Origin: Escherichia phage ESCO5 | DNA length: 64,000 bases | Direction: 5' to 3' (one strand) | Sequence record: NC_047776.2 | In this document: one piece after another, positions 1-64,000 of the stretch | Position numbering within the stretch: the stretch's first letter is position 1 | Layout of the letters: each line of letters opens with the position of its first letter | The notes under the pieces: model-generated | Database searches by the model: none | Seen by the model: only the letters and a program-made list of their open reading frames with translations | What the model was told of the DNA's origin: nothing | Position numbers and translations under genes: made by a program

Positions 1-24
1 CGTTAAAGTCAAGAAGGACTAATC

Positions 25-1140
25 GTGGCAAATACATATTTAACTAACGTAGACTTTTCAGGAAAAGCTACGGAAGAGTCACTAGGTGCTCATATTGCTT
101 ACACTTTTGATTTTCAAGGTGGAGCGGCATCTGGTTATAATACCCCCCTTTTATTTAAGTCAGACGGATCTCCAGACATAACTTTTGAAAAGTTAGAAGC
201 TCTCACTAAAATGGGAGAAGATGTTACAGAGTTACGTAAAAGCTATATTCAACAAGTGATGGATCGCATTTCTGAAAAAGTGCGTGAAAAATTTGAAGCT
301 GGTTGGGATTGGGTTTACGTTATTGATGCTGACTTCGATGCGAACGTTGCAATTTTCTGTTCAGATAACGGTATGTTCTCTGTTGGCTTTAAAGTTGACG
401 GACTGAATGTTGAAGTTGAAGAGGTTGCTAAACCTGTTGTTCGTGTTACTGATTATCAAGTTGTTGATGGTGATGTAATGATCTCCATTGATTTCTTTGA
501 GGACGTTTTAGACGATGCTTTGAGTAATCTCGTTAAGAGTTCCTTGAAACAAAGTCAAGTTAAAGATTATTTAGTGAAAGCTCACGCTAAAGCTAATACA
601 AACTCTGTGGATGCAGAGGCTAACCCCGCAGGTGATAAATCTGCAAACACAACTGGAATCAATAAAGGAGAAACCCCTTTGGAAAATATCAACAAAGAAG
701 AATTCCTGAAATCTGCTGAATTCCAAGAACTGATGAAAGCACAGATCGCTGAAGCTGTAGAAAAAGCAGCCGCAGATGCACGTGCAGCCGCAGAACTTGA
801 AGCACAGGAAAAAATCGCTAAGGCAGAACAGGAAGCAGAAGAACTTCGTAAAGCTGAACAAGCTCGTATCGAAGAAGAATATACAACTGTTGTTAAATCC
901 TATTCTTTCGTAGAAGAAGACAAAGTTGAAGCTCTCGTTAAATATCTGGTAGATAATAAAGATATCGCTGAAACTATCGTCAAAGCATTCGAAAAAGCAC
1001 GTGCAGAAGTGGACGCAGTTAAGAAAGAATTTGGAGCAGAACGTGGTGTTGATGTGATCAATACTCAACCTGTAGCTAAATCTTCTTCTGAACTGATTAG
1101 TCAGAAAGCTGCTGAACTTAAAAAAGCCCAGAAACAATAA
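25..1140 (+). CDS. putative head scaffolding protein
   Basis: GTG start with AAGGA RBS; 371 aa; C-terminal half is Ala/Glu/Lys-rich predicted coiled coil; directly upstream of decoration and major capsid genes. Confidence 0.5.
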   Translation: MANTYLTNVDFSGKATEESLGAHIAYTFDFQGGAASGYNTPLLFKSDGSPDITFEKLEALTKMGEDVTELRKSYIQQVMDRISEKVREKFEAGWDWVYVIDADFDANVAIFCSDNGMFSVGFKVDGLNVEVEEVAKPVVRVTDYQVVDGDVMISIDFFEDVLDDALSNLVKSSLKQSQVKDYLVKAHAKANTNSVDAEANPAGDKSANTTGINKGETPLENINKEEFLKSAEFQELMKAQIAEAVEKAAADARAAAELEAQEKIAKAEQEAEELRKAEQARIEEEYTTVVKSYSFVEEDKVEALVKYLVDNKDIAETIVKAFEKARAEVDAVKKEFGAERGVDVINTQPVAKSSSELISQKAAELKKAQKQ

Positions 1141-1159
1141 TCTTAGGAGATTAAATTAA

Positions 1160-1558
1160 ATGGCTAAAGGAATTACTTTATCTAACTCTCGCCAGGAATT
1201 CGGACACCTGGTTCTGGGTGGAGTGTTTAGCTCTGACCTTGGACACTGTGTACGTGAAGTTAACCTGGTTAAAACAGCAACCATGAAAATTGGTTCTATC
1301 CTGAAAGCTGACAACACTGAAGCTGCTAAAGCTGAAGCTGCCGATGCTGCTAAAGTTCTGATTTGGACTGATGCTCTGTTCGGTATTGATGATGTAGCAG
1401 TAGGTGACACTTTCACCGCAGTTGTTGGCGTACGTGATCTTACTCTGAACCGCTTTGCAGTATACTACAAAGATGGCTCCCTGGTAGATGACGCTGGCGT
1501 AGCAGCACTGGAAACACATGATCTGAAACTGACCGAAAAAGTCGTTTTCACTTCTTAA
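1160..1558 (+). CDS. head decoration protein (lambda gpD-like)
   Basis: 132 aa; strong RBS TAGGAGATTAA; motif LIWTDALFGIDDVAVG resembles lambda gpD LVAWDGTTDGAAVG; position between scaffold and capsid genes. Confidence 0.55.
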   Translation: MAKGITLSNSRQEFGHLVLGGVFSSDLGHCVREVNLVKTATMKIGSILKADNTEAAKAEAADAAKVLIWTDALFGIDDVAVGDTFTAVVGVRDLTLNRFAVYYKDGSLVDDAGVAALETHDLKLTEKVVFTS

Positions 1559-1579
1559 TTTTAATAGGAGATTAATATA

Positions 1580-2581
1580 ATGCCAGCAGTAATTTTAGAT
1601 CAGGTTGTAGATTTCAGCCCTATGATCGAACTTCAGGATTCCCCTGATACACTGATTGCCAGCCTGAATCTGTTCAGCGTTGACTATCATTCAACTACCG
1701 CTATTGAAATCGGTAAAGAAAAAGCTGAAGATGCGCTGATCTCCGCTCGTGAGCGTGGTGGTGAGCGTAACTTCCTGACCATGAAAAATCCAGAACTGAA
1801 AGCGTTCCGTATTCCGTTCTTCCCTCTGGATAAAAACATCAAAGCTCAAGATATTCAATCTTTCCGTAGCTTTGCGATGGCAGGAATCAATGACTCTCTG
1901 CGCACAGACGCTGAAGTTGTTAACCGCTATATGTCCCAGATTCTGCGTGACGTAGCAAAAACCAAAGAGAAAATCTTTGCAGAAGCAGTTATGGGTCGTG
2001 CCTATAACGGCGTAGGTGGTGCAGCTAACTCTGCATACAACTGGTATACCGAGTGGAATGCTACCCAGAAATCTGTTGCTGTAGACTTTGCTTCTACCAC
2101 TGTTTCTCCAGCAGCCACTATCGAGCAAGAAGCTCGTGCTTACATCATCGATACTAAACAAGATGGCTCTACCGCTACTCGTATCGTAGCTCTGTGTTCT
2201 CGTGAATTTTTCGCATCTCTGGTTAACTCTCCATTTGTTCGCCAGGCATATCAGTATTTCCAAGGAACTCCTAACCTTCTGCGTGACCGCCTTAGCGGTA
2301 ACATGGATGTTCAGGTGTTCGAATGGAACGGTGTAACTTACATTGAAGATATCCACGGTAACATCCCTGCTGGTGAAGCATATGTTCTGCCTATGGGTAT
2401 CGAAGGTATGTTCCAGGCGCACTACGCTCCTGCGGATACTCCAGAACTGGCTAACACCCAGGCTCGTGAACTGTATACCTTCATGATCAGCCAGCACCGC
2501 ACCATTCAGCTTCAGTCTGAATTCTCGCTGCTCGCAGTTAACACCCGTCCAGAACTGGTAGTTAAACTGACTACGGCTTAA
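1580..2581 (+). CDS. major capsid protein (lambda gpE-like family)
   Basis: 333 aa; RBS TAGGAGATTAA; C-terminal LANTQARELYTF parallels lambda gpE LGNTQARGLRTYG at same distance from C-terminus; followed by strong terminator. Confidence 0.8.
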   Translation: MPAVILDQVVDFSPMIELQDSPDTLIASLNLFSVDYHSTTAIEIGKEKAEDALISARERGGERNFLTMKNPELKAFRIPFFPLDKNIKAQDIQSFRSFAMAGINDSLRTDAEVVNRYMSQILRDVAKTKEKIFAEAVMGRAYNGVGGAANSAYNWYTEWNATQKSVAVDFASTTVSPAATIEQEARAYIIDTKQDGSTATRIVALCSREFFASLVNSPFVRQAYQYFQGTPNLLRDRLSGNMDVQVFEWNGVTYIEDIHGNIPAGEAYVLPMGIEGMFQAHYAPADTPELANTQARELYTFMISQHRTIQLQSEFSLLAVNTRPELVVKLTTA

Positions 2582-2602
2582 CAGAACTCTGTTAATATTA
2601 GA

Positions 2603-2635
2603 GGCTCGTCCGTGATGGGCGAGCCTTTTCTGTTT
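2603..2635 (+). terminator. rho-independent terminator after capsid gene
   Basis: GGCTCGTCC-gtgat-GGGCGAGCC 9-bp stem followed by TTTTCTGTTT. Confidence 0.7.
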
Positions 2636-2665
2636 ACAACAAGAGTTTACAATGAGGAGATTGAT

Positions 2666-3010
2666 ATGTCAAACCCAGAATTGAAACGTTACTTTAGTTA
2701 TCACGAAATGATTCGTGATTTCGAATCGCTTTCACCACTGATTGATGCTGATAAAACATTAGTATCTGCGCCACCAATGTCTTTCTATCTGAAAGATGGT
2801 CGTATTGCATTAGGTGGAAACTTCATTCACTTCCTCACACGTTTGAGAGAAGAAACAGGTATTCTTGTGCATCCTTTTGCAAGTGAAGAACACATGGGTT
2901 ACTATCTTGTAAGTTACGAAGATTATGCACCTGTAAAAATCAAAGAAGAAGTTTTAAAAGTAGAAGCGGTAGACACTCCAGCTAAAAAACGTTCCCTTCG
3001 TAAAAAATAA
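2666..3010 (+). CDS. hypothetical head/neck protein
   Basis: Track ORF starts at 2612 inside the terminator hairpin; internal ATG at 2666 has GAGGAG RBS 6 nt upstream, so start moved. Confidence 0.6.
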   Translation: MSNPELKRYFSYHEMIRDFESLSPLIDADKTLVSAPPMSFYLKDGRIALGGNFIHFLTRLREETGILVHPFASEEHMGYYLVSYEDYAPVKIKEEVLKVEAVDTPAKKRSLRKK

Positions 3011-3019
3011 GGTGGGCTT

Positions 3020-3568
3020 ATGCTGAATGCGGTAGAGTTGGCACCACTGATCCGAATTCTTGTTTATAACCCTTCTCAAGAAGTATTGCCAGATGCAATG
3101 CTGATTCAGATCATCCAGACTTGGATTGATATTATAGGGAATGAAGATAAGGATAAGTGTGCAGTATTGTGGAACAGCTTGATTTCTGTTTTAGAGTATT
3201 TATGGAACAACGATGTTCTTAATAACAATACTCAAACAGGAGGGGCTATGTCTCGCAGAGAAAAGATGGGTGAAGTCGAAGTTGAAGTTAAATTTAACAA
3301 CGGTCAAGTAACTTATAAGTCTCCGTGGGAAGATATTTATCATAACTATTTAAATGGTCTTATGGTTATTCCTGGGTGCACGGCAGGACGAGGAGCAACC
3401 AGTAAAGTTCTTATTGGTGGTGTTGATGCTCGTGAGATTGATCGAGTAAACAGCGATCCTAACTCTGTAAATGGTCTTGGTAATGTTGCAAGTGTTGATC
3501 GTAATACACGCAACGTTAATTATTTGCGAAATTATGGACCTGTTTCTTTTTATCGTAGGGACAAATAA
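3020..3568 (+). CDS. hypothetical structural (head-tail joining region) protein
   Basis: 182 aa ORF with AAGGTGGG RBS, in structural operon. Confidence 0.6.
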   Translation: MLNAVELAPLIRILVYNPSQEVLPDAMLIQIIQTWIDIIGNEDKDKCAVLWNSLISVLEYLWNNDVLNNNTQTGGAMSRREKMGEVEVEVKFNNGQVTYKSPWEDIYHNYLNGLMVIPGCTAGRGATSKVLIGGVDAREIDRVNSDPNSVNGLGNVASVDRNTRNVNYLRNYGPVSFYRRDK

Positions 3569-4056
3569 TGGAAAGTGAGATCTTACCAGGTGATGATACG
3601 GATTGGGAAACCATTATCAAAAAGATGATGGACCTTGAACAAGTTCAAATCGAAGCTGGTTTTTTAACAAACAAAAGGCATCCTGAATCAGATCTCACTA
3701 TTCCTGCAATAGCAGCTATTCAACAATATGGTAATGAAACAAATAACATACCTGCTCGCCCTTTTATAACAGATGGCGCTGTTATCTCACAGAACAATAT
3801 CGCTAAAAAGATGAAGCAGGTGTTTGCAAATTACTTAATGAATAATGTCGGGTTAGCTGTTTTTGAGCCTATAGCGAGAGCCTCTAGAGAAGGAATAGCT
3901 CAAGCGATTGCAATGCAACGTTATCGTCCTTTATCTCCTGTGACAATTAAGATACGACAAGATAAAGGCAACTATTCTAATCATATCTTAATAGATACGG
4001 CACACATGATAAATGCAATCGAAACAAAAATCACAAAAAGCAAGTCTAAAAAATAA
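3568..4056 (+). CDS. hypothetical structural protein
   Basis: 162 aa; start overlaps upstream stop (TAATG). Confidence 0.6.
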   Translation: MESEILPGDDTDWETIIKKMMDLEQVQIEAGFLTNKRHPESDLTIPAIAAIQQYGNETNNIPARPFITDGAVISQNNIAKKMKQVFANYLMNNVGLAVFEPIARASREGIAQAIAMQRYRPLSPVTIKIRQDKGNYSNHILIDTAHMINAIETKITKSKSKK

Positions 4057-4101
4057 CTTGCATAAACTTTGTTTTTGATGTATACTAAAAAGGAGATACA
4101 A

Positions 4102-4518
4102 GTGTTACTAGATCAATTTACTCTCCTTGATCTAACTGAATACCAAGGTCGTAGACGAGTCTACAAAGAGGCGGTTGGTTCAGTTATTGCTAACTTAGAA
4201 AGTAGTGTAGAATATGAACCATTTACTATTGAAGCGGCAAGCTTACAACCGATATCTGGTAAAACACTGAATGCACTACCTGAAGGTTACAGATCTAAGG
4301 CTCAATATAGTTTCTGGACTAAAACAGAAATGAAGGGGTTACAACAAGGAACAGAACAGTTATCAGATCAGATATTGATAGATGGTAAATGGTATTCTGT
4401 TTATTCCCTTAAAAATTGGACCAGAACATCTTTCTTAGTCCATCATCACTGTGTTGCAATATTAGACGATCAAAACAACTCCTGGTCTTATGGAACAGAA
4501 GGAGGAAACTTTGGCTAA
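4102..4518 (+). CDS. hypothetical structural protein
   Basis: GTG start preceded by AAGGAGA RBS; track start 4069 (TTG) lacks RBS. Confidence 0.55.
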   Translation: MLLDQFTLLDLTEYQGRRRVYKEAVGSVIANLESSVEYEPFTIEAASLQPISGKTLNALPEGYRSKAQYSFWTKTEMKGLQQGTEQLSDQILIDGKWYSVYSLKNWTRTSFLVHHHCVAILDDQNNSWSYGTEGGNFG

Positions 4519-5149
4519 TATTTACCAACAAATAGAAGCATACGAAAATGCCATCTACTTAAATATAGGTGGCTTCCTTCAAGAATTAGTGGGGTTGCCA
4601 GTCTATGTTATGGATAAGCCATTCATTAAACCGGATACTCCTTACCTAGCACTACGTATTATCACTTCCAGCGATTCTGGAGGTTGGTCTTACCGAAGCT
4701 CTATTCAAAATGATATGTATTCCTACGAGATGGATAATACCTACGAGATTGAACTTGTAGCCTATCGTGGAAGACCTACCACTTTGATGAGCTATGTTCT
4801 GGCTGCTCTCCGTGGTGCAGAGGAATTAAAATACAAACATCTCTATTCTAAAGGTCTTGGTTTTTTAGGAGCCTCTAATATAGCTCAAGCCAATACGATT
4901 GTAGACGGAGATAAGACTGAATTAAGAGCGCGTATGGTTATGACGTTCAACACTCGTATGAGTATTGAAGATATTGCTACTACACCAATAGAAGCAATCA
5001 ACATGCACATCCGTTCATTCAGAGATAGTTACAATGATCCTATCCCTTTAGATTTAATTCTAAACAGGGTTTATGCAATTACTTTGGTTCCAGGCGAATA
5101 CTCGTCAGTTAATCAAAATGGATCATTATTTAACAACCCTACCGAATAA
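4490..5149 (+). CDS. hypothetical neck/tail completion protein
   Basis: 219 aa; overlaps upstream gene end; alternative TTG start at 4511 behind AAGGAGG. Confidence 0.55.
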   Translation: MEQKEETLANIYQQIEAYENAIYLNIGGFLQELVGLPVYVMDKPFIKPDTPYLALRIITSSDSGGWSYRSSIQNDMYSYEMDNTYEIELVAYRGRPTTLMSYVLAALRGAEELKYKHLYSKGLGFLGASNIAQANTIVDGDKTELRARMVMTFNTRMSIEDIATTPIEAINMHIRSFRDSYNDPIPLDLILNRVYAITLVPGEYSSVNQNGSLFNNPTE

Positions 5150-5183
5150 ACTCATTGGAATTAAGTTTCTAACAGGAGCATAA

Positions 5184-6557
5184 ATGGCAACTTTTCGTGA
5201 AAAGGTAGCAACCGTAACTTTACTGTATGGTGCTACATCAATTCGTGAAACCCAGTTCGATATTCCTCTGATCCTTACAGGTCAGAACGTAACTGGCGAA
5301 GCGATTCAATATTACTCTTCTTCCGATGCACTTTTGGAAGCAGGTTATGGATTAAATGATCCAGCGTATATTATGGCAGTCAAACTGTTTAACGGTTTGT
5401 TCCCACCAGATCAAGTCATGGTTGGTAAGCGTGAAGTTACAAACTTTACTCTAACTCCAATCGTAGAAGATAGTGCAACTTACACAATTACCATCAAAAA
5501 TGGTACCAAGAAAAAAGAATTTAAATTCATTGCTGATGACACTGCAACTGCACAAGAGATTGTAGTTGGTCTGACTGAAATGATCAATGCAGATCTTGTT
5601 TATGGCCCACTGTTTACAGTAGCTAACAACGGCGCTGCAATGACTTTCACTCCAGTAGAAGGTAAGTTTGGTTCTATTGACAGCACAGGTTTCACTCAAG
5701 AAACTGTCTATGCTAATGCTATTACGGAAGATATTGCTGCTCTGCATGATATTGATAGTAGCTGGTTCTGGACCCTTTCAGATTCCCATGAAACAGAAGA
5801 TATTCTAGCTTTGGCTGCATGGGTAGAAGAGAATGATAAAGTTTACTTCTTCTCTAGTTCTGAACCTGGAATTAAAACGAAAGCAGAAGATAACGTTCTG
5901 GAACGACTGAATGACCTCGGTTATAATAACACTTGCTTTGCATTGTGGATGACCGATGCAGATTCTGTATTCCCAGAAGCAGCAGTTGTTGGTGCTATCT
6001 GTTCTCGTCAACCTGGTTTAACTACCCTTCACGGTAAAACACTGGTAGGCGTAGAGATCGAGAAACTGGATCAGACTTCGGAAAACAATATTGTTCAACA
6101 GAACGGTAACATCTATCGTAAAGAGCATGGAACTCTGTTCTATCGTGATGGATTGATGGTTAGCGGTTTCTTTGTTGACTATGTTGTTCATGCTTTGTGG
6201 TTTAAAGCTCGCACAGAAGAATCACTGTTTACACTGTTTAAACAACAGTCTATGCTGGGTGGTGGTGTTCGTGCTACTTCAAACGGTCTGGCTTTGATTC
6301 GACAAGCTGTTCTGGCTAACCCGATCCAAGTAGGTATCCTCAACGGTTCCATCGCTAATGAAGTTGTTACTTCTGAAGAGACTGGTTTGCGTGTCGATCT
6401 GAAACCTATTGTTTATATTCCTTCTCGTGCCGATATGACCGATGCGCAAATCAATGCTCGTCTGGTTGATGGGATGAAGATTGAATATGTTTACGCTGGC
6501 TTCTTCCATTACGTTAAAGTTCAGGTCAACGTCCTGACTAACCGTACTGCAAACTAA
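5184..6557 (+). CDS. tail sheath protein
   Basis: 457 aa; AGGAG RBS; size and position immediately upstream of tube, chaperone and tape measure genes. Confidence 0.65.
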   Translation: MATFREKVATVTLLYGATSIRETQFDIPLILTGQNVTGEAIQYYSSSDALLEAGYGLNDPAYIMAVKLFNGLFPPDQVMVGKREVTNFTLTPIVEDSATYTITIKNGTKKKEFKFIADDTATAQEIVVGLTEMINADLVYGPLFTVANNGAAMTFTPVEGKFGSIDSTGFTQETVYANAITEDIAALHDIDSSWFWTLSDSHETEDILALAAWVEENDKVYFFSSSEPGIKTKAEDNVLERLNDLGYNNTCFALWMTDADSVFPEAAVVGAICSRQPGLTTLHGKTLVGVEIEKLDQTSENNIVQQNGNIYRKEHGTLFYRDGLMVSGFFVDYVVHALWFKARTEESLFTLFKQQSMLGGGVRATSNGLALIRQAVLANPIQVGILNGSIANEVVTSEETGLRVDLKPIVYIPSRADMTDAQINARLVDGMKIEYVYAGFFHYVKVQVNVLTNRTAN

Positions 6558-6563
6558 TACGGC

Positions 6564-6585
6564 GGGGGTTAAGCCCCCGTTATCA
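6564..6585 (+). terminator. stem-loop after sheath gene (weak terminator)
   Basis: CGGCGGGGG-ttaa-GCCCCCGTT hairpin; downstream tract not U-rich. Confidence 0.4.
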
Positions 6586-6603
6586 AAATAAAGAGGATCT
6601 ATA

Positions 6604-7083
6604 ATGGATAAAATGCTTACTGGCGTAATGGCCTACGACCCATCTCAAGTTATCCTTTCATTAGGTGGTTGGGAACCGTGGGGTTTTGCGGCTGATACTA
6701 AAATCGTTATTGCTAAATCTAACGATATTATCAACCCTTATTCAGGGACTGATGGGGACGTTTCATTAGCTTTGAGTCGTAACCGTTTGGGAACACTCAC
6801 AATGTCTTTGCAACGCACATCTCCAGCTAACGAAGTACTTGCAACATATGCACAAACAATGTATTCTACTCGTCAAGTAGCATTCAGTGTTTACTTGGAA
6901 GACCCACGTGGCTATTACATTAGCACGATTGGATGGATTCAAAGTCAGCCTGAAGATACTATTGGCGAAATGATTACAGAGAACCAATGGGTTATTGGTC
7001 TTAAAGATGCAAGCCTTCTGCGTAATGAAGTTGGTGTAGGTTTGAGCACCCTTAACTCAATCTCTGCTCTGACAATTCAATAA
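6604..7083 (+). CDS. tail tube protein
   Basis: 159 aa; AGAGGA RBS; between sheath and chaperone genes; followed by terminator. Confidence 0.6.
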   Translation: MDKMLTGVMAYDPSQVILSLGGWEPWGFAADTKIVIAKSNDIINPYSGTDGDVSLALSRNRLGTLTMSLQRTSPANEVLATYAQTMYSTRQVAFSVYLEDPRGYYISTIGWIQSQPEDTIGEMITENQWVIGLKDASLLRNEVGVGLSTLNSISALTIQ

Positions 7084-7089
7084 TAAATA

Positions 7090-7113
7090 AAGGGCAGAAA
7101 TGCCCTTTTTATC
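7090..7113 (+). terminator. rho-independent terminator
   Basis: AAGGGCA-gaaa-TGCCCTT followed by TTTATC. Confidence 0.7.
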
Positions 7114-7128
7114 ATTAGAGAGGAAAAT

Positions 7129-7611
7129 ATGTCACAAGAACAAGATAACACAATTCAAAAATATGCTCGACCAGAAGAAGTAGTTGAGATTCCGTTAGAT
7201 GGAAACAGATCTGTTACTTTCCGTATTATGAAGTGGAGTCCATCTAAAGTGTTTGACAGGATTCCAGAATTGGGTAGTGTTCTGGTTGTTCCTATGACTA
7301 TGTATAGCACAGCAACAATGTCCGCAGACGAAGACCTTGAGTCACGTATTGCTATGGCACTGATCCAACTTTTTGCAGGTTTGGAAGAAAAGAATTTAAC
7401 TGTCTTTTTGCGTAAAATTTTAGATGAGGTTTATACTCAAGACGGTTATAACGTTGCAGAAAATTTTGATGAATTATTTATGGCTCACCCAGAACTAGTG
7501 TTAGATCTTACTGCTAAAGTTCTGGAGGTAAACTACGGCCCTTTTTTCAAACGAGGTTTCGGAAAACTGTTCACACAGCTTCAGGCGATGACGAGTTTAG
7601 CAGCAAATTAA
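7129..7611 (+). CDS. tail assembly chaperone (G-like)
   Basis: 160 aa; GAGAGGAAAA RBS; lies between tube and tape measure genes. Confidence 0.65.
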   Translation: MSQEQDNTIQKYARPEEVVEIPLDGNRSVTFRIMKWSPSKVFDRIPELGSVLVVPMTMYSTATMSADEDLESRIAMALIQLFAGLEEKNLTVFLRKILDEVYTQDGYNVAENFDELFMAHPELVLDLTAKVLEVNYGPFFKRGFGKLFTQLQAMTSLAAN

Positions 7612-7877
7612 CACCTGCGATTGAACATGCTATCGACACAGCAACGAAAACCCTTACTTTGAAGTGGTATGAGGTTATTCTTTGCAAAGTCGTTAAAGAT
7701 ACCTCGGAAACACTGAAAACATTGGATAACTACGGTGTAGATTATCTTTTAAAACTATATGAGTATTTAACATACGAAGAGTATGTTGAAGCCATGTATG
7801 TTAAAGACACTTCAATAAAGAGAAAACATCAAAACCAGACAAATAAAATGTCAGATTTGTTTAAGAAACTTGTTTAA
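7129..7877 (+). CDS. tail assembly chaperone, predicted -1 frameshift fusion product (GT-like)
   Basis: Slippery heptamer T_TTT_TTC at 7542-7548; -1 frame open from there to stop at 7877; downstream ORF (track 7659) has TTG start and no RBS. Confidence 0.5.
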
Positions 7878-7897
7878 TCCAACACGAGGAACATACT

Positions 7898-9886
7898 TTG
7901 TTAGAAATTAACGCCTCCAAAATTAGTAACGTGGTTACGTTTAAGGTGGACAAGAACAGTCTCAAGGAAGCAAAAGATGCCGTGTTGAGTGTTCAGAAGT
8001 TTGCAAATAAAATGCAACCCACTATGAACATGACCAAGTTTAGACAACAAATGAAAGAGATTGAGCGTGAACTTAAGAAAGCTCAAACTCAAAGTCAAAA
8101 ACCTATGCGAGCACCTACTCCCGCTGGAGCGGGTGCTCCTGTAGGCGGATCTGGCAGACCTAGAACTCCTAAAACCCCGCAAGGAAGAGAAGAAGAAAAA
8201 GCTCGTAAAGCTGCTGAACGCGAAGCTAAAGCAGCAGCACGTAGGGAAGACTTAGGTAATCTTCGTTTGCAGAACTTTAACTATCGAGCAAGAGCATTTA
8301 GTAAAGCCAGTCCTGGCGCTATGCAAGAAGCTAGAGACGTTATGGGTAAAGCTGTAGAGCAATACAAAAAGGGTGAAATAACTCTTCAACGTATGAACCA
8401 AGCTCTTGCTCACCAGTTAGATGCTTTACGCAGATCGCATCGTGAAAAGAATGCTGAAATAGAAGACGAGGTTCGTGGTCGCCGTCGTATTCGTAGAGAG
8501 CTAGAAGCAGAAGCTAAAACCCGTATACGTATGCGAAATCGTGAACTTAGAGATATAGAACGCAACCGTAAGCGTGAATTAGCTCAACAAAGACGTGATC
8601 GTGATCGTCGATATGGACAATTAAAAGAAGGTGCGGCAGGTCTTAATCCACGCATGATTGCATCCTCTTTGATCGGTGCTGGGTTATTTGCAGGGGGTTC
8701 TGTAGTTGGTAACACTTTGATGAATACTAACGAAAGGATTAAACTTGTAAGCCGTGGTGCTGAAAACGTTCAGACAAACGCCAACGCTATTTTGGCAATG
8801 ACAGCTTGGGGTGAACAGAACGGTGTAGACTCTGCAAATATTATTAAGTCAATAGATAATATTAAAGACGTTCGTGAACGTCTTGGTAATACAGTTTTAG
8901 CCTCAAAATGGAATGAGAAAGAAGGGAAGTGGAAAGGCGGTGATAATGGCATAAATGACATTATGAACTTGTTTGGATGGAATCCAGAACAGCTTAAACC
9001 TTTACAGAACGATCCTTTGGCTTTTATTCAGGCTACTGTTAATGAAGGTGAGCGTCGAGGTATGAACTCTGCTCAAATCGGGCGACTTCTTGAAAACCTT
9101 GGTGATGACCTTATGCACTACCAACGTATGTTTAGTAAAAACGGCGAAGGGTATAATGAAGTATTGAAAATGCTTCAAAGAACAGGTGCAACATTAACTC
9201 AAGAACAAATAGATGCTTCTAAAGAGTTTACTCGTTTTGCTGCAACAGTTCAGCTTGTAGGTCAAGGTATGCAGAACCATTTCTTAGAGGGTTTTGTGAA
9301 AGCCTTACCTAAAGATGATTCTTGGTTGGATAACGTTAAAGTGCTAGATCAGTTTGCCAAAGATTTAGGTGAAGAACTTGGTAAGACAACAGTTCAATTA
9401 GGAGGTTTTGCTAAAGAATTGGGAGATGGTTTCGGATCTTTTACCAATTGGCTTAAAGAGACATTCCCAGACACCTTCGGAGACAACACAGATCCTAATA
9501 AATCTATGGCACAAAAGGCATATGAGGCAACGCAAAGTGGAGACAGCAATCCTGTAGCAGATTGGTTGTACAATTTAACAGGTATTGATACACAAGATGT
9601 TGGTCGTATGTGGAGAGGAGAACAAACAAGGACACGTGCTTTTGGATTTGGTAATCCTCTTGAAGATTTACGTGAATCAGCCTATACACCTAACGTAAGT
9701 TTGGCTCGTAATCAACCTATTGTTGAGAATACGGTAGCAATACCAAGTGATCTTATCAAAGTTACGATCAGCCCTTCTTCAGAGTTTGGAAATATTCTTG
9801 ATGCAAGAATTCAAAATAGCGGAAATAGCATTTTCCAACGTTTATCTCTTTCAACTCTAAGTGGACAATCTAACACTGGTGGTTAA
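7898..9886 (+). CDS. tail tape measure protein
   Basis: 662 aa; TTG start with GAGGA RBS; Arg/Glu-rich coiled-coil region; hydrophobic segment MIASSLIGAGLFAGGSVVG; position after chaperones. Confidence 0.7.
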   Translation: MLEINASKISNVVTFKVDKNSLKEAKDAVLSVQKFANKMQPTMNMTKFRQQMKEIERELKKAQTQSQKPMRAPTPAGAGAPVGGSGRPRTPKTPQGREEEKARKAAEREAKAAARREDLGNLRLQNFNYRARAFSKASPGAMQEARDVMGKAVEQYKKGEITLQRMNQALAHQLDALRRSHREKNAEIEDEVRGRRRIRRELEAEAKTRIRMRNRELRDIERNRKRELAQQRRDRDRRYGQLKEGAAGLNPRMIASSLIGAGLFAGGSVVGNTLMNTNERIKLVSRGAENVQTNANAILAMTAWGEQNGVDSANIIKSIDNIKDVRERLGNTVLASKWNEKEGKWKGGDNGINDIMNLFGWNPEQLKPLQNDPLAFIQATVNEGERRGMNSAQIGRLLENLGDDLMHYQRMFSKNGEGYNEVLKMLQRTGATLTQEQIDASKEFTRFAATVQLVGQGMQNHFLEGFVKALPKDDSWLDNVKVLDQFAKDLGEELGKTTVQLGGFAKELGDGFGSFTNWLKETFPDTFGDNTDPNKSMAQKAYEATQSGDSNPVADWLYNLTGIDTQDVGRMWRGEQTRTRAFGFGNPLEDLRESAYTPNVSLARNQPIVENTVAIPSDLIKVTISPSSEFGNILDARIQNSGNSIFQRLSLSTLSGQSNTGG

Positions 9887-9893
9887 TAAAATA

Positions 9894-9916
9894 CCTCGCT
9901 TCGGCGGGGTTTTTTC
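9894..9916 (+). terminator. rho-independent terminator after tape measure gene
   Basis: CCTCGC-ttcg-GCGGGG stem with UUCG tetraloop followed by TTTTTT. Confidence 0.75.
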
Positions 9917-9923
9917 GTTTCCC

Positions 9924-9953
9924 TTGACACAAAGTTTCTATATGTGTTACAAT
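9924..9953 (+). promoter_or_regulatory. sigma70-type promoter for baseplate operon
   Basis: TTGACA (9924-9929), 18-nt spacer, TACAAT (9948-9953). Confidence 0.6.
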
Positions 9954-9963
9954 AATCAATATG

Positions 9964-9986
9964 GGAAGATCTTGCATCTTCCTTTT
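9964..9986 (+). promoter_or_regulatory. 5' leader hairpin
   Basis: GGAAGAT-cttgc-ATCTTCC perfect inverted repeat followed by TTTT, a few nt downstream of the predicted start site. Confidence 0.4.
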
Positions 9987-10012
9987 GGCATTATCATTAC
10001 TACGAGGTTATC

Positions 10013-10714
10013 ATGGCAGCAATGACTCCACAACAGTCGGTGAGAGCCGTCTATAAGGCAGAACAGGAAATCAACTCTACCGAGAATAAAAATACCTCGG
10101 CATCTACTGTAAAGGGTGATAATGGTTTCTGCATTTTAGCAAGTGTTTATAATAGTTCAAGTGATCAATACATTCAAAACTTTAAAGCAATTACTTTCGA
10201 TTCGGTCCCTGAAGTAGGTGTAACTCGTGAGGCAGATGTTACAAGTTTTCCAGTAGAATCAGGATCGGATGTAAGTGACCACGTTCAAATAAAAAACAAC
10301 AGATTTAAACTTTCAGGTATAATTACCGAAACACCAATTCGGCTTATGCGAGATCAATTATACAGTGCAGGTGTAAATGGAGCAAGGATTTCTCAAGCAA
10401 TAGAATATCTAGATCAAATATTTGAGTCAAGACAACCAATAGTTCTTTTGACAGAACACAGGACTTTTGAAAATGTTATTCTGAAAGGCTACTCTTATGA
10501 TTATAAATCTGAATTTGCTATGCAATTTGATTTAGAGTTCGAACAAATTCGTCTAGTCTCTAAGGCCACTACTAATGCTATTGCTGTAAAAACAGCACCA
10601 AATAAGTCAACTGGTGGTGATGTGAAAGGTCAAGTCGCTTCTAATGGTCCTAAGTCAGATATTACAGTAAGAACTGCTGAAGCTACTAATACCCCAACAA
10701 ACAACGGAGGTTAA
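10013..10714 (+). CDS. tail/baseplate assembly protein (post-tape-measure)
   Basis: 233 aa; GAGG RBS; position equivalent to P2 gpU / Mu gp43. Confidence 0.5.
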   Translation: MAAMTPQQSVRAVYKAEQEINSTENKNTSASTVKGDNGFCILASVYNSSSDQYIQNFKAITFDSVPEVGVTREADVTSFPVESGSDVSDHVQIKNNRFKLSGIITETPIRLMRDQLYSAGVNGARISQAIEYLDQIFESRQPIVLLTEHRTFENVILKGYSYDYKSEFAMQFDLEFEQIRLVSKATTNAIAVKTAPNKSTGGDVKGQVASNGPKSDITVRTAEATNTPTNNGG

Positions 10715-10716
10715 TA

Positions 10717-11130
10717 GTGACAACTTATTCTAAAACAACAAGGTCTACAAGTAATACTGGCTACAGTGCAGTTTATCTGGAGGACCATTCTACTTATTTT
10801 GCATGGTATCTGAAAACTGAAGAGTACCCTGATCAAACATATACAGTTACATTGGATGGAGTTGATTATGACATTCGTTTAAGGTGGAACACTAGGGACG
10901 AGTCTTGGCAATGTCAGATAGGATTATCTGGAGATGATCCAAGTATAAGTTTCAAAGTTACAAATGGTTTAGATCTTCTTAAACCTTATAAATATCTTGA
11001 AAGTGTGCCAGATGGTCAATTGTATATAGTAGATACAGTTAAGATTAATGGTCGTCCTGGGTATACAACTACAGGTCGAGATAAACGTTTTGTATTGGTT
11101 TATATTGATAACAAACCTAATCAGGCGTAA
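10717..11130 (+). CDS. hypothetical baseplate protein
   Basis: 137 aa; GTG start behind GGAGG. Confidence 0.5.
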   Translation: MTTYSKTTRSTSNTGYSAVYLEDHSTYFAWYLKTEEYPDQTYTVTLDGVDYDIRLRWNTRDESWQCQIGLSGDDPSISFKVTNGLDLLKPYKYLESVPDGQLYIVDTVKINGRPGYTTTGRDKRFVLVYIDNKPNQA

Positions 11131-11139
11131 GGAGATAAT

Positions 11140-12150
11140 ATGGCAGAAAGAGAGTATACAAAAGCTCCTGCCCCTAATTTAAACAGGGCATACAAATTAT
11201 TAATTGGTTCTGCCACAAACACAATACAGAAGAGAACTAAGAACTCGGCATTTAAATCTACAGTAGATTTGGATACTAAGTTAGGCACAACAGAAAAATC
11301 CTCTTCTAATTTGTATTTGTTGCAAGACCATCAAATAACCTTCAGCATTAAGAAAGATAATAATAAAGATCCTAACCAAGCAGAGATTGTAGTTTATAAT
11401 CTATCGGATGATACTGTTAACTATATAAACCGTGGTATCCGAAATAACTTGGCGGTTGCTCTAGCGGTAGGATACGAAGGTGAAGAGTTGGTTATGATTT
11501 TCAAAGGAACTATCCAATGGGTTAGTGATACTTTTGACTCGGTAGACAGGAAAACCACTTTACACTGTTTGGATGGCGGTATTAACATTGCAGAAGCAAG
11601 AACAAGCCGCAGTTATCCAAAAGGAACTAAAATCAAACGTGTTGTGACAGATTTGGTAAAAGATTTAGGAACTACAGAAGGTAATATACACGTAGACAAT
11701 GATCAAACCTTATCCTCAGCAACAGCTATGTGTGGAAACACTTCACATTACCTAGAACATATTTGTAAAAGTATTGATCACAATGTGTCAATACAAGATG
11801 GATCTGTTTATGTCACTCCTCGTTCACAAATGTCTAGTGCACGTAGCGCCTACATTAGCCCTGAAACTGGTCTGATAGGAAGTCCAGAACCATTCCACAA
11901 CGATATAAAACCTACTAAAAAAGTTACCAAGTCCTCTAAGAAGGCAAAGAAACCTACAGATGGTGTTAAATTCAAATGCCAAATGAATGGTGCAATACTA
12001 CCAGAAAAAACAATCTGGTTAAAAAGCCGAGATTATGATGGTCCATTTAAAGTTGTTTCTGTTTCTCACAATGGTGATAAAGAGGGTAAAGAGTGGGTTA
12101 CTGAAGTGGAGTGTGTATCCGTGTCTGAAATAATGACTAAGGAGAAATAA
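11140..12150 (+). CDS. candidate baseplate hub protein
   Basis: 336 aa; AAGGAGA RBS; immediately upstream of spike gene as in P2 (gpD) and Mu (gp44). Confidence 0.45.
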   Translation: MAEREYTKAPAPNLNRAYKLLIGSATNTIQKRTKNSAFKSTVDLDTKLGTTEKSSSNLYLLQDHQITFSIKKDNNKDPNQAEIVVYNLSDDTVNYINRGIRNNLAVALAVGYEGEELVMIFKGTIQWVSDTFDSVDRKTTLHCLDGGINIAEARTSRSYPKGTKIKRVVTDLVKDLGTTEGNIHVDNDQTLSSATAMCGNTSHYLEHICKSIDHNVSIQDGSVYVTPRSQMSSARSAYISPETGLIGSPEPFHNDIKPTKKVTKSSKKAKKPTDGVKFKCQMNGAILPEKTIWLKSRDYDGPFKVVSVSHNGDKEGKEWVTEVECVSVSEIMTKEK

Positions 12151-12884
12151 TGGATGCATTGAATTTTGTCACAGCAATGCGTGGCTTAATGACAGAACAA
12201 TTAGCAGAAGTCCATACAGCCCTGCCAGTCCGTGTGACTGGCGTTAATTATGGTGCTAAAACTGTCACTTTAGAATCTATTGTTAAAAACACACGATCTA
12301 GTGAAGATGAAATAGATTATCCTACTTTTGAAGATGTTCCTTTTATGGTTAATGGGGGTGGGACAGGAAGAATCTCATTCCCTATTAAAGCTGGCGATTT
12401 AGGAACTGTTATATTTTCTGAAAGAGATCCTTCTAATGCACTGCAAACTAGTGGAGAAACCTCTTCATCATCCACTTTTATGCAGCCTTGTGGATTATAC
12501 CCTATTTGTTTTATTCCCAAAATAGCTACAGGAACAGATTCAACAGAAGCCGTAGATTCTGAAAAGGTAGTTATTTCTAATAACAAAAACACGTACGCTT
12601 CTTTCGACCCTACAGGTAATATTTCAATATGGAATAGTCAAGGGATGAAAATAGATATTACTACCTCCGGTATTACTATTACAGATGGCACAGGGACTTT
12701 GGATCTAAAAGGTGGTAATTTAACTTTCAAAGGCGGCGTGGCAGATATCAATGGTCTTAAAATAGATCAGAACGGTTTGATGACAGATGGTAATGGCATC
12801 GGATTCCATACTCACACGCACACGGTTCGTAACATTCAGAGCGGTAACTCAAGTGCCGAGTCCTTAAAACCAACAGGAGCCTAA
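12150..12884 (+). CDS. baseplate central spike (gpV-like)
   Basis: 244 aa; Gly-rich beta-helix-like C-terminus with HTHTH (HxH) motif typical of spike apex. Confidence 0.6.
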   Translation: MDALNFVTAMRGLMTEQLAEVHTALPVRVTGVNYGAKTVTLESIVKNTRSSEDEIDYPTFEDVPFMVNGGGTGRISFPIKAGDLGTVIFSERDPSNALQTSGETSSSSTFMQPCGLYPICFIPKIATGTDSTEAVDSEKVVISNNKNTYASFDPTGNISIWNSQGMKIDITTSGITITDGTGTLDLKGGNLTFKGGVADINGLKIDQNGLMTDGNGIGFHTHTHTVRNIQSGNSSAESLKPTGA

Positions 12885-12885
12885 C

Positions 12886-13512
12886 ATGGGAATCCCTTTT
12901 GACTTAAAACTTGGGCCAAACAACGACCTCATCATGGATGATGGGGATTTGGTCCTCACTACAACCAGAACAGAAATTGCAGCACAAACTCTTGGGATAA
13001 CTCTGAACACGTATCGTGGAGAGTGGTTTTTAAATACTAACTTCGGTGTTCCTTACTTACAAGAGATTATTGGTGTTGCTAGAAAGAAAGATATTGTAGA
13101 CAGAATATTTTTAGCAGAGATTGCCAAAAACGTTTACATAGATACAATAAACAGTTATAAATCTGCTTATGACATGGATCAACGTTATTACTCAATGACA
13201 GTTATGGTGACAGTTGGAGCAGATACAGTAACATCCATATTCAATACTCAACCTTCTGAAGAGTTTATTTACCCTGAAGCTGGTGAAGACAATGCAGCGA
13301 TCATTTGTGAAGCTTACAGTATTGTTGAGAATTCGAATAGACTTTATCGCTTTATCAACTTTGTTGGTTTGCCACGTGATACCTACTCTACTTGGTGGAA
13401 TGAATGGTCTACAGAGTCAGCAGGGGAAAGAATCATGGTTAACGAAAAAGGTGATGCATTAGCTACAAACAATAATTTCGGTATAACAGCTATGACAGGA
13501 GTAGAAGAATAA
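12886..13512 (+). CDS. baseplate wedge protein (gp25/gpW-like)
   Basis: 208 aa; N-terminal DLIMDDGDLVLTTTRTEIAAQ...YRGEWFLNTNFGVPY resembles GPW/gp25 family; follows spike gene. Confidence 0.5.
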   Translation: MGIPFDLKLGPNNDLIMDDGDLVLTTTRTEIAAQTLGITLNTYRGEWFLNTNFGVPYLQEIIGVARKKDIVDRIFLAEIAKNVYIDTINSYKSAYDMDQRYYSMTVMVTVGADTVTSIFNTQPSEEFIYPEAGEDNAAIICEAYSIVENSNRLYRFINFVGLPRDTYSTWWNEWSTESAGERIMVNEKGDALATNNNFGITAMTGVEE

Positions 13513-13985
13513 TGGCAGATTTAACTACGATCAAAGTTTCTGATCTTACACAAACAACCTCTGTGTCTGATACAGATTTCTTTGTAACAGATCAGGCTGG
13601 AATAACAAAGAAGACTTCTTTGAAAGTGCTGTTGAGTGGTGCAGGGGTAACTAGAAACCGTTTAAATGCACGGGGAACAGTAACTAGCACCTTGGCATTA
13701 GATATTAGTTCAGCAGAATATTTTTCGGCAACCTTATCTTCTGCAACGTGCACAATTAGTTTTACTAATATTCCAGTAGCAACGAATGCAGTTTTAAACT
13801 TTACTTTAGCTTTGCGTCAAGGAAGTGGCGCAAATAAAGTCGTATGGCCTTCTTCTGTAAAATGGAGTTTTGGTCGTTCCCCAGTTTTGAGTTATCGTCA
13901 AGGTGCAACAGACACTTTTGAGTTTATCAGTTATGATAATGGAGCAACTTGGACAGGTAGCTTAGTTTTAGCAGGAGTTATTTAA
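13512..13985 (+). CDS. hypothetical baseplate/tail protein
   Basis: 157 aa; start overlaps upstream stop. Confidence 0.5.
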   Translation: MADLTTIKVSDLTQTTSVSDTDFFVTDQAGITKKTSLKVLLSGAGVTRNRLNARGTVTSTLALDISSAEYFSATLSSATCTISFTNIPVATNAVLNFTLALRQGSGANKVVWPSSVKWSFGRSPVLSYRQGATDTFEFISYDNGATWTGSLVLAGVI

Positions 13986-16861
13986 TGTCAAGAGTTAAGC
14001 ACAATATTGACAACACGTTTCAGTTGATTGAAGGGTTGGTTCAGTTTTTGGAAAGAAATACTGGGCTTACCATAGATCCTACGGTTCAGCATTACATTAT
14101 CAACCCACAAAACGTATTGGCGAACAACAGACACTTTATTAACTGGACAGCGCAGGAAGGGCAACCAAACGGTGACGCTACTACCGAAGGTCAATCTGTG
14201 CTTATCACTGGTTTTGCTTATGCATATTTGGCTACAGGGGATAAAAAATATCTTGAATCTGCCGAGAAGTATTGGCAAGCCTATATAGATCACTTCTTCG
14301 GGGGCCAACCTATTCCTGATCCTCCAGCTAAATATCGTCCCAACTGGATCATCAATGGTAAAGAACCACGTTTAGCACATTACCCTCTCACAGATGATGG
14401 GTATCCTACGCACGGCGGGTTCAAAGGTAGCATGATGACTTGGATTAACGGAAGGACTGTTATTCCTAAAGGTGCACCGCATTGGGGGGAATACTTAGAT
14501 AAAGCTTGGTTTGCTTTCAATGGCAATCTTGGTTGGAACTCCGTTAACGCAACAGTTTATGCAACTAACCCAGATGGTTCAACTAACTGGAAAGAATATG
14601 GAGATCAGTGGGATGTTGAATGGATTATAGATCGTCTAGGACGTAAAGTTGATTGGGATGGTAACATCTTATCTACAGGTCACAGCTTTGCAGAATATGG
14701 AACAGTGCAACTTAAAAATGCTTCTGTGAACGGTGACTATAAATTCAACTACGCTACATGCAACCCTGTAGAACACGGTGGATATCTGCTTAAGCGTAAT
14801 GAGATGTGGCATAACCGTCCTGTAAACGTTCCGGTAGAATTAGGTTATCAAGATAATGCTTCCGATGCGGAAACGTGGTGGTGTGATGCAAACTACTTGA
14901 TGTATCAGATCACAGGAGAGAGAAAATACTGGCTTTGCTGGCAATCTTCTTTATTGCTGTGTCAAGACTACTCAAACATTGATATGTTTGATAAATTCTT
15001 CCGTAGATCTACGACAGCAATAATTCCTTTTACAGATGGTATCTCTTATGATTACTCATACCCATCTACAGCAATACCTAAATACTCTCGTGACGAATTA
15101 GGATACACAGTAATTCGACAAGATGTTGCAGCCCAAACAACTCTAGAACAACAGGCAGTTTGGTTCAGAGTGGATCAGAATTCAAAACTGCGTATTGAGT
15201 TTCAAGGTGTAGATGATGCAGGGGAAGGTATTCTTTTCCGTCCAGAGTTAGAATTAAGCAAGACTAAGAGTGAAACAGACACAGTGACATATCGTTGTGG
15301 CTTACCTCTTGGTGCAGCTAATATGACTAAGATGGATATACCTTTATCTAGTTTTATGCGCACCGAACCTCCTGGAGGTGGTGTATATATTATTGCTGAA
15401 CCTAGAATCATTGTTGACTGGGGAAGCAATACTGTGATACAATATAAATATGCAACTGGTATTGCTGGGACAAATAGTGATCAGATAGTTTCTGCTAATA
15501 TGGATTCAGATGGTGGTTTTACTGTTGGGTTTTGGTTAACACCAACTAAAACAGCCAATTTAAAATCTATTACGTATCGTTCATACGCAGATGATTTTAA
15601 CATCACTATTACGGATTCCGCAGGTTGGAGATGGTGGGCCATGTTAGAAAAAACAAATTCTACATGGGTTACTAAAGCTTTAAGTCCTGCTGATTTCAAA
15701 TTAAGTACTTGGCAACCTAATCACGATGACACAGAGACAAAACCTTCGTCAATAAACCTGACTGCTATTGATCAGATCAATATTGCATTGGATTCTGAAC
15801 CTGCAAATGGCTTGACAGGGGCAATCGATTTTTATTGCGTTAACGATATCCCATCTTTGTATTCTTCAGCCACTGGTGATGACTACACAATGTATTTCAG
15901 GGTTACAGTTTCATCTGAAAATCCTTATACAGCAAAACTTGGAGATTGTACAATACTGGACTACAAACTTGACAGTTTGAATTATACTCCAGGAATCATT
16001 CCATTTTCTAATATTAGCGATCCTAACACAGCATTATATGACGGTTGGCGCGGTATTCCTTACCCAGGTTATCAATACCCATCCTTATATTGTTTTAAAG
16101 GGAGAGATATTGATTGGGTTCGTATGAACAACAGTATAGACTTTTTATATGATTCACAAATGTGGTTTTATAATAAGTTTGCCCCTGTGATGCCTGGGCC
16201 AATGGCACAAGCTTATGTTTGGGATCGTTGGGATGCTCATAAATACGGAAACAAGAATGAGTTCACAATGTATCATTGGAACGATAAAGCTTGGGATGGG
16301 TATGAAGCACGAGCATTCTTCTGTGCGTGTCATACAGTATACGAACTTAAACAACGAGGAGCAGAAGTTCCTGAAAAACTTTTAACAGTTTGTAAAAACT
16401 GGATCAACTATCTGAAGTGGTTCCAAGACAACAACGAAGGAAGAACACCAACAATATTTTATCCCAATGGAGAAGTGGCAGCGCCTGTAGATGACTTTAC
16501 AAGTCACATGTCTGCGCTCTTTATGGCAGGATGTGCTATAATGGGGATGGCTGGATATGATTCAGAAATTCCTAACATTAAAATAGTAGCAGACCGCTGT
16601 TTTGAACTTATTCAGGAAAATTATATTGTTCTTGGTCCTAATCATGTTATGAATGGCTGTTGGAGTTCCGCTCCTAGACCAGATAGTGATAACGGAGTCT
16701 TCTTTGGCTTCCACGCTGGAGAGTTGTTACGTGGTTTTGGGTTGTATGCTTTATACAAAAAACTTAATCCCCAAAATGCATTACCTGTTTTGGATTCGAG
16801 CAATATTCCTGCACTTACTGTTTTGACAATGGCAAACATTAGTGTGGACGTTACCGAGTAA
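13985..16861 (+). CDS. tail fibre / candidate polysaccharide depolymerase
   Basis: 958 aa; large Trp/Tyr-rich protein in fibre cluster; AGGAG RBS. Confidence 0.5.
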   Translation: MSRVKHNIDNTFQLIEGLVQFLERNTGLTIDPTVQHYIINPQNVLANNRHFINWTAQEGQPNGDATTEGQSVLITGFAYAYLATGDKKYLESAEKYWQAYIDHFFGGQPIPDPPAKYRPNWIINGKEPRLAHYPLTDDGYPTHGGFKGSMMTWINGRTVIPKGAPHWGEYLDKAWFAFNGNLGWNSVNATVYATNPDGSTNWKEYGDQWDVEWIIDRLGRKVDWDGNILSTGHSFAEYGTVQLKNASVNGDYKFNYATCNPVEHGGYLLKRNEMWHNRPVNVPVELGYQDNASDAETWWCDANYLMYQITGERKYWLCWQSSLLLCQDYSNIDMFDKFFRRSTTAIIPFTDGISYDYSYPSTAIPKYSRDELGYTVIRQDVAAQTTLEQQAVWFRVDQNSKLRIEFQGVDDAGEGILFRPELELSKTKSETDTVTYRCGLPLGAANMTKMDIPLSSFMRTEPPGGGVYIIAEPRIIVDWGSNTVIQYKYATGIAGTNSDQIVSANMDSDGGFTVGFWLTPTKTANLKSITYRSYADDFNITITDSAGWRWWAMLEKTNSTWVTKALSPADFKLSTWQPNHDDTETKPSSINLTAIDQINIALDSEPANGLTGAIDFYCVNDIPSLYSSATGDDYTMYFRVTVSSENPYTAKLGDCTILDYKLDSLNYTPGIIPFSNISDPNTALYDGWRGIPYPGYQYPSLYCFKGRDIDWVRMNNSIDFLYDSQMWFYNKFAPVMPGPMAQAYVWDRWDAHKYGNKNEFTMYHWNDKAWDGYEARAFFCACHTVYELKQRGAEVPEKLLTVCKNWINYLKWFQDNNEGRTPTIFYPNGEVAAPVDDFTSHMSALFMAGCAIMGMAGYDSEIPNIKIVADRCFELIQENYIVLGPNHVMNGCWSSAPRPDSDNGVFFGFHAGELLRGFGLYALYKKLNPQNALPVLDSSNIPALTVLTMANISVDVTE

Positions 16862-16869
16862 GGGGTAAA

Positions 16870-19023
16870 ATGAAACAAGCTATATTTACTGTCACGCGAG
16901 ACAAGAGAGTAAATGCGAGTTCATTTAACTACACGACTGTTGATGGAACAGCAGTCGCTGGTAGAGATTATATTGCAAAATCGGGAACACTTGTGTTCCC
17001 TGATGATGCTGATTCTGCTACCATTGTGGTTGAAGTATTTGAACGACCAAAGAACTCAATAGATCTTAACTTCTCCCTCCAAGTTTCAGGGATTAGTCAA
17101 AATAACATGATGGTTGAAACGACCATCAACTGTATTATAACTACGATTCAAGAAAATACTACTCCAATAACTTGGACTACAAAAGACGTTAAAATGTTCT
17201 CTCCTATGTATTGGACAATAGATTCTCAAGCAACGGAAAGTTGTTCTATTGTATCTCATGGAGACTCTTTTACTGCAAGATTTGTAAACAGAACAACAGC
17301 AGGTTTGGCAGGGGTTATCTGGAGCACAGTTGACAAATATGACCATAAAGGTGTTGGGTATTTACCCCACACAGATTTAAGTTCAGAGAAACTTTGGTTT
17401 AAAATGGAAGTTAGTCAAAACATGCCAGGTTTTAAAGAAGAACCTTTGGTGCCAACTTTGACTGTAACTCTCTTGGATAAAAGTGTCCACTATGTTAGTT
17501 TAGGATTTTATGCTTCAGATATTTCAGAAGATGGTAAAACAGCTACAATCAAACTAGATTTTGGTAATATCTTCTCTGGTCCTAATAATGATATTCCTTT
17601 GGACATGAGTGCTGTAGATAATATTTTCTTCTCTTTGATTACAGCAAGGTATGAAGAAATAGAAGAGATTGTACCTATTGATAGTCAAGAGGCTTGGTTT
17701 ACTTTCACTCTTCTTGAACCTACTTCTGGTTATAGTATGATGAAAGTCAGTAACCTTGTCCAGCCTGAACATGATATTCGCATGTGCACATCTTATGACG
17801 ATATGTATAACCTGACTCCAGAGAGAGTTATTTATAATACATATGCGCTAGGTTATCGTGGAATGATTAACCATTACAACGGAATGTCTCACTATTATGA
17901 GTTCTCATGGAACGGAACATCTTGGGCTTTAAATAGATCTGTCTTCCTGAATCCAGCTACAGAAGCTTGGCTAAATAGTTTCCATTCTATAGCGAACGAG
18001 AAGGGTTACACAATAATGAACTCTTTAAGTTTTGAGTTGATGAGCACAGTTTGTCCTGTAGAATGGGTCCAGCATGATTGGAACGATGCTCTTGCAGCAA
18101 CAGGGTATGAGCCTCCTAGTTACGTGTTGTCTCCAACTATTGACGAAGGTATGAAATATTTGCAAAATGTTATTAATAAAATAGCATCTATTTCGCAAGC
18201 TAATAATATTCCAGTTGTCATTCAAATTGGTGAGCCTTGGTGGTGGTATAATACAGCGAGTAAAATGCCTTGTATATACGATTACACTACTAAACTAGCA
18301 TTCAACACAGAAACAGGTTTATTTGCACAAGATGTAGGAACAATAGATAATTATAAAACAGGAACACCGTTTGACGAATACTATGCATTTTTGTCTCGTA
18401 AACTAGGATTAAGAGTTGCAAAGTTTGCAACAGATACTAGATTAGCCTATCCTGGAGCTAAAGTTACATTATTACCATTTGTGCCATCCATTTTAGGTAA
18501 CGGTATGATGGAGTTTGTTAACTTCCCTAAAGATTATTATATCCCAGAAAACTTCGACTTTTATTGTTCAGAGTGTTATGACTGGTTGTTGGAAGGTAAG
18601 ATGGAAAAATCTTTTGACGCTATCACAATACCTAATGAACAATTAGGTTTTAGTTATGATAAGATACATTATCTTGCAGGTTTTGTTCCAGATGCTACTC
18701 TTGCACCTTTGTATAGCTTTGATCCTGAATCAAACTACCGCACGTATCTTTGGAAAATGATTATAGGTAACATAGTGTTGAACGCCAATAAGTTCAATGG
18801 ACTTACACAATATATATGGGCCTATCCTCAAATAATGCACGATTCTATCACGGTAGTTAATTCTCAATCCCAAGTTTTCTATATGGGTAACGTGCCTTTG
18901 AACGTTTATTTACAGGATATCACTCTTAAACAGGTAAATGTTGAGATTGCCACCATAAGTGGAATTACATTAGCCACTAAATCTGGAGAAGATTTAGTAA
19001 CAACACAAAAATTTTATATATAG
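16870..19023 (+). CDS. tail fibre protein
   Basis: 717 aa ORF in fibre cluster. Confidence 0.5.
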   Translation: MKQAIFTVTRDKRVNASSFNYTTVDGTAVAGRDYIAKSGTLVFPDDADSATIVVEVFERPKNSIDLNFSLQVSGISQNNMMVETTINCIITTIQENTTPITWTTKDVKMFSPMYWTIDSQATESCSIVSHGDSFTARFVNRTTAGLAGVIWSTVDKYDHKGVGYLPHTDLSSEKLWFKMEVSQNMPGFKEEPLVPTLTVTLLDKSVHYVSLGFYASDISEDGKTATIKLDFGNIFSGPNNDIPLDMSAVDNIFFSLITARYEEIEEIVPIDSQEAWFTFTLLEPTSGYSMMKVSNLVQPEHDIRMCTSYDDMYNLTPERVIYNTYALGYRGMINHYNGMSHYYEFSWNGTSWALNRSVFLNPATEAWLNSFHSIANEKGYTIMNSLSFELMSTVCPVEWVQHDWNDALAATGYEPPSYVLSPTIDEGMKYLQNVINKIASISQANNIPVVIQIGEPWWWYNTASKMPCIYDYTTKLAFNTETGLFAQDVGTIDNYKTGTPFDEYYAFLSRKLGLRVAKFATDTRLAYPGAKVTLLPFVPSILGNGMMEFVNFPKDYYIPENFDFYCSECYDWLLEGKMEKSFDAITIPNEQLGFSYDKIHYLAGFVPDATLAPLYSFDPESNYRTYLWKMIIGNIVLNANKFNGLTQYIWAYPQIMHDSITVVNSQSQVFYMGNVPLNVYLQDITLKQVNVEIATISGITLATKSGEDLVTTQKFYI

Positions 19024-19031
19024 GAGTAAAA

Positions 19032-21797
19032 ATGTCAACTACAATTACTAATTTACCCGAAACATCAAAAGTTAATGGTTCTGATTACCTGGTTTTAGAC
19101 CAACCTGATAAGACTGTTAAAAGCACAGTTTCCAACTTTCTTACTGACACTGGGGTGGTTTTAGCCACCCAGTTAAAAGATATTTCTGGAGCTACCAAGT
19201 ACCCAGAACTTCAAATGTCACGCTGGAGAGATGAAGGTGATCCTAGAGGATGGGGAGCAGTAGGTGACGGAGCAACAGACGATACCAATGCCATAACACA
19301 GCTTCTTGCTGCTATGCCTGATGGATGGATTATTGATGGGCGTAATCTCACTTTCAAGGTTACAACACTACCAGATATAAGCAAGTTTAAAAACGCTGCT
19401 TTTGTTTACGAGCGTATTGTTGGACAACCCCTTACTTATGTATCTGAAGGTTTCTTCGATGGAAATCTGACAAAGATTACGGATACACCATTTTACAATG
19501 CTTGGACGCAAGATAAGACGTTTGTTTATGACAATGTTATATATGCACCATTTATGGCTGGCGAACGTCATGGTGTACAAAACCTCCATGTAGCGTGGGT
19601 TAAATCAGGAGATGATGGACAAACTTGGTCTATGCCAGAATGGTTAACTCCAATTCATCCTGATTATAATGCCTCTTCAGCAAACAAAGTTAACTATCAT
19701 TGTATGAGTATGGGCGTATGTGGTAATCGCCTATATGCAGTCATCGAAACCCGTTATTTATCTAACATGCGATTGAAGAAAGCAGAACTTTGGTCACGTC
19801 CAATGCCTTATTATAGAAGGCCAACTGGAGGTATAACAATTAGTTCTGGGTCTACTACGGCGACGATTGTTTTAGAAAAGCATGGTCTTAAAGTTGGAGA
19901 TGCTGTTAACTTTTCCAATTCAGGTGCAACTGGTGTATCTGGAAATATGACTGTTGCATCTGTAATTAACAAGGATACATTTACTGTTACATTAGCGAGT
20001 GCTGCCACATCTAATATAGATAATACAGGAACTACTTGGCATTTTGGAACACGTTTCTGGGATAGCCCTTGGGAAATTACAGAATTACCAGATGTTGCCT
20101 ATTCTACTAATGCAGACTTATGTGTTACAGAAACCCATAGTTTTACAGTTATAGATGATGATAATTACACTTTTGCTGTGGGTTATCACAATGGTGATGT
20201 TTCCCCAAGAAGATTAGGTATTTTGTATTTCAATAATGCTTACTCTGACCCAAGTTCTTTTACTCGTAGAACAATTAGTCAAGAATATGCTGACAATGCA
20301 GCAGAACCCTGCATTAAATATTATGATGGAATTTTATATTTAACTACTAGGGGTACTTCAACTTCTGCTGCTGGTTCTACATTAGCAATGAGTGCTGACC
20401 TTGGAGAAAACTGGAATTACTTAAGATTTCCTAACAACGTTCATCATACAAACCTACCATTTGCAAAAGTTGGTAACTACCTTTATATCTTTGGTACAGA
20501 ACGTTCATTTGGAGAATGGGAAGGAGAAGAACTAGATAATAGATATAAAGGTACGTATCCTCGAACGTTTATGTGCAAGATTAATGTATCTGCATGGCCT
20601 GCATCTTTATCCGATGTTCAATGGTTTAATATCACCGATCAGATGTATCAAGGGCATATTGTTAATTCTGCATGTGGTGTTGGTTCGGTATGTGTTAAAG
20701 ATGGTTGGTTATATTATATCTTTGGAGGCGAAGATTTCTTATCTCCTTGGTCTATTGGGGATAATAGTAAAAAATTATGGTACAAGCACGATGGTCATCC
20801 AGCCGATTTATATAGCTATAGACTAAAGATTACCGAACATGATTTTGTATCACGTGATTTCAAATATGGAGCTACGCCAAACCGTACATTGCCTGTATCT
20901 ATGGGTACAGATGGGGTAAGGCATGTCTCAGCCCCTGTAACTTTTGATAATGATGTGCAAGTACACTCTTTAACAGTTACTGGTCTTGAGCATGATGGGA
21001 CACAACAATCTGCCGTTAGAATAAAATTAGATGGTGATTATGGGGTTGTTGCAAAAAATGTCCCAATAAAAAATCCTTCTGAACAGCGACTAATCTTATG
21101 TGGAGGAGAAACTCCTTACGTTACTGATGGATCGCTATTACAACTATATGGTTCAAACCATACGTATCCAAACAGAGCAGTTTTATATGCCCCAGGAGGA
21201 GCATATACCCAAAATAATTTCATGCCATATTTAGATGGACAAGTTGCATTAGGTGGTGCATCTAACAGATGGTCAGAAGTGTACGCATCTACAGGAACCA
21301 TTAATACTTCAGATGGAACATTAAAAACTAAACCTACAGAGATTGAAGATATTTTACTGAAAGCGTGGGAAGATATTCATGTAATCTCTTATCAATGGCT
21401 GAGTGCTATCGCGGAGAAAGGAGATTCTGCGCGTATTCATTTTGGTGTTATAGCTCAAGATGTAAGAGATATTCTGATTAATTATGGTTTAATGGATGAA
21501 AATAGCACTGATTGTAAGTATGCTTTTCTGTGTTATGATGAATACCCTGCTATGTACGATAGTGTTGTTACGGGACAAAAAGAAATCCCTTTATTTGATG
21601 ATGAAGGGAATGTTGTAATTGATGAAGAAGGTAATCCAGTAACAATCGTAGAAGATGTTGTAGAAACTATCGAAATAATTCCAGCAGGATCGCGATGGGG
21701 TATCCGCGCTGACCAAATGTTTTTTATTGAGATGGCTTATCAACGTAAAAAGTTAAAAGCTCTTGAAGAAAGACTTGCAACCCTGGAAAGTAAATAA
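19032..21797 (+). CDS. tailspike with C-terminal intramolecular chaperone (peptidase S74-like) domain
   Basis: 921 aa; GAVGDGATDDTNAI pectate-lyase-type motif; C-terminal TSDGTLKTK...IHFGVIAQDV...LEERLATLESK resembles self-cleaving chaperone of endosialidases and L-shaped fibres. Confidence 0.6.
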   Translation: MSTTITNLPETSKVNGSDYLVLDQPDKTVKSTVSNFLTDTGVVLATQLKDISGATKYPELQMSRWRDEGDPRGWGAVGDGATDDTNAITQLLAAMPDGWIIDGRNLTFKVTTLPDISKFKNAAFVYERIVGQPLTYVSEGFFDGNLTKITDTPFYNAWTQDKTFVYDNVIYAPFMAGERHGVQNLHVAWVKSGDDGQTWSMPEWLTPIHPDYNASSANKVNYHCMSMGVCGNRLYAVIETRYLSNMRLKKAELWSRPMPYYRRPTGGITISSGSTTATIVLEKHGLKVGDAVNFSNSGATGVSGNMTVASVINKDTFTVTLASAATSNIDNTGTTWHFGTRFWDSPWEITELPDVAYSTNADLCVTETHSFTVIDDDNYTFAVGYHNGDVSPRRLGILYFNNAYSDPSSFTRRTISQEYADNAAEPCIKYYDGILYLTTRGTSTSAAGSTLAMSADLGENWNYLRFPNNVHHTNLPFAKVGNYLYIFGTERSFGEWEGEELDNRYKGTYPRTFMCKINVSAWPASLSDVQWFNITDQMYQGHIVNSACGVGSVCVKDGWLYYIFGGEDFLSPWSIGDNSKKLWYKHDGHPADLYSYRLKITEHDFVSRDFKYGATPNRTLPVSMGTDGVRHVSAPVTFDNDVQVHSLTVTGLEHDGTQQSAVRIKLDGDYGVVAKNVPIKNPSEQRLILCGGETPYVTDGSLLQLYGSNHTYPNRAVLYAPGGAYTQNNFMPYLDGQVALGGASNRWSEVYASTGTINTSDGTLKTKPTEIEDILLKAWEDIHVISYQWLSAIAEKGDSARIHFGVIAQDVRDILINYGLMDENSTDCKYAFLCYDEYPAMYDSVVTGQKEIPLFDDEGNVVIDEEGNPVTIVEDVVETIEIIPAGSRWGIRADQMFFIEMAYQRKKLKALEERLATLESK

Positions 21798-21825
21798 TAC
21801 CGCTTAGGCGGTATTTCAATCTTTA
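21797..21825 (+). terminator. rho-independent terminator
   Basis: ATACCGC-ttag-GCGGTAT followed by TTCAATCTTT. Confidence 0.6.
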
Positions 21826-21845
21826 TATCTCACTTAGAGGTACTC

Positions 21846-22109
21846 ATGGTTAAAGAGAAAAACGGTTTTAAAAAATTTATTCGCGGAATGTTCTGCACTT
21901 ACCCCGGCAACGGGGTAAGCTCTACGAAAGTCTGGAACGCTGTAGGCATGTCGGTTATGACAGGCATGTTTATCTTTTTAGGAATAGAAAAAGAAATTCC
22001 TGAATGGATGGGTTGGGCTTTTGTTTTCATGATAACCCCTTCTCGCCTCATGAAAAATCTTATTGATTTACGTTGGGGCAGATCACAATCTACCAAAGAG
22101 GATGACTAA
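21846..22109 (+). CDS. small membrane protein (two predicted TM segments)
   Basis: 87 aa; hydrophobic stretches AVGMSVMTGMFIFLGI and WMGWAFVFMITP; holin-like topology but located within the tail module. Confidence 0.45.
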   Translation: MVKEKNGFKKFIRGMFCTYPGNGVSSTKVWNAVGMSVMTGMFIFLGIEKEIPEWMGWAFVFMITPSRLMKNLIDLRWGRSQSTKEDD

Positions 22110-23596
22110 TGGACGAATATGGTTTGACAGATGCGGGATTTGTAATCCCGACTTTTGACGATGTTTTAAACAACTACATGACAGCAGTAAAAAACACATT
22201 TGGTGCAGATGCAGCCACTTCGGAAGATACTGTGATCGGACAACTGTTTAGAATAATTGCATACACAGATTACACATTGTGGGAAGGTATGCAAGGGGTT
22301 TATAATACTCAAACACTGGATGGTGCAGAAGGTATTTATCTTGACGAAATCTTTTCTAAACGTGGTTTCTATCGAGCAGGGGCAGCAGCAAGTACAGGTT
22401 ATGCATATGTTAAAAGTAATAACAAAGCAGCTTGGACTTACGAGTTAGGCACAGATATTTACTTCAACTCTGATAGCGATATGAACTACTATGTTAGCAC
22501 ACCAACTATGTTGAATGCTAAGATTGCAGCTTATCAAATTTCTCGTGCTAATGCCACTGCTACAGGTGTTCCAAATATTACTTTTTATGCACAAAGTGCG
22601 ATAGATGGAGGACTAAACAGTAAAACACTTGCACCTGGTTCTTCTACATTTATAGCCGATCTTGAAACTTTTATCAAGGCAAACTTAACAGAGGCTGATC
22701 GTAGTCTTGTATTTTCTGATTCTGGTAACTTGTCAATTGGTTTTACTTCTTTAACCAGTGATACTCCAGTGGGACTAGTAACTCCTATCAAATTTTATGC
22801 TAGTGTTCCAGTTGGAACCAAATGGAGTGAAATTCCGGTAGTTGCAGCAGAGAAAGGATACAATCCGGTGGGTGTGGAGTCTATTACAGGGATATCTTCT
22901 ACCTTTACAGGTTATCTTGATAGTGGTAACTTCTATTCGTTTTCTCCTGGTCGAGATGTTGAGACAGATGCAGAATTCCGCTCTCGTTTCAATGACAACG
23001 TTGACGAAGCTAACGCAGGGACACGAGCAGCTATTGTGAAAGCTCTGTTACTTACAGATGGTGTTACTAAGGTGAAGATTTATGATAACCCTACGTTACA
23101 TGATCAAGAACATGCTCCAGCTATGACTTTCCAGACTATAGTCTATGGAGGGAGTGCTGAAGAAGTTGCTGAAGTTATTTACAAAACTAAACCAATCAAC
23201 AGTTTGACACATGGAACAACTAACATAACTGTTACAACGGAAGACGGAGGACAAGAAATTATTCGTTTTTCTCCTGGTGCTTCTGCTACGTATTCCGTAA
23301 AACTTGTTTATCAAACTGTCAACGGAACAACTTTAAGTGGAACAGAAAAACAAAACATTGTAGAAGCTTTACAAAACCTGCAAGCTTACTTTGAATTAGG
23401 TTCTTCAGTAACGAACGATCAAATCAAAGGTGTTATTTATGCAGCACTTGCTTTTGGACGCTTGACTTCTCTTCGTGTTTATGTTAAACTTAATACTGAG
23501 GATGACAGTAAATATACAGAGAATAATATAGTTCCTGCTTATAATGTTGTCCCTTCTTTTGACCTTGATAACATTTCTTACGAGTATGGAGTGTAA
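22109..23596 (+). CDS. baseplate wedge protein (gpJ/gp6-like)
   Basis: 495 aa; N-terminal region typical of Baseplate_J family; followed by gpI-like gene. Confidence 0.6.
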   Translation: MDEYGLTDAGFVIPTFDDVLNNYMTAVKNTFGADAATSEDTVIGQLFRIIAYTDYTLWEGMQGVYNTQTLDGAEGIYLDEIFSKRGFYRAGAAASTGYAYVKSNNKAAWTYELGTDIYFNSDSDMNYYVSTPTMLNAKIAAYQISRANATATGVPNITFYAQSAIDGGLNSKTLAPGSSTFIADLETFIKANLTEADRSLVFSDSGNLSIGFTSLTSDTPVGLVTPIKFYASVPVGTKWSEIPVVAAEKGYNPVGVESITGISSTFTGYLDSGNFYSFSPGRDVETDAEFRSRFNDNVDEANAGTRAAIVKALLLTDGVTKVKIYDNPTLHDQEHAPAMTFQTIVYGGSAEEVAEVIYKTKPINSLTHGTTNITVTTEDGGQEIIRFSPGASATYSVKLVYQTVNGTTLSGTEKQNIVEALQNLQAYFELGSSVTNDQIKGVIYAALAFGRLTSLRVYVKLNTEDDSKYTENNIVPAYNVVPSFDLDNISYEYGV

Positions 23597-23598
23597 AA

Positions 23599-24228
23599 AT
23601 GGCAGTGAGTGTTGACCATGTAACAACTTGGGCCAGTATCAATGAAGATGTTAAAAACCTTCTGATTGAAGATTTTAAATCTTCTCCTAACATTGTCAAG
23701 CTCCTCTACATCGTATCCAGTGAAAAGCAAAAGATAGATCAGGCAATGATCTATCTTGCTAAACACCGCTTGATCTCCACAGCCACAGGCAAATACCTAG
23801 ATATCTTAGGAGAAGAAATGGGGATCGAACGTAATGGCTCTGATGATGAAGAGTATAGAACAATATTAAAAATCAGGGCTTACCGCGTAGCCTCATCGGG
23901 GACTCGTGGTGACATAATTGATATCTTCGCCCGTTTCACAGGAACAGAGCGTGAAACGCTTAATACTTACGTAGGTTTGAATAAAACCTTTGATGTGTTT
24001 TTCTACAACCTGTGTCTTCAATCTGATCAAGCTTTAGAGCAGTTGCTAAGTGTTTTCCCTATTATTAGTAGCTACCGTCTTGGAGCAAAAGCAGGATCAG
24101 CTTTTGGTTTTAGTTCTTATTATGCTGCCAAACCGCCTCATGGTATTGGTGGTTTAGGTTCCCTGTACATGGAATCTACTGGGGATGAAACAGGACGCAT
24201 GTGTACGCTTCTCAAGCAAATAGATTAA
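23599..24228 (+). CDS. baseplate wedge protein (gpI-like)
   Basis: 209 aa; position after J-like gene, before fibre gene (P2 order J-I-H-G). Confidence 0.5.
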   Translation: MAVSVDHVTTWASINEDVKNLLIEDFKSSPNIVKLLYIVSSEKQKIDQAMIYLAKHRLISTATGKYLDILGEEMGIERNGSDDEEYRTILKIRAYRVASSGTRGDIIDIFARFTGTERETLNTYVGLNKTFDVFFYNLCLQSDQALEQLLSVFPIISSYRLGAKAGSAFGFSSYYAAKPPHGIGGLGSLYMESTGDETGRMCTLLKQID

Positions 24229-24237
24229 GGAGTTTAA

Positions 24238-25299
24238 ATGGCGAAGCCAATATATTATCCTGACTGGGCTACACAAACTGTAACGCTCCCAGGAACTTTA
24301 AACACAAACAAAATTAGACCTAAAGAAACCATCCGCACAATTGGTATGGATTATGGTCAAATCATGACTTGCGAAGAAATGAACTGGATTCTTAATAATA
24401 TCGGTTTATGGATTCGCTATTTGGTGGATGACTTTCTTCCAACTTTACCTGATACTTACTTGCCTTTAATTGGAACTAAGATTACAATGGCAGGTGATGC
24501 TACTGGTGAGGCTACTTGGAATGGTAATAAAGAAGTTACTTTATCTATCCAAGTTCAAGATAATAGTCATAATCACTTGTCGGCAAACATTACAGATGCC
24601 ACTAGTTCAACAGTAACACCAAACGTGTTGGTAAAACGTGATGCAGGTGGTGCTATTTACGGTGGTGATATTTATGTTAATGGCACTTCCACAACAGATC
24701 CTGCAACACTGTTCTTCAAAAACTTTGCAGGACAAACGAATGGTGAGATTTCTGCCGAGTATCAAAGCGGAGGTCAGCTTTACATCTATCGTAGAAATCC
24801 TAGCACAGGTAGTGTATCGGCAGGTGTTCGTTTATATGATGCAGGTTATGTTCTAATAGATAATCCAAGATCAAACAGTGGACAAGACACTTCTAACGGA
24901 AATGCTTTAGTTCGTTTAGATTATCTGAACTCTCGTTTGACTTCCCTTCAGAATACATTGCAGACGAATATTAACACTGTTCAAAACAACTTGAATAATG
25001 TTAACAACAACCTCTCTTCTCGTATAAACAATGTAGAAAGTAATCATCAAAGTCAGATTACAAATAACTACAACTATGCTAACGGAACCTTTGTAAGAGA
25101 TATTCGTTATACTAGCCAAGGTGTGTATTATCCACCAGGGAACGAGGTTTCTTGGACTTATATCTGTTCTTCTGGTTATGTTCTTTCTGGTATTATCGTA
25201 CAGGAAACAGGACGTAGCTCTGCGGATAACATCGGTGGGGTTTACTTCAAACGCCTCCAGCGCAACGTTAACGGAAACTGGTACGATATTGGAGGCTAA
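24238..25299 (+). CDS. tail fibre protein
   Basis: 353 aa; Asn/Gln-rich heptad region NTLQTNINTVQNNLNNVNNNLSSRINNVESN; AAGGAG RBS. Confidence 0.6.
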   Translation: MAKPIYYPDWATQTVTLPGTLNTNKIRPKETIRTIGMDYGQIMTCEEMNWILNNIGLWIRYLVDDFLPTLPDTYLPLIGTKITMAGDATGEATWNGNKEVTLSIQVQDNSHNHLSANITDATSSTVTPNVLVKRDAGGAIYGGDIYVNGTSTTDPATLFFKNFAGQTNGEISAEYQSGGQLYIYRRNPSTGSVSAGVRLYDAGYVLIDNPRSNSGQDTSNGNALVRLDYLNSRLTSLQNTLQTNINTVQNNLNNVNNNLSSRINNVESNHQSQITNNYNYANGTFVRDIRYTSQGVYYPPGNEVSWTYICSSGYVLSGIIVQETGRSSADNIGGVYFKRLQRNVNGNWYDIGG

Positions 25300-25845
25300 A
25301 TGATATTTACAAACTTTAAAAAATATATTCCTGAAGACCCTGAACTAAAAGAATTGGTAGAAGCAGAGAACATTCTTTTTCTTCGTTGCGATCAAGGTTA
25401 CGATTGGTATGATTTACGTAGCACAGAATTCAATAACGATAAAATGAAAGTCGTTTTTGATGATCAAAATCGTATTGTGTTTTGGAATACTGATCCTACA
25501 CTACTTTGCCCTGAAGATCTTTCTATAGCACAAGTAGACTTTAACATAGATACTTTTGAGGATATTAGGAACAAGGTTCTGGATTTAGAAACCTTAACTC
25601 TTAAGAATAAAGAGTATTCCCGTGAAGAGTTGATGACACAAGCTAGTGCAAAAATTCGCTCTTTACAAGAAACAGCGGTAGCACTTATAACACCTTTACA
25701 GTATGCTAAAGATTTAGAAATGGCTACTGAAGACGAATTAGCTTATCTTAAAAATCTTCAAGTTTATGTAGTTAAACTAAATCGTGTTCCGCTTCAAAAA
25801 GACTATCCTTACGCTATAGATTGGCCTACATTACCGACAGAATAA
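25300..25845 (+). CDS. putative tail fibre assembly protein
   Basis: 181 aa; start overlaps fibre stop; position analogous to P2 gpG. Confidence 0.4.
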   Translation: MIFTNFKKYIPEDPELKELVEAENILFLRCDQGYDWYDLRSTEFNNDKMKVVFDDQNRIVFWNTDPTLLCPEDLSIAQVDFNIDTFEDIRNKVLDLETLTLKNKEYSREELMTQASAKIRSLQETAVALITPLQYAKDLEMATEDELAYLKNLQVYVVKLNRVPLQKDYPYAIDWPTLPTE

Positions 25846-25854
25846 GGGATCACT

Positions 25855-26190
25855 ATGGAATTTCAAGAAGCATGGGGACTTGCAAAGGATGCAATAATCC
25901 CTTTAATCGGAGTCATCTGGTTCTTTTTCAAACAAAAAATGGATAAATTCGGCTCTGATCTTGAGGAAATGGAGGAGAAAAGTCGAGAGCTAGAGAAGAA
26001 GTTGGTCTTTGTTGAATCAACTTATGCAACTAAAGCCGAACTTACCCAGATGCTAAATCAAATTAACTCTACATTAATGGCAAATAATAACACTCTTGAG
26101 CAAAAAATTGAAAAGATTATGGACCTCAAGAATGCGACTATCCAAATGATGCTAGATGACATAGTTAAACGTACACAGAATAAGGGGTAA
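25855..26190 (+). CDS. membrane-anchored coiled-coil protein
   Basis: 111 aa; N-terminal hydrophobic segment AIIPLIGVIWFFF followed by charged helical region. Confidence 0.45.
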   Translation: MEFQEAWGLAKDAIIPLIGVIWFFFKQKMDKFGSDLEEMEEKSRELEKKLVFVESTYATKAELTQMLNQINSTLMANNNTLEQKIEKIMDLKNATIQMMLDDIVKRTQNKG

Positions 26191-26193
26191 TTA

Positions 26194-29100
26194 ATGGCAA
26201 CATTCCCAACATATCCAGCAACGTCTCTCGAACAGGGCGTAGACCTGGTTATTTTCTCATCTAACCAACTCCATGATGTTATTAATGGAAGTGCTACAGA
26301 GAGTATTGAAACAGAATCAGGGTTGATACCAACCCTGAGAAAATCCCTTGTTGACAACTTTTTCTTTAAAAGCCCATTGGATTGGGCGCAAGGCACAAAC
26401 GAAACAGTTTTTAACCAACTACGTTATTTTCAGAATGGGGTATTGAGCGGTTATTATTATGCTCCTAATGCTACATTGGTAAACCCAATTCCTATGCAAG
26501 GGACTCCAGTAGGAGATAACAACTGGGTATTGTGGGGACTGAAGACAGAACAACTAGCAACAGAAGTCACCCCTTGGGTATATTCTGGTGCAACTGGTTA
26601 TGAAACAGTAATCAGTCCTCCCTACATCTTTGATAGTGCTATTGTTACAATCAATGGTGTTATTCAGGTTCTGGGAGAAGCTTTCCGCATAGAAGATAGT
26701 AAAATCATTTTATCTGAACCTTTGGGACATGATCCTGCAACAGGACTGCCAAACAAGCTTTTTGCCTATATTGGTAAAATCGTAGCTTCCGCAGATACAG
26801 ATCCTAACTTAGAAAACCGTCTTGTCAGTTTAGAAACAAAAACTGAAGAACTGACAGAAAACATGGATAAAGTACCTTTACAAACTATTGCTCGTAAATA
26901 CGGTTTGTTGGATGACGAAGTAGCTTACGCAACAGCGGGTCAATCATTAACAGGGATTAAAGCTCTGTATGATCCGGTAGCACAATCTTCCTACACATTG
27001 CCTCCTAACATCACAGGGACTTTAACATCTTTGTCTGTTTCTGGAGTAATGACTTATTCTGGCGGATCTGTAGATCTTTCTGCATTAGCTGTTGAACGTG
27101 GACAGTTTGTTCATTTGCCTACAAGCTTTGGTAATAATGTAACTCTGACAGCTAAAAATCAGACGATTGGGCGTGGCGCTGGTCGCTATCGTTGGGCGGG
27201 AAGTTTACCAAAAAGTATTTTAGCTTCTGATACATTGGAAACAAGTGGTGGATTAGGTCCAAATGCATGGGTTCTAACTAATACAGAAGGACTGTTAACC
27301 CCTCGTGGTGGAACATACAACGATTTATTCGATGTTGTCCGCTTATCAGAATTTGCTAACAATACAACTACCTATACCACACCAGAAGCAGCTTTCCAGG
27401 CGGCACTGTTAGCAGCAAAAGCTTCGAAAAGTAAGATTCTCGACGCTTACGGTTGTGATATGACTTTCACGACAAGCTCTTTTGATATTCAAGATATCAC
27501 TTTGCGTGGGGGTGTGTTCCGTGGTCAACGCGATTATCGTGTGCAAAATGCTACAGTAGAAGGCACAACTTTCCGTAACTCTCGTGTTATGTATTGGGGT
27601 GGTGCTGTGCGCATGTTCGATTGTTTGTGGGACGGTGCTCCTCGCGCAGGTCAAGTTGGTAGCTTGGTATTCCAAGGAAACCCAATATCAGGTACTTTTG
27701 AAATTGATAATTGTACTTTTAAAAACGGGTTATATGGCATCCTTCAACAAGGAACAGGGGAACCAGTAACACGCGGTGTCTTCCGTAACCTTACCTTCAT
27801 GGACATGCAAGGTGATGCAATAGAACTGAACGTCATCAATAAACATTATGATGATGGTTGTGTGATTGAGAATATTTACCTGTCTAATATTGATGGGACT
27901 AACGCTCCTATTCCTCTGTCCAACTGGGGTATCGGTATTGGTGTGGCTGGTAAAGGACCATATGGTTACGGAATTCCTGATGATCAATATTGCAAGAATA
28001 TTACAATTCGTAACGTTTTTGCAAAACGTTGTCGTCAGATTGTCCACGTAGAAGTTGGTCGTAATATTTCTATCGAAAACATTCATGGCGATCCAGATCA
28101 AACTGTATCTGTTGGGACAGGTTTGGCAACTGGCGCAGTTGTAATGTATGGAAGTAAAGATTTTACGATTGATGGTGTTTACGGAGAGCCTAAAACAGAC
28201 GGTAGCACACTTGCAAGTAATATCCGTATGATTTATTTGGAGTGGGGAACTAACGCAGTTCTGGATGAAGAGGGCAATCCGGTAGTTCCGGCACAGGGCA
28301 GACCTTCAAACCCATGCTTTAACTATTCTGTTCGTAACATTCACACCAAAACTGGGCGTGTTTTTGCAGGAGTTTCCGCTGGGCCAGGTTATGAAAACAG
28401 AGTCAGCTTTGAGAATATCCATTGTGCTGCGTTGCAGTTGTTCGGTGTAGCTTCTTGGCTTTCAATGTCTAACATCACCTGTAATATCTTTGATTGTGTT
28501 GGTCAACCTGAATCTGGTCCAGGGACATTTTATGATGGATTCTTCCGTAGAGAAAAATCTGTTCTTGAGATGGTTAACGTAAACTGTTACCCAGATGGCA
28601 AGACTATGGTTACTGGTCGCCCACAGTGGAGCCGTTGCCGTTACTCTGATATTCATCGTGTCAACTGTAATGTTGAAGCTAATATGTATACCAATATCGC
28701 AGGTGGTATTGGAGCTATTGTAGGGACAACTGGCAAAGTTTATTACTTAGAGCCTAACCCTAGCCGAAACATTGATGGGATGCATTTCCCAACAGGGAAG
28801 GAGTTTGACAAAGGGGATATGATAGTCAAAGCGGATAATACGTTCTTCCTTGTAACAACAAGTGGGGCATACATTCCAGATATCCCAGCTTTCGGTATTC
28901 GAGCTACACAAGCAGGAGATACCTTCCTGACACAGAACTTGACTCCTAATGGGACAGCAACAAACGCTTCTTGGTTGTATCACTATCCTCTGTCAGCAGG
29001 AACACGTATCCGTATTCCTGGTGCTGGTGTAGGTGGAGCAGATTTGGACACAGTTATTACTCGTGCACCTTATCAAGATAATGATACGTGGACTAACCCA

Positions 29101-29247
29101 GTTAAAATAGACATTGCAGATCCAATTGTAACGCCTACGAGTGCTGGAGTTAGAATCAAAACCATACCTAACGATTCTAGTAATGTTTCTGTAGGTAATA
29201 CTGCGGTTATTCGCCCAACACCAGTGGTAGATGTGCCAACAACCTAA
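26194..29247 (+). CDS. tailspike, right-handed parallel beta-helix (pectin-lyase fold)
   Basis: 1017 aa; repeated NxxVxNxxF / GxxI beta-helix rungs (e.g. VFRNLTFMDMQGDAIELNVINKHYDDGCVIENIYLSNIDGTN). Confidence 0.6.
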   Translation: MATFPTYPATSLEQGVDLVIFSSNQLHDVINGSATESIETESGLIPTLRKSLVDNFFFKSPLDWAQGTNETVFNQLRYFQNGVLSGYYYAPNATLVNPIPMQGTPVGDNNWVLWGLKTEQLATEVTPWVYSGATGYETVISPPYIFDSAIVTINGVIQVLGEAFRIEDSKIILSEPLGHDPATGLPNKLFAYIGKIVASADTDPNLENRLVSLETKTEELTENMDKVPLQTIARKYGLLDDEVAYATAGQSLTGIKALYDPVAQSSYTLPPNITGTLTSLSVSGVMTYSGGSVDLSALAVERGQFVHLPTSFGNNVTLTAKNQTIGRGAGRYRWAGSLPKSILASDTLETSGGLGPNAWVLTNTEGLLTPRGGTYNDLFDVVRLSEFANNTTTYTTPEAAFQAALLAAKASKSKILDAYGCDMTFTTSSFDIQDITLRGGVFRGQRDYRVQNATVEGTTFRNSRVMYWGGAVRMFDCLWDGAPRAGQVGSLVFQGNPISGTFEIDNCTFKNGLYGILQQGTGEPVTRGVFRNLTFMDMQGDAIELNVINKHYDDGCVIENIYLSNIDGTNAPIPLSNWGIGIGVAGKGPYGYGIPDDQYCKNITIRNVFAKRCRQIVHVEVGRNISIENIHGDPDQTVSVGTGLATGAVVMYGSKDFTIDGVYGEPKTDGSTLASNIRMIYLEWGTNAVLDEEGNPVVPAQGRPSNPCFNYSVRNIHTKTGRVFAGVSAGPGYENRVSFENIHCAALQLFGVASWLSMSNITCNIFDCVGQPESGPGTFYDGFFRREKSVLEMVNVNCYPDGKTMVTGRPQWSRCRYSDIHRVNCNVEANMYTNIAGGIGAIVGTTGKVYYLEPNPSRNIDGMHFPTGKEFDKGDMIVKADNTFFLVTTSGAYIPDIPAFGIRATQAGDTFLTQNLTPNGTATNASWLYHYPLSAGTRIRIPGAGVGGADLDTVITRAPYQDNDTWTNPVKIDIADPIVTPTSAGVRIKTIPNDSSNVSVGNTAVIRPTPVVDVPTT

Positions 29248-29255
29248 TGGAAATA

Positions 29256-29282
29256 GAGAGGGGGATTCCCCCTCTTCTTCCA
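29256..29282 (+). terminator. stem-loop / terminator
   Basis: GAGAGGGGG-att-CCCCCTCTC followed by TTCTTCC. Confidence 0.5.
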
Positions 29283-29311
29283 ATAGAATGGTCTAATAAT
29301 AGGAGAGATAA

Positions 29312-31336
29312 ATGAATTTAACAAGACCTAATAGTGCGATAGCCGATCTAGTAGAAGCTACTTATCGAAAACGTCGCAGTTTTGAGGCAGGTTTTACATT
29401 ACGTAATTCCCGTGAAGTTTTGCTGTTAGCGGCAGAAGGGAATTATTACCAATGGAAAGGAACTTTTCCTAAAGTAGTTCCAGCAAACTCTACGCCAGCC
29501 ACCACAGGTGGTATTTCTTCCCTTGCATGGCAAAGTGTTGGGACCGCTGATGATATAGCAATTATCAATGCCAAGTTTACGGCAATGCAGCAACAGATTG
29601 ATGATCTGTCGGAAACAATACCTGAAGCTGGTAAATCGGCTTATCAGATCGCACTTGATAATGGTTTTGTTGGAACAGAAGCACAATGGCTTGCTTCTTT
29701 GAAAGGGGATACTGGTGCTCAACTTAATATTAAAGGATCATTAGCAAGCACTAGTGAACTACCATCTACAGGTAACGTAGCAGGTGATGGTTATATTGTA
29801 GGAGATGTAATCTACGCTTGGGATGGGGCTGTTTGGAAACTTATCTCTTCTCTTGGGCCAGAAGGGAAATCAGCTTACGAGGTATGGTTAGCAGATGGTA
29901 ATACAGGATCTGTTTATGACTTTCTTGCCTCTATAAAAGGTGATAAAGGAGACGTTGGTCCTACAGGTCCACAGGGTGCACCTGGTGTCAACGCTAATGG
30001 TTTTGATTACCGTGGAGATTTGCCTTCTACAAGTAACTTACCACAACCTAACTCTGAAAACGTAAGCCAAGCTTATTCTATTAATGGTAATCTTTATGTC
30101 TCTAATGGGACAGCTTGGGTCAACATGGGTAATATTGTTGGTCCTCAAGGTCCACAAGGTGAGGCAGGTAAAGACGGTCTAGATGGAACAGATGGAGACG
30201 AAGGGAAATCTGCATATCAAAGTTGGCTGGATGCTGGTAATGAAGGGACAGAAGTAGATTTTATTGCCTCACTTAAAGGTCCAAAAGGAGACAAGGGTGA
30301 TCAAGGAGAGCGAGGTCCACAAGGTGAACTAGGTCCACAAGGACCAGTGGGTGCAACAGGATCAGGTTTAGAGATTATCGGGGTTCTGAACAGCGAAGCT
30401 GAACTTCCTCCTACTGGAGAAGTAGGTGATGCATATAAAATTAATAATGATTTGTATGTTTGGGTTCAAGATGCTACAGAATGGATGAATGTAGGCAGTC
30501 TTGGAGGAACATCAATTACAGCTAAAGGTCATGTTCCGAACAGTGAAGCTCTCCCTGTTTATAATAACTACGGTGATGCCTATTTAACTGAAGACACTAG
30601 TAATCTTTACATCTATACCTACGATCAAGACACCAATTCCGCATCTTTTGTTGACATGGGAAGTATTAAAGGCGACAAAGGTGAAAAAGGGGATAAAGGA
30701 GATAAGGGTGATCCTGGAACAAACGGAACCAACGGTACTGATGGGACCAACGGTAAGGACGGCGCACAGTGGTTTGTAGCAACAACTAATCCAGTCACAG
30801 GAGACGGTGTTATCAATGATTACGCCTTCAATACTACCACTGGAGCAGTATTTAAGAAAACAGATTCTTCTACGTGGACACTTATAGGAACTCTTCCTAG
30901 TATACCAGAAGCCCCTCAAGACGGCTTGACGTATGGTCGTTCTGATGGAAACTGGATCGAAATATCAGGATCAGATCCTACGGAAGCTATAACACCAACT
31001 AGAGTTACAGCAGGTTTCATGGAACTTGAAACAACTACTGCCAACTCTGGAGCATCTTGGACTCCTTCTGGAACTTCCAATATGTATGTTGTTACAGTAA
31101 CTGACGCTCTGACAGTTGGAGCATGGCCTGGTGTCACTGGCTCTACAAAACCTAAAGCGTTTTCAGCAATGATTTATTTGATTCAAGATACAACGGGACA
31201 CACGGTTACACTAGATGCGTCTTATGGAGCACTAAATGATACAGAAATAGCAACTACTGCTAACGCAGTAACAATTTTGCAATTAACGTATCCTGGTGTG
31301 GGTGATATCGTGGACATGGTTGTTGTAACACGATAA
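29312..31336 (+). CDS. tail fibre with collagen-like Gly-X-Y repeats
   Basis: 674 aa; runs such as GPQGPQGEAGKDGLDGTDGDEG and KGDKGEKGDKGDKGDPGTNGTNGTDGTNGKDG; three copies of GKSAY...(W)L(A)S(L)KG(D)KGD repeat. Confidence 0.7.
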   Translation: MNLTRPNSAIADLVEATYRKRRSFEAGFTLRNSREVLLLAAEGNYYQWKGTFPKVVPANSTPATTGGISSLAWQSVGTADDIAIINAKFTAMQQQIDDLSETIPEAGKSAYQIALDNGFVGTEAQWLASLKGDTGAQLNIKGSLASTSELPSTGNVAGDGYIVGDVIYAWDGAVWKLISSLGPEGKSAYEVWLADGNTGSVYDFLASIKGDKGDVGPTGPQGAPGVNANGFDYRGDLPSTSNLPQPNSENVSQAYSINGNLYVSNGTAWVNMGNIVGPQGPQGEAGKDGLDGTDGDEGKSAYQSWLDAGNEGTEVDFIASLKGPKGDKGDQGERGPQGELGPQGPVGATGSGLEIIGVLNSEAELPPTGEVGDAYKINNDLYVWVQDATEWMNVGSLGGTSITAKGHVPNSEALPVYNNYGDAYLTEDTSNLYIYTYDQDTNSASFVDMGSIKGDKGEKGDKGDKGDPGTNGTNGTDGTNGKDGAQWFVATTNPVTGDGVINDYAFNTTTGAVFKKTDSSTWTLIGTLPSIPEAPQDGLTYGRSDGNWIEISGSDPTEAITPTRVTAGFMELETTTANSGASWTPSGTSNMYVVTVTDALTVGAWPGVTGSTKPKAFSAMIYLIQDTTGHTVTLDASYGALNDTEIATTANAVTILQLTYPGVGDIVDMVVVTR

Positions 31337-31339
31337 CAG

Positions 31340-31366
31340 AAGCCCCGAAAGGGGCTTTCTTTTTAT
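31340..31366 (+). terminator. rho-independent terminator
   Basis: AAGCCCC-gaaa-GGGGCTT followed by TCTTTTTAT. Confidence 0.65.
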
Positions 31367-31377
31367 GGAGGGTTTAA

Positions 31378-34050
31378 ATGTTTCCAATTCCAATATTTAC
31401 TATTATGACCAGCACTGGTGTCGTTCCTCTGCCAGCAGGTATTGTTAAAAAAGTAATCACTCTAGATTACCCAGATAATGCTGGCAATTCTAATAGCAGT
31501 TTAGCAATTTTGCTTAATGATGGTAGATTGTTTACTCAAGGCGCAAACCTTTTTGGTGAGATTGCAGATGGAACTCGTAGTGCACGATTCAATAATTTCC
31601 ACTTAGCTTCTACTGTAGTAGCGGATGTGTTTACCGCAGATCGTTGTTTTGTTATTAAAACTAACAGTGGGGGATGGCAATATTCAGGATTGACAGCAGG
31701 GTTGGTAGGATCTATAGCAGCAGGTGGTACGGATGCATGTGTAACTACTTGGACCAGCTTTCCATCTGTAATAACAGGGACTATCTCTTTAGCCAATCTT
31801 AAAGAGGTTAAGGGAGGATATAACAACACTCTCTGGTTGATGAATAGTGGTGTTCTTTATGGATCAGGTCAAAACACAGTAGGCAGTTTAGGTGCAAGTA
31901 CTACTAACGAAGTTTCTACTCCTCGTCAGATAACAAGTGCAGCAGTTGCTTTTGATGCAGGTTACAACCAATGCTCTTATGTCAACAATGTGGGAACCTT
32001 GCGTGTTTGTGGGGCTAGTAAAGGTTTAGCAGGTAATAATAACACAACAACAGCTTTTGTCAATGCCAAGATATCCGCTACTGAAACAGTGTATGTCAAA
32101 GATTACATCAATACAGTTTCCCAGACAATAGTTGTAGGAGATACCTCCGGTGGCACGGGTACAGTAAACTACTTATATGTTAGATCTAATACAGAAACAA
32201 CCTACACTAAACTGGACACCTTTGCAGCAGGTTTCTCAACATGGAAATTTCCACCAAGCCGCCACTCTTTTTTCGTTGGGATCAATAATTCCTTGTGGGC
32301 TATTGGTAAGAACTACACTGCAAACTTAGGTTTGGGGTATGATTCTGCGAGCGGAGATCCACTCCAAGTGGGAAAACCAGTTAAACCTGAAGGAGTGGGT
32401 TCCTGGGATATAAACAAGCTCACAAGCGTTCATACACTGAATATGGATGTTACTAACCAATTAGGTTATCAAGGAACCTTTTTCGTTTATAATGGAGATA
32501 TGTATTATTCAGGTATTTGGAAAGATGGGAAAGCCTCGTATCTGTTCAATAGTGGTCTAAACTATAATAAATTCACACCAATAGCAAGCTCCGTGATTAC
32601 AGGGGATGTTCTGGCAACTGGCTTAACTACAGATTCTTTAGGAATTTGTATTGTAGGTGGAACTAAACAGTTGACACATTCTGTTAGCCCAGAAGGAGGT
32701 AAACTTTTCAATATTAAATACACTTCTTCTGCCCCTGCAAACATGACAATATCATCTACTGGTTTAATGACTTTCCATGCAGAAGGTGGTTTTGATGCAG
32801 GTATGACAGCCTTAAACGCTGAAGGAACAATTTTATCAGATACCTCTGGAGGATATGCTTCAACATTGAGTGTTTACACCCCTAGCTTATCTGCGATGGA
32901 TGTAGGAACAACACAAACAATGGTAGCAGAAATAACACCAACAGGAGCAGCAAGCTTACCTGATATGGTTGTTGAGTATACAACTACAGATCCTAATGTT
33001 GCTACAGTAGATCCTACAACTGGTGTAATAACTGGTGTTGGTGATGGTGGTTGTAGGATTGGTTGCACAGCTACGTATCAAGGTGTTGTTACCGCTTCTG
33101 ATAGTTCTTATTTAACGGTGAATGCTGTTGCGGGAAAGGAGTTAGCTCCATCTCCGAGTAGTAGTTTAACGGTTCTAAACGGATATTTCAACCACTCGGC
33201 AGATGGGGCAATTACGTTCCCAACTTTATCGGGTACTGTTACACCAGCTAACTTTGTAGTTAAGGTGGATGACGTTGTAGTTCCTTCAAGTAAAGTAATA
33301 TTTAGAAACAAAGCTTTCTCTACAGTGGATAGTTATCCAGCAGGAGAATATAGACTGGCTATTGAATTTGCAAGTGCTTCAGTAGTTAATAGTGTGGAAG
33401 TGTCTATGGAAGCAAACCCAAGTCTTTTAGAACTTTGGGGCGGTAATAGAATCAGTTATTCTACAAGCCCAGCCTCACAATTCTTAAAAGGTTGTGCTAA
33501 CTTAAGACGAATAACTTCTGATTGTTTTAGTAACACATCTTACACCGGAACATCTATAAGCGGTATCTTCTCTGGCTGCACAAGTTTGACAGCTATCCCT
33601 GAAGGATTATTCAGTGATGCTTTATTTCCTTCAATGACAACAATGTCAAGCACGTTTGAAGGTTGTACATCTTTAACATCTATTCCTTCAGATTTATTTA
33701 AGAATCTGTCAAAAGTTACAAGATATTCTTACACCTTTAAAGATTGCACCTCTCTTGCAGAAGTTCCAGCAGGAATGTTTGATAATATTCCAACGAAAGT
33801 GACCTCTTTAACAGCTACATTCCAAGGTTGTTTAGGACTTACAGATTTTAATAAGATCTTTAATGACAACCCAGGGTTAACTGTTTGTGGTAAACGTGGA
33901 GCATTATCTTCTTTCTTTAGTGGATGCACAAATCTTACAGGAACAGGAACAACATTAACAAATACATTAGGCGGAGTAGCTAATAGTTACCTATTCAGGT
34001 ATTGCACAAAACTTTCTGATTATAACAACATTCCTTCCGGTTATAAATAA
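31378..34050 (+). CDS. tail fibre with Ig-like (Big_2-type) and BspA-type leucine-rich repeat C-terminal domain
   Basis: 890 aa; repeated FxGCTSLTxIPxxLF units (CANLRRITSDCF, GCTSLTAIPEGLF, GCTSLTSIPSDLF, DCTSLAEVPAGMF, GCLGLTDF); TTDPNVATVDPTTGVITGVGDGG Ig-like segment. Confidence 0.6.
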   Translation: MFPIPIFTIMTSTGVVPLPAGIVKKVITLDYPDNAGNSNSSLAILLNDGRLFTQGANLFGEIADGTRSARFNNFHLASTVVADVFTADRCFVIKTNSGGWQYSGLTAGLVGSIAAGGTDACVTTWTSFPSVITGTISLANLKEVKGGYNNTLWLMNSGVLYGSGQNTVGSLGASTTNEVSTPRQITSAAVAFDAGYNQCSYVNNVGTLRVCGASKGLAGNNNTTTAFVNAKISATETVYVKDYINTVSQTIVVGDTSGGTGTVNYLYVRSNTETTYTKLDTFAAGFSTWKFPPSRHSFFVGINNSLWAIGKNYTANLGLGYDSASGDPLQVGKPVKPEGVGSWDINKLTSVHTLNMDVTNQLGYQGTFFVYNGDMYYSGIWKDGKASYLFNSGLNYNKFTPIASSVITGDVLATGLTTDSLGICIVGGTKQLTHSVSPEGGKLFNIKYTSSAPANMTISSTGLMTFHAEGGFDAGMTALNAEGTILSDTSGGYASTLSVYTPSLSAMDVGTTQTMVAEITPTGAASLPDMVVEYTTTDPNVATVDPTTGVITGVGDGGCRIGCTATYQGVVTASDSSYLTVNAVAGKELAPSPSSSLTVLNGYFNHSADGAITFPTLSGTVTPANFVVKVDDVVVPSSKVIFRNKAFSTVDSYPAGEYRLAIEFASASVVNSVEVSMEANPSLLELWGGNRISYSTSPASQFLKGCANLRRITSDCFSNTSYTGTSISGIFSGCTSLTAIPEGLFSDALFPSMTTMSSTFEGCTSLTSIPSDLFKNLSKVTRYSYTFKDCTSLAEVPAGMFDNIPTKVTSLTATFQGCLGLTDFNKIFNDNPGLTVCGKRGALSSFFSGCTNLTGTGTTLTNTLGGVANSYLFRYCTKLSDYNNIPSGYK

Positions 34051-34052
34051 GA

Positions 34053-34080
34053 AAAGGAGCCATTTGGCTCCTTTCTTTTA
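34053..34080. terminator. bidirectional terminator between convergent arms
   Basis: AAAGGAGCC-attt-GGCTCCTTT with T-rich tracts on both sides; plus-strand gene ends 34050, minus-strand gene ends 34107. Confidence 0.75.
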
Positions 34081-34106
34081 TAAAAACTCTTTATAAATCA
34101 ATAAGA

Positions 34107-34994
34107 TCAGAACGGAATATCATCATCGAAGTCCATCGGAGGTTCTTCTTGATTACTTGGAGTTGGTTCTGGTTGTGGTTCAGGCTTTTTAACTTCTTTC
34201 TTCTCTTCTTTCTTAGGTTGTTCTGCGGAACCACGAATGGCAGCAGCAACTTTATCAGACAGAGCCAGAACTTTACGAGCAGAATCAATCAGATCTTCTA
34301 CAGATACAGTCTTAATGGTATGGTCTTTACAAGCATTAAGGATAGCGTGACCAACAGATGCCCCAAGATCATAATCATTAATATCAACGCCACGAGATTC
34401 AGCAATTTCAGATTTCAGCGTGACAGTTGCAGATTGAACAACCCCAGCGATATCGAAAGCATCGCCTTTAACACCATTACGAATCAGTTCCAGTGCACCA
34501 TTTACTGCGTGACCAGTTTCCAGACCTACAGTATCACGTTTTTTATAGGACTGTTTAGGAGCAGCATCGTTGGAACCTTTATTGCCAGAAGATTTGTTAG
34601 ACTTCTGAACACCATCGGTAGACAATACTGTAATACGAGATTTTTTAGTATTGTAGTAAGTTTTACCGCCTTTATTATCAACGCGATCAATATCAATACT
34701 TACTTCTACACCTTTTTCAATAGTGATCCAGTTATCACCTTCTTTGACTTGCAGGTTTTCATAACCTTCTTTCAGTTCAATGTCACCAAGAGAAATCCAA
34801 ACACCTTTCTCCTCTGGTTTAGCACCTTTCTCTTTCAGAACAAGAGAAGCTCGGTGAGTTGAAACAATCGTTTTTCCTTCCCAATGAAAAGTTTTAGGTT
34901 CAGCGAATTTATCCAGTTTAACGTAGTCTACGATACCAGTTGCATAAGTTACGGTTTTGCCTTTACGATCAGTTTCAGTATTAATTACGGACAT
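34107..34994 (-). CDS. ssb: single-stranded DNA-binding protein
   Basis: 295 aa; C-terminus EEPPMDFDDDIPF identical to the E. coli SSB tail motif; Gly/Ser/Lys-rich linker; N-terminal domain divergent. Confidence 0.75.
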   Translation of the reverse strand: MSVINTETDRKGKTVTYATGIVDYVKLDKFAEPKTFHWEGKTIVSTHRASLVLKEKGAKPEEKGVWISLGDIELKEGYENLQVKEGDNWITIEKGVEVSIDIDRVDNKGGKTYYNTKKSRITVLSTDGVQKSNKSSGNKGSNDAAPKQSYKKRDTVGLETGHAVNGALELIRNGVKGDAFDIAGVVQSATVTLKSEIAESRGVDINDYDLGASVGHAILNACKDHTIKTVSVEDLIDSARKVLALSDKVAAAIRGSAEQPKKEEKKEVKKPEPQPEPTPSNQEEPPMDFDDDIPF

Positions 34995-35010
34995 TATTAT
35001 CTCCTCTATA

Positions 35011-35403
35011 TTACATTAATTTTGCACAGAAAGAGCGGAGTCTTTCCATATCATCTTGCTCTAACAGGTATTTACCTTTACCTATTCCAACTCCAATTTC
35101 ACCGTTAGGGAAATGAACTATTTGCACTGGAAAACCTCCGAGTTTAATTGTGGCAGCTTTGCCTTCTTCGTCTATAACGTTTCGGATTGTATCTTGCAGT
35201 GAAATGAATTCTTTGTTTGTAACAGTGGCTTCAATTATTTCAGAGGTTTCAACACGAGCCGTTAGCTTCTTGTCTCCACCTTGAATAATCAAAATTTGAA
35301 AATAAAAAGAGTTGTCAAGACCTACAACATTTTTCTCAACTAGTGTCAAACTGGTATAATTTCCATAAACAGTTTCAACAGCTATTTTAGAACGTTCAGT
35401 CAT
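35011..35403 (-). CDS. hypothetical protein
   Basis: 130 aa ORF in replication arm. Confidence 0.5.
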   Translation of the reverse strand: MTERSKIAVETVYGNYTSLTLVEKNVVGLDNSFYFQILIIQGGDKKLTARVETSEIIEATVTNKEFISLQDTIRNVIDEEGKAATIKLGGFPVQIVHFPNGEIGVGIGKGKYLLEQDDMERLRSFCAKLM

Positions 35404-35448
35404 TGAATGCTATCCTATCATAAAATGTTTAATATTGTCAAGCTTTAA

Positions 35449-36042
35449 TTACCAAGGAATATCTTCTTCTTCCAATTTGGTATCTACTTGAGGTGGACGT
35501 GGAACCTTAACCTCTTTAACAAAACGAAGATATGGAAAACGTGTAGCGATTTTAATAACATGTTTGGCATCTTCTCTAACATCTTTGTGCAAGAAGCAGA
35601 TCCCTGTTTCCAAAGTTGTTTCAAAATCTTTAGAGTAATAACAATCCTTTCCATCAAATGCAGCCTGGCAGATGGACAGATCAAACTCATTCAGAAAGGT
35701 TGTCATTACATTTGGGTCCATAATCATAAGGTTGCAAAGCTGACCGTCACGTTCAAATTCAAAAACGTGTTTAAGACCAGTAACACCCTCGTAGTTATCA
35801 GAAGCCTCTTTGTTTCCTAGCTTACGAACATTAGTTCCCATTAAAGCAGATGCAATTAGTTCTTGTATTTGCTCTTCTGATCGATGTGCAGGAAGTGACG
35901 TATAGAAATCCAGATCACGTCCAGCAATATCAAGAATACGCCAATCACGAACAGCACCGCCAGCCAAGACAGAATTAGGATCAGCGATCTTTAAGACAGT
36001 AAGAATTTCTTTGGCAATGTTGATTTGTTTTGATTTAGTCAT
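35449..36042 (-). CDS. minimal nucleotidyltransferase (CCA-adding / poly(A) polymerase head-domain type)
   Basis: 197 aa; motif VLAGGAVRDWRILDIAGRDLDFYT matches the GGAVRD...RDxD signature of class II tRNA nucleotidyltransferases. Confidence 0.6.
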   Translation of the reverse strand: MTKSKQINIAKEILTVLKIADPNSVLAGGAVRDWRILDIAGRDLDFYTSLPAHRSEEQIQELIASALMGTNVRKLGNKEASDNYEGVTGLKHVFEFERDGQLCNLMIMDPNVMTTFLNEFDLSICQAAFDGKDCYYSKDFETTLETGICFLHKDVREDAKHVIKIATRFPYLRFVKEVKVPRPPQVDTKLEEEDIPW

Positions 36043-36253
36043 TGATACGCTCCACAGTTACTTTAACAATATCGTCCATATTAATCTCATCTCCCAAGAC
36101 TTCAATAACACCTTCCTCATAAAGTCGAGCACATTCTTCCCATACTTCTGCTTCCGTCATTCCACCTTCAATCTTATTTGCAAGACCTTTAATAACATCT
36201 TCATTTTGTTCATCAATAAGAATTGAAACATTAAAGCTCACTAGTTTACGCAT
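36035..36253 (-). CDS. hypothetical small acidic protein
   Basis: 72 aa; GGAG RBS. Confidence 0.5.
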   Translation of the reverse strand: MRKLVSFNVSILIDEQNEDVIKGLANKIEGGMTEAEVWEECARLYEEGVIEVLGDEINMDDIVKVTVERIND

Positions 36254-36263
36254 TGTTTTCTCC

Positions 36264-36431
36264 TTATACCTCTAAACGGAAAGTTTCTTTAGATACAAAA
36301 TCGTATCCACCTTTTTCAAGCCAGTCATTGTAAACCTCATCAGCTTGAGACTCTATCATAAAATACCGAGTGGTAATTTCGTCTCCGACAATACGCACAA
36401 TTTTATAGCAAATCATGATACCATTTCCCAT
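36264..36431 (-). CDS. hypothetical small protein (not in ORF track)
   Basis: About 55 aa; ATG overlaps upstream stop as TAATG; fills otherwise empty 177-nt gap; next gene RBS follows its stop. Confidence 0.35.
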   Translation of the reverse strand: MGNGIMICYKIVRIVGDEITTRYFMIESQADEVYNDWLEKGGYDFVSKETFRLEV

Positions 36432-36622
36432 TAATCTTCCTCCAGATCAATTTCATTATAGCAATGTATGCAGTAGCCATCGTTGTGCATATGTTGTTCA
36501 TAAGACATATCTTTACCACAAGACCAACAACGAATATCGCCATCGTCCCATTCACGTTCTTCTTCGCCTTCAAATGCATCTGGTAGGTAAGGCATACCAA
36601 GACAATCTAAATCGTAATGCAT
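36431..36622 (-). CDS. small zinc-ribbon protein
   Basis: Start moved to internal ATG (AGGAGG RBS); CxxC...CxxC (CWSCG...CIHC); track start 36706 would overlap polymerase 3' end. Confidence 0.55.
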   Translation of the reverse strand: MHYDLDCLGMPYLPDAFEGEEEREWDDGDIRCWSCGKDMSYEQHMHNDGYCIHCYNEIDLEED

Positions 36623-36635
36623 ATCTCCTCCTATA

Positions 36636-36653
36636 AAGGGGCAGAAGCCCCTT
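36636..36653 (-). other. RNA stem-loop downstream of polymerase gene
   Basis: AAGGGGC-ttct-GCCCCTT hairpin between polymerase stop and next RBS; no strong U tract. Confidence 0.4.
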
Positions 36654-36671
36654 ATAAAACAATATGTTAGA

Positions 36672-39600
36672 TCAATGACAGGATGCCCAGGAATTACCCA
36701 CGTCATATCCGGCAGTAAGCTGAACGTTAAGATTGTAAAATTCTCCAGCCTTAGTAACAGCTAAAGCAGCAAGTTCACCTGCCCGACTATAAGCTGTAAA
36801 CCATCCACCTTTGGGAGATTCATGAATGTTAGCCCAAATTTGCCCTGTCTCTTTTTCCTTATTATGCTTCCATTCTTCAACTTTAGCAAGGCATTCTTTA
36901 TCAATTTTCTTTTGTTCTTCAGGATCGTCTACTTTCTTCCAACCTAATGATTCAGGTGAAAACCATTTGAATTCTACAAGGTTACGAGAAACTTCAAGCT
37001 GGGCTTCATCGTGGTATGCAATCATTTGTTGCACGAAGTCTTTATTCTTCCAGTCATCTTTAAAGAAGTCAACACTTAGTCCTTCTTCTTCGATCATATC
37101 GTCATAAATAACCATTGCACGTTTAGCACAGATAACCCCACCACTTTGGAACAGAGAGTTAAGAATCGCGTGAGCAGAACGAGTAGGAACCTTACGACCG
37201 TCAATACCCAAAACATACTGTTTACCAGTCTTAACCCAGAAATCGTTTAAACGTTCTTTAAGACGCGCCAGTGGGAATGCAGCTTCCCAGAAAGCATCGA
37301 ACACCAGTTGCCCTGTAAACTTATCGCTACCAATTGTTTTAGCAACCTTGTCGGCTTGTGCACCATAGGTAATACCATACTTAACAGATTTAGCAGGACT
37401 ACGTTCAAATTTACGTCCAATAGTTTCAGTGATACGTTTTGCCATCATGGTATGAACATCGTTAGGCTTCTCTAACAAGAGAGCGTTACAGTATTCATGA
37501 GGCTCCGGTTCGTAGCGCCAACAGTTTCCTGTGATGGTAATGCAGTCTTTCTGACGCATGACCCACGTACCAAGTTCTGTTTGTGGACACCAAACATCCT
37601 CTACACCCCACTCTTCAATAGTCAAACTTTGAACAGGAATGTGAGAGCGGTTAGCCAATGTTACCACTTTTACTTTCTGCTCTTTTGTATTGAAAGCTAC
37701 AGAGATATTGCCTCCATGCACCAGGTACGAGGCAGTTAAAGCTGCTTCAAAAAGTTCACCTGGGTTCTGCGCCCAACGCCAAACAGGTTTTTGTTTATGT
37801 TCATGCCAGTAACCATCTGCAATCAAGAAACCTTCCAAGAAAGCTACACGCTCGGCATGAGACATATTAACTACACGCTCTACCCACGGAACATCCCATT
37901 TACCTTGTTGAACAGAAGTTAAACTATTTACCTGATCTTGTTCCATGTTAAATGGAGCATTACAAATAATATTATCTCCTGTGCAAAGCTCGGCAGTTGT
38001 TCTGACTTTAGGCACATAAGTATTCCCTTTACTACGGGTATTAACATACCAACGGTGATCTGCTGTTGCACGGTAAGTGTGTGATTTCCCTTTAATCTCA
38101 AACGTCTTACTATTTTTATAGAAGACCTTACCTTTTACTTTAGTCCATTCTTTCAGACCTGTTTCAGCATTGTACCCTAAAATCTCATCCCCTTCCTTCA
38201 GGTCGTGATATCCTACCCAACCTTTACGAGTCAAAGCTTGAGCATCCATCGGCACACAGTAATGCGACTCAATCTTTGCTTCCAAAGAGTCGAAGTCATA
38301 ACCGATCTGGAAATATTTAGGAACTTCTACACCAAACAAGTTACGCATCTCCCATCCAAACAAAGATGTGACACGAGGGATATTGGCTACAGACCTATGC
38401 TTCATACGAGAGGTTGCAGCATCACATGTAGCGGCTGGGGTAGGAATACGCCCATCTGCCCTTACTGCGGCTAAGAAACCTTTATCGTATTCTTGATCTT
38501 CTTCATCTTCTTCCCAATCAGCACCGCCACCTAAAATAGAGTTCCTACGATGCTTATACGTTAAGTATTCTACAATCTGAGTAGCATAAGGAAATTTCTC
38601 ACCCAAAGCTTGCAGGTTAGGACAGATTTCTTTTTCCTGACCTTTGGTAAAACATGGGTTAGTCAATACTTTAAGACCGCGACCTTTACCTTTTGCTATA
38701 CGCTCTTGAATCTTCCTTTCCAAGGTTTCCGGTGCGCACTCCAGATGATCACAACGGTCCTGACAAAAATTAGAAGATAAAGTTTGCTCAACGTAAGCTC
38801 GAATACCTTTCTGAAGTTCTTCCTCACTCTTTTTAATCTTGGTGCCAGATTTAAGAGTCAAATCTTTATCTTTATATTCCGATGGTACCCAACCTAATCC
38901 TACAAGCCAGTTTTTAATATGGGTTGTATCGTTCAATGTCGCAGGGATGTTAGGATCACACAGAGGCTCATCTGCTGCAACTGGCAGTTTCCACTCTTTC
39001 CCCAACATAACTAACCACCAATCGCCATCCCTCTCTTCCAAATGACCATCATGTTTTTTAGCAAAATTGATCATATGGTTAGTTGGTTCGAGGTTCTTTT
39101 TAATTTGCAATTTAGGCGGAATAAAAGCTTTAAGATAACCTTTTGTTGCTGGTTTAGGTGGCAAAATAGGCTCAACGAGTAAACGAAGACGCTCCATTTC
39201 TGCATCCAAAAAAGCAAGGTTCTCTTCTGCTTGCTTCATATTAAAAGCAAACCCACGGTGTTCCTGGCGCGTGATAATGTCTGCTACACGTTGTTCAAGT
39301 TCAAATGGACCTTCCCATTTATCATAATCACCCCATTCTTCCATAAGGTAGTTATATACGCTCGTATTGGCTTTGTTGTCATAGATACAGTAATAAAGCA
39401 TATCCGCAGCAAAAGTCTTAAATCGATCTTCTTCTGGAATCTCTTTACGGAAATCTATTTTTACATCACCACCTGCTTTTCGAGAAAGTGCTGCCAAGCT
39501 ATGTCCTGATTTGCCCTCAATCTTTCGATCTGGGTTTAACACTTTACTCAAAATCAAGGAGTCAATAAGTTTTACCTTATTTTTGCCCCACGTATTATAT

Positions 39601-40004
39601 TTAACACTGTAATCTAATCCATAAAACAGTTTTGTAGCCAACCAGTCGTAGTTGATACCGTTGTGAGCCACAGCCATTTCAACCAGATATTCAGGCTTGT
39701 CTTTAAAATAACCTTCATGATTAATAAAGTCTGGGAAATCTTTTAGTTGAAAATGCGTGTAATCTTGCGCCACATACTCTTTAAGAACATATGTATATTT
39801 ACCATCTGACTCTTCATAAGGACGCCCATCAAAGATGTATTTAGGGCCATCGTGGAAAGCTACTATTTCTCCTGTTTCATGGTTCTCTAAGACAATACAG
39901 TGCATTTGAAATGTGTCTTTGAGACGATAAGGACTAGCTAAATAATCAATAGTGTCATTATTCAACAATCCGTTTGCTTCAATATCCCATGTAAACTTAC
40001 TCAC
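36672..40004 (-). CDS. DNA polymerase, family A (T7 gp5-like), intein-containing
   Basis: 1110 aa; N-terminal exo motif WDIEANGL; motif A YDFDSLEAKI; motif B SPAKSVKYGITYGAQ; C-terminus ends ...SWASCH (T7: ...NWAICH). Confidence 0.9.
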   Translation of the reverse strand: MSKFTWDIEANGLLNNDTIDYLASPYRLKDTFQMHCIVLENHETGEIVAFHDGPKYIFDGRPYEESDGKYTYVLKEYVAQDYTHFQLKDFPDFINHEGYFKDKPEYLVEMAVAHNGINYDWLATKLFYGLDYSVKYNTWGKNKVKLIDSLILSKVLNPDRKIEGKSGHSLAALSRKAGGDVKIDFRKEIPEEDRFKTFAADMLYYCIYDNKANTSVYNYLMEEWGDYDKWEGPFELEQRVADIITRQEHRGFAFNMKQAEENLAFLDAEMERLRLLVEPILPPKPATKGYLKAFIPPKLQIKKNLEPTNHMINFAKKHDGHLEERDGDWWLVMLGKEWKLPVAADEPLCDPNIPATLNDTTHIKNWLVGLGWVPSEYKDKDLTLKSGTKIKKSEEELQKGIRAYVEQTLSSNFCQDRCDHLECAPETLERKIQERIAKGKGRGLKVLTNPCFTKGQEKEICPNLQALGEKFPYATQIVEYLTYKHRRNSILGGGADWEEDEEDQEYDKGFLAAVRADGRIPTPAATCDAATSRMKHRSVANIPRVTSLFGWEMRNLFGVEVPKYFQIGYDFDSLEAKIESHYCVPMDAQALTRKGWVGYHDLKEGDEILGYNAETGLKEWTKVKGKVFYKNSKTFEIKGKSHTYRATADHRWYVNTRSKGNTYVPKVRTTAELCTGDNIICNAPFNMEQDQVNSLTSVQQGKWDVPWVERVVNMSHAERVAFLEGFLIADGYWHEHKQKPVWRWAQNPGELFEAALTASYLVHGGNISVAFNTKEQKVKVVTLANRSHIPVQSLTIEEWGVEDVWCPQTELGTWVMRQKDCITITGNCWRYEPEPHEYCNALLLEKPNDVHTMMAKRITETIGRKFERSPAKSVKYGITYGAQADKVAKTIGSDKFTGQLVFDAFWEAAFPLARLKERLNDFWVKTGKQYVLGIDGRKVPTRSAHAILNSLFQSGGVICAKRAMVIYDDMIEEEGLSVDFFKDDWKNKDFVQQMIAYHDEAQLEVSRNLVEFKWFSPESLGWKKVDDPEEQKKIDKECLAKVEEWKHNKEKETGQIWANIHESPKGGWFTAYSRAGELAALAVTKAGEFYNLNVQLTAGYDVGNSWASCH
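37524..38258 (-). mobile_element. candidate intein with LAGLIDADG-type motif inserted in polymerase motif A
   Basis: Residues 583-827: starts with Cys (CVPMDAQAL), block B-like ATADHRWYV, LAGLIDADG-like AFLEGFLIADGY, ends ...ITGN followed by Cys; flanking extein aligns to T7 DASGLELRCLAHF / RFDNGEYAHEIL. Confidence 0.55.
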
Positions 40005-40798
40005 TATTCCTCCTTTCTAATGTTCTCCAGAACCCACTGAAGTTCTTTTAAACTTAAACTTCTTACTCCCGCAGTTTTACTAGCTTCAGCTTTAAGTAAC
40101 GGGTAAGCCTCAATGATACGCGTTTTAAGATCAGAAGTCAAGGCTTTTAAAAAATAGGTAGATGCTTCAGATAAAGAATCTTCTTCTGATAACACTTTAC
40201 CTGCACTTGCTCCCGCTCTCCTAACGGCTATATCGTAGTCTTTACTGTTACCTAATACGAATAGTCGATTCTCTCCTAAAACAACGGGAGAACGCTTCTC
40301 GTTGCGTTTAATCCATATCTGGAATACACAAGGAACATCCCAAGGTTCTCCATGAAGAATAAAAGATCCTTTTGGACATTCTTCTTCGTAAAGAAGATGC
40401 ATGTGGGGATTTAGTTTGTGTGCAAAAAAGATTTTTTGAAATGTGCGAGGCAAGATAAAACAAATACCACCTTCGTTATCCAACATTTCAGCACAATGGT
40501 TAAAGAACTTAATGGCAAGACTAGCATTTTTTCCAAACGGAGGATTACCGACAAAAGCAGTTACACTACCAACAGACTCAACAGATTGAGCTAAAAAATC
40601 TGCCTCAATACAATCTTCAAACTTAGGGTCAATATCAAAAGAAGTTATGTTTTTAAAACAAGAAGAGAAAGCTCCTTCTCCCGCAGATGGTTCTACGTAG
40701 TTAGCTTCCTCTCCAAAAATTTCTTTGATCTTATCACATAAGAACCCCGCATAAGCGGGGTTAGTGTAATATTGATCAAGTGTGTTCAACTTGCTCAA
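40004..40798 (-). CDS. N6-adenine-type (amino) methyltransferase, probable DNA MTase
   Basis: 264 aa; SAM-binding motif I VEPSAGEGAF and catalytic motif IV VGNPPFG in gamma-class order; stop overlaps polymerase start. Confidence 0.6.
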   Translation of the reverse strand: MSKLNTLDQYYTNPAYAGFLCDKIKEIFGEEANYVEPSAGEGAFSSCFKNITSFDIDPKFEDCIEADFLAQSVESVGSVTAFVGNPPFGKNASLAIKFFNHCAEMLDNEGGICFILPRTFQKIFFAHKLNPHMHLLYEEECPKGSFILHGEPWDVPCVFQIWIKRNEKRSPVVLGENRLFVLGNSKDYDIAVRRAGASAGKVLSEEDSLSEASTYFLKALTSDLKTRIIEAYPLLKAEASKTAGVRSLSLKELQWVLENIRKEE

Positions 40799-40807
40799 TA
40801 GTCCTCC

Positions 40808-41239
40808 TTAGTTGTTAGCGAACTCAATAGTGAGGTCAACTTTACCATCGTCAGAAATAACCATGTTTTTGGTATTTTTAAAGATGATATCTACTTTACC
40901 TTCACTTACACGACAGAATGCAACACCATCTGCAACTTTATCGATATAATATTTGTAAGAAAGAATACCCACTTTACTACGACCAGCACCTTTTGTGAAA
41001 GAAGGGCTTACATCGAAACGGAAACCTTTAGAAGAAACAACACGGTAAGAACGTCCAGTTGGAAGATGTTCAATAACAGAGACATTGTTCTCAACAACTT
41101 TTACAGCAAACTCTTCAGGATGATCCTCAACAATCATATGTGGGATGGCAAATGCCAACGCTTGTTTGTGTTTAATAACACCAGCACCCAGAGCACCAGC
41201 AGCTTTAACTTTTGCATTCAGATCGATTGTCATACGCAT
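40808..41239 (-). CDS. hypothetical protein
   Basis: 143 aa ORF. Confidence 0.5.
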   Translation of the reverse strand: MRMTIDLNAKVKAAGALGAGVIKHKQALAFAIPHMIVEDHPEEFAVKVVENNVSVIEHLPTGRSYRVVSSKGFRFDVSPSFTKGAGRSKVGILSYKYYIDKVADGVAFCRVSEGKVDIIFKNTKNMVISDDGKVDLTIEFANN

Positions 41240-41304
41240 TTTTACTTCTCCTCTTGTTTGGTTGATGAGACAAGTATAAGTCCCTTCCGTAAAGTTGTCA
41301 ACAG

Positions 41305-41333
41305 GTATTTTTAATAAAAGGGCCGAAGCCCTT
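41305..41333 (-). terminator. rho-independent terminator after primase-helicase gene
   Basis: On minus strand AAGGGC-uucg-GCCCUU followed by UUUAUUAAAAAU. Confidence 0.55.
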
Positions 41334-43110
41334 AATAATTGCTATCCGTAGGCAAATTAGCAGGATTGTTGAAATACTGCTCTTTGTCATGCAGAGTTGC
41401 AGTTCTAATGTCATAGTAAAACTGCCCTGCCGGACCAGTTTCCGAGAACTCACGGTTTTTTAGGATAAAGCAATGAGTCGTATTGCGTTCTACAGGGTCT
41501 TCAGCGGCTTTATCTCGTTCCAAAGCCAAGGTAATACCAGCACCTTTAGCCAAGAAACTACTACCCATTGCATCGTCCTCTGTTAAGTGTTCATTGCCAC
41601 CATTAGCCGATTTCTTAACGTGTGAGATGACGATAATAGTTATAGCATACTCTTTCATGATGCGCTTCAACCATGTTGCTAACTCTTCCTGGGCTTGAAC
41701 ATCCATACCAGAAAGCAAATCAGAATAAGGGTCGATAACAAGAATTGTTACTCCAAAATAGATGATCATCTCCAAAACTTTTTCTTTGATAGACTCCACA
41801 TCTGCTCCACGATCATCACACACATAAAAACGTGGTGATCCATCTTCTCTTTCGTAAAAATCCAGGATTTTTTCTTTATTCTCTTCCAAGATTTGAAATT
41901 TCTCTTCCGGTGTTTTCCTGTGTAGAGGAATATGCAGGAACGAGGACAACAGGTTACGAGAATATTTCTTATAAGTTGCTTCCAAGGACAGAATACCTAG
42001 GGTATGTTCTGGGTGCGCAACAATAATATGTTTGGTGATCTCGTTCACCATCAAAGTTTTACCGATACTGGTCTTTGCCAGGATGACTGTAATCTCTTCC
42101 TCTACTAAACCACCACCCAGCATATTTGCAGCAACACGCATAAAAGGAGGCAAGGTAATCATCTTGGATTCCAAGCATTCTAATGCAGCTTCATACAAGA
42201 CATTAGAAGCATAAACACCTGCTGGGGTGTATAGACGAGCACTCCAAAAAGCTTTTACGAAATCTTTTGCACGACCTTCTTCCAGATACTGATTGGCATC
42301 CTTAAGATCCATCTGCATACGATAGACTTTGTTACGAGGCAGCACCTTAACAATATTTTCAAATGCCTCATTACCTGCTTTGTCGTTATCCATGCAAACA
42401 ATAATCTTCTTAAATTTTTCAAAGAAAGGATATTGTGCCTGAACTTGTTTATACATACTGGTTTCACCAGTTGTGCCACTTACTACGGCTGGAAGCTCAT
42501 ATTTACTGTCCAAGTTTTCAGATAGCATTTGATAAGCTGCCAGAGCATCGTGTTCACCACCTGTAATTACAACAGTATGAGAACGGTCTGCAAAACGAAT
42601 TTGTCCAAAAAGATCTACATCTTTACCTACTTGACCAATAGGTTTACTGAAATCTTTAGGATGAATACGACGCTTAAAACCAACCAATTCTTTACCGATG
42701 GTAGTCGGATATAAACAACTTTCTACTACCATCTGATCTCCTTCCTGACGGTATTCATAACGAACACCATAGAAAGATGAAACTTTTTCTTTAATGCCTC
42801 GATAACCACGTGGGTTGGTTGATGTTTCTTGAACAATTTTACGATGAATCTGTTTATTAAATTCCGAACCCACAATCTCCTCCTCTTCTTCTAAAACTTC
42901 ACCATTTTCTCGTAACCATTCTACGCTAGGAATAGTGTATTCACACGCAAAGCACTTAGCACCTTTATGCTCTCCATTAGAATCTAATCCGTAAACCATC
43001 AGGTTATTACGAGAGCGATCCTTGCCATTTTTCATGCAGCGCGGACAACCTGTATGTCCTTCCTTGCTAAGATCAACATCAAATCCATATTTAGTTATAA
43101 TGTGCGACAC
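41332..43110 (-). CDS. bifunctional DNA primase-helicase (T7 gp4-like)
   Basis: 592 aa; N-terminal zinc ribbon CPRC...CFAC; TOPRIM-like IIVCMDNDKAGNEA; Walker A ILAKTSIGKT and Walker B LVIDPYSDL in C-terminal helicase half. Confidence 0.85.
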   Translation of the reverse strand: MSHIITKYGFDVDLSKEGHTGCPRCMKNGKDRSRNNLMVYGLDSNGEHKGAKCFACEYTIPSVEWLRENGEVLEEEEEIVGSEFNKQIHRKIVQETSTNPRGYRGIKEKVSSFYGVRYEYRQEGDQMVVESCLYPTTIGKELVGFKRRIHPKDFSKPIGQVGKDVDLFGQIRFADRSHTVVITGGEHDALAAYQMLSENLDSKYELPAVVSGTTGETSMYKQVQAQYPFFEKFKKIIVCMDNDKAGNEAFENIVKVLPRNKVYRMQMDLKDANQYLEEGRAKDFVKAFWSARLYTPAGVYASNVLYEAALECLESKMITLPPFMRVAANMLGGGLVEEEITVILAKTSIGKTLMVNEITKHIIVAHPEHTLGILSLEATYKKYSRNLLSSFLHIPLHRKTPEEKFQILEENKEKILDFYEREDGSPRFYVCDDRGADVESIKEKVLEMIIYFGVTILVIDPYSDLLSGMDVQAQEELATWLKRIMKEYAITIIVISHVKKSANGGNEHLTEDDAMGSSFLAKGAGITLALERDKAAEDPVERNTTHCFILKNREFSETGPAGQFYYDIRTATLHDKEQYFNNPANLPTDSNY

Positions 43111-43122
43111 TTTGTTCTCCTG

Positions 43123-43401
43123 TTAAAATGGTTCGTTAGTCTCCATCATATATTCTGCTTCTAGTTCTTCCATGTGCTTTCTAAATTGGAAAGCAATTTC
43201 TGCTACAGTTACATTTAAATCTTTTTCAAAAACTTCTGTAGATCCTTCATAAAAACGAATACCGTCAATTAAAAGCCCTCCGTGGTAATCCCAATCGCTT
43301 TCACGAGAAAGTGGATTAGGTTCTTCATAATAGTAATCCACCTCCACAACCAAGGCTTTCCCGTTACGAGTGGTGTATTCAAAATCAAAAGTGTTAATCA
43401 T
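43123..43401 (-). CDS. hypothetical protein
   Basis: 92 aa ORF. Confidence 0.5.
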   Translation of the reverse strand: MINTFDFEYTTRNGKALVVEVDYYYEEPNPLSRESDWDYHGGLLIDGIRFYEGSTEVFEKDLNVTVAEIAFQFRKHMEELEAEYMMETNEPF

Positions 43402-44345
43402 TATAGCTCCTCAAATAAAAGTCTACGACGCTCATTCAACACATCAATGTGATAATGAGTCCTGACATACTTAGCTAATGCTAATCCTTTCTCCATGCAA
43501 ACATCGGGAGCACTTAATAAGTATTCCGTAATATCTTTCCACTCGGAAGGTGTTTCAGCAAAGAATAACAAATCTTTAAACTCTTGTGTATGATAATTCT
43601 CACGAGGAGAGCAGATTAAAGGTAAACCCTTAGCACCTGCCTCAAGAATTTTAAGATTGCTTTTTGCATTATTAAACACGTTATCGATCAATGGTGCAAG
43701 ACTGATTTGATGACCATCGTAAGATTCCATGTAGTAGGCATATGGTCTTACACCTTCATAAACACAAGTTGGTGCTACATTTTCCCTGATTAAAGACCAT
43801 TCACGACTACTTAAAACTTCAGAATCCCTACGAAAACCACATATTGTAAGATCTTTACCAAAATCGGGCAAGATAGCCAAATCTTGTTTATGTGTTTCAC
43901 TTCCAGCCCAGACTAATGGAGTTTTGGAGTAGCGATCACGGGTCAACACAAATTGACCTTCATCGTAAGGAAGTCCATTAGGGATTATGTGCACATTATC
44001 ATTGTATTGTGAAAGTTCAACTTGCAAGGCAGGTGTCGTAGTTGTAACAAGATCACTGTGCTCTAAAAACCATTTTAAATGTTCACGAATACCTGATTCA
44101 AAAATACCTTCTAACATGTGTCCTTTTGGAATAACTAAAGAGTCATCCAAATCCATAACCATTTTAAAGCCCAGGTTTTTAAGGGCTAAAAAGCCCTCTT
44201 TACCTTTTGTTGGCACTCCGTTAAAAACGAAAACGTTGTGTTTAGGTTGTGAAGAGAACTGCCTTGAGTAAGGCAGCACTACCCTATGGAAATCGCAGAC
44301 ACTATAATTGATTCCGTTACGATTGTCAAGAATTATTTGTCCCAT
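43401..44345 (-). CDS. putative GT-B fold glycosyltransferase (paralog 1)
   Basis: 314 aa; C-terminal NAKSNLKILEAGAKGLPLICS resembles GT-B donor-binding motif; paralogous to adjacent gene. Confidence 0.5.
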   Translation of the reverse strand: MGQIILDNRNGINYSVCDFHRVVLPYSRQFSSQPKHNVFVFNGVPTKGKEGFLALKNLGFKMVMDLDDSLVIPKGHMLEGIFESGIREHLKWFLEHSDLVTTTTPALQVELSQYNDNVHIIPNGLPYDEGQFVLTRDRYSKTPLVWAGSETHKQDLAILPDFGKDLTICGFRRDSEVLSSREWSLIRENVAPTCVYEGVRPYAYYMESYDGHQISLAPLIDNVFNNAKSNLKILEAGAKGLPLICSPRENYHTQEFKDLLFFAETPSEWKDITEYLLSAPDVCMEKGLALAKYVRTHYHIDVLNERRRLLFEEL

Positions 44346-44352
44346 ACTTCAC

Positions 44353-45300
44353 CTACAAACTTTCAATAACCTGGCGTCGCAATTCGTTTGCATCTGCCAG
44401 ATTATAATGTGTTCGAACATGTTCCGCTAAGAACAAGCCGCGATCTTCCCGATAGTTCGGATTGCGAAGAAGCTTAACAATTTCGTAATGCCATTCAGCT
44501 TTATTCTCTGCGTAAGCAACAGCGCGAGCATCTACAGGGTTAAAATAAGGTAATACCTTAGAACAAACAATCGGAATACCTTTTGCCCCAGCTTCAAGGA
44601 TTTTGAGATTACTTTTACAATTATTAAAATCATTGTCTACCAAAGGAGCTATAGCAATAGCATGACTTTCGTAAACACTCATGTAATTATCTAAATCTTT
44701 TACAGCAGCTTTATATTTGGCGTTTGGTAAATTTCTACGGATCTTAATCCACTCTTGCCCTGTGATACTCTGCGATGCTTCATATCCTGCAATAGTAAGA
44801 AGTTCATCATCGAAAGTATTAGAGACTAGTCGTAAATCGGGTTCGTGACTAGCACCGCCAGCCCATACAACAGGGGTACCGGATGAACGATCATTTGACA
44901 AAGTGAATTGTCCGCTATCAAAAGGAAGTGCATTTCGGATCACAACAACATTCCTATTTAAGTGACGGATCTTATATGCCAAATATTCCGTAGTCACAAT
45001 GACCACATCGGCAAGCTTAACCATAGCTACAATAGCATGAGTGTTTGACTCATATAAACTTGCTAAATAATGTTCTGGATTAAGTTGGTAGAAATCATCT
45101 AAATCTACAACAATCTTAACACCTTGACGTTTCAGTGACAGAACATATTCTGCCCCTTTAGAATGAATACGGTTAAACACGACAACATCTTTCTTAGGCT
45201 GAAAATTATTGTTGTTAAATGGTATAACAATACGATGATAATCACAACCACTGTGAGGTTTTGCATCAATTTTCAGTTTAGTCCATTTTTTATTTGACAT
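44353..45300 (-). CDS. putative GT-B fold glycosyltransferase (paralog 2)
   Basis: Start moved to ATG with GAGGAGG RBS, giving 315 aa, matching paralog length; shares CDYHRIVIPF / CDFHRVVLPY and KSNLKILEAGAKGIPIVCS motifs. Confidence 0.5.
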   Translation of the reverse strand: MSNKKWTKLKIDAKPHSGCDYHRIVIPFNNNNFQPKKDVVVFNRIHSKGAEYVLSLKRQGVKIVVDLDDFYQLNPEHYLASLYESNTHAIVAMVKLADVVIVTTEYLAYKIRHLNRNVVVIRNALPFDSGQFTLSNDRSSGTPVVWAGGASHEPDLRLVSNTFDDELLTIAGYEASQSITGQEWIKIRRNLPNAKYKAAVKDLDNYMSVYESHAIAIAPLVDNDFNNCKSNLKILEAGAKGIPIVCSKVLPYFNPVDARAVAYAENKAEWHYEIVKLLRNPNYREDRGLFLAEHVRTHYNLADANELRRQVIESL

Positions 45301-45973
45301 GTGCCAGTGCCTCCTCATAAGAAATTCGGATTTTCCCATTTTTAATATCTTCTAAAGACGCTTTATATTCTTCCCAGTTAATGCCAATAGCAACTTCTTT
45401 CTCTTCTTTTGTCAGATTAGCAAAAGGCATAGGATTGTTTCCAAAAACATCGTCTGGGTGGATATAAGCCATGATACGAAGTGGACAAGGTATTGCCTGA
45501 ATGCCCTGATTCAAACCAGCAGCTTTCAAACGGTGTACCCATTCAGCATCTTCAAAACCATAGCCGTGAGTGTAAGGGCGGAAATAACCCATCTTCTCAA
45601 CAACGGCACGAGAATACATTGCAAATTGACACATTGCAAGTTCCCAGAGAATAACTTCTCCTTTACTCCCAACAACTTTATCTTTGAAATACTCCGGCAT
45701 ACCAAAGAAATCCCATCCTCCAGAGACAGCTTGATCTACAAAATATGTTTCCCATCCCTCCATGATTGGGTAGCAATCGTCGTCAAAAATAAACCAATAA
45801 TCATAACCTTCTTCATAAAACTGGTGCATAAGTTCATTCCTGGCGTAAGCTACACCTTTACGATCTGGATCGTTGAATACTCGAAAATCTGCATGTGGAT
45901 CTGTTACAAGGTAGTCTTTAAGTGGACGGACACCTACAGTGATAACACCCACTCCGATTTTAATATTTTCCAT
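45290..45973 (-). CDS. putative GT-A fold glycosyltransferase
   Basis: 227 aa; DxD-type motif in WFIFDDDCYP and GYGFEDAEWVHRL motif typical of family-2-like transferases. Confidence 0.5.
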   Translation of the reverse strand: MENIKIGVGVITVGVRPLKDYLVTDPHADFRVFNDPDRKGVAYARNELMHQFYEEGYDYWFIFDDDCYPIMEGWETYFVDQAVSGGWDFFGMPEYFKDKVVGSKGEVILWELAMCQFAMYSRAVVEKMGYFRPYTHGYGFEDAEWVHRLKAAGLNQGIQAIPCPLRIMAYIHPDDVFGNNPMPFANLTKEEKEVAIGINWEEYKASLEDIKNGKIRISYEEALAHVK

Positions 45974-45981
45974 TTTCTCTC

Positions 45982-46545
45982 CTAAATAGTTTTACTGTGA
46001 TCGTGACAGTGTAATAAATGATGTATAGACCGTTGAGGATTTGTTTGACCTAATCTGTAAATGTGAAACAGATACATTCCCCGCATCAATCCTAACCTCT
46101 TTCCTTTTTCATGTAAAGTGCGAGAGAAAATTAAGTCGAATTGGATAGATTTTTCTTCGAAAGGAATTTCATTCCACAATGATTTTCTAAAAAGCAAAAA
46201 GAAACCTGCCAGAGGTGTTCCGAAAGGAACTTCTTCAACACTCACTTTATGATATTCTCTTGCAATCTTAGCATATTCTATATGGTTTAGAATATCTGGA
46301 TCATCGTTAATTTGGTTAGAGAAAAGCTGATAACCACTACCTAACCTGTTACAAGTTGCACCTATTACATCAAAAGGCGGGTTTGACATAACAAGCTCTT
46401 CAAGCATAGATGGTTGATCAGGCAGGAGGAACATTGTATCGGTATCTCTTAAGCACACCCAACTATCATCTGGAAGAACGGCAATAGCTTCATTGATAGC
46501 CTTGCCGATATTTCCTGTCAGATAGGGAGTAATATAATAAATCAT
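45982..46545 (-). CDS. putative nucleotide-sugar transferase-like protein
   Basis: 187 aa; N-terminal Rossmann-like MIYYITPY...IGKAINEAI and CLRDTDTMF (DxD-like). Confidence 0.35.
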   Translation of the reverse strand: MIYYITPYLTGNIGKAINEAIAVLPDDSWVCLRDTDTMFLLPDQPSMLEELVMSNPPFDVIGATCNRLGSGYQLFSNQINDDPDILNHIEYAKIAREYHKVSVEEVPFGTPLAGFFLLFRKSLWNEIPFEEKSIQFDLIFSRTLHEKGKRLGLMRGMYLFHIYRLGQTNPQRSIHHLLHCHDHSKTI

Positions 46546-46561
46546 TCTCCCCTCCGTTATA

Positions 46562-46753
46562 TTAACTGTCAGCTACAATCCCACGTTTAATCATTTCTTG
46601 TTGGATTTGGATGACACGATCTCGTGCTTCCATATATTCTTTAAAAGATTCTTGGAGATGGTCACGAGCTACATCCCGTAGTTTAATCAGCTTGTCGTTT
46701 GTCACTTCTTGAAGAGAGATCTCGCCAGTTTCATTGGTCCCAAGCGTTTTCAT
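46562..46753 (-). CDS. hypothetical small protein
   Basis: 63 aa ORF. Confidence 0.45.
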   Translation of the reverse strand: MKTLGTNETGEISLQEVTNDKLIKLRDVARDHLQESFKEYMEARDRVIQIQQEMIKRGIVADS

Positions 46754-47009
46754 TTACAACCTCCTTAATAGCTACTGCACAGTTCTTACAAATACATTGA
46801 CCTTTGTTCTTAGAAATTTCAATGTAAGGTTCATTTTCGTTTTCTCCGCGTCGTGAATCGTATATTACAGTATTGAAGCAGACAACGCAAATGTTTTTAA
46901 TAACAACATATTTTTGCACTTTTTGTTTAGTGCGAAAATTTACTTCAATGACTTCTCCCATCAGTGAATCTCCCCTAAAATGTTGTTTTGAGACATTACT
47001 GCGGAGCAT
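46731..47009 (-). CDS. small zinc-ribbon protein
   Basis: 92 aa; CVVC...CICKNC cysteine pairs. Confidence 0.45.
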   Translation of the reverse strand: MLRSNVSKQHFRGDSLMGEVIEVNFRTKQKVQKYVVIKNICVVCFNTVIYDSRRGENENEPYIEISKNKGQCICKNCAVAIKEVVNENAWDQ

Positions 47010-47245
47010 TCTACAGCATCATGAGTCCTTGCAAAACGCTCCCACAGCACAGCATCTACTTTAAGAACCACACAAGGATAAATACTGTCGTTGATCATAT
47101 CAATGCTATATTTATCTACATCCTTTTCATCTTCCATAAACAAAGTAGCGTATGCTTCCAAATGTTTACGGGTGTAGTATACGTCCTCTTCGGTAAGACC
47201 GACAACCAGGTAACTTGCTACAACAACAGTATTATCTTCTTGCAT
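46961..47245 (-). CDS. hypothetical protein
   Basis: Start moved to internal ATG behind GGGGAG RBS just downstream of hydrolase stop (track start 47308 overlaps hydrolase gene). Confidence 0.45.
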   Translation of the reverse strand: MQEDNTVVVASYLVVGLTEEDVYYTRKHLEAYATLFMEDEKDVDKYSIDMINDSIYPCVVLKVDAVLWERFARTHDAVECSAVMSQNNILGEIH

Positions 47246-47246
47246 T

Positions 47247-47768
47247 TTAACTCCCCTTTGGTAGATAGAAACCATGCACTTTATCTCGATAAACAAGACG
47301 CATATCACGCTCCCAGTGTGTCCTTATATTCCGTTTCTTGAAGTATAGAGCACCTTTAGTAACATCTAAAACAGACCGCAATTCAGGAAAATGTTTCTCT
47401 AAATAAAGTAAACGCTCCGCTATTGCTTTTGCTTCCTGCCATTTATCTTTCTCTGTCACGTTAAAAGTTTTCGCATATGAGAATTGCCCTTTCTGGAACA
47501 AGACTCCCTTGACTGTGTTAGGGAAGTAGGCATCATTTCTTCTGTTGATTACCACATTCCCAACGGCATTCATTCCTTTTTTACCCAGACCGCGACCTTC
47601 TGCGTAAATTGCACAAGCTAATAGAATTTTATCATTATATTGCTTTGTACATTTGTGAACTACTTTAGCGGTTTTTACGTTTGCAGCTTCGGCTTTCGCC
47701 ACAACAGGTGTAAATGTAAAAGCAGTTAAGGATAGTAACGCAACTGTTACAAAGTTTTTTATCAGCAA
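47247..47768 (-). CDS. secreted cell-wall hydrolase (SleB/CwlJ-like)
   Basis: 173 aa; TTG start with AGGAGG RBS; N-terminal signal peptide ending VVAKAEA; core ILLACAIYAEGRG...AVGNVVINRR...FPNTVKGVLFQKGQFS matches SleB-type hydrolase family. Confidence 0.75.
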   Translation of the reverse strand: MLIKNFVTVALLSLTAFTFTPVVAKAEAANVKTAKVVHKCTKQYNDKILLACAIYAEGRGLGKKGMNAVGNVVINRRNDAYFPNTVKGVLFQKGQFSYAKTFNVTEKDKWQEAKAIAERLLYLEKHFPELRSVLDVTKGALYFKKRNIRTHWERDMRLVYRDKVHGFYLPKGS

Positions 47769-47800
47769 ATTTTGCCTCCTTTTTAAGTTAACGAATTTCT

Positions 47801-47829
47801 AGTATAACACGATAGAGGCTTTATTGCAA
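47801..47829 (-). promoter_or_regulatory. sigma70-type promoter for hydrolase gene
   Basis: On minus strand TTGCAA, 17-nt spacer, TATACT, about 30 nt upstream of the hydrolase start. Confidence 0.5.
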
Positions 47830-47849
47830 GAGGGGGATTTCTCCCCCTC
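47830..47849 (-). terminator. stem-loop / terminator after TerD gene
   Basis: GAGGGGGA-gaaa-UCCCCCUC on minus strand followed by UUGCAAU. Confidence 0.5.
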
Positions 47850-47864
47850 AAAATCATTTGTTAA

Positions 47865-48467
47865 TTATGGACATTCATACCATTCTTTTTTACCACCGAA
47901 GGCCATTACCACATCGCAAATATCCAGACCAGCTTTACCTACACCATATGCTTTCAGCTTCCATTCTCCATCTTCACGAACCAGGGAAGCCACGTGGCAG
48001 ATTGTGTTGCCAGCTACTTCAGGAGCCAGGAAGTCAAAATCCAGAATTTCCACATTACGCTCGGAGTCGAAGATTTTAAGCATACCTTCAGAAGCATGAC
48101 CAAAACGTTTCAGACCTGTATCATCATCAATAGTCAGAACAAAGGCAATCTCTTGTGCATCAGGAGAGATTTTAGCCAGAGTAATATCAATCTGCTCCAT
48201 GCTGCCAGTTCCATCACGAACATCGTCACCAGCAAAGGTAGAACGTTCAGGATCAAACTTATTAGCATAGCAAACCAGATGACGTGCAGACAGCATTTCA
48301 GGATTGCCAGCGGCATTGTGACGACAAACCAGTGCACTTACATCCAGATCCAGTTTAGAATCAGATTTCCAAGAGAACTCCAGGCGTAGTTCTTTCAGAG
48401 CCGGAGCAACTTTCTTCAGGGAAATTTTTTCGCTAGAGCCTTTTTTCAGGGAAATTTTATCAGTCAT
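47865..48467 (-). CDS. terD: TerD-domain protein
   Basis: 200 aa; aligns along its length to E. coli TerD: ISLKKG..ISLKK start, LDLDVSALV, GDDVRDGTG, IAFVLTIDD, GEWKLKAYGVGKAGL. Confidence 0.9.
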   Translation of the reverse strand: MTDKISLKKGSSEKISLKKVAPALKELRLEFSWKSDSKLDLDVSALVCRHNAAGNPEMLSARHLVCYANKFDPERSTFAGDDVRDGTGSMEQIDITLAKISPDAQEIAFVLTIDDDTGLKRFGHASEGMLKIFDSERNVEILDFDFLAPEVAGNTICHVASLVREDGEWKLKAYGVGKAGLDICDVVMAFGGKKEWYECP

Positions 48468-48482
48468 CTTTTGTCTCCTCTA

Positions 48483-48752
48483 TTATTTAAGTGTAATACC
48501 AGTTACAGTCAATTCTACTTCCAAAAGCTTAGATGTGTTTTGGATTGATACTAATTGTGCATGATGGTTTAGTTCTACAGCAGAATAATCATTTTCCCCA
48601 TCATCTACTTTTAAATAAACAATGATTTCACTAAGGTCTAAACCATTTTCGTCAAATGCATTTTCATAGACGAAAGTATCTCCTACATCCAAATCTTTAA
48701 TGGTAAGGCATCGTTTATTTACTTTTTGCTCATCAATTTCGAAGTTTAACAC
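48483..48752 (-). CDS. hypothetical small protein (DLDVGDTF family, paralog B)
   Basis: 89 aa; shares IKDLDVGDTFVYENAFDENGLD...VTGITLK with paralog A. Confidence 0.55.
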   Translation of the reverse strand: MLNFEIDEQKVNKRCLTIKDLDVGDTFVYENAFDENGLDLSEIIVYLKVDDGENDYSAVELNHHAQLVSIQNTSKLLEVELTVTGITLK

Positions 48753-48981
48753 TTCTTCCTCCTAATATTATCTCCGGTTTATATATACGAAGAATTATAG
48801 CATTTTCATTTTCTTTGTCAACCCATTCTTCATAATCAGGCCATACATGAATCTCTACTCTACTTACAATATCTTCCATTCGCACAGTCCCAATGAAATA
48901 CTCTTTGAGACTGCACATAATGAAAGCTTCTCTCTCGCGCCAATAATTTTCTATGACTTGAGAGGCAAGCTCGTCGATCAT
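48733..48981 (-). CDS. hypothetical protein
   Basis: 82 aa ORF between vWA gene and paralog B. Confidence 0.45.
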   Translation of the reverse strand: MIDELASQVIENYWREREAFIMCSLKEYFIGTVRMEDIVSRVEIHVWPDYEEWVDKENENAIILRIYKPEIILGGRSVKLRN

Positions 48982-49772
48982 TTTTTAGCACCTACTTTAA
49001 CAACCCACTCTCCGAACTCTTCAGATAAGAGTTTGTCATAAAGCTCTGAATCTGTCAAGTCTAAATCTTTAATGCCAATAAAACCAACATTATCATAAGC
49101 ATTTGCCAGTTCTTTCAGGAAGCCAAACTTCTCATTACCAACGCCAACCATGAACCAATAAATAGGTTTATTCTTATTCTCTTCAATAAGACGACGAACA
49201 GCACTAGGATCACCATTCTCACCATCCGTCTGGAAGAATACAACACCAGGGGTAACGTCAGCACCTGGTTCAGACACAGCTACAACCTTTTCACGCTCTA
49301 CAGATACTGTTTCAGTTTTACCAAGCAGACGATTAAAGAAGCCTTTCTTTGGAGCCTCTTCTTGTACCACTTGTTTAGTGGTAATATATTTGGTAACAGT
49401 GCCAAAATACTCATCGTAGATATCTGCCATTACAGGGGCGTAATTTGTTCCACCTCCGATACGAACATTACGCATACATTTACCAACATAGTCATCGTAA
49501 ACGTCTGCTGTTGCTGGAGTAAGCTCTTGGGAACTCGTATTGAAGGCCCACATATCAATTTGTTGATTATCGTCGAACAGCATACCAAAAGGAAGCAGTT
49601 TACCTACAAAATCACTCACTACCCCACTAGAATATAGACCATGCATACTACCAGAAATATCTAGAGCACATGCTACACGAAGAACAATCTTACCTTCATT
49701 CAGGTTCTTATTCTTTTTCAGAGAGAAAGCAAGGTTTTCTTGACGTTTTTTCAGGCTGATTTTATCGGACAT
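48978..49772 (-). CDS. vWA-domain protein (TerY-like)
   Basis: 264 aa; MIDAS motif in VLRVACALDISGSMHG; GGGTNYAPVM; N-terminus MSDKISLKK resembles TerD start. Confidence 0.7.
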   Translation of the reverse strand: MSDKISLKKRQENLAFSLKKNKNLNEGKIVLRVACALDISGSMHGLYSSGVVSDFVGKLLPFGMLFDDNQQIDMWAFNTSSQELTPATADVYDDYVGKCMRNVRIGGGTNYAPVMADIYDEYFGTVTKYITTKQVVQEEAPKKGFFNRLLGKTETVSVEREKVVAVSEPGADVTPGVVFFQTDGENGDPSAVRRLIEENKNKPIYWFMVGVGNEKFGFLKELANAYDNVGFIGIKDLDLTDSELYDKLLSEEFGEWVVKVGAKK

Positions 49773-49773
49773 A

Positions 49774-50052
49774 TTATTTCTCCTTCTTAAGTGTAATGTT
49801 GGTAACTTCTAAATCTACTTCCACCATATTTGTATCTGGCGGGATGCAATGAGTATAGCCTCGTTGTGCTAGTGATCCATTAATACAAATCGCACTGTTT
49901 GTGGAATTTTTAATGAACACCAAGTTACGGTAGGTATCCAACCCTGCGTCTTCATAGGCATCATAATACATGAATGTGTCCCCTACGTCAAGATCTTCGA
50001 AAGCAATAGGTAAATCCTGACCTTTTTCTTCTTGAATATTGAATCTAAACAC
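49774..50052 (-). CDS. hypothetical small protein (DLDVGDTF family, paralog A)
   Basis: Start moved to GTG behind GAGGAGG RBS, giving 92 aa; FEDLDVGDTFMYYDAYEDAGLD...VTNITLKKEK. Confidence 0.5.
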   Translation of the reverse strand: MFRFNIQEEKGQDLPIAFEDLDVGDTFMYYDAYEDAGLDTYRNLVFIKNSTNSAICINGSLAQRGYTHCIPPDTNMVEVDLEVTNITLKKEK

Positions 50053-50608
50053 GCATACCTCCTCTACCAATTTTGAAGCCCAAATCGTAAGCTTCCTTAG
50101 TAATCTTTTGTAACTCACTTATAGGAAGTGTTACAAGAGGATCATCTTCTTCAATTTCCATCTTGTCATCTTCTGTTTCAATGAGAGTATTATGCACTTT
50201 GTGATAAGGGTTGTCAACACGTTTAAACTTATTCTTTTCTGTGCTGAAAAAACAATCTGGATCTTCTTCACCATCACCCCAACCTTGATTAGGATCTCCG
50301 TCAGATTGTTCTGTAGGGATTTCACCTGTAAAGTACTCTTCCAGCACCATAGCAATACCGTCCCTTGGATTTGAGGAATGCATTAAATCACAAACCTTAC
50401 CCCAATCCATAGCCCATTCGAACCGTTCACGAACGCCATTTTCATCCTCTTTTCCAGAGAAAACACAACCATAACTATCATAGTTGCCATACATCTCTTC
50501 AATAACAACACCGTCTTTCAAAAGAAAGAGGTAGCAAGGTGATCCGTCGAAAGAAGTAGAAAGGGCAGCTTTGCCCGATTCTTTGCACAAAAAACTAAAA
50601 CAACCCAT
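50045..50608 (-). CDS. hypothetical protein
   Basis: 187 aa acidic protein. Confidence 0.5.
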   Translation of the reverse strand: MGCFSFLCKESGKAALSTSFDGSPCYLFLLKDGVVIEEMYGNYDSYGCVFSGKEDENGVRERFEWAMDWGKVCDLMHSSNPRDGIAMVLEEYFTGEIPTEQSDGDPNQGWGDGEEDPDCFFSTEKNKFKRVDNPYHKVHNTLIETEDDKMEIEEDDPLVTLPISELQKITKEAYDLGFKIGRGGMRV

Positions 50609-50811
50609 TACAAACCCTCCTTCAGATTATCAAGAGCTACAGTGGTTTCACAAAATTCTCCATAAGCTTTATGATGTTCCAGAAAAGCTTCGGGTCCACC
50701 CCAGTCATTATCTTGTGTATTCCAACCATCAATAAAAGCATCTTCAATGATTGTGATCAGTTCTTGTCGGGTTAACTGGATAATATTAGGATCGTTATCG
50801 TAGTTAAACAT
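50608..50811 (-). CDS. hypothetical small protein
   Basis: 67 aa ORF; start overlaps upstream small ORF stop. Confidence 0.45.
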   Translation of the reverse strand: MFNYDNDPNIIQLTRQELITIIEDAFIDGWNTQDNDWGGPEAFLEHHKAYGEFCETTVALDNLKEGL

Positions 50812-50977
50812 CTTCTTCCTCCTCTAAAATATGAAACCCGTAATTACAATAGTCCTGAAAGGTTTCGTGCGCAAGATCTTCTATATCCTCTTGAGACATA
50901 TCATCTTCAATTTCGATATCCACAACCTCATTGCATCCACACCAAGCAGTTTCAATATTCACTCGTAATATTTTCAT
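50804..50977 (-). CDS. hypothetical small acidic protein (not in ORF track)
   Basis: About 57 aa; ATG overlaps upstream stop (TAATG) behind GAGGAGGAGGAG; fills 165-nt gap. Confidence 0.35.
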   Translation of the reverse strand: MKILRVNIETAWCGCNEVVDIEIEDDMSQEDIEDLAHETFQDYCNYGFHILEEEEDV

Positions 50978-51174
50978 TACTCCTCCTCCTCATTGAAGTC
51001 AATATCTGCAAGGAGTTCGAATTTACGGAAGTTACGACAACCTTCATAAATATAACAATCACGACAAACTGCTAGAACACTTGGGGGATATATGCCTCCC
51101 ATCGGTGCGAATCGTTTTTCGTCATCATAACGGACACCAATGTCTTCATCAATTATATAGATACGGATTCTCAT
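50977..51174 (-). CDS. hypothetical small protein
   Basis: 65 aa with Cys pairs. Confidence 0.45.
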   Translation of the reverse strand: MRIRIYIIDEDIGVRYDDEKRFAPMGGIYPPSVLAVCRDCYIYEGCRNFRKFELLADIDFNEEEE

Positions 51175-52283
51175 TTACCAAGCCCTCGTTTCACAGCAGC
51201 TACCATCCCGTCTTCCAGAGATTGAACTTCATTAATATAATCAACACGAGCAGCACGGGCTTCCGTATTGATGCGGTTAGTTTCTTCCAACATCTTAACC
51301 AAGTTTTCCTGATCGTGACGCAGAGTTTCAATATCCAACACTTGACGGTTAGCCAGTGCTGCTGCTTCGATCTGATTCTGTGTGGCAAGATCGCTACCTA
51401 GTTTAATTGCCAGGTTAAATTCATCAAGAACGTTATTCTGCGTCTCTGCTGCTTTCATTTGACGTAAGCTCTCGATATACATTGAGAAGTTAGCAGAGTA
51501 AGCAGGAATAACATTATTTACTATGTTACGCGCAGATCGCATTAAGCTTGCAGAAACTTTTTGCATACCTTGTACACGCGGTCCCATTTGGACACACAGT
51601 AGGCGCAACGCCTTTAAATCTGCAATACGAATCTCCAGGAGATCCAAAGTATCTCGGATCACTTGTCGCTGTTCTACGGCATCTTCTGGAAGAGCAGCCA
51701 AAGCTTGTTCTTCTTTTTCATAGGTTGCTGTTAGAAGCTGCATATCTCGGTTCAAACTTGCAGCATATTGTCCAATAGCTTGGTGTAGCTTTTCAAGATA
51801 TACCAAGGAATCTTCTTCTTTGCGAATATCCATTTGAAGGTTCTTTACCAACTCTTCAATACGGTTATTAACATTATCAAACTCCCCAAACAGGTCTTCT
51901 TTCATACCCATAACTTTTTTAATGAGTTTAGTAATACCCTTGCTTTGTTTAATAGAGTTTGGATCAAGTTGTTTTGCCTGTTTAATCAAGGCTGTGAGTC
52001 GTTCACTCATCTGATCGCCTTGATTACTACGTTGATGTTTTAACACCTCGGCATTCAAGGAACGCAAGGTTGTTCCTGCCTCTGCCCCAATCTCTTCGAT
52101 CTCTTGTCGGGTCATAGAAGGTAAAACTGGAACTTCTTGCGGTGCTGCTGGTGCATAAACAGGACTGGCATCTAACACACTTGGAGCAAATACAGATTTA
52201 CTTGCATCTGTTGTTGCAGCGAATACACTCATTTCAGACTTCTTCTGACCACCAGTAGCTGCTTTTAAAAATGGACTTGTCAT
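51171..52283 (-). CDS. TelA-like (toxic anion resistance family) protein, candidate
   Basis: 370 aa helical/coiled-coil protein; assignment rests on size, composition and linkage to TerD/TerC; not motif-verified. Confidence 0.4.
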   Translation of the reverse strand: MTSPFLKAATGGQKKSEMSVFAATTDASKSVFAPSVLDASPVYAPAAPQEVPVLPSMTRQEIEEIGAEAGTTLRSLNAEVLKHQRSNQGDQMSERLTALIKQAKQLDPNSIKQSKGITKLIKKVMGMKEDLFGEFDNVNNRIEELVKNLQMDIRKEEDSLVYLEKLHQAIGQYAASLNRDMQLLTATYEKEEQALAALPEDAVEQRQVIRDTLDLLEIRIADLKALRLLCVQMGPRVQGMQKVSASLMRSARNIVNNVIPAYSANFSMYIESLRQMKAAETQNNVLDEFNLAIKLGSDLATQNQIEAAALANRQVLDIETLRHDQENLVKMLEETNRINTEARAARVDYINEVQSLEDGMVAAVKRGLGK

Positions 52284-52870
52284 TCTTCATTCTCCTCTTC
52301 TGCATCTCTTATATATGGTGAAACACCGTACTCTTTAGCTACTTTAACCCAATCATCCCATTTATACAACCATAATTTTCCTTCAGTTCCTTCTTTATCT
52401 GATTTCAACCACATGTTAGGTTGCTTGCCTGGGTACATGCGATTAGGTTTACGATTATAACCTCTAACACATCTTGTCGCAAACCTATCTACCAGAACAA
52501 GAACATATTTATATTCGTGGTTCAACGGCTCTTTGGAAGTGGCTTTAGGATTAGCTCCTAATTCTGCTGCCAGTTTTTGCCAATGAGCACCGTGTCTACT
52601 AAACTTACCCATACAACCATCAATAGCATGAGCAATTTCGTGCTTCATTGTATCCACGATCATATCTCTTGTAGAGTTCTTATGCAAGTGCCAATTTACA
52701 ACAACAATTTTATCTCGGTAGTTGCACCAACCGAAAGAGTTATTAACTTTGTTTCTAACACAAGCTTTATATCCTGCTTCACGTAACATGTTGTAGTAAA
52801 CAGGAAAATCTTCTTTTATTTCCTGCATCACTTCCCACCACAAGAGTTGCAAGTCTCTCTCGGTATGCAT
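52280..52870 (-). CDS. SprT-like zinc metallopeptidase
   Basis: 196 aa; HEIAHAIDG (HExxH) followed by RHGAHWQKLAAELG, as in SprT/WLM family. Confidence 0.55.
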   Translation of the reverse strand: MHTERDLQLLWWEVMQEIKEDFPVYYNMLREAGYKACVRNKVNNSFGWCNYRDKIVVVNWHLHKNSTRDMIVDTMKHEIAHAIDGCMGKFSRHGAHWQKLAAELGANPKATSKEPLNHEYKYVLVLVDRFATRCVRGYNRKPNRMYPGKQPNMWLKSDKEGTEGKLWLYKWDDWVKVAKEYGVSPYIRDAEEENEE

Positions 52871-52873
52871 AAC

Positions 52874-53467
52874 TTACACCTTAAAAGCGAAATGCGTGGT
52901 CGTGGCTTCAAAATCAGGGCCAGATAAACTTGCACTGAAATCTGAAATATTTGTAATTAAAAAGCTTTTATGCATACCTAACACAGCCACGCTTTCAATA
53001 TCTTCTACTAACATTTCAATCATGTTAGAAACATGGCTGAACGTAGAGTTTTGTTTTTTGATGGTGTAGAAAGAAAGATTCCCACCTGCTATATAAGACA
53101 CCTCTTCAAAATCTTTAATCGTATATTGTGTGCCATCAGTAAAGAAAATGGTAGCTTTATTAGTAGCACGTTTCTTGTTTTTTGGTCCTTTTTTACGTTT
53201 ACTGCGAGTAGGCAAACCGTTTGGAAATACCGTAGCTACAAATTCTTCAGGAGAAACCTCCTTACCGAAATCATAACCGTAAGAAACAGCGTCTATAAAC
53301 TCGTCGTCTTCATTTTTAAAATAATGAAAATAGGGCCAATTTGAGAGATTATCGAGCATCTTATGCTCATCCACAGCAGAGAACGTATCCCTCAAAGCAC
53401 GTGTGATTTGCAAAGCATTAGGCAAACTTTTAACACCTGTAATGGAAGTACGAATAGAAATTGTCAT
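52874..53467 (-). CDS. hypothetical protein
   Basis: 197 aa ORF. Confidence 0.5.
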   Translation of the reverse strand: MTISIRTSITGVKSLPNALQITRALRDTFSAVDEHKMLDNLSNWPYFHYFKNEDDEFIDAVSYGYDFGKEVSPEEFVATVFPNGLPTRSKRKKGPKNKKRATNKATIFFTDGTQYTIKDFEEVSYIAGGNLSFYTIKKQNSTFSHVSNMIEMLVEDIESVAVLGMHKSFLITNISDFSASLSGPDFEATTTHFAFKV

Positions 53468-53481
53468 TGTTTTTCTCCTTA

Positions 53482-53919
53482 TTAACGTCGCTTGCTACGA
53501 GATGAACTCTTTTTACTTAAAGGACTATTGTAAGATTTACGAGTTGTATAGCTACTATTTGTTTTAAAAGTTTGTCTCGGCTTTTCATAAGTTTTTATCT
53601 CTTGTTTAGGCTTACTATAAAAATTAGTTTTCGGTTTAGGTGTATTATAATGCTTATTAATAATCGTTCTGTTATCGTTATAATCCCCACTGCTACGATT
53701 ACTACCGCCACTCATCATATGCCCTAACAACATACCTGTAGCAAACTCACCAACACCGCTACTACTAGAACCGCCACCATTGTTGATAATAGTTGTATCT
53801 CCGTCAGATCCTTGTTGAGCGTATTGTTGAGGAGGTTGTTGGTATTGTGCAGGATTTGTTTCATCCTCGCAAGCTGTTAAAAAGATACAACCAATTAAAA
53901 TCAGGGCTAGTTTTTTCAT
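53482..53919 (-). CDS. predicted lipoprotein
   Basis: Start moved to ATG behind GAGGA RBS; MKKLALILIGCIFLTAC signal peptide with lipobox LTAC; Gln/Pro/Gly/Ser-rich mature part; basic C-terminus. Confidence 0.55.
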   Translation of the reverse strand: MKKLALILIGCIFLTACEDETNPAQYQQPPQQYAQQGSDGDTTIINNGGGSSSSGVGEFATGMLLGHMMSGGSNRSSGDYNDNRTIINKHYNTPKPKTNFYSKPKQEIKTYEKPRQTFKTNSSYTTRKSYNSPLSKKSSSRSKRR

Positions 53920-54106
53920 ATTTGCTTTCCTCGTTTTGGCTATTAATACATCTGTGTTTGAAATCTCCAGAGAAGCAATAAAGTTGCTCTCCATCTCGGT
54001 ATAAACTCACTTTACTGCCGTTGATTACGCTTGTCAATACAAAAATTACAACAAACAACCCTATTGCAAAACAAATATTTTCAAACACAACCAACAAGTA
54101 TTTCAT
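53861..54106 (-). CDS. small membrane protein overlapping lipoprotein gene start
   Basis: 81 aa; N-terminal TM FAIGLFVVIFVLTSVI; ATG overlaps upstream TGA (ATGA); 3' end overlaps lipoprotein start in another frame. Confidence 0.4.
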   Translation of the reverse strand: MKYLLVVFENICFAIGLFVVIFVLTSVINGSKVSLYRDGEQLYCFSGDFKHRCINSQNEESKYEKTSPDFNWLYLFNSLRG

Positions 54107-54453
54107 TTTAAAAATACCTCATCATCAGTTTCATTATCCCAGAAGAACAAGTCCCAACCATTCGGATCATTCCATTTAGCTGCTGGAGAAGTCCATATTT
54201 GCTCGATATCAATATTCAAAACTTCACCGTTTCGTTTTGAAACAGCTTTAGTTAATTCCCAACGGGATACAGGCTCCACTTCCCCTGAACCACTCCCACA
54301 ACAAGCTACCACATTAGGAGGCAAATTAATTGGATCTTTGGTCACAATCATAACGCTTACCCCAGGGTAAACTTTTGAAAGATAATCTAAAACGTAATCC
54401 ACATCACCAGATAAATCCCAAACAAGTTCTTGAATTTCATCAAAATTATTCAT
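54103..54453 (-). CDS. hypothetical acidic protein
   Basis: 116 aa ORF. Confidence 0.5.
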   Translation of the reverse strand: MNNFDEIQELVWDLSGDVDYVLDYLSKVYPGVSVMIVTKDPINLPPNVVACCGSGSGEVEPVSRWELTKAVSKRNGEVLNIDIEQIWTSPAAKWNDPNGWDLFFWDNETDDEVFLK

Positions 54454-54495
54454 AAGTCTCTCCTATAAAATAGCCTCCCGAAGGAGGCTCATCTA

Positions 54496-55470
54496 TTAAA
54501 CAGCAGCTTCTTCTTTTTCAGGGAAGATAAAGCTTGCAATAACACCAAGAGATAATGTGCCTAGAACAATCATCAGACTTACGTTAGGGGAAATATCATG
54601 CGGGAGGAATGACCACTTGGCATGAAGTGTTTCACCGAACGGGTGATACATAAGTTTAGCACCAACAAACACCAGAACCACAGCAACAGCTTTCTCTAAG
54701 TGAACCAGATATTTCACAGCTACACTTAACACAAAGAAAAGTGCACGTAAACCAAGAACAGCCATCAGCATTGCAGAATAAACTAGCAGAGGTTCTTGTG
54801 TCACACCGATTACAGCCGGAACTGAATCAAAAGAGAAGACAATATCTGTAAGCTCAATAACAAACACACAAAGAAGAGCAGGAGTTGCATATTTAATACC
54901 ATTCTTAATGGTAATGAACTTTTCACCATCTAGTGCATTGTGCACAGGCAGAACTTTACCTACTAAACGAACAGCCCAATGCTTAGAGTAATCAATATCC
55001 TCTTCTTCGTCACCACCTTTGATGATAGCCACGGCAGACCAAGCTACAATCAAACCGAACAACACTTGGACCGACCAATGAAGGTTAAACAAAGCGGTCC
55101 CTGCTGCAACAAAAATACCTCGGAAGACAATGGCTCCTGCAATCCCCCAAAGTAAAATCTTATGTTGAAGATGTGTGCTCTTAATTCCAAAGCTTGCAAA
55201 AATTGCCATGAATACCATCAGGTTATCTACAGAAAGACTCTTTTCCAACACATAGCCACTTAGGAAAAGCGCGGCAAACTCTTTACCATGTTCTACCCAA
55301 ATGAATGCGTAATATCCTAAAGCTAAAGCAATCCAAAAAACAGACCAAAGCAAAGCAGATTTAATTCCAATTTCTTTATTCTCTTTATGACCAAAGAAAT
55401 CGATACCAATAGACAATGCCAAAATACCAACTAAAACAACTACATCAATAATTGGGAAACCGAGTTGCAT
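54496..55470 (-). CDS. terC: TerC-family integral membrane protein
   Basis: 324 aa polytopic membrane protein; LEKSLSVDNLMVF and ELTDIVFSFDSVPAVIGVT duplicated TerC signature. Confidence 0.8.
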   Translation of the reverse strand: MQLGFPIIDVVVLVGILALSIGIDFFGHKENKEIGIKSALLWSVFWIALALGYYAFIWVEHGKEFAALFLSGYVLEKSLSVDNLMVFMAIFASFGIKSTHLQHKILLWGIAGAIVFRGIFVAAGTALFNLHWSVQVLFGLIVAWSAVAIIKGGDEEEDIDYSKHWAVRLVGKVLPVHNALDGEKFITIKNGIKYATPALLCVFVIELTDIVFSFDSVPAVIGVTQEPLLVYSAMLMAVLGLRALFFVLSVAVKYLVHLEKAVAVVLVFVGAKLMYHPFGETLHAKWSFLPHDISPNVSLMIVLGTLSLGVIASFIFPEKEEAAV

Positions 55471-55551
55471 TCTTTTCTCCTCTCTTTGCGGGGAACTATT
55501 CCCCGCTTCATTTGATATATATCTTACTCTTTTTAAGAACTATGTCAACAC

Positions 55552-55773
55552 TTATTTTGTTGAATGAGAGGAAAAGATTCCTCGTAATACCGCCAGAATA
55601 AACGAAACACAAACCACGGTCCAGAAGGTTACTGGGACAGTGATATCTGCATGACCCATAACTTCAGCAACATAGTTGTAAGCCAGCAACAGTAACCAAG
55701 CTGGAATCAAACTAAGCATAAAAGCAATAACAAAAAAGCTTACCACCGCAATAATACCTGCAAAAACACCCAT
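55552..55773 (-). CDS. small membrane protein
   Basis: 73 aa; 2-3 hydrophobic segments. Confidence 0.45.
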   Translation of the reverse strand: MGVFAGIIAVVSFFVIAFMLSLIPAWLLLLAYNYVAEVMGHADITVPVTFWTVVCVSFILAVLRGIFSSHSTK

Positions 55774-55785
55774 ACTAATCTCCTC

Positions 55786-56259
55786 TTAAAGTTTATAAAT
55801 AGTCACATCGTGACCTGTTTTTACTAAAGTTTCTTCAATCATCACTTGGATGATAGCCCAATTACCTCCAGCATATCCAGCGCCAATCATAGGTAAGCCG
55901 ATCTTACATTTTTGGTCACGGAGAAGCACATCATTAGCCATAGCTATTAGTGCATCGTAAAGTGCATCATAGTCCAACTGACGACCTTTAGCATTGTATC
56001 CGTAACGGTATTGCCCGTATAGATTATATACCAAAGGGTCTGATTGTTCGTCTGGCACCCCTAAACTAAAAGAACCTAACTTACTTTGATCACCAGCCAT
56101 TGTGTCTAAATCTGCCGCATATGCATAAGGGAATGCTCGTTTAATTTGCGGAGCAATTCCTGCCCCCATATTACACATACAATTGCAACAATGAGCAATA
56201 ACAGTTACTTCACCTGCTTTAGCGGCATCAATAAGATTACCTGTTTTCATTTTAAGCAT
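55786..56259 (-). CDS. macro-domain protein (TARG1/DarG-type)
   Basis: Start moved to ATG behind AAGGAG RBS (158 aa); VIAHCCNCMCNMGAGIAPQI matches the AHCxxxxCxMGAGIA motif of TARG1-like macrodomains; IGLPMIGAGYAGG second motif. Confidence 0.65.
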   Translation of the reverse strand: MLKMKTGNLIDAAKAGEVTVIAHCCNCMCNMGAGIAPQIKRAFPYAYAADLDTMAGDQSKLGSFSLGVPDEQSDPLVYNLYGQYRYGYNAKGRQLDYDALYDALIAMANDVLLRDQKCKIGLPMIGAGYAGGNWAIIQVMIEETLVKTGHDVTIYKL

Positions 56260-56272
56260 TTTTAGCTCCTTA

Positions 56273-57100
56273 TTACAGAATGTGTTGTTTTGTGTAACGA
56301 TCCAAGAATTCAAAGTTTTCAGCATACTTTGAAATTCGGTTGTAACCTTCTCCCAAACATCCGAAGAAAAGTTGCTCTACATAGTAGTGTGGCAATTGGC
56401 TAAGAATGATTTTGAAGTCTTCGTGATTTTGGCCCATAAGATACTTAATAGGACGAACAAGACACTGTGCATCACGTTCTTCATTAATCATTTTAACAAA
56501 CGCTTCTGGTGTATTGATATAGTTAAAATTCAGTTTAGCTTCAGTATCTGCTTGATTACCTTCATATTTTGCAAAATACAAGAAGTAAACATCATTTTTA
56601 ACTTGATTTTCATCAAGAATCTCAATCAGTTTGTCTTCATGAGTTCCGGTGATATTTACATCATCAATGAACACAAGCTTCTTATCACCCCAGAATTCTT
56701 TGTTGCAGTAGAATGTATCCCCATCAATAAGTTTCTTACGACTAGCTTTATCCAAGAAACCATAATCGTTGATATAGCTAACTTTACGATGAATAATATC
56801 CAGTTCTGCTGAACGACCTTGATCATATTGTGCTTGCAACATATTAAAGTAATTAATAAAATGATCTGTCATCATTGTTGCAGCATTGTGCACATGGTTA
56901 TAAGGAGAAGGGATGATAACAAATTGTTCCCCAATATGTTTCATTGCCACTTGAGCAAAAAACTGAAGTACCAATTCTTTACCCATACGACGCGCAGCTT
57001 GGTTACTACCAAATTTCAATTTTGAATAGTCTTTGATATCAAAAGTAGCAGTTTCCAGGTCATCAAATTTATTTGCAAAAATTTGAGTTTGATTACGCAT
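56273..57100 (-). CDS. phosphoribosyltransferase (type I PRTase fold)
   Basis: 275 aa; PRPP-binding motif KKLVFIDDVNITGTHE. Confidence 0.65.
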   Translation of the reverse strand: MRNQTQIFANKFDDLETATFDIKDYSKLKFGSNQAARRMGKELVLQFFAQVAMKHIGEQFVIIPSPYNHVHNAATMMTDHFINYFNMLQAQYDQGRSAELDIIHRKVSYINDYGFLDKASRKKLIDGDTFYCNKEFWGDKKLVFIDDVNITGTHEDKLIEILDENQVKNDVYFLYFAKYEGNQADTEAKLNFNYINTPEAFVKMINEERDAQCLVRPIKYLMGQNHEDFKIILSQLPHYYVEQLFFGCLGEGYNRISKYAENFEFLDRYTKQHIL

Positions 57101-57749
57101 TTACAATTTCTCCTCTTTTAAGTTTCTCTAGTAAGTCGTTAGGGTTCTTAATATGACAGAAGTTAATCCCTATGTCAACACATTTACCATCAAATTCTTC
57201 GCTGTCCCCAACATGTAAAATCTCTTCAGCCTTCAAAGGAATGCTTGAATATGTGGCGGTCCTAACAAAGAATCTAGGATCTGGTTTACATAACAGATGT
57301 TCGTCTGAAAAATGCATAAATTCAAAACAATTCCAACTGTCGAACATACAAGCACGACGCAAAATATCCCCAGATATAAAATTAGTATTGCTTTTAATAC
57401 TAAGATCATATTTACCAGACAAGTATAGCAAACAAACTGGCAAATCTAAAGCGATATGTGGAGGAAATTTAAGAAACCATTGCTCACAATCAAAACGCAT
57501 TTGTGCAGATTCTACAGGGGTTAAACCTATCTTTCTTCCCAACATATTCCATGCATATGCTACACCTTCTGCACACCCATTTAGTGCAGCATTATCCATA
57601 ATTTCTTTGGCATCTTTATATGCTTCTTTTGCCGCACGTTCAGACATTCTACCATATGTAGCAATAGTGTGCGTACGTGCATCTGCATAGTTTTGATTGG
57701 CAGAAATAAGAGTATTCCATACATCAAAAGAAATATGTTTTATTGTCAT
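57093..57749 (-). CDS. HAD-superfamily hydrolase
   Basis: Start moved to ATG just after upstream stop (218 aa); motif I ISFDVWNTL and motif IV VGDSEEFDGK. Confidence 0.5.
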   Translation of the reverse strand: MTIKHISFDVWNTLISANQNYADARTHTIATYGRMSERAAKEAYKDAKEIMDNAALNGCAEGVAYAWNMLGRKIGLTPVESAQMRFDCEQWFLKFPPHIALDLPVCLLYLSGKYDLSIKSNTNFISGDILRRACMFDSWNCFEFMHFSDEHLLCKPDPRFFVRTATYSSIPLKAEEILHVGDSEEFDGKCVDIGINFCHIKNPNDLLEKLKRGEIVNA

Positions 57750-57750
57750 A

Positions 57751-58356
57751 CTAGGCCCACCACGCATCAAGATTTAAGTTACTGTCTACCACAACTTGTT
57801 CTATGTGGTAGCCTTTTATCTGTATCCCACTGTTCAAGAGCATATCATATGCTTCATTGAAACGCAACTTATCTTCTGCGGAATATAAGCGAGCATTGTA
57901 AAATCGGTAATCAAGTTCTTCAGCATTAGAAGAAATACGGAAGAAGTTTGTTTCTACTTCAGGATCACTTGCTGAAGTTTTAATGTGAACTTCTCCGTAA
58001 TTTTCTTTGCTTAGATCCATGAAAAGAACACAGGCAACATGTTTAAACATTCGTTCCAGTTTGTAACGAACAACATTGAAACCTGCGTTCTCAAGTTTTT
58101 CTACACATTGCAACATTAACGTAGTGTCGAGATCGCTTTGATACTTTGTTAACATACGATCACGTTGAGACTTTGTATCCCGATGTAAATCAATTGTTGT
58201 GCATTTGGCACCAATGATCTTAGCTGCTTTCATCAACTCTTCAGAACTAACGTTAGATAAAGTAAGATGAAAATGGGCTTTCCACACTTTTTTAGCAGGG
58301 ACACCAAAAGATTTATCCCCACTATTCGGCATGTTGACTACTACACTATGTTGCAT
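57751..58356 (-). CDS. hypothetical protein (possible 2H-phosphoesterase-like)
   Basis: 201 aa; one HxTx motif (HFHLTL); second motif not clear. Confidence 0.4.
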   Translation of the reverse strand: MQHSVVVNMPNSGDKSFGVPAKKVWKAHFHLTLSNVSSEELMKAAKIIGAKCTTIDLHRDTKSQRDRMLTKYQSDLDTTLMLQCVEKLENAGFNVVRYKLERMFKHVACVLFMDLSKENYGEVHIKTSASDPEVETNFFRISSNAEELDYRFYNARLYSAEDKLRFNEAYDMLLNSGIQIKGYHIEQVVVDSNLNLDAWWA

Positions 58357-58371
58357 TACTTATCTCCTCAC

Positions 58372-58596
58372 TTAAAATGGAAGTCTTTGAAGTTCATCTC
58401 CTCCGATATCAAGTAATTTAGCAACATCTCGATCAGAAAGCAACTCTTTTCTTTGTAAAATATCCACAAGGGTTGCAAGAATGTCCTTAACGTCCCGATC
58501 ACTGTTCTTCAAAAGTTCTCCTGCCGTCCCTACCCTATCTCCTACAGCAAAATATGTAACCATAAAACCTCCTACGCTAATCTGATTGCCAACCAC
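58372..58596 (-). CDS. hypothetical small protein
   Basis: 74 aa; likely starts at internal Met because 5' end overlaps nrdG. Confidence 0.4.
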   Translation of the reverse strand: MVGNQISVGGFMVTYFAVGDRVGTAGELLKNSDRDVKDILATLVDILQRKELLSDRDVAKLLDIGGDELQRLPF

Positions 58597-59047
58597 TCGC
58601 CGTTTTGGTCCATAATCTTTGATTATCTGACCCTCTGAAAGGTTTTGTGGTTGGATTGTTTATTTCATACTTTCCGTCTACAATAATGTCAACAAGATTT
58701 TTAATATACAAAGGCACTTCCTCAAAAGTATATCCTGTATACACCATTATATCTTTGCTTGACCCATAAACGTCTCTAACCTTTTCTATAAGGTTTTTAA
58801 CATTGTAAATATTCTGCGGATCTAATGGTTCTCCTCCTAAAATTGTTAAACCTTTTACAAACGGTCTTGACAAATCTTTTAAAACTTGCTCTACATTTTC
58901 GTTAGTGAACGGTTTCCCATAAGAATAAGACCAGGCTTTCTGGTTAAAACAGCCACGACAACCGTGGCTACAACCACTAACCCAGAGGGAGCACCTAACT
59001 CCCTCACCATTAATAAGATCTACAGGTTCATATCCTGCAAAATTCAA
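58577..59047 (-). CDS. nrdG: anaerobic ribonucleotide reductase activating protein
   Basis: 156 aa; radical-SAM CxxxCxxC motif in CSHGCRGC; immediately downstream of nrdD with overlapping stop/start. Confidence 0.85.
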   Translation of the reverse strand: MNFAGYEPVDLINGEGVRCSLWVSGCSHGCRGCFNQKAWSYSYGKPFTNENVEQVLKDLSRPFVKGLTILGGEPLDPQNIYNVKNLIEKVRDVYGSSKDIMVYTGYTFEEVPLYIKNLVDIIVDGKYEINNPTTKPFRGSDNQRLWTKTASGWQSD

Positions 59048-60858
59048 AGATGTTTCTCCCTTTGCAAAACTTCCTGCATTTTACCTTTGTTATAAGGCCG
59101 TGAATTAGGGGCAGAAAGATACCCTGATACACGTCTAACTACAGAAATAGTTTCTTCTTCATGGTTGCCACAATTAGGACACTCAAACCCTTTAGCCGTT
59201 GCCTTAAATTCTCCATGAAAACCACACTTAAAGCATTGATCCACGGGCTGATTAATACCAAAATAGTGAATATGTTCATAAGCGTAGTCTACTAAAGTCT
59301 CCAAAGCTTCTAAGTTATTCTTTAAGTTTGGTGTTTCGACATAACTTATGTTACCACCATTGCTAATCTGTGCAAAACCTGCTTCATAATCCCATTTTTC
59401 AAAAGGATTTGTTACCAACCATACAGGTTGATGAAAAGAATTAGTAAGATAGTCTCTTTCTACCAGACCTGGATATTTTTCATTTAAAGCTGTTGCAAAT
59501 TTATAGCACAAGGATTCTGCTGGAGTTCCATAAAGACTAAATGCCAACTTAGATCGTTCTTTAAACACAGCACACACATCTTTCATATGTTGCAGAATGT
59601 TTTTACCTAGTTCCTTTTTATCTTTTTCCTCTGGATAAAGGATTTCCAAAGCTTCGGCAAGACCTACATAACCAATACTAATAGAAGCATAACCACCTTC
59701 AAACAAAGCACCAATTTCATCGTTGGCATTTAAACGCGCTAAAGCCCCTTCCATGAAAAGAATAGGGTTTTCAGATGCTTTGGTATGTCTGATACGGTTT
59801 ACACGTAGCATGTGAGCATCGTAGGCTATCTCCATATGTTTATTAAGAAGATCGGTGAAAGATTCTCCTTTACTTCTCGCTTCCGCAGCAATCAGAGGCA
59901 AGTTGATAGAAACTACTCCAAGGTTGAATCGTCCATCATATTTTTCTCCTTGTTCGGTGGCATAGTACGACAAAAAGGAACGACAACCCATACTCGTAAC
60001 GGTACCATCTGCTGATCCCGTAACTTCTTTGTTCAAAGGAACAGAAATAAAATCTGGATAAATACGATCAGCACAACATGCCAAAGCTTGTTGCTTAAGG
60101 TCGTAGTTAGGATCACTAGGTTTCATGTTAACACCTTCTTGTAAAAAGAAAATAACTTTAGGGAATACAGGCGTTACATGATCTTTACCTAGACCGTTAC
60201 TATGCACTTTAAGATAGTTAGCTGTGATCATTCTGCCAAAAACAGAGGTATCCAGACCCATACTGATTGTAATAAAAGGAGATTGTCCATTAACACTCAT
60301 TAAAGTGTTAACCTGATACAAAAGAGTTTGCATAGCGTCATATACATCTTGTTCGGTCATTTCTAGGGCTTCTTTCCTTGCATAACAACCGTAGCGACGT
60401 TTGGTTATCTCCATGTTTTTAAGGAAACTGGCTTCAACATAAGGACTAAGACCTTTATCAATGTGCGCACACGTCTGACCTCCATACTGACTGGAGGCAA
60501 CAGCTTGGATGATTTGAGTTAGCACTGTAGTAGCTACTCCAATAGATTTTGGTTTTTCTATCTGTGCAGCACCGATCTTAAAACCATTCTCTAACATATC
60601 TTGATAATTAACAAGACAACAGTTTGTAAGAGGAGAGAGCAGATAATCCAAGTCGTGAATATGTCCAAAACCTTCTGTATGCCATTCTGACAAGTTTTTT
60701 GGCAGTATCTGTGTCATTGCCATATGTTTGCTTAAAATCCCCGCCAAGAGATCCCTGTGCGTGTTAACAAGGTGGGAAGGTTTGTTTGCATTCTCTCTAG
60801 TGTATGTTTCTGAAGTGCGATCTAAAAAAGAAAAAACATCTTGGTACAAATCTTTCAT
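59044..60858 (-). CDS. nrdD: anaerobic ribonucleoside-triphosphate reductase (class III)
   Basis: 604 aa; C-terminal zinc ribbon CFKCG...CPNCG and glycyl-radical motif RVSGYL. Confidence 0.9.
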   Translation of the reverse strand: MKDLYQDVFSFLDRTSETYTRENANKPSHLVNTHRDLLAGILSKHMAMTQILPKNLSEWHTEGFGHIHDLDYLLSPLTNCCLVNYQDMLENGFKIGAAQIEKPKSIGVATTVLTQIIQAVASSQYGGQTCAHIDKGLSPYVEASFLKNMEITKRRYGCYARKEALEMTEQDVYDAMQTLLYQVNTLMSVNGQSPFITISMGLDTSVFGRMITANYLKVHSNGLGKDHVTPVFPKVIFFLQEGVNMKPSDPNYDLKQQALACCADRIYPDFISVPLNKEVTGSADGTVTSMGCRSFLSYYATEQGEKYDGRFNLGVVSINLPLIAAEARSKGESFTDLLNKHMEIAYDAHMLRVNRIRHTKASENPILFMEGALARLNANDEIGALFEGGYASISIGYVGLAEALEILYPEEKDKKELGKNILQHMKDVCAVFKERSKLAFSLYGTPAESLCYKFATALNEKYPGLVERDYLTNSFHQPVWLVTNPFEKWDYEAGFAQISNGGNISYVETPNLKNNLEALETLVDYAYEHIHYFGINQPVDQCFKCGFHGEFKATAKGFECPNCGNHEEETISVVRRVSGYLSAPNSRPYNKGKMQEVLQREKHL

Positions 60859-60932
60859 TATTAATCCTTATTTTGTGAGTAGAACTATTATTCTACCTCT
60901 TTCAACCGAAAAAAGCTTTGAGGGAAATCAAA

Positions 60933-60953
60933 AAAGGCGCAAAGTGCGCCTTT
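60933..60953 (-). terminator. rho-independent terminator upstream of nrdD
   Basis: On minus strand AAAGGCGC-acuuu-GCGCCUUU followed by UUUUGAUUU. Confidence 0.65.
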
Positions 60954-60961
60954 AAGTTTTA

Positions 60962-62347
60962 TCATTTGGAGAGGAATTGTCTTCCCATGATCTTACCGTT
61001 CTTCACAGCGGTCCCATCGTGTCCATTGTAATCCCAGGTTCCATCGATATTACGCAAGAAGCTATCACGAACAGTATAGGCTTTACCGTTCTCTACTTTA
61101 CTTTCTTCCACAATGATTGCCATAACAAGCTTATTTTCAATTTCGGTAGTAACCGATTCTTTGATACCCTCTGTAACTTCACGATCATATTGGATATAAA
61201 CTCGCTCCTCGGTTACTTGCACGTCTACCACATTTTTAAATGTGTAGGTCTGTTGCGTAGTGTAGAGGACACGAACGACACTCTTCTTACCTACCGGAGG
61301 CTTCTTACGAGGCTTACGGTAACGTGGTTTAGGGTTGTTAGTTGGAAGCCAACCAACAATATCCCGATCATATCCAACATGACCCCAAGTGAAATGCGTA
61401 GCCGATCCACTATCCGTAGTTCCGTCACGAAAGAGAACTTCTACGTGACCACCACAAGGGCGGTGTCCACCATTATTATAGTTGTATTTTGCCGTGCGCG
61501 GGAGAATGAAGTATTCTTTAATCGCCCACTCTTCCAGATTGTCGATATTCCAAGTGAATACTGTTCCCTTAGCAACATCTGTTTGACCATTGTTGAAGCG
61601 AACCTGCACGAAATCTTCCGAAGGCATAACACCTGTGTTCGGCAGATATTCAAATGCAGTATCTTCCGCTACAAACTGTTCTTCCTCTTGCTCCTCAATA
61701 CTTGGCACAGGCGCAGCTTCATCGTATTTCGCAGCAAACATATTTTTAAATTCTTGAGCCGTGACTTCTACAAGGCCGCGATCACCAGTAGCAGCAGAGT
61801 GTGGGCGTGGTAAATCCCCAACTTCAATATGCATTGCATCTAAGCCTGCTTGACGATCAAAGAAGATAACCTTGCGGAATTGTTTATCTTTATATTGTGG
61901 CAGTTCATACATACTTGGATCGATTGTCTTCAAACGTTCAGCATCTTCTGGCTTCCAGAAGCTTTTACCTGTTGCAAATCTAAAGTCTACCAGTAGTTTA
62001 ACAACATCTCCTAATGATAAACTATCTGCATCTACGAAAACGTCTTCGATTCCCAATAACCCTGATTTCTTAAGAATCAAATCTAACATGTAACCTCCTG
62101 TGGTTTGTTCTGCGTCTGGATAACGATCAACACTGGTGCTGGTTACACCGTTTATTTCACCAGTGGAGGCATTGTAGGAAATATATGGGAAGGTCATATC
62201 GTTCATTGCAAAATCACCTGAACAGGTTGGATCATCTTCTCCCTCCCAGCCATACACCTTCACAATACCTTCACACAATTTGTCATACACACCAGCGCGA
62301 CGTGCTGCTTCAGCAACTTCCTGTTTACGGGCAAATTTATTAATCAT
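60962..62347 (-). CDS. hypothetical protein
   Basis: Start moved to ATG behind AGGAGGA (461 aa); no recognisable motifs. Confidence 0.5.
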   Translation of the reverse strand: MINKFARKQEVAEAARRAGVYDKLCEGIVKVYGWEGEDDPTCSGDFAMNDMTFPYISYNASTGEINGVTSTSVDRYPDAEQTTGGYMLDLILKKSGLLGIEDVFVDADSLSLGDVVKLLVDFRFATGKSFWKPEDAERLKTIDPSMYELPQYKDKQFRKVIFFDRQAGLDAMHIEVGDLPRPHSAATGDRGLVEVTAQEFKNMFAAKYDEAAPVPSIEEQEEEQFVAEDTAFEYLPNTGVMPSEDFVQVRFNNGQTDVAKGTVFTWNIDNLEEWAIKEYFILPRTAKYNYNNGGHRPCGGHVEVLFRDGTTDSGSATHFTWGHVGYDRDIVGWLPTNNPKPRYRKPRKKPPVGKKSVVRVLYTTQQTYTFKNVVDVQVTEERVYIQYDREVTEGIKESVTTEIENKLVMAIIVEESKVENGKAYTVRDSFLRNIDGTWDYNGHDGTAVKNGKIMGRQFLSK

Positions 62348-62897
62348 GATTCCTCCTGTTAATTGCCATAGATGCACGAGGTTCGGCTATGGCTGTTGCA
62401 TAAATATATGGATGACCTTGTGGGGACAATCTTGTTCCGAATGACCCTAATTCTAAACCATTCATGTCTTCCACGTCAAGCCCTATTTCTGTTTCTACAA
62501 TTCTTGTTTGGACTTTGTAGTAGGTCCAGAAGAAGTATCGCATTTCTTCGGCATACTCTTTCACTTCACCAAAGCTGGGATAGAACTCAATCAACTCCAG
62601 CTTCAAGAAGATGTTGAAGTGAGAATCATCCAACACTTCCTCTGTGCGGTAACATGGTGTCAGGGCCATGTAGGGATGACCAGCGATAAACTCGTAGCCA
62701 TCCTTTTCCATTTGCAAGAATGATTGCTCGGCACTGGCAACATAAAACTTCCCATTAGGATGCCCCAAAGGAGCATCTTCTTTGCCAGGTGGCAGTGTGA
62801 ATGCCAAAATATCTGCATCCACTAAATAAGGAACATCTAACATTTCAGCAAAGCGTCCATAACTCTGGATGGCTTCGGCAATCACACCTGTGTTCAT
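62340..62897 (-). CDS. hypothetical protein with class II aminoacyl-tRNA-synthetase-like motif 2
   Basis: 185 aa; CYRTEEVLDDSHFNIFLKLELIEFY resembles class II aaRS motif 2 (fRxE...H..eFt.lE.Y); only partial core present. Confidence 0.3.
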   Translation of the reverse strand: MNTGVIAEAIQSYGRFAEMLDVPYLVDADILAFTLPPGKEDAPLGHPNGKFYVASAEQSFLQMEKDGYEFIAGHPYMALTPCYRTEEVLDDSHFNIFLKLELIEFYPSFGEVKEYAEEMRYFFWTYYKVQTRIVETEIGLDVEDMNGLELGSFGTRLSPQGHPYIYATAIAEPRASMAINRRNHD

Positions 62898-63145
62898 GAC
62901 CTTCCTCCTGTGCGGAAAGCGCGTTTAGTAATGTTGGACATAATGATTAAATCTTGTAAAGTCATATCTGGGAACTGTTGTTCTAAAACTCCCTCGACAG
63001 CCCCTATAATATCTGACAATTCAACAAGTTGCATTATTTTGCAATCCTGCTCAACAGCATCAAAAAGTTCTTCTACTTCCTCTTTAATCTTTTCTATGCT
63101 GCCATAAGGTTGTTTCTTAATGTCTGTTATGTGATACCCTGCCAT
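62894..63145 (-). CDS. MazG-like nucleotide pyrophosphohydrolase, candidate
   Basis: 83 aa all-helical; EExxE-type motif IKEEVEELFDAVEQD. Confidence 0.4.
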   Translation of the reverse strand: MAGYHITDIKKQPYGSIEKIKEEVEELFDAVEQDCKIMQLVELSDIIGAVEGVLEQQFPDMTLQDLIIMSNITKRAFRTGGRS

Positions 63146-64000
63146 TTAACGATCCTCTCTGATTTGATTAATCTTACGAGCAAGGGCAGCTATAAGCTTA
63201 TCTTCTTCAGATACAGGAGCCGTGCTCTTACCTAAACGATGCATGTCTAAAATCTCTTGAACAGTTCGGTTCCATTGCAGACATTTAATACAACGTGTAT
63301 GTGCAACATACAGAAGATTTCGTTCTGATTCTTCAAGACCTACCCACTCACCCTTCTTATCGTAATTAGAAGGGAAGTCATTTGCAACAATAACCTGATC
63401 CCATTCCAAACCTTTTGATTTGTGGGCTGTAGTTAAAGTAACTTTAGCCGTTGGAGAGTTACGGTGCATACGTAAAGTGTATGCAATATTATTAGCTTTA
63501 CCAGAAACAACAATGTTTAAAAGTCGTTTTGCATCAGGATCTGATTCTGCACACTCTACAAATTCTTCCCAAGAAGTGTAAGGTAGAACTGTCTCATGCT
63601 TAACTTTGTCCAAATCACCTCTACGTAAAGCATTAACACTATCAACCATAGAAATGAAATCTTTGGTATCTACGTTAATAATAATCTCTTCTCCGTTAGC
63701 GATTCGGTCCATAGCTTCGAGCAACAGGGTCAAATTCTTACGGAAAATAATGGTGTAAGGTTTACTATAATCTACCACATCAGAATGAAAACTTCCAGTG
63801 ACAGTATCATAACCTTTCCCTACCAGCGGATGCTTCAGAGGTGAGCGATCAGAAAGGATCGCATTAGCAATGTCCGCAACTTTAGGACCAAAGCGAAAAC
63901 AAGCTGTCAGAGGCAACTCAACCCCATATGTAGCCGTTTGCTTCATCATGTTCTGGCTTCCACGGAACTGATAAATACTCTGAAACTCATCACCCACAAC
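63146..64000 (-). CDS. UvrD/PcrA-type SF1 helicase, C-terminal part (gene continues beyond window)
   Basis: GDEFQSIYQFRG (motif III), TAHKSKGLEWDQVIV and LLYVAHTRC (motifs V/VI); N-terminal ATPase motifs lie outside window. Confidence 0.75.
   Translation of the reverse strand, partial: VVGDEFQSIYQFRGSQNMMKQTATYGVELPLTACFRFGPKVADIANAILSDRSPLKHPLVGKGYDTVTGSFHSDVVDYSKPYTIIFRKNLTLLLEAMDRIANGEEIIINVDTKDFISMVDSVNALRRGDLDKVKHETVLPYTSWEEFVECAESDPDAKRLLNIVVSGKANNIAYTLRMHRNSPTAKVTLTTAHKSKGLEWDQVIVANDFPSNYDKKGEWVGLEESERNLLYVAHTRCIKCLQWNRTVQEILDMHRLGKSTAPVSEEDKLIAALARKINQIREDR

Follow-up and report, generated by a model that had tools for sequence, protein, structure and literature searches.

A predicted self-cleaving intramolecular chaperone domain at the C-terminus of the endosialidase tailspike precursor of Escherichia phage vB_EcoM_REC

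The C-terminal domain (CTD) of the endosialidase tailspike precursor, an ortholog of gp143 of phage phi92, is in all likelihood a self-cleaving intramolecular chaperone of the Peptidase S74/ICA type, as judged from its sequence (Table 1). The 64,000-nucleotide stretch analysed here (the window) is 100% identical to the DNA of Escherichia phage vB_EcoM_REC, and the tailspike gene corresponds, also at 100% identity, to positions 85505-88270 of record OM386667.1, in which it is labelled endo-N-acetylneuraminidase (REC_00244). A first-pass annotation of the window had pointed to this 921-aa tailspike ORF, and every peptide quoted there is indeed present in its translation. Since the gene was already deposited and annotated, the observation is correct but ordinary; the domain family, the cleavage mechanism and the gene itself have all been described before. 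Its value lies in correct annotation, according to which the mature capsule depolymerase of REC should comprise residues 2-759 (~84 kDa), while constructs that express it for therapy or diagnostics against K1/K92 E. coli need residues 760-921 if the trimer is to fold. The REC paper ties the endosialidase to the broad host range of the phage and reports that a cocktail including REC protected chicken embryos against APEC; correct enzyme boundaries are thus useful to further work on REC.

Table 1. Coordinates of the tailspike precursor gene, its predicted domains and residues, and the adjoining hairpin
Feature	Residues	Position in window	Strand	Basis or remark
Endosialidase tailspike precursor gene	1-921	19032..21797	+	921-aa ORF; predicted 102.5 kDa; REC_00244, phi92 gp143 ortholog
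N-terminal module	1-75	19032..19256	+	No Pfam domain; outside crystallised part (4HIZ begins at aa 75)
Endosialidase N-terminal extension	76-142	19257..19457	+	PF12218 End_N_terminal, E 1e-33; holds GAVGDGATDDTNAI motif
Catalytic six-bladed beta-propeller	143-600	19458..20831	+	PF12217, E 1e-212
Beta-barrel inserted in propeller	259-341	19806-20054	+	PF12195, E 4e-38
Stalk, triple beta-helix	603-759	20838..21308	+	PF12219 End_tail_spike, E 1.2e-62; terminates at T759
D735	735	21234-21236	+	In stalk; 24 residues before scissile Thr
R746	746	21267-21269	+	In stalk; 13 residues before scissile Thr
Predicted scissile bond	T759|S760	21306..21311	+	phi92 and K1F record boundaries; 4HIZ terminus; Thr-Ser of T5 pb1
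C-terminal intramolecular chaperone domain (CIMCD / ICA / Peptidase S74)	760-921	21309..21794	+	162 aa, 18.4 kDa; 3GW6
Conserved S74 core	760-819	21309..21488	+	PF13884, E 1.7e-12; nucleophile S760, general base K765 (nt 21324-21326)
Long beta-hairpin 'tentacle'	~826-884	21507..21683	+	Boundaries inferred by alignment with K1F T977-H1026
C-terminal helix, ending AYQRKKLKALEERLATLESK	~896-921	21717..21794	+	Boundaries from alignment to K1F C-terminus
8-bp hairpin AATACCGC-TTAG-GCGGTATT		21796..21815		Overlaps stop codon; kept in ECO340P1

The endosialidase domains and the borders of the gene

At the DNA level, the gene shares 96.8% identity with phi92 gp143, with amino-acid differences at 30 of 921 positions, and the 921-aa protein matches the PHROG tail spike family phrog_1171 (E 2e-300); no matching NCBIfam model was found with either the whole protein or its CTD. 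In Pfam, the protein contains the full endosialidase domain set (PF12218, PF12217, PF12195 and PF12219), each member scoring far above threshold, and residues 75-759 are nearly identical to the crystallised phi92 enzyme 4HIZ (1574 bits). Moreover, the residues H180, R393, E425, R440 and R491 align with the catalytic residues H350, R549, E581, R596 and R647 listed for K1F (PMC12632334), with a chain offset of 244 that is consistent at all five positions. Thus, the motif that the first-pass annotation noticed in the N-terminal part belongs to the End_N_terminal domain, the centre that it called possibly sialidase-like is a full endosialidase beta-propeller and, given that the five sialidase catalytic residues are intact, its tentative reading of the protein as a capsule-degrading tailspike is right. 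phi92 gp143 has been reported to depolymerise alpha-2,8 and alpha-2,8/2,9 polysialic acid (PMC13450770, PMC10269720; also stated in a GenBank note), and by its sequence the protein described here is a tailspike predicted to degrade the polysialic acid (K1/K92) capsule.

The N-terminal module probably serves for attachment to the baseplate or to a fibre scaffold, a role derived from the general architecture of tailspikes (PMC5380687). The first ~150-250 nt of the gene are also present, at 92-99% identity, in over 60 related phages, in which the rest of the gene is unrelated. Regarding regulatory elements, the promoters and terminators predicted around the gene were no more numerous than in shuffled sequence. 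A promoter-like site on the minus strand (19038..19011, 11/12 match) was taken as a chance occurrence. The hairpin at the end of the gene is listed by the terminator scan on the minus strand only, among a number of sites not above that in shuffles, and could possibly act as a weak terminator or an RNA-stability element.

The C-terminal domain and its predicted cleavage site

The Pfam profile Peptidase_S74 (PF13884) matches residues 760-819 with a score of 47.8 bits, the gathering cut-off being 22, and 57 of its 58 positions (1-57) are covered. This is the profile search that the first-pass annotation had proposed as a check of its assignment. The S74 domain follows directly upon End_tail_spike and reaches the end of the protein; its first residue is S760 (nt 21309) and its last is K921 (nt 21794), the stop codon occupying 21795-21797. 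The C-terminal placement given by that annotation therefore holds, whereas its start at 21260 does not, since this position is the third base of codon 743, inside the stalk and 49 nt upstream of the true start; likewise, its length of about 170 residues compares with 162 by the S760-K921 boundaries.

Over their entire length, the C-terminal 180 residues can be aligned with residues 104-275 of the K1F stalk-plus-chaperone chain 3GW6 (E 5.8e-51), while the chaperones of GA-1 (3GUD, E 1.4e-11) and T5 (4UW8, E 4e-6) match more weakly. The likeness to endosialidase and L-shaped tail fibre chaperones noted in the first-pass annotation is thus borne out, with full-length homology in the case of K1F. 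The tentacle carries a near-repeat, DDEGNVV / DEEGNPV, at residues 856-870, and the corresponding K1F loop T977-H1026 has been reported to be essential for endosialidase folding (PMC3742443). The C-terminal helix is expected to build a trimeric coiled coil at the centre of the chaperone, which is the role reported for its counterparts in T5 and K1F (PMC4690869). A profile built from an alignment of eight diverse phage proteins matches the domain with an E of 5.5e-87 and, when it was run against the six-frame translation of the window, no second S74 domain was found, the next-best match having an E of 0.65. Single-sequence AlphaFold2 prediction of residues 720-921 gave a mean pLDDT of 39.2, a poor model being expected for one chain of an intertwined trimer folded without an alignment.

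The published cleavage mechanism involves five residues, each of which (D735, R746, T759, S760 and K765) is found in register. The Ser/Lys dyad, in which the Lys lies five residues after the nucleophilic Ser, has been defined previously (PMC3742443, PMC4690869), and the spacing of D735, R746 and T759 equals that of D1239, R1250 and T1263 in T5 pb1, in which the bond cleaved is likewise Thr-Ser (PMC4690869). In the eight-protein alignment, S760 and K765 are conserved in 8/8 sequences, T759 in 7/8, R746 in 6/8 and D735 in 5/8. The position aligned to S760 is occupied by Ala in the structures 3GW6 and 4UW8, which for 4UW8 corresponds to the S1264A mutant (PMC4690869). Moreover, the GenBank record of phi92 distinguishes a mature endosialidase, endoN92*, from a released 'endoN92-CTD' and divides the two at the aligned T|S; the K1F record contains separate mature and CTD peptides, endoNF-CTD beginning at the aligned Ser; and the last residue of the phi92 crystal chain 4HIZ is the equivalent of T759. 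From the phi92 ortholog, whose processing is taken from its GenBank annotation and from this chain terminus, and whose 162-residue domain differs at 5 positions, we infer that the REC protein would be cleaved at T759|S760.

By reference to the K1F and T5 structures, the following mechanism of folding and cleavage can be proposed. Three precursor chains would come together via the chaperone domain, the C-terminal helices of which would build the coiled coil while the long hairpin tentacles embrace the stalk, and this assembly would nucleate the triple beta-helix of the stalk and, hence, the whole trimer. Only once the stalk is correctly folded, R746 of the neighbouring chain would be placed between D735 and T759 to form the oxyanion hole, and K765 would activate S760, so that the T759-S760 bond is cut. 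The cut would free the 18.4-kDa chaperone and leave a mature subunit of ~84 kDa in a stable trimer which, mounted on the baseplate, would break down the capsule.

Possible cassette exchange at the locus and alternative fates of the domain

In phage ECO340P1, the same slot harbours an unrelated 536-aa gene without a Pfam match, and the beginning of the endosialidase gene is retained. The new stop codon is followed by a frameshifted, non-coding remnant of the chaperone's final ~285 nt together with the hairpin, and this remnant carries deletions of 2 nt and 11 nt within the near-repeat of the tentacle. A match of at least 90% identity to the CTD is limited to 13 records, namely 12 with the full-length gene and ECO340P1. 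A CTD relic as a general trait of relatives devoid of the endosialidase was accordingly rejected, ECO340P1 being the lone case.

It is conceivable, if rather improbable, that the chaperone coding sequence and the conserved N-terminal module act as homology arms by which tailspike cassettes are swapped among phi92-like and phAPEC8-like phages. Were this true, the endosialidase cassette would be ancestral at the locus in the ECO340P1 lineage, and one replacement breakpoint would lie at the start of the tentacle.

Alternative explanations of the domain have to be weighed against self-cleavage. The residues could belong to a true S74 homolog that assists trimerisation and yet escapes cleavage, remaining as the distal tip of the mature spike. 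Receptor recognition has been attributed by some authors to the C-terminal domains of receptor-binding proteins (reviewed in PMC5380687), and the C-terminal fin of the P22 tailspike has been proposed to be an uncleaved auto-chaperone (PMC4690869), both of which lend some plausibility to such a tip. Nevertheless, it is very unlikely here, as all five cleavage residues are present at their aligned positions, the annotation of the 97%-identical phi92 ortholog describes a processed protein, its 4HIZ chain stops at the aligned Thr, and the two CTDs are separated by just five non-catalytic substitutions. A merely accidental or low-complexity resemblance, in which the C-terminus would be simply a coiled-coil tail, could appeal only to the short helix-forming stretch at the C-terminus, but it is ruled out by the matches to Pfam (E 1.7e-12), to 3GW6 and to the eight-protein profile, with nothing better than 0.65 elsewhere in the window.

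It could also be argued that the released chaperone retains a function after cleavage, for instance in folding the other tail fibres or spikes of the phage in trans, given that the window has a single S74 domain and codes for no fewer than four further large proteins of the fibre or spike type. This proposal, too, is very unlikely. Most related phages are devoid of the endosialidase cassette, having kept the first 150-250 nt, and yet have been deposited as independent isolates; in Justusliebigvirus phages that lack a gp143 homolog, four tail fibres are still over 97% identical to their phi92 counterparts (REC paper); and ECO340P1 retains merely a frameshifted relic of the domain. Natural variants without the endosialidase thus already suggest normal assembly of the other spikes, and no support for a role in trans was found in the literature consulted. 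Self-cleavage of a chaperone that acts on its own tailspike therefore remains by far the preferred reading.

Comparison with known systems

The closest known system is phi92 gp143 (endoN92, the catalytic part of which is PDB 4HIZ), which occupies the same position, between gp142-like and gp144-like genes, and shares the domain order and an identical cleavage site, TINT|SDGTLK. Between the two CTDs there are 5 differences in 162 positions, and the catalytic residues are not among them. In turn, the propeller and barrel region here shows a three-residue insertion (N213 A214 S215) and 11 substitutions relative to phi92 gp143, while there are eight substitutions in the stalk and three in the N-terminal module. 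The phages belong to different genera, Phapecoctavirus in the case of REC and Justusliebigvirus in that of phi92.

K1F endoNF (3GW6; cut before S911) is ~50% identical across the CTD and shares the Ser/Lys dyad, the upstream Arg, Asp and Thr, the tentacle and the C-terminal helix, although its tentacle is eight residues shorter than the one described here. An abstract in Virology from 2015 reportedly describes the K1F enzyme as processive and alpha-2,8-specific, and the phi92 enzyme as non-processive and able to cut alpha-2,9 linkages too. Moreover, K1F is a podovirus whose N-terminal attachment domain differs (PMC12632334).

More distant relatives carry a chaperone of the same family on unrelated cargo. 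The L-shaped tail fibre pb1 of T5 (4UW8) and the neck appendage of GA-1 (3GUD) have the S74 core with the same T-S...K spacing, and T5 pb1 likewise has an Arg at -13 and an Asp at -24; however, their cargo is a non-enzymatic fibre or neck appendage and their tentacles are much shorter. Sequence identity within the pair of T5 and K1F chaperones is only ~18% (PMC4690869). Finally, the ICA domain of the eukaryotic protein MYRF, likened here by its published description, has the same Ser/Lys dyad and undergoes trimerisation-dependent auto-cleavage, but it belongs to a transcription factor anchored in a membrane and has no long tentacle loop. Once MYRF has been cut, the N-terminal fragment moves to the nucleus, while the C-terminal fragment bearing the ICA domain stays in the ER membrane (PMC3742443).

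Domain architecture and endosialidase body

The 921-aa ORF lies among tail and baseplate genes that are all encoded on the same strand, and its Pfam domain set is complete and in order (see the table). The first-pass annotation had proposed a C-terminal Peptidase S74 chaperone resembling those of endosialidases and L-shaped tail fibres, and the profile search that it suggested does recover this domain, the Pfam model covering the conserved core alone. Both resemblances hold as well: positions 104-275 of the 3GW6 chain, which comprises the K1F stalk and chaperone, match the last 180 residues of the ORF whole (E 5.8e-51), while weaker yet significant matches of the C-terminus are found in the T5 L-shaped tail fibre pb1 (4UW8), the GA-1 neck-appendage chaperone (3GUD), a tail spike protein (9VVR) and a phage tail fiber (7Y5S). 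A profile of eight diverse chaperone-bearing phage proteins, this one included, matches the ORF with E 5.5e-87, whereas elsewhere in the window, translated in six frames, it finds nothing better than E 0.65; the domain is therefore real rather than a chance match. The NCBIfam search returned no model for the 921-aa protein. The position first assigned to the domain (21260..21797, about 170 aa) was slightly off and is corrected to 21309..21794, 162 aa.

The central region, initially called possibly sialidase-like, is, as judged from its sequence, an endosialidase: the phi92 endosialidase structure 4HIZ aligns over residues 75-759 at 1574 bits, and the K1F structures score about 790 bits against the protein. 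Moreover, H180, R393, E425, R440 and R491 align with H350, R549, E581, R596 and R647, five catalytic or substrate-binding residues of K1F (PMC12632334). The protein displays every sequence-testable feature of membership in the S74/CIMCD family as well as in the phage endosialidases. Relative to phi92 gp143 and 4HIZ, an N-A-S insertion, accompanied by S216 and N218 substitutions, is located in the propeller segment …HPDY–KVNY…, which is shorter again in K1F.

Features of the endosialidase locus (window coordinates unless indicated)
Feature	Coordinates	Strand	Residues	Pfam support
Large fibre or spike candidate	13985-16861	+
Calx-beta, 'non-contractile tail sheath' N-terminal and TIM-barrel protein, phi92 gp142-like, upstream neighbour	16870..19023	+	717 aa
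Endosialidase ORF	19032..21797	+	921 aa
Conserved N-terminal module	19032-19279
End_N_terminal			76-142	E 1e-33
End_beta_propel			143-600	E 1e-212
N-A-S insertion	19668-19676		213-215
End_beta_barrel, inserted within propeller			259-341	E 4.1e-38
End_tail_spike			603-759	E 1.2e-62
Peptidase_S74 "chaperone of endosialidase"			760-819	E 1.7e-12, 47.8 bits (cut-off 22)
Region homologous to ECO340P1 relic (ECO340P1 locus 3112-3447)	21510-21797
Tentacle near-repeat DDEGNVV / DEEGNPV	21597-21641		856-870
8-bp hairpin	21796-21815
Small membrane protein, downstream	21846..22109	+
Baseplate_J-like wedge protein, downstream	22109..23596	+
DUF2612 baseplate protein, downstream	23599..24228	+
Large fibre or spike candidate	26194-29247	+
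Large fibre or spike candidate	29312-31336	+
Large fibre or spike candidate	31378-34050	+

Predicted cleavage site and maturation

On four lines of evidence, the predicted chaperone boundary falls between T759 and S760. In its GenBank record, the phi92 protein is divided into two mature peptides, endoN92* (aa 2-756) and endoN92-CTD (aa 757-918), of which the second is labelled an intramolecular triple-beta-helix chaperone domain; their boundary corresponds to T759–S760 once a 3-residue insertion is allowed for. The K1F record likewise annotates endoNF* and endoNF-CTD, and a tblastn match beginning at S760 starts exactly on the first codon of endoNF-CTD. The crystallised phi92 chain (4HIZ) ends in ...STGTINT, a terminus aligned with T759. 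In T5 pb1, the cleaved bond is Thr1263-Ser1264, and it has been proposed that Ser1264 is activated by Lys1269 and that Arg1250 of the neighbouring chain forms the oxyanion hole between Asp1239 and Thr1263, so that cleavage needs a correctly folded triple beta-helix (PMC4690869). S760, K765 (+5), T759 (-1), R746 (-13) and D735 (-24) reproduce the T5 spacing. The eight aligned proteins comprise this one, those of phi92, K1F, K1G (63D-type sialidase) and K1-5 (K5 lyase), a Kuttervirus tail fibre, a Vibrio phage protein and a Klebsiella phage fibre. All eight have S760 and K765, seven have T759, six R746 and five D735. The structures 3GW6 and 4UW8 still carry the chaperone, and in each the position aligned with S760 is Ala; in 4UW8 this is the S1264A mutation (PMC4690869). 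Independently, work on MYRF describes the Ser/Lys pair as a catalytic dyad and the Arg as stabilising the oxyanion, all correctly positioned only once trimerisation has occurred (PMC3742443).

Homology, domain order and conserved mechanistic residues are all present in the protein. By analogy with K1F, T5 and phi92, cleavage, a trimer requirement and enzymatic activity would be expected. In the most likely course, the 102.5-kDa precursor would trimerise via the chaperone, which would template the triple beta-helix of the stalk, and the folded stalk would complete the active site. A cut at T759-S760 would then release an 18.4-kDa domain and leave an 83.9-kDa mature subunit (computed masses).

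Neighbouring spike candidates and probable cassette exchange

The 717-aa upstream protein is presumably a further fibre component that binds or degrades glycans; it carries 'non-contractile tail sheath' domains, yet the closest genomes bear the myovirus name vB_EcoM and phi92 is a contractile-tailed myophage. Among the four large fibre or spike candidates, one lacks a Pfam match, one contains RCC1-like repeats plus Big_2, and two carry Tail_spike_N (TSP1/Gp66), one of these with a collagen-repeat stretch. None of the four yielded an S74 chaperone with the eight-protein profile in the six-frame translation and, thus, the endosialidase is the only predicted self-cleaving spike of this multi-spike apparatus. 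GC skew and coding strand switch together at about 34050-34110, where the structural module ends: large ORFs run on the + strand up to about 34.05 kb and on the - strand from about 34.1 kb onwards. No tRNA genes were found across the whole window.

The first 150-250 nt of the endosialidase gene are 92-99% identical in more than 60 Stephanstirmvirinae genomes, past which the gene diverges completely and different spikes are carried; the full endosialidase is found in only 12 of the 79 matching records. This fits a conserved attachment part with exchangeable receptor-binding bodies. In the related Escherichia phage ECO340P1, the endosialidase slot is occupied by a 536-aa gene that is unrelated and lacks a Pfam match. 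The last ~285 nt of the chaperone persist 3' of its stop as a frameshifted, non-coding relic, together with the downstream hairpin. The relic is nearly identical in sequence, with 2-nt and 11-nt deletions exactly within the tentacle near-repeat, which suggests slippage between repeats. It is the fossil of a tailspike cassette that was replaced, one breakpoint lying near aa 827. Together with the shared 5' module, it fits modular tailspike cassette exchange, a picture already accepted for these phages (PMC5380687). Conserved in ECO340P1, the hairpin, AATACCGC-TTAG-GCGGTATT, overlaps with the endosialidase stop codon. As the + strand T-run behind it is poor, its role may be that of a weak terminator or of an RNA-stability element.

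Relation to known endosialidases

The identification of a chaperone-bearing endosialidase is correct and already known, as the gene is identical to one deposited and annotated. The ORF and the window's first 25 kb share 100% identity with Escherichia phage vB_EcoM_REC (OM386667.1, genus Phapecoctavirus), in which the counterpart REC_00244 is annotated "endo-N-acetylneuraminidase". REC arose by laboratory recombination between phages ESCO5 and ESCO37, its ESCO5-derived segment includes the endosialidase gene, and REC_00244, 96% identical to phi92 endoN, was proposed as the reason for its broad host range (PMC10269720). One recombination junction lies at 117,085-117,476 in the paper's own coordinates (PMC10269720), which end at 143,665 versus 156,300 nt in the GenBank record; if both systems coincide, it would fall at about 50600-51000 of the window, an uncertain placement.

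The near-identical phi92 ortholog has already been crystallised and its processing products annotated. The ORF shares 96.8% DNA identity with phi92 gene 143, and the proteins differ at 30 amino-acid positions, the 3-residue insertion among them. Phi92 gp143 is described as an endosialidase cutting both alpha-2,8 and alpha-2,9 polysialic acid (PMC13450770, PMC10269720), and a 2026 cryo-EM study, fitting a predicted model into density, assigns it to the tip of baseplate fibre I (PMC13450770). Only five substitutions separate the two chaperone domains (I793V, P853T, F855L, V861N and I882V), all outside the catalytic set. The K1F stretch aligned with the tentacle hairpin (about aa 826-884), T977-H1026, is a loop reported to be essential for endosialidase folding and lacking in most other ICA domains (PMC3742443). 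Owing to the near-repeat, the tentacle is 8 residues longer than that of K1F, and the phi92 domain shares the same extra length.

Follow-up and report, generated by a model that had tools for sequence, protein, structure and literature searches.

Tail-fibre genes with a collagen-like domain are already known, and the one described here has been deposited and annotated in dozens of phage genomes. The collagen-like side tail fibre proteins EPclA-D of E. coli O157 prophages are trimeric and contain real triple helices (Ghosh et al. 2012, PMC3368898). Their collagen domains vary in length in steps of three residues, and variation by whole triplets in the collagen-like fibres of E. coli prophages has thus been on record since 2012 (PMC3368898). 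The EPcl proteins are composed of PfN (PF08400), PCoil, Pf2 (PF03406) and PfC (PF06820) domains and contain one or two long collagen domains of 63–322 aa. Streptococcal Scl1/Scl2 and Legionella Lcl are adhesins anchored to the cell wall, each with a single long collagen domain, which is rich in charged residues, lacks hydroxyproline and adjoins a non-collagen trimerisation domain. T4 fibritin has a coiled-coil shaft that ends in a C-terminal foldon (1RFO), and the foldon has been engineered onto the C-terminal side of a collagen tract, in the fusion 1NAY, to nucleate triple helices. Finally, the branched complexes formed by CBA120 TSP1-4 and by G7C gp63.1/gp66 are made of beta-helix enzymes (tailspikes).

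The gene described here lies at positions 29312–31336 on the plus strand of a 64-kb window (64,000 nucleotides) of Escherichia phage ESCO5, and all of the features described below are on the same strand. It is an ATG-initiated open reading frame of 674 codons whose product, a lateral (side) tail fibre protein, matches the profile of PHROG 15437, 'tail fiber protein', over its full length. The window is 100% identical in nucleotide sequence to Escherichia phage vB_EcoM_REC (Phapecoctavirus, OM386667), and the gene corresponds to phAPEC8_00179 of phAPEC8 (97.9% nucleotide identity) and to 'TfpM2' of the Wecvirus phages (PMC12695924). It has previously appeared under the names tail fibre, "collagen triple helix repeat protein" and "lateral tail fiber protein with type I collagen domain", the last being the annotation used for the counterparts with about 59–60% amino acid identity in the BASEL phages JohannJBalmer and EmilieFrey. 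This is an ordinary, previously annotated and known kind of phage fibre. The orthologous genes of Phapecoctavirus and Stephanstirmvirinae phages are the same gene in the same position and differ in nothing essential; what varies is how many Gly-X-Y triplets tracts 2–4 contain, together with the tip sequence.

The surrounding fibre/spike locus encodes an endosialidase, an N4 gp64-like protein, a colanidase and an RCC1/Big_2 protein. The fibre gene is placed between the colanidase and RCC1/Big_2 genes, an order common to orthologous fibre loci. A terminator-like hairpin (31339–31358) follows directly 3' of the stop codon, and terminators are annotated at the equivalent site in phAPEC8 and ASO2A.

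Like the EPcl proteins, the ESCO5 fibre has proline-poor Gly-X-Y domains, flanking trimerisation domains and length differences in multiples of a triplet (PMC3368898). Unlike them, it has four short tracts that are interleaved with two repeated modules, termed M and R, together with a Tail_spike_N anchor and a foldon-like element, and a Pfam search at E ≤1 finds none of PF08400, PF03406 and PF06820 on the protein. The charge-rich, hydroxyproline-free tracts and the adjoining trimerisation element are also reminiscent of Scl1/Scl2 and Lcl. However, the NCBIfam similarity to the Scl/Lcl families (E 1e-16 to 1e-8) falls far below the cut-offs (61 bits vs 400) and is confined to the repeat, so the ESCO5 protein is not a member of either. 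In contrast to the enzymes of the CBA120 and G7C complexes, it is a thin, non-enzymatic, collagen-like fibre.

The N-terminal anchor domain (aa 12–79, 29345–29548) belongs to Pfam PF18668, Tail_spike_N, matched over aa 12–77 (71 bits vs a cut-off of 25, E 9e-20), a family whose name refers to TSP1/Gp66. A phmmer search of the PDB with this domain returns 9vvr, 5w6h, 4oj5 and 4qnl, which include CBA120 TSP3/4 and G7C gp63.1. In the AF2 model the domain is predicted with a pLDDT of 78–87 and adopts the fold of the family's solved head domains, with Foldseek matches to 4qnl (E 5.5e-5), 9d84 (4.6e-4), 6nw9 (1.2e-3) and 4oj5 (2.2e-3), each at a probability of 1.00. When the whole model is compared with the PDB, this domain is the sole region matched, again to G7C gp63.1 and the CBA120 TSPs. 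The N-terminal domain would dock the fibre onto another baseplate or fibre protein and, by analogy with CBA120 TSP1/3 and G7C gp63.1, may plug it into a branched fibre/spike complex at the baseplate. The upstream colanidase, which has its own internal Tail_spike_N domain at aa 302–361, is a candidate hub for this docking. The anchor is followed by a single long helix (aa 80–103, 29549–29620; residues 81–102 in the AF2 model), which is probably a short trimeric coiled-coil neck.

The shaft contains four uninterrupted Gly-X-Y tracts, which total 97 residues. Tract C1 (aa 210–225, 29939–29986) has 6 glycines and is invariant in length among orthologues, C2 (aa 277–298, 30140–30205) has 8 and varies between 5 and 11, C3 (aa 323–350, 30278–30361) has 10 and varies between 9 and 10, and C4 (aa 454–484, 30671–30763) has 11 and is the most variable of the four, with 3–13. 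Glycines in runs of at least four occupy 35 positions, whereas 2000 shuffles of the same protein average 0.7 and never exceed 9. Moreover, Pfam PF01391, Collagen, matches four stretches of the protein with 46.3 bits, above the gathering threshold of 27.2 (E 3.6e-12). Proline occupies 26% of the X and 6% of the Y positions, and about 46% of the X and Y positions in the tracts are charged.

Three chains would come together as a trimer, in which each of these short, proline-poor and charge-rich tracts (6–11 triplets) would wind as a collagen triple helix. The same tracts could be read as flexible glycine-rich linkers joining small domains that fold independently, with the periodicity a relic of ancestry. 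Their shortness (16–31 residues) and the scarcity of proline would suit such linkers, as would their lack of structure in the AF2 monomer (pLDDT <50), although a triple helix cannot appear in a monomer model. Against this, glycine occupies every third position without a break in all orthologues and every indel in a tract is a multiple of three residues, a register that is demanded by triple-helix packing and not by a linker. The high content of charged residues is shared with bacterial collagens that lack hydroxyproline, as seen in the Pfam and NCBIfam Scl/Lcl similarity, there is a trimerisation element beyond the last tract and triple helices are real in related prophage proteins (PMC3368898). 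Hence, it is very unlikely that the tracts are simple linkers.

The first of the two repeated modules, M, is a 26-residue unit that starts with GKSAY at aa 107, 185 and 298 and has the consensus G-x-S-A-Y-x-x-A/W-x-x-x-G-x-x-G-x-x-x-x-W/F-L-x-S-L-K-G. A profile HMM built from distant homologues only (P0028–P0120) recovers exactly three copies at 42–58 bits, and AF2 predicts each copy as a helix-turn-helix of two short helices. These are M1 (aa 107–132, 29630–29707; 58.4 bits, helices 110–116 and 123–130), M2 (aa 185–210, 29864–29941; 42.3 bits, helices 188–194 and 201–208) and M3, which is located between C2 and C3 (aa 298–323, 30203–30280; 46.6 bits, helices 301–307 and 314–321). The best 120 homologues contain 526 full copies of M, with a maximum of 21 in a single protein. 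One or more Gly-X-Y triplets lie directly after 85% of these copies and directly before 78%, the mean glycine fraction for comparison being 0.16.

The second module, R, is a beta repeat of about 45 aa with four predicted beta strands. An HMM built only from distant homologues recovers four copies, namely R1 (aa 138–182, 29723–29857; 56.6 bits, four AF2 strands with pLDDT 80–86), R2 (aa 231–276, 30002–30139; 42.7 bits) and the adjacent R3 and R4 (aa 353–398 and 402–453, together 30368–30670; 52.8 and 24.3 bits), and AF2 agrees at each. A divergent R-like module, R5 (aa 485–529, 30764–30898; AF2 strands 487–527), is missed by this independent HMM and is detected only by an HMM of the gene's own copies. 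It is kept ahead of the foldon-like element in many homologues and can be described as a 'pre-foldon' beta module.

Both M and R are very common in phage fibres, yet neither has a family in the Pfam copy searched or a solved structure. For M, sequence and profile searches of the PDB find no solved relative and a full-text search of the literature for the motif strings returns only noise; DUF2934 shows a faint summed similarity on the distant homologues P0028 and P0074 and is absent from the 674-aa protein. For R, the sole PDB profile match is to phiKZ gp184, a capsid-interior protein, and this weak hit (E 9e-5) was not taken as meaningful.

Directly after R5 there is a foldon-like trimerisation hairpin (aa 531–552, 30902–30967) with the sequence IPEAPQDGLTYGRSDGNWIEIS. 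With phmmer this segment matches fibritin and foldon chains at E 0.003–0.03, and a profile of the foldon-like family matches the T4 foldon (1RFO) at E 3e-8, a value that is partly circular since the members were picked by a regular expression. The element and the T4 foldon have in common the motif IPEAPxDGxxYxRxDGxWxxI. Pfam PF07921, Fibritin_C, gives no match to the 674-aa protein at E ≤1 and scores 37.2 and 30.3 bits in the homologues P0020 and P0028 against a cut-off of 21. AF2 places a beta hairpin at 541–550 with a pLDDT of about 55. The hairpin lies on the C-terminal side of a collagen tract, the same layout as in 1NAY. The ESCO5 fibre differs from T4 fibritin in that its shaft is collagen-like rather than a coiled coil and in that the element is internal, with a 122-aa domain after it, whereas the foldon of fibritin is C-terminal.

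This last domain, the C-terminal tip (aa 553–674, 30968–31333), is a beta-sandwich with an XD1/CpaA/StcE-like fold and has a precomputed Pfam match to PF26209. A homologue search with the domain alone returns just three fragments. The tip is probably the receptor (glycan) binding end of the fibre and would bind a surface glycan. However, a fold of the XD1 type serves as a spacer in T4 gp9/gp10 and in TSP4, which makes glycan binding a putative role of the tip. In the CBA120 and G7C tailspikes the XD1-like domain is found near the N-terminus, whilst in the ESCO5 fibre it occupies the distal end. A BLASTP comparison of the tip with the N-terminus of the colanidase, as possible paralogous XD domains, was negative (E 0.95).

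The original prediction had described a tail fibre gene with several Gly-X-Y runs separated by three GKSAY copies. The tail fibre identity is borne out by the full-length PHROG match and by the Tail_spike_N and Collagen scores, and the latter, from the profile search that had been proposed as a check, is above its cut-off. The Gly-X-Y runs, with the two quoted strings found at aa 277–298 and aa 453–484, and the three GKSAY copies are likewise real and far beyond chance, with the proposed pattern exact in copies 2 and 3 and a W in place of F in copy 1. The Tail_spike_N anchor, the four copies of the 45-aa R repeat with its divergent fifth, the foldon-like hairpin and the 122-aa XD1/CpaA/StcE-like tip had all been missed. 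The significance of the locus extends little beyond confirmation, but the module map (anchor, three M, four or five R, four tracts, foldon-like element and XD1-like tip) could inform the engineering of fibres in therapeutic phages of the phAPEC8 type.

The foldon-like element, together with M and R, would keep the three chains in register, such that each short tract could wind into a triple helix. The role of M and R as registration modules is a conjecture because M has no solved relative and R has only a weak one. It is possible, though rather doubtful, that M represents an undescribed small trimerisation or registration module. If true, M, inserted in phase into Gly-X-Y sequence, could nucleate and realign short hydroxyproline-free collagen helices and would represent a natural counterpart of the foldon 'staple'.

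At the DNA level, the repeats within the gene are short and imperfect. Tandem Repeats Finder reports periods of 9 or 18 nt, with 2.3–5.1 copies and 68–91% matches, all inside the tracts apart from a 10-nt period just upstream of C2 (30105–30130; 2.6 copies, 75% matches, score 31). The longest exact repeat within the gene is 15 nt, and the gene does not contain the long near-perfect tandem repeats expected of a simple-sequence contingency locus. The lag-9 nucleotide identity of the tracts is 0.592, compared with 0.607 +/- 0.014 under synonymous-codon permutation; the 9-nt periodicity does not go beyond what the encoded protein imposes, and by this permutation codon choice neither suppresses nor enhances the repetitiveness of the tract DNA.

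The orthologues range in length from 653 to 681 aa. The tracts make up 112 of the 704 columns of their alignment and contain 51 of the 70 gap columns (P = 1.5e-30). All of the tract indels are multiples of 3 aa (3, 6, 9, 12, 15, 18, 21 and 27 aa), and the total number of tract glycines varies from 27 to 37, with the differences in tracts 2–4. The metagenomic orthologues P0002 and P0003 are one triplet apart in tract 4. Two near-identical phages have clean deletions in the same tract: ASO2A lacks 9 nt (30715–30723) of a GGAACnAAC repeat and iGC_PHA_EC001 lacks 18 nt (30688–30705) of an AAAGGnGAn repeat. These are the two clean in-frame length variants, alongside two doubtful ones, among the approximately 41 matches listed at ≥96% nucleotide identity.

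Such changes could be taken to indicate a contingency or hypervariable locus, in which the nucleotide periodicity is a hotspot for recombination or slippage and fibre length changes rapidly for host range. This is the suggestion of the original prediction taken at its full strength. The concentration of indels in the tracts, the two clean deletions among the matches listed at ≥96% nucleotide identity and the single-triplet difference between P0002 and P0003 are in its favour, but the 2025-nt length of the gene is kept in 47 of the 51 matches listed at ≥89% nucleotide identity, tract 1 never varies and neither the quality of the repeats nor the lag-9 identity is exceptional. Moreover, a 9-nt unit makes on/off frameshifting impossible. 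Rapid switching of this kind is therefore very unlikely. The data are much more in keeping with our reading, which we hold with good confidence, that the gene encodes a side (lateral) tail fibre of a Phapecoctavirus myophage, one of several, with a modular collagen-like shaft whose tract lengths drift slowly by whole Gly-X-Y units. The tracts would gain or lose whole units (9 nt) over evolutionary time, most likely through slippage during replication, or unequal exchange, in the imperfectly 9-nt-periodic DNA. Each change would shift the reach of the fibre by a few nanometres and leave the reading frame and the triple-helix register intact, as a slow drift with no switching mechanism. Of the recombinational length variation originally proposed, the in-register tract indels are thus real, whilst the GKSAY copies and the nucleotide periodicity were overstated as its driver; likewise, the proposed comparison of gene length among relatives reveals the 9- and 18-nt tract deletions, but against a background of largely unchanged length.

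A further possibility is that the GKSAY copies, or the larger M-C-R modules, act as substrates for homologous recombination, with gain or loss of whole modules and large changes in length. The spread of module numbers in distant homologues is certainly wide, the best 120 containing 0–21 M, 0–10 R and 0–10 foldon-like elements with 13–167 Gly-X-Y triplets, and two phages related to ESCO5 appear at first sight to provide examples. In phage EP57, an in-frame deletion of 486 nt removes aa 318–480, but its junction has no homology, the genome is 130.7 kb and neighbouring genes are also truncated. It was rejected as a case of module recombination and may stem from faulty assembly or belong to a deletion mutant. 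The 76-nt tandem duplication of M1 in phage SKA64 was also rejected, as it disrupts the reading frame, and the CDS in that record is annotated as truncated. No other gene within the window contains M, R or Gly-X-Y modules that might serve as ectopic recombination partners. The GKSAY copies share 56–64% nucleotide identity, have no run of identical bases longer than 8 and are for this reason not recombination substrates. Module recombination within the gene is hence very improbable, and M is kept at three copies in all 14 orthologue clusters.

The side tail fibre gene is a single ATG-initiated open reading frame (window 29312-31336, plus strand) encoding 674 residues, and its collagen-like part consists of four uninterrupted Gly-X-Y tracts, C1 (residues 210-225, 6 Gly), C2 (277-298, 8 Gly), C3 (323-350, 10 Gly) and C4 (454-484, 11 Gly). 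These four tracts make up 97 residues, with proline at 26% of X and 6% of Y positions and around 46% of positions charged. Runs of at least four hold 35 glycines in total; when the same protein was shuffled 2000 times, the mean was 0.7 and the highest count 9. The GKSAY motif occurs at residues 107, 185 and 298, each time starting a 26-residue unit, termed M, with glycine at both ends, and an M HMM for which only distant homologues (P0028-P0120) were used scores these three copies, and no others, at 42-58 bits. Since the tracts lie beyond the shuffles and M is recovered by an independent HMM, the original prediction of collagen-like runs together with three GKSAY copies is confirmed, and both of the Gly-X-Y strings that it quoted are present.

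The shaft follows the order M1-R1-M2-C1-R2-C2-M3-C3-R3-R4-C4-R5, where R is a second internal repeat that had been missed. R is about 45 residues long, has its copies within window 29723-30670 (residues 138-453) and at 30764-30898, and has the consensus x-I-x-G-x(6)-L-P-x(5)-G-D-x-Y-x(4)-L-x-V-W-x-G-x-x-W-x(3)-G. An R HMM from distant homologues only finds four copies (24-57 bits); R5 (residues 485-529) is picked up solely by an HMM made from the gene's own copies, and for that reason is better called a putative divergent pre-foldon module. Ahead of the shaft, Pfam Tail_spike_N scores 71 bits (cut-off 25) on residues 12-77, which also match, in both sequence and fold, the head domains of CBA120 TSP1/3/4, G7C gp63.1 and others; a long helix follows at residues 81-102 in the AlphaFold2 model. 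This monomer model, made with 24 sequences and having a mean pLDDT of 66, presents each M as two short helices and each R as four strands (pLDDT 72-86), with the Gly-X-Y tracts below 50, as is expected when one chain must give a triple helix.

The last collagen tract and R5 are immediately followed by a foldon-like element, IPEAPQDGLTYGRSDGNWIEIS (residues 531-552, window 30902-30967), with a modelled hairpin at residues 541-550. It resembles the T4 fibritin foldon in a single-sequence search (E 0.003-0.03), and a profile of the homologues' foldon-like elements matches the foldon peptide 1RFO at E 3e-8, a value that is partly circular because the profile members were chosen by regex. Pfam Fibritin_C matches in homologues support the resemblance independently; the Pfam search reported none on the fibre protein itself. 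Unlike the foldon of T4 fibritin, which is C-terminal, this element is internal, and the collagen-foldon arrangement known from engineering occurs here naturally. The final 122 residues (553-674) form the tip, which is placed in family PF26209 by precomputed Pfam assignment and is modelled as a beta sandwich (pLDDT 80-91). Its fold relatives are the same proteins that are given for the XD1 fold in the TSP4-N paper, according to which this fold binds glycans in CpaA and StcE but serves as a spacer in T4 gp9/gp10 (PMC8825819). Given these two roles, glycan binding by the tip is plausible by analogy.

Among the 120 best homologues each protein contains 0-21 copies of M, 0-10 of R, 0-10 foldon-like elements (up to 10 in tandem in distant homologues) and 13-167 Gly-X-Y triplets; M and R are a common tool-kit of phage fibres. 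M sits within the collagen register: across 526 full copies, at least one triplet follows directly in 85%, at least two in 60%, and a triplet directly precedes in 78%, against a mean glycine fraction of 0.16. In the Pfam copy searched, no family is dedicated to M, and no solved relative of it was found. DUF2934 shows a faint summed similarity to two distant homologues, P0028 and P0074, but not to the fibre protein, and R finds only a weak match among solved structures, phiKZ gp184. Two such very common modules without a curated family in that Pfam copy, and without a solved structure, are worth remembering. The Pfam search found no PfN, Pf2 or PfC domain on the fibre protein, which therefore falls outside the EPcl group, and it is not an Scl/Lcl adhesin, as it scores far short of the cut-offs for those families.

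The gene is found in 69 phage records. Its nucleotide identity is 100% with Escherichia phage vB_EcoM_REC and 97.9% with phAPEC8, where it is phAPEC8_00179, a 'putative phage tail fiber protein'. Elsewhere it is annotated as, among others, 'tail fiber protein', 'tail spike protein' or 'collagen triple helix repeat protein', and the BASEL phages have it as 'lateral tail fiber protein with type I collagen domain'. The 681-residue orthologue of related Wecvirus phages was named TfpM2 in 2025, and the 890-residue downstream gene TfpM1 (PMC12695924). The orthologous group, PHROG 15437, is well populated, and Pfam Collagen as well as Tail_spike_N scores above threshold. The gene, the collagen domain and length variation in triplet units are all already on record, and the feature is ordinary, with no departure from known phage fibre biology. 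Records labelled with other hosts (OP562383, MG065650, OR584014, MH252123) also contain the gene: Acinetobacter phage vB_AbaM_ABPW7, Campylobacter phage B15 and Klebsiella phage ZCKP1 at 92-97.6% identity to coliphages, and Pseudomonas phage PsgM04F at 74.7%. Either these labels are doubtful or the phages infect a strikingly wide range of hosts.

It had further been proposed that nucleotide periodicity could drive recombinational length variation of the fibre, which holds only in part. In an alignment of 13 full-length orthologues (61-99% identity, 653-681 residues) the variation is mostly in the tracts, which span 112 columns and hold 51 of the 70 gap columns where about 11 would be expected (P = 1.5e-30). 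All tract indels are multiples of three residues, and the number of glycines is invariant in tract 1 and ranges over 5-11, 9-10 and 3-13 in tracts 2, 3 and 4. A 9-nt deletion in ASO2A (window 30715-30723, inside GGAACAAAC-GGAACCAAC) and an 18-nt deletion in iGC_PHA_EC001 (30688-30705, inside an AAAGGnGAn run) are textbook slippage in 9-nt periodic DNA. Two further variants are doubtful and may reflect faulty assembly or deletion mutants from the laboratory. EP57 (OR544956) has a 486-nt in-frame deletion of residues 318-480 with a junction lacking homology, in a 130.7-kb genome that is some 20 kb shorter than its relatives and has truncated neighbouring fibre genes too; in SKA64 (OM362897) a 76-nt tandem duplication of M1 breaks the reading frame. 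A tail fibre with tracts of changing length is supported, but a strong recombination driver is not. The M copies share 56-64% nucleotide identity, with no unbroken identical stretch longer than 8 bases, and the longest exact repeat within the gene is 15 nt. Of the 51 phage records listed with ≥89% nucleotide identity, 47 have a gene of the same length, the exceptions being the four phages just named. TRF returns 2.3-5.1 copies with 68-91% matches. Lag-9 identity is 0.592, against 0.607 ± 0.014 under synonymous-codon permutation, and hence the 9-nt periodicity simply follows from the protein sequence; recent duplication has not amplified it, nor has it been suppressed. M, R and Gly-X-Y modules are absent from all other genes of the 64-kb window.

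From the domain order, repeats, fold predictions and indel pattern, all of which are observed, we infer how the fibre may assemble and function. Three chains would associate in parallel, held in register by the foldon-like hairpin and probably by M and R too, and the four short tracts would form collagen triple helices, their 97 residues, at 0.286 nm each, extending over about 28 nm, to give a thin segmented rod. The N-terminal domain would dock this rod on the branched fibre/spike complex whilst the tip would contact a surface glycan. Each Gly-X-Y unit gained or lost would shift the reach by about 0.9 nm with frame and register undisturbed, so that such changes would be tolerated and slowly accumulate. 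An experimental precedent exists in E. coli O157 prophages, whose collagen-like tail fibre proteins form trimers with genuine triple helices and have collagen domains differing in length 'typically [by] multiples of three' (PMC3368898).

The multi-fibre locus of these phages has been called a 'Swiss army knife' (PMC8594841). It includes an N4 gp64-like TIM-barrel protein ('non-contractile tail sheath') that also has a Calx-beta domain (16870-19023), beside a complete K1-type endosialidase tailspike with a C-terminal intramolecular chaperone, Peptidase_S74 (19032-21797), then Baseplate_J and a 1017-residue colanic-acid-degrading spike (26194-29247) upstream of the fibre gene. In this spike Tail_spike_N is not N-terminal but lies at residues 302-361, preceded by around 300 residues. 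The layout is like that of the branching proteins TSP2/TSP4 of CBA120, and by this analogy the spike may be the hub carrying the collagen fibre. In the 890-residue protein encoded downstream (31378-34050), RCC1-like beta-propeller repeats occur together with Big_2 Ig-like domains and, at the C-terminus, a weak DUF285-like repeat, an unusual fibre/spike architecture. GC-rich hairpins flank the fibre gene at 29255-29275 and 31339-31358, the latter being terminator-like with a T-run, and terminators are marked at the same two places in the public phAPEC8 and ASO2A annotations, which suggests that the fibre gene may be transcribed as a unit of its own, or attenuated. GC skew switches sign at about 34000, from +0.05 to +0.13 before 34 kb to -0.07 to -0.23 after it, coinciding exactly with the flip from plus-strand structural genes to minus-strand replication genes.

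Follow-up and report, generated by a model that had tools for sequence, protein, structure and literature searches.

Related systems

Leucine-rich repeats (LRRs) are classical protein-interaction scaffolds. Those of the BspA type (LRR_5), which carry the signature F-x-x-C-x-x-L-x-x-I-x-(I)P, are shorter than the 26-32-residue period of the repeats studied here, and BspA itself adheres to fibronectin and fibrinogen. Bacterial surface proteins of the BspA/TpLRR type (LRR_5, PF13306; 6mlx TpLRR, 4fs7 BACOVA_04585, 4gt6) are among the closest known systems to the 890-aa protein that we investigated. Here, however, the LRR sits on a phage tail protein and not on a bacterial surface protein, the full motif is found in just 3/7 units, and the LRR_5 score is below the cutoff. 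A period similar to that of our tip (in the following, the REC tip) is known from the 26-residue DUF285/PARCEL/TIGR02167 repeat (PMC2996958), for which matches are sub-threshold and whose W-D/N-x-S-x-V-T-x-M signature is missing from REC-type tips.

With regard to phages, the gene position is shared with the 891-aa TfpM1 allele of phAPEC8 (gp180), ESCO37 and phiWec179, whose scaffold (aa 1-584) is 98% or 76% identical. This allele is of nearly equal length, but its final 307 aa are unrelated to the LRR tip and without Pfam family; distant kin (~24-29% identity) is a protein region in Kagunavirus siphophages, i.e., coliphages. Big_2 followed by BspA-type LRRs is also the order found in the 'tail protein I' of a Klebsiella P2-like prophage (Reipivirus ST16-OXA48phi5.4 gp35, 1008 aa), which shares 32.6% identity with aa 705-889 of the 890-aa protein. 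In contrast to the RCC1-like propeller of the latter, its anchor is Tail_P2_I (baseplate gpI); it has more repeat stretches, and its LRRs clear the cutoffs (LRR_5 41.3 bits, DUF285 32.3 bits). A conserved proximal part combined with an allelic distal part is likewise known from the rV5/phi92-like multivalent phages, whose branched apparatus is assembled from many fibre proteins (PMC8594841), and from branched tailspike complexes anchored by Tail_spike_N. These phages co-encode several fibres and spikes, as does the cluster of the 890-aa gene. Their known tips are mostly glycan-hydrolysing or glycan-binding, and no LRR tip among them came up in our literature search; phi92-like phages lack TfpM1.

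Gene and neighbourhood

The window that we analysed is a stretch of 64,000 nucleotides from Escherichia phage ESCO5 (NC_047776.2), to which all positions refer. The gene and its flanking signals are as follows.

31378..34050, + strand: ORF of 890 aa (REC_00253, 'TfpM1'), from the ORF list, ATG start
31339..31358, + strand: terminator-like hairpin, from a pattern scan, consensus match only
34053..34074, no strand given: bidirectional terminator-like hairpin directly 3' of the 890-aa stop codon, from a pattern scan; annotated in phAPEC8

We could confirm the ORF given in a preliminary description of this DNA. Its product is 100% identical to a protein in OM386667.1 (vB_EcoM_REC, Phapecoctavirus), for which the name TfpM1 is taken from PMC12695924. 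The family phrog_11922 'tail protein' covers it end to end (1357 bits), and the rV5-type orthologue is a 'lateral tail fibre protein' in the BASEL annotation. Given annotation and context, the gene closes a same-strand cluster with fibre, tailspike and depolymerase genes upstream. The first hairpin follows the 674-aa tailspike gene, whose stop lies at 31336, and precedes the 890-aa ORF; phAPEC8 has an annotated terminator at the equivalent position. The second hairpin forms the right edge of the tip cassette described below, where phAPEC8 homology is back from ~34040. There also appears to be a natural in-frame deletion variant, of 3.5 kb and linked to the reads of SRR10359460, in which the Tail_spike_N anchor of the upstream tailspike is fused straight to the LRR tip. 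The orthologue is not among the proteins named in the rV5 proteomics text, which is no evidence for or against its presence in the virion.

Domain architecture

From profile matches and AF2 models we derived the following domains.

31399..32580, + strand: RCC1-like seven-bladed beta-propeller, aa ~8-401 (Pfam, AF2 model, Foldseek)
32620..32877, + strand: first Ig-like (Big_2) domain, aa ~415-500 (Pfam Big_2, AF2 strand pattern)
32890..33123, + strand: second Ig-like (Big_2) domain, aa ~505-582 (Pfam Big_2, AF2 model)
33130..33141, + strand: hinge between scaffold and tip, aa 585-588 (pLDDT <50 in the full-length model)
33169..33435, + strand: beta-sandwich domain, aa ~598-686, first half of the tip cassette (AF2 tip and full-length models)
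33481..34047, + strand: seven-unit LRR solenoid, aa 702-890 (unit starts at 702, 731, 760, 787, 815, 847 and 873)

The N-terminal domain is predicted to be an RCC1-like beta-propeller, based on both the repeat match (Pfam RCC1, PF00415; 24.2 bits, cutoff 21.7) and the fold, i.e., seven blades of four strands each in the full-length AF2 model. WD40_RLD matches as well (E=7.9e-11) but, with 42.3 bits, stays under its whole-domain cutoff of 150. Foldseek against the PDB returned UVR8, HERC2, RPGR and RCC1 for the propeller (best E 9e-14, TM 0.71). We consider this part the conserved scaffold and the presumed attachment part of the protein. The two Ig-like sandwiches visible in the full-length model belong to Big_2 (PF02368; 35.8 bits, cutoff 22.8), which matches in two stretches with the best at aa 505-565. 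The Ig-like segment TTDPNVATVDPTTGVITGVGDGG pointed out before is found at aa 536-558 (window 32983-33051) inside this match. The hinge that follows coincides with the end of phAPEC8 homology.

The tip, that is, the final ~306 aa (~300 residues), is modelled as a small beta-sandwich plus a seven-unit LRR horseshoe. In the AF2 tip model (pLDDT 91.2), the sandwich strands span residues 13-101 (model numbering), and no Pfam family reaches its cutoff for this domain. The solenoid includes a short helical segment (aa 824-839) and has a unit period of 26-32 residues, with F-x-x-C heads at aa 731, 760, 787, 815, 847 and 873 and a variant head FLKGC at 702. At the fold level, the predicted structure qualifies for the Leucine-rich-repeat superfamily, whose hallmarks are tandem 20-30-residue repeats, a curved solenoid and a parallel beta-sheet. 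In none of 20,000 shuffled versions of aa 691-890 did F..C or F..C..L occur six times (maxima 5 and 2, respectively), and neither pattern is found in aa 1-690. Among 15 LRR-tip sequences, per-position variability is not concentrated at particular repeat positions or obvious ligand-binding positions.

The preliminary reading of an Ig-like (Big_2) domain followed by BspA/TpLRR-like LRRs at the C-terminus of a tail-cluster protein is thus borne out, and structure prediction yielded an LRR solenoid, not a sandwich tip without one. The repeat form described there needs refinement: seven units are real, but the full pattern C..L..[IV]P..[LM]F is present in 3/7 only (aa 734, 763 and 790) and the other four are degenerate. 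Calling the protein a fibre in the classical sense is doubtful. The modelled domains of the monomer are propeller, Ig domains, sandwich and LRR, among which there is no trimeric fibre or spike fold (triple beta-helix, coiled coil, beta-helix spike); its attachment mode is therefore guesswork.

Family assignment of the repeats

Of the two families proposed beforehand, only Big_2 was recovered by profile search. LRR_5 (PF13306) scores 16.0 bits for aa 535-890 (E=0.011), i.e., below its cutoff of 27.7, and precomputed PF13306 assignments are found on 24/120 homologues among the matches listed. The LRR_5 signature is complete in the units at aa 731, 760 and 787 (3/7), with its F..C head in 6/7. 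Similar results are obtained for DUF285 (PF03382; 12.8-14.2 bits, cutoff 25) and PARCEL (TIGR02167; 21.9 bits, cutoff 30), although the latter is the best NCBIfam match. On the orthologous scaffolds P0287, P0288 and P0294, in contrast, the tips reach 126-145 bits on DUF285 and exceed the cutoff. Since an HMM of such classical DUF285 tips gave no match to the REC tip and hhalign of the two was only moderate (67% probability, E=5e-5, 72 columns), we dropped a DUF285 filing and left the REC tip out of this family. Precomputed 'PF23011' assignments in homologues were discarded as spurious PHD-finger matches to Cys-containing repeats.

Exchange of the tip

The C-terminal tip is an exchangeable cassette (~32958..34050) on a conserved scaffold. 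It coincides with the coordinates flagged in the preliminary description; its recognition as a cassette is new. When compared with phAPEC8 in a sliding profile, the DNA stays 98-100% identical as far as 32957, drops to 70-75% until 33137 and to background until 34037, and returns to 87-100% thereafter, which defines one further feature.

32958..33137, + strand: left recombination zone of the cassette (sliding DNA identity vs. phAPEC8)

At the protein level, 98% identity to phAPEC8 gp180 over aa 1-584 gives way to unrelated sequence beyond. Scaffold and tip are combined in a mosaic manner. For instance, phiWec179 carries a phAPEC8-type tip (98.7% identical to that of phAPEC8) on a 76%-identical scaffold, LRR tips that are 90-97% identical ride on scaffolds just 76-86% identical, and scaffolds that do not differ in their first 400 residues bear one tip or the other (clusters with 134 and 112 sequences). 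Near-isogenic phages differ in the tip, namely ESCO5/REC vs. ESCO37 and phiWec188/190 vs. phiWec179. Among near-identical phages, 536P1 and DIJ07P2 have the LRR tip and DIJ07P1 the phAPEC8-type tip. Tip-less orthologues of 564-609 aa exist as well, and among the scaffold orthologues at 52-57% identity LRR tips are present, with classical DUF285 tips on others. Judged from these sequences, the scaffold has at least three tip states: LRR-type (REC-type or classical DUF285), phAPEC8-type and none. The C-terminal TfpM1 differences published as 'slight' are a complete domain replacement. Located in the tail-fibre module and composed of a conserved proximal and a variable, exchangeable distal part, the protein shows the pattern of a receptor-binding tail fibre.

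Origin of the tip and alternative explanations

LRR tips had been called uncommon in phage fibres, which holds in part. Among 50,697 deposited phage genomes, only three lineages were similar to the tip (tblastn), and our literature search on LRR tips of phage fibres gave coincidental matches but no describing paper. On the other hand, BFVD and metagenomes contain many phage proteins named 'leucine-rich repeat protein' or 'BspA family LRR surface protein', and the Klebsiella prophage provides a gpI-Big_2-LRR_5 fusion that scores above the Pfam cutoffs. LRR domains recur in phage genomes while none is characterised. In IMG/VR, a single-protein scan with the tip gave no match; motif scans found back-translated CTSLTSIPEGLF in 3 contigs and LTSIPEGLF in 6, motifs that are too strict for a frequency estimate.

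The preliminary description further suggested that the tip was acquired from a host, i.e., recently captured from a bacterial surface adhesin. The surface proteins of bacteria do abound in BspA/DUF285-type repeats (14,240 representative clusters, among which are many proteins of 2,000-7,000 aa with up to 25 repeat stretches), and PARCEL/DUF285 repeats have been described as horizontally distributed (PMC2996958). The LRR part has a somewhat reduced GC content (35.5% vs. 39.2% for the window), and that of the tip is mildly lower than that of the scaffold (37.3% vs. 40.3%); we rejected GC as a sign of foreign origin since the difference is too small. Arguing against a capture, none of 5,426 complete E. 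coli genomes yielded a blastn match. A scan of 185,579 GTDB species representatives, which sees close relatives only, returned two loci: one is 100% identical and lies on a phage contig binned into a MAG, the other belongs to a Bacteroidales MAG and shares 30% identity. Of the three nearest non-orthologous relatives that we examined (~35-43% identity), one each is encoded on a phage contig, on a phage-like contig and in a Caudoviricetes record. Furthermore, the LRR tips on scaffolds as divergent as 52-57% identity, along with the DUF285 tips on others, argue for an old association of LRR tip and scaffold in this phage group. Given these observations, host acquisition is unsupported and we consider a recent capture very unlikely; the LRR tip was probably not recently taken from a bacterial host.

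Two further explanations concern the role of the tip, and we give each of them a low probability. The tip could bind to mucin, extracellular matrix or another ligand from the environment or from an animal and thereby hold the phage in the gut mucosa, in parallel to the mucosal holding proposed for Ig-like capsid decorations and to the adhesion by BspA. This is in accordance with the isolation of phages with both tip alleles on the same strains, with tip-less orthologues and deletion variants, with the beads-on-a-string, adhesin-like architecture with Big_2 domains and with the many homologues from gut metagenome phages. It fits less well with a gene inside a tail-fibre cluster, an exchange pattern typical of receptor-binding proteins and an alternative phAPEC8-type tip akin to a coliphage protein region. 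Alternatively, the LRR might be a protein-protein module within the virion or in assembly, e.g., docking on a fibre or assembly factor, and no receptor binder. The classical function of LRRs and a branched apparatus made from many fibre proteins (PMC8594841) would suit such a module, and the oligomeric state and attachment mode of the protein leave room for it. For docking, however, one expects the opposite of what we observe, since the variable end is the tip and the conserved end is the N-terminal scaffold, and an unrelated fold in near-identical phages would break a structural interface.

Proposed role

We favour, with a probability of roughly 0.6, the view that the gene of this phAPEC8-like myovirus encodes a modular appendage protein of the tail, which combines a conserved scaffold (aa 1-584), a hinge and an exchangeable sandwich-LRR tip and acts as an accessory adhesin. 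The present analysis provides a fold assignment, the borders of the cassette and the mosaic distribution of the tips. In the proposed mechanism, the propeller end would serve as the anchor to the baseplate's multivalent fibre apparatus, with the Ig domains as likely spacers, and the LRR tip would bind a bacterial-surface structure as one of several accessory adhesins instead of being the essential receptor binder. Co-infecting phages may swap the alleles by homologous recombination, which would use the conserved Ig-coding DNA at the left and the terminator/SSB region at the right. As the same strains (BEN4358, K-12 MG1655 and Shigella DA340) have yielded phages of both tip types, an accessory part in host binding is probable for the LRR tip, which may add little to infection in laboratory conditions given that both alleles infect the same laboratory hosts. 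A tentative and rather improbable extension of this reading is that the ligand of the tip is a protein, which could be a surface protein or appendage of bacteria or else a mucosal or matrix protein of an animal.

Implications

Phapecoctaviruses are broad-host-range therapeutic candidates with several fibres. For one unannotated tail protein of theirs, our results provide a concrete fold as well as exact swap boundaries, on the left within 32958-33137 and on the right at ~34040-34075, and they correct the published description of TfpM1, in which 'slight' C-terminal differences become the replacement of a whole domain. Since LRRs can be engineered as binding scaffolds and near-isogenic phages that differ in the tip are already at hand, the contribution of the LRR tip to host recognition is directly testable. 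If the ligand is a protein, the tip would be a natural repebody-like binding module, exchangeable as a cassette, on a virulent coliphage and would represent a receptor-binding fold class so far uncharacterised in any phage.

Gene and genomic neighbourhood

The 890-aa product is identical (100%) to REC_00253, a 'hypothetical protein' of Escherichia phage vB_EcoM_REC (OM386667.1; Stephanstirmvirinae, Phapecoctavirus), and is matched end-to-end by phrog_11922 'tail protein'. The paper that introduced REC presents it as a laboratory recombinant of ESCO5 and ESCO37; the region of the 890-aa gene lies in the ESCO5-derived segment. The name TfpM1 (890 or 891 aa) stems from a 2025 paper, which reports the protein in Phapecoctavirus and the proposed 'Wecvirus' and its absence from phi92-like phages, and does not mention LRR, RCC1 or Ig-like domains (PMC12695924). 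The following features were located by ORF calling and pattern scan, respectively:

31378..34050, + strand: ORF of 2,673 bp, 890 aa
34053-34074: bidirectional terminator-like hairpin between convergent genes

The gene is the last of a same-strand cluster encoding a tail fibre protein, an endo-N-acetylneuraminidase, a gpH-domain protein, a fibre assembly protein, a colanic-acid-degrading protein and a 674-aa tailspike. SSB and replication genes come next on the opposite strand, and a sign flip of the GC skew at about 34000-36000 coincides with this switch of transcription from the tail cluster (+) to SSB/replication (-). The upstream tailspike (29312-31336) shows a Tail_spike_N anchor, four collagen-like Gly-X-Y stretches and several internal repeat modules of about 60-70 aa each, and matches 81 PHROG families.

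Predicted domain architecture

The full-length model (pLDDT 87.3) is composed of the following parts:

aa 8-401: propeller, seven blades of four strands each
aa 415-500: first Ig sandwich
aa 505-582: second Ig sandwich
aa 585-588: low-confidence hinge
aa 598-686: beta-sandwich
from about aa 700: LRR

Within the PDB, Foldseek places the propeller next to UVR8, HERC2, RPGR and RCC1 (E down to 9e-14, target TM 0.71), and no solved phage tail protein with the same architecture was found there. Since none of the modelled folds is a trimeric fibre fold, the predicted protein may better be read as a 'modular tail appendage' than as a 'fibre'.

Repeats and family assignment

The preliminary description, which proposed Ig-like and BspA-type LRR domains at the C-terminus, is confirmed and sharpened in its structural part. 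The string it quoted as Ig-like is found at aa 536-558 (32983-33051), within a Big_2 match above the Pfam cutoff. Its consecutive repeats are present as well, with LRR units starting at aa 702, 731, 760, 787, 815, 847 and 873. We counted six F..C and six F..C..L heads in aa 691-890 (none in aa 1-690), i.e., numbers never reached in 20,000 shuffles. The full motif does not hold throughout, as the complete form C..L..[IV]P..[LM]F is kept in only three units.

Profile scores for the window protein stay below the curated cutoffs for LRR_5 (16.0 vs. 27.7 bits), DUF285 (12.8-14.2 vs. 25 bits) and the PARCEL repeat TIGR02167 (21.9 vs. 30 bits), such that a single-sequence profile search is insufficient for family assignment. 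The tips of three divergent orthologues with the same scaffold (aa 1-584 of the window protein) reach DUF285 scores of 126-145 bits and carry the classical signature W-D/N-x-S-x-V-T-x-M in their repeats. These classical tips and the REC-type tips, i.e., the last ~306 aa of the window protein and its counterparts, match only moderately in hhalign (67% probability, E=5e-5, 72 columns) and not at all in hmmsearch. The REC-type unit F-x-x-C-x-x-L-T-x-I-P-x-x-L-F is similar to the BspA/TpLRR head, with a longer period of 26-32 residues. The repeat domain is classed as an LRR at the fold level and described here as BspA/TpLRR-like; membership in Pfam LRR_5 or DUF285 was rejected given that both thresholds were failed.

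An exchangeable tip cassette

The window protein and phAPEC8 gp180 (891 aa) share 98% identity across aa 1-584 and are unrelated from there on. On the DNA level, identity to phAPEC8 is 98-100% up to 32957, drops to 70-75% from 32958 to 33137, stays at background up to 34037 and returns to 87-100% from about 34040. Therefore, 32980-34050, where the preliminary description had placed the Ig-like and LRR domains, almost exactly delimits an exchangeable module, bounded on the left within the second Ig domain and on the right at the terminator-like hairpin.

We surveyed 41 scaffold homologues for this mosaicism. Even where the first 400 scaffold residues are identical, the tip is either of the LRR type (cluster of 134 sequences), of the phAPEC8 type (cluster of 112) or a variant sharing 63% identity with the phAPEC8-type tip. 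LRR tips of 90-97% or phAPEC8-type tips of 97-98% identity sit on scaffolds of only 76-86% identity, and LRR tips of 45-67% identity on those of 52-57%. Tip-less forms of 564-609 aa occur in PVP-SE1-like and Salmonella-phage orthologues. Among deposited phages, the full-length LRR tip is found in 34 records and the phAPEC8-type tip in about 60; the latter has relatives in Kagunavirus siphophages (~24-29% identity).

For 'Wecvirus', phiWec179 (L016) combines a 76%-identical scaffold with a 98.7%-identical phAPEC8-type tip, phiWec190 carries the LRR tip (90.4%) and phiWec188 matches over the whole gene (80% DNA identity). A complete TfpM1 tip replacement separates the two proposed species (phiWec179 vs. 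phiWec188/190); their describing paper reports just slight C-terminal TfpM1 differences and assigns distinct secondary receptors to the groups.

A phapecoctavirus contig from Logan SRR10359460, collinear with the window otherwise, lacks 3,548 bp in frame between 29533 and 33081, with a ~24-nt microhomology at the junction. The sandwich-LRR tip thereby follows directly on the upstream tailspike's Tail_spike_N anchor. The contig appears to represent a naturally occurring 3.5-kb deletion and is compatible with a tip working as an autonomous module. The resulting 396-aa ORF (P0001; L006 8001-9191) corresponds to 29312-29533 joined in frame to 33081-34050, covering the first 74 tailspike codons, the last part of the second Ig domain and the tip. 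Another protein, P0292 (573 aa, 60-kb Logan contig), joins scaffold aa 1-246 (97%) to the tip (93-98%) and lacks some of the propeller as well as the bulk of the Ig region. This is a genuine internal deletion or else an artefact of assembly.

Origin of the LRR tip

The proposed acquisition of the domain from a host finds no support. No blastn match of the tip DNA was obtained in 5,426 complete E. coli genomes, and the GC difference of the tip is small. A GTDB scan, which covers one genome per species and detects close relatives only, yielded a Bacteroidales MAG locus at 30% and one identical locus (L003; JAEZZU010000064.1, 'MAG: Proteobacteria bacterium OH_PFB_59'). The latter is a 43.5-kb contig with a 100% identical tip-coding stretch and the window's gene order around the gene, i.e., a mis-binned phage contig in a GTDB species representative. 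Of the nearest non-orthologous relatives, three were examined in their context: the first is carried by a phage contig that also encodes terminase and tape measure, the second by a phage-like contig of 157 kb and the third by a record named Caudoviricetes. Given these genome scans, phage contexts and GC values, a recent capture from the E. coli host is unsupported.

The LRR repeat class as a whole is common to bacteria and phages. BFVD holds LRR- or BspA-named proteins from many uncultured Caudoviricetes, a crAss-like phage and Aeromonas phage D3, along with structural matches lacking such a name (e.g., Klebsiella phage Eowyn gp353, Bacillus phage G gp353), and PARCEL and BspA ORFs were already reported in a 2020 Vibrio jumbo-phage paper. 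A P2-like Klebsiella prophage carries a baseplate gpI fusion, the 1008-aa 'tail protein I' ST16-OXA48phi5.4 gp35 (L005 2523-5549), in which Tail_P2_I is combined with Big_2 and above-threshold LRR_5, DUF285 and LRR_8. Klebsiella phage records matching the tip number 14, and the 12 listed (~37-38 kb each) carry 7-8 matching LRR-like stretches.

Functional implications

Judged from sequence, the position in a fibre cluster, the conserved proximal part and the exchanged distal part fit a putative host-recognition appendage. Phages with either tip were isolated on BEN4358 (REC, ESCO37), K-12 MG1655 (nepoznato/tuntematon, nieznany/alia) and Shigella DA340 (ECO340P2, ECO340P1), and infection therefore does not depend on the tip alone. 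Near-identical phapecoctavirus genomes (89-99% in the 31378-34050 gene) also bear non-Escherichia host labels (Campylobacter phage B15, Pseudomonas phage PsgM04F, Acinetobacter phage ABPW7, Klebsiella phage ZCKP1), which could reflect real breadth or contaminant/carry-over phages. The reported secondary receptors of the phiWec groups (flagella vs. YhaH) go along with different tip alleles, which is a lead only because TfpL differs too.

The tip is best seen as a putative accessory adhesin, a biological role we infer, in a multivalent apparatus as argued for this phage group generally by the BASEL authors (PMC8594841). LRR domains and modular phage receptor-binding proteins are known kinds, of which the window protein is a new, uncharacterised member with good experimental handles.

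What the first reader, a model, noticed from the sequence alone, without database searches (positions are those of the whole stretch)
34107..34994. Phage SSB carrying an exact copy of the host SSB C-terminal interaction tail
The last residues EEPPMDFDDDIPF match the E. coli SSB C-terminus, which recruits many host replication and repair proteins, while the N-terminal DNA-binding region is divergent and the protein is unusually long (295 aa). This suggests the phage SSB competes for or hijacks host SSB-interacting partners.
Basis: partly seen in the sequence, partly recalled or inferred. Interest (0 to 1): 0.45.

Follow-up and report, generated by a model that had tools for sequence, protein, structure and literature searches.

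The report
Phage SSB-like protein with host tail

Summary
Confirmed. Window 34107-34994 (minus strand) is a 295-aa ORF, REC_00254 of Escherichia phage vB_EcoM_REC (Phapecoctavirus). Its last 12 residues, EPPMDFDDDIPF, are identical to the E. coli SSB C-terminus.

- OB fold, residues 1-125
- disordered basic linker
- four-helix domain, residues 154-254
- disordered Lys/Glu/Pro linker
- the tip

It is the only SSB candidate in a 156-kb genome that carries a T7-like replisome (Pol A, gp4-like primase-helicase).

A profile of the OB domain alone finds 181 cluster representatives, and 97 of the 139 newly retrieved ones inspected end in an acidic [ILV]PF tip. The tip is therefore an ancestral, selected feature, not a recent capture of host DNA.

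The rV5-type relative Bas52_0087 was reported in April 2026 as an "SSB-like" trigger of the DRT10 defence, with the same tip and a proposed link to host exonuclease I. No one has shown ssDNA binding or host-partner binding.

Verdict: a new member of a known kind, of moderate interest.

Two side observations seem more novel. The adjacent nucleotidyltransferase has a conserved DDIPW tip. Many mobile-element SSBs carry a conserved 15-aa cap after DDDIPF.

The parts
34107..34994 (-). Whole ORF (295 aa plus TGA stop). It is REC_00254 of Escherichia phage vB_EcoM_REC and belongs to PHROG 4477 ('unknown function').
34620..34994 (-). Residues 1-125: predicted OB-fold domain and putative ssDNA-binding module. 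Conserved aromatics are H47, W66, W89 and Y114; conserved basics are K34, K41, K84 and K111.
34536..34619 (-). Residues 126-153: short basic, Ser/Lys/Asn-rich disordered linker (residues 131-153 have pI about 10.4). In rV5-type relatives this position holds an extra beta domain of about 85 aa, the 'second OB' of Bas52_0087, which is absent here.
   Evidence: pLDDT is below 50 for residues 132-149. The alignment with bas53_0086 and rV5 gp209 is.
34233..34535 (-). Residues 154-254: four-helix domain of unknown role, possibly oligomerisation. It begins at the near-invariant D154, which aligns with the D252 site where a Bas52_0087 mutation escapes DRT10.
34146..34232 (-). Residues 255-283: intrinsically disordered Lys/Glu/Pro-rich linker. 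It is variable in sequence and length across homologues.
   Evidence: pLDDT is below 50 for residues 260-277.
34110..34145 (-). Residues 284-295, EPPMDFDDDIPF: the SSB C-terminal tip, identical to the last 12 residues of E. coli SSB.
   Evidence: The DNA is 32/36 identical to the E. coli ssb 3' end. Wobble positions vary among phages that carry the same peptide.
35001..35006 (-). Shine-Dalgarno sequence GAGGAG, 6 nt upstream of the ATG.
34052..34075 (.). Bidirectional intrinsic-terminator hairpin shared with the convergent tail-fibre-like gene (31378-34050). In some close relatives an HNH endonuclease gene lies between the ssb-like stop codon and this hairpin.
35449..36042 (-). Neighbouring 197-aa nucleotidyltransferase gene. 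Its product ends ...LEEEDIPW, a second SSB-tip-like C-terminus on a variable linker. It is included because it may use the same docking sites.

Best explanation

Proposed mechanism:
- The N-terminal OB fold coats ssDNA at the phage replication fork. The fork is run by a T7-like set of enzymes: family-A polymerase and a gp4-like primase-helicase.
- The four-helix domain probably mediates self-association.
- The flexible Lys/Glu/Pro linker presents a C-terminal tip identical to the host SSB tip.
- The tip should fit the hydrophobic pocket and basic ridge that host SSB-interacting proteins use (exonuclease I, RecQ, RecJ, PriA, RNase HI, Pol III chi, DnaG and others).
- Phage ssDNA therefore looks like host SSB-coated DNA to these enzymes, and the abundant phage protein also competes with host SSB for them.

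Status of each step:
- Shown here: the ORF, the exact tip, the predicted domain layout, the genomic context, and the family-wide conservation of the tip.
- Inferred: ssDNA binding, oligomerisation, and binding of host partners.
For: 1. Exact 12-residue identity with the E. coli SSB tip. The tip is invariant or nearly so in 64 aligned homologues, while the preceding linker varies.

2. A profile built from the OB domain alone, with no tail in the query, retrieves 181 cluster representatives out of 1.84 billion. Of the 139 newly retrieved ones inspected, 97 end in acidic-[ILVMC]-P-[FWY] and 14 more have acidic aromatic ends. The OB domain and the tip are therefore coupled across the whole family.

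4. The disordered linker plus tip architecture matches bacterial SSB.

5. Context: the gene closes the minus-strand replication block, which holds Pol A (36672-40004) and a Toprim+DnaB_C primase-helicase (41332-43110). No other SSB is annotated in the 156-kb genome, and tblastn with three canonical SSBs finds nothing but this tail.

6. Literature (preprint 10.64898/2026.04.29.721553):
   - Bas52_0087 is described as SSB-like with an FDDDIPF tip.
   - Point mutants D252V and Y351C escape the DRT10 defence.
   - Overexpressing host exonuclease I weakens that defence.
   - The near-identical Bas53 protein aligns with this ORF, and D252 falls on the near-invariant D154.

7. Wobble positions of the tip codons differ freely between phages with the same peptide, with 2-8 of 11 codons identical to E. 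coli. This shows selection on the peptide.
Against: - No experiment shows ssDNA binding or partner binding for any member of the family.
- The OB domain is near neutral (pI 6.75), not basic.
- There is no sequence or profile similarity to canonical SSB (hhalign probability 0.4%).
- The phage has a T7-like replisome. In T7, the acidic, Phe-terminated tail of gp2.5 binds the phage polymerase and helicase (established knowledge, also stated in the text read). The primary partner here could therefore be a phage protein.
- In the preprint, expressing Bas52_0087 alone did not activate DRT10 or harm cells. Gross titration of host partners is therefore not obviously toxic.
Confidence: 0.55

Rival explanations
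1. The protein is the phage SSB, but the tip mainly couples it to the phage's own replisome, as the acidic Phe-terminated tail of T7 gp2.5 couples it to T7 polymerase and helicase. On this view, identity with the host tip is secondary or opportunistic.
For: The replisome is T7-like: a family-A polymerase and a Toprim+DnaB_C primase-helicase. A second phage protein, the nucleotidyltransferase two genes upstream, carries a conserved DDIPW tip. In Seunavirus a primase-helicase ends ...DMDDDTPF. This fits a phage-internal docking code. The role of the T7 gp2.5 tail is stated in the text read.
Against: Residue-for-residue identity with the host tip over 12 positions, including the non-acidic EPPM part, goes beyond what an acidic, aromatic-ended tail needs. 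T7 gp2.5 and T4 gp32 do not resemble the host tip (my own knowledge). The same PPMDFDDDIPF recurs in relatives from phages of Enterobacterales. The preprint links the rV5-type relative genetically to host exonuclease I.
Confidence: 0.25
2. The protein is not a replicative SSB. It is a decoy or host-takeover factor whose main job is to sequester or redirect host SSB-interacting enzymes, such as exonuclease I, away from phage DNA or defence-generated ssDNA. The OB fold would serve another ligand.
Against: No other SSB candidate exists in a 156-kb genome with its own polymerase, primase-helicase and ligase. The gene is syntenic with the polymerase in distant relatives. Aromatic and basic residues in the OB domain are conserved. 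The family is found across the rV5-like phage groups sampled, as expected of a core replication gene.
Confidence: 0.12
3. The tail is a recent chimera: the 3' end of the host ssb gene, or of a prophage or plasmid ssb, was recombined onto a phage gene.
For: The DNA is 88-89% identical to E. coli ssb over 43-45 nt, extending a few bases past the stop codon. Eight of 12 codons are identical against 5.0 expected from phage codon usage (P about 0.03). These include two CCG proline codons, which make up only 7% of proline codons in this phage.
Against: The tip is present in nearly all relatives found with an OB-only profile. A 99%-identical protein in a sister phage shares only 4 of 11 tip codons with E. 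coli, and the range across phages is 2-8 of 11. The similarity ends within about 6 nt after the stop and does not extend upstream into the linker.
Confidence: 0.04

Closest known systems
Bas52_0087 of BASEL phage Bas52 (Vequintavirinae), together with rV5 gp209 and bas53_0086
   Same: Same protein family: tblastn matches at about 36% identity over the regions shared with rV5-type proteins, and the proteins align with this ORF. Shared features are the N-terminal OB fold, a helical domain with the conserved Asp that is mutated in DRT10 escape mutants (D252 aligns with D154 here), a disordered C-terminal linker, and the FDDDIPF tip. Position next to the replication genes is also shared. The preprint already interprets it as SSB-like, with a tip that may engage host exonuclease I.
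   Different: The window protein is 295 aa against about 408-423 aa. It lacks the second beta domain of about 85 aa between the OB fold and the helical domain. Its tip matches E. coli SSB over 12 residues rather than 7. It comes from a different subfamily (Stephanstirmvirinae). No DRT10 or other phenotype has been tested for it.
E. coli SSB (PF00436 family; PDB 1eqq, 1kaw)
   Same: OB fold at the N-terminus, a disordered linker, and an identical C-terminal EPPMDFDDDIPF tip.
   Different: There is no sequence or profile similarity in the OB domain. An extra four-helix domain is present. The linker is Lys/Glu/Pro-rich rather than Gly/Gln/Pro-rich. The oligomeric state is unknown.
Canonical SSB homologues of phages, prophages and plasmids (for example P1 Ssb, ECP1 gp52, Vibrio phage 455E52-1 P0032)
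   Same: These are mobile-element SSBs that keep the host-type DDDIPF tip.
   Different: They are true PF00436 homologues, so the tail is inherited together with the fold. Here the same tip sits on an OB domain with no detectable sequence relationship to them.
T7 gp2.5 (and T4 gp32)
   Same: Non-canonical phage SSBs with an OB fold and an acidic C-terminal tail needed for protein-protein contacts. Both belong to a replisome with a family-A polymerase and a fused primase-helicase.

Membership tests
Bacterial-type SSB (Pfam PF00436) | Sequence homology of the OB domain to the SSB family | tested here: not met
   No Pfam match. phmmer and hmmsearch against PDB match only the last 25 or so residues. 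hhalign of the OB alignment against canonical SSBs gives probability 0.4%.
Bacterial-type SSB (Pfam PF00436) | OB fold of the nucleic-acid-binding type | tested here: met
Bacterial-type SSB (Pfam PF00436) | Disordered linker ending in the acidic tip ...DDDIPF | tested here: met
   Residues 260-277 have pLDDT below 50. The last 12 residues are identical to E. coli SSB.
Bacterial-type SSB (Pfam PF00436) | High-affinity ssDNA binding and homotetramer formation through the OB domain | not testable with these tools
   This needs purified protein (EMSA, SEC-MALS).
rV5-like phage 'SSB-like' family (PHROG 4477; Bas52_0087) | Sequence homology across the OB and helical domains | tested here: met
   PHROG 4477 at E = 4e-97. 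137 homologues. tblastn matches to rV5-type phages. Alignment with bas53_0086 and rV5 gp209.
rV5-like phage 'SSB-like' family (PHROG 4477; Bas52_0087) | C-terminal FDDDIPF-type tip | tested here: met
rV5-like phage 'SSB-like' family (PHROG 4477; Bas52_0087) | Two OB-fold domains, as described for Bas52_0087 | tested here: not met
   Only one beta domain is predicted. The second domain of about 85 aa is a gap in the alignment. This ORF is a short-architecture variant.
rV5-like phage 'SSB-like' family (PHROG 4477; Bas52_0087) | Triggers the DRT10 defence | not testable with these tools
   This has been shown only for Bas52.
T7 gp2.5-like SSB | gp2.5-type OB fold or sequence family | tested here: not met
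T7 gp2.5-like SSB | Acidic tail ending in an aromatic residue that binds the phage polymerase and helicase | tested here: inconclusive
   The acidic, Phe-terminated tail is present. Its partners are unknown.

The most novel reading that the evidence does not exclude
The SSB tip may be a general docking code that this phage lineage attaches to several of its own proteins and that can be switched off.

- The adjacent nucleotidyltransferase keeps an invariant DDIPW tip on a variable linker.
- In related and unrelated mobile elements, the DDDIPF tip of SSBs (and the DDDTPF end of one primase-helicase) is followed by a conserved cap of about 15 aa, AP[IV]GLQY plus a hydrophobic/His stretch.
- The cap buries the terminal Phe carboxylate that the solved host SSB-partner complexes I know of recognise (my own knowledge).
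- The cap is under selection at the protein level. It is often, but not always, linked to an HNH homing endonuclease gene inserted at the ssb stop codon.

If the cap re-targets or masks the tip, phages would have two allelic states of SSB, one engaging host partners and one capped. This would be an undescribed layer of control over the host SSB interaction network.
Probability: 0.2. Interest if true: 0.65.

Novelty: new member of a known kind. Interest (0 to 1): 0.35.

Why it matters
The SSB tip is the hub through which more than a dozen E. coli genome-maintenance enzymes find ssDNA (my own knowledge).

Here a large lytic phage puts the identical tip on an OB domain with no detectable sequence relationship to SSB. 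This shows strong selection to stay compatible with that hub. It also gives a clean natural chimera for asking which host enzymes a phage needs or must neutralise.

Phage SSBs are also emerging as triggers of bacterial defences, including Retron-Eco8, Hna, AbpAB, DARNA and DRT10. This ORF extends the DRT10-trigger family to Stephanstirmvirinae, in a shorter architecture. That helps map which part is sensed.

Practically, most GenBank records and PHROGs list this family as hypothetical or of unknown function. An annotation as 'SSB-like, host-type SSB-Ct tip' can therefore be transferred.

Tried and rejected
1. Pfam, PDB sequence and PDB profile searches found nothing but the tail. SSB PHROGs match only residues 247-295. 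Existing 'SSB' annotations may therefore rest on the tail alone.

3. BFVD returned only uncharacterised viral proteins.

4. hhalign against canonical SSBs was negative. The canonical profile had only 3 sequences, so this is a weak test.

5. [quoted passage not shown] It was discarded.

6. A weak tblastn hit of E. coli SSB to L012:3717-3995 (E = 9) lies in a protein with goF-like PHROG matches, not an SSB.

7. I first thought the 15-aa extension after DDDIPF was a by-product of the HNH insertion, read through from the element's 5' end. I rejected this because:
   - The extension occurs without any HNH gene in L005, L008, L009, L016 and L017.
   - Its codons vary at wobble positions.

8. Recent capture of host ssb DNA was considered and rejected.

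9. The tail-plus-extension profile search returned only short fragments, so it cannot give the frequency of the extension among full-length SSBs.

10. Literature searches for Phapecoctavirus plus SSB, and for an HNH gene at ssb, found nothing relevant.

Full report
**Identity of the window.** Window 33000-37000 is 100% identical to Escherichia phage vB_EcoM_REC (OM386667.1; Phapecoctavirus, Stephanstirmvirinae; 156.3 kb). The ORF is REC_00254. That record annotates it as 'single-stranded DNA-binding protein', but most sister genomes list it as 'hypothetical protein'.

**The observation.**
- The gene is on the minus strand, 34994 to 34110, with a TGA stop at 34107-34109. It encodes 295 aa.
- It has a GAGGAG ribosome-binding site. 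A bidirectional terminator hairpin at 34052-34075 is shared with the convergent 890-aa tail-fibre-like gene.
- The product ends TPSNQEEPPMDFDDDIPF. A phmmer search against PDB aligns it with the end of E. coli SSB (1eqq...APSNEPPMDFDDDIPF). The last 12 residues are identical.

**What the rest of the protein is.**
- Pfam gives nothing above threshold.
- PHROGs places it in phrog_4477, 'unknown function'. SSB PHROGs match only residues 247-295, that is, the tail.
- A profile of 64 homologues searched against all PDB sequences again matches only the tail.
- AlphaFold2 with that alignment predicts:
  - a beta-rich domain at residues 1-125
  - a disordered segment at 132-149
  - four helices at 156-253
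  - a disordered segment at 260-277
  - the tip
- Modelled alone, the N-terminal domain is confident (pLDDT 91.6, pTM 0.82).
- hhalign against a small canonical SSB profile is negative.
- Conserved aromatics (H47, W66, W89, Y114) and lysines (K34, K41, K84, K111) are candidates for a ssDNA-binding face. This is inference.
- The helical domain has only generic structural matches.
- BFVD shows only uncharacterised viral relatives.

**Genomic context.**
- The gene closes a minus-strand replication block. The block contains a family-A DNA polymerase (36672-40004) and a Toprim+DnaB_C primase-helicase (41332-43110), which is a T7-like replisome.
- The rest of the genome encodes ligase, exonucleases, a UvrD-type helicase and ribonucleotide reductase, but no other annotated SSB.
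- tblastn with three canonical SSBs finds only this tail.

**The family.**
- 137 homologues were found by sequence, and all complete ones carry a D-F-D-D-D-I-P-F-like tip. P294 and F295 are invariant, and D290 and D292 are nearly so.
- The family spans Stephanstirmvirinae, Vequintavirinae (rV5), phiTE-like, SSE121-like, 4MG and KB57-like phages.
- The key test was a profile of the OB domain alone, which cannot be attracted by the tail.
  - It retrieves 181 representatives among 1.84 billion proteins.
  - Of the 139 newly retrieved ones inspected, 97 end in acidic-[ILVMC]-P-[FWY].
  - Another 14 have acidic aromatic ends.
  - Several more end DDIPF plus one residue.
- None of 48 distant members has any Pfam domain.
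- The tip is therefore an ancestral, defining part of a Pfam-orphan OB-fold family, not a recent acquisition.

**Was the tail captured from the host?**
- The DNA encoding EPPMDFDDDIPF is 32/36 identical to E. coli ssb. Eight of 12 codons are identical against 5.0 expected (P about 0.03). Two of them are CCG, a rare proline codon in this phage.
- However, a 99%-identical protein in a sister phage shares only 4 of 11 tip codons with E. coli. Across nine loci with the same or a similar peptide the range is 2-8 of 11.
- Wobble positions drift freely, so the peptide is what is selected. Recent capture is not supported.

**Literature.**
- The bioRxiv preprint 10.64898/2026.04.29.721553 (April 2026) describes Bas52_0087 of a Vequintavirinae phage. 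By AlphaFold2 it is an 'SSB-like' protein with two OB folds, a disordered C-terminus and an FDDDIPF tip.
- Mutations D252V and Y351C let the phage escape the DRT10 reverse-transcriptase defence. Overexpressing host exonuclease I (SbcB) weakens the defence. The authors suggest competition with SbcB.
- The Bas53 protein bas53_0086 is 408 aa, has D252 and Y351, and ends AFDDDIPF. It aligns with the window ORF. D252 falls on the near-invariant D154 at the start of the helical domain, and Y351 falls on A250 in the last helix. The window protein lacks the second beta domain of about 85 aa.
- I could not fetch QXV84166.1 itself. The equivalence of Bas52_0087 and bas53_0086 rests on matching residues, motif and gene order.
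- Phage SSBs are also known triggers of other defences.

**Conclusion on mechanism.** Most likely this is the phage's replicative SSB, and its tip docks on the pockets that host SSB partners use. This both recruits them to phage ssDNA and competes with host SSB. Fold, context and conservation are shown; ssDNA binding and partner binding are inferred. The main rival is that the tip chiefly serves the phage's own T7-like replisome, and both could be true. A pure decoy role and a recent chimera are less likely.

**Side observation 1: a second tip.** The nucleotidyltransferase two genes upstream (35449-36042) ends EEEDIPW. All ten Stephanstirmvirinae homologues end [DE]DDIPW (one ends DDSFPW) after a linker that varies in sequence and length. 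Two distant homologues lack it.

**Side observation 2: a cap after the tip.**
- 17 of the 120 listed homologues of the SSB-like protein continue past ...DDDIPF with about 15 aa: [AS]P[ILV]GLQY followed by a hydrophobic/His stretch.
- In a sister Phapecoctavirus (L002), an HNH endonuclease gene sits exactly at the former stop codon, with its ATG inside the Q-Y codons. The window has the empty site.
- The cap is not merely read-through of the element.
  - It occurs without an HNH gene in L005.
  - It occurs on canonical PF00436 SSBs: Vibrio phage 455E52-1, E. coli phage ECP1 and two prophages.
  - It occurs on a Seunavirus primase-helicase.
- Its codons use all four Gly codons and vary at other wobble positions. 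This indicates selection on the peptide.
- 215 phage records hold tail plus cap. 37 of 120 short SSB fragments from the tail-plus-cap profile search, many of them from Enterobacterales genomes, carry it.
- Its function is unknown. It would bury the terminal carboxylate that host partners recognise (my own knowledge of SSB-Ct complexes).

Noticed in passing
Homologues only, not in the window: P0001, P0013, P0029, P0048, P0094, P0102 and others; L002:4886-4933, L005:4231-4278, L006:4117-4161, L008:1537-1584, L009:1537-1584, L010:2531-2578, L011:1861-1908: A conserved cap of about 15 aa, [AS]P[ILV]GL[QP]Y plus a hydrophobic/His stretch, follows the ...DDDIPF tip. It is seen in 17 of the 120 listed homologues, in canonical SSBs of Vibrio and E. 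coli phages and prophages, and on a Seunavirus primase-helicase (...DMDDDTPFAPIGLQYANHAIYVL). Its codons vary at wobble positions, so the peptide is under selection. It would make the tip Phe internal. Its function is unknown, and I found no literature on it.
   Followed up: partly
Window 34076-34109 (empty site), compared with L002:4886-5399: There is a presence/absence polymorphism of an HNH endonuclease gene (164 aa, PHROG 2340) at the stop codon of the SSB-like gene within Phapecoctavirus. The HNH start codon lies inside the Q-Y codons of the cap in L002, L010 and L011. In L006 the HNH gene starts 10 nt after the stop. The conserved tip or cap coding DNA looks like a homing site. The L006 HNH protein itself ends ...EIKIPF.
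   Followed up: partly
Window 35449-36042 (-), tip at 35452-35472: The 197-aa nucleotidyltransferase (PHROG 10174; weak PolyA_pol head match) ends ...LEEEDIPW. All ten Stephanstirmvirinae homologues keep [DE]DDIPW (one has DDSFPW) after a variable linker. This is an SSB-tip-like docking motif on a second phage protein.
   Followed up: partly
Window 36672-40004 (-): The 1110-aa DNA polymerase ORF matches Pfam DNA_pol_A only at residues 845-1009. By eye, a block of about 250 aa in the middle looks like an intein (it starts ...SHYCVPMDAQALTRKGW and ends ...ITITGNCWRY). Pfam reported no intein family at E <= 0.001. Relatives have polymerase ORFs of different lengths (1189 aa in L002).
   Followed up: no
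Window 43401-44345 (-) and 44353-45339 (-): Two adjacent ORFs of 314 and 328 aa have clearly related C-termini (...YVRTHYHIDVLNERRRLLFEEL and ...HVRTHYNLADANELRRQVIESL). They look like tandem paralogues in the replication block. Their function was not examined.
   Followed up: no
Window 43123-43401 (-): A 92-aa ORF immediately upstream of the primase-helicase gene on the minus strand ends ...EYMMETNEPF, an acidic, Pro-Phe-terminated end. It has no Pfam match.
   Followed up: no
L016:2195-2731 and L017:2169-2692 (prophage regions of two bacterial assemblies): Canonical prophage ssb genes that carry the cap are split into two ORFs: a PF00436 part, then a part holding the linker, tip and cap. This is why the tail-plus-cap search returned mostly short 'partial' SSB fragments. 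I did not determine whether these are frameshifted pseudogenes, sequencing errors or something programmed.
   Followed up: no
L011:1801-1908 (rV5 gp209), compared with L015 (Bas53): In rV5 the capped allele has a degenerate tip (DFCDDIPF), whereas the uncapped Bas53 allele keeps AFDDDIPF. This may hint at relaxed selection on the tip once it is capped, but it is a single case.
   Followed up: no
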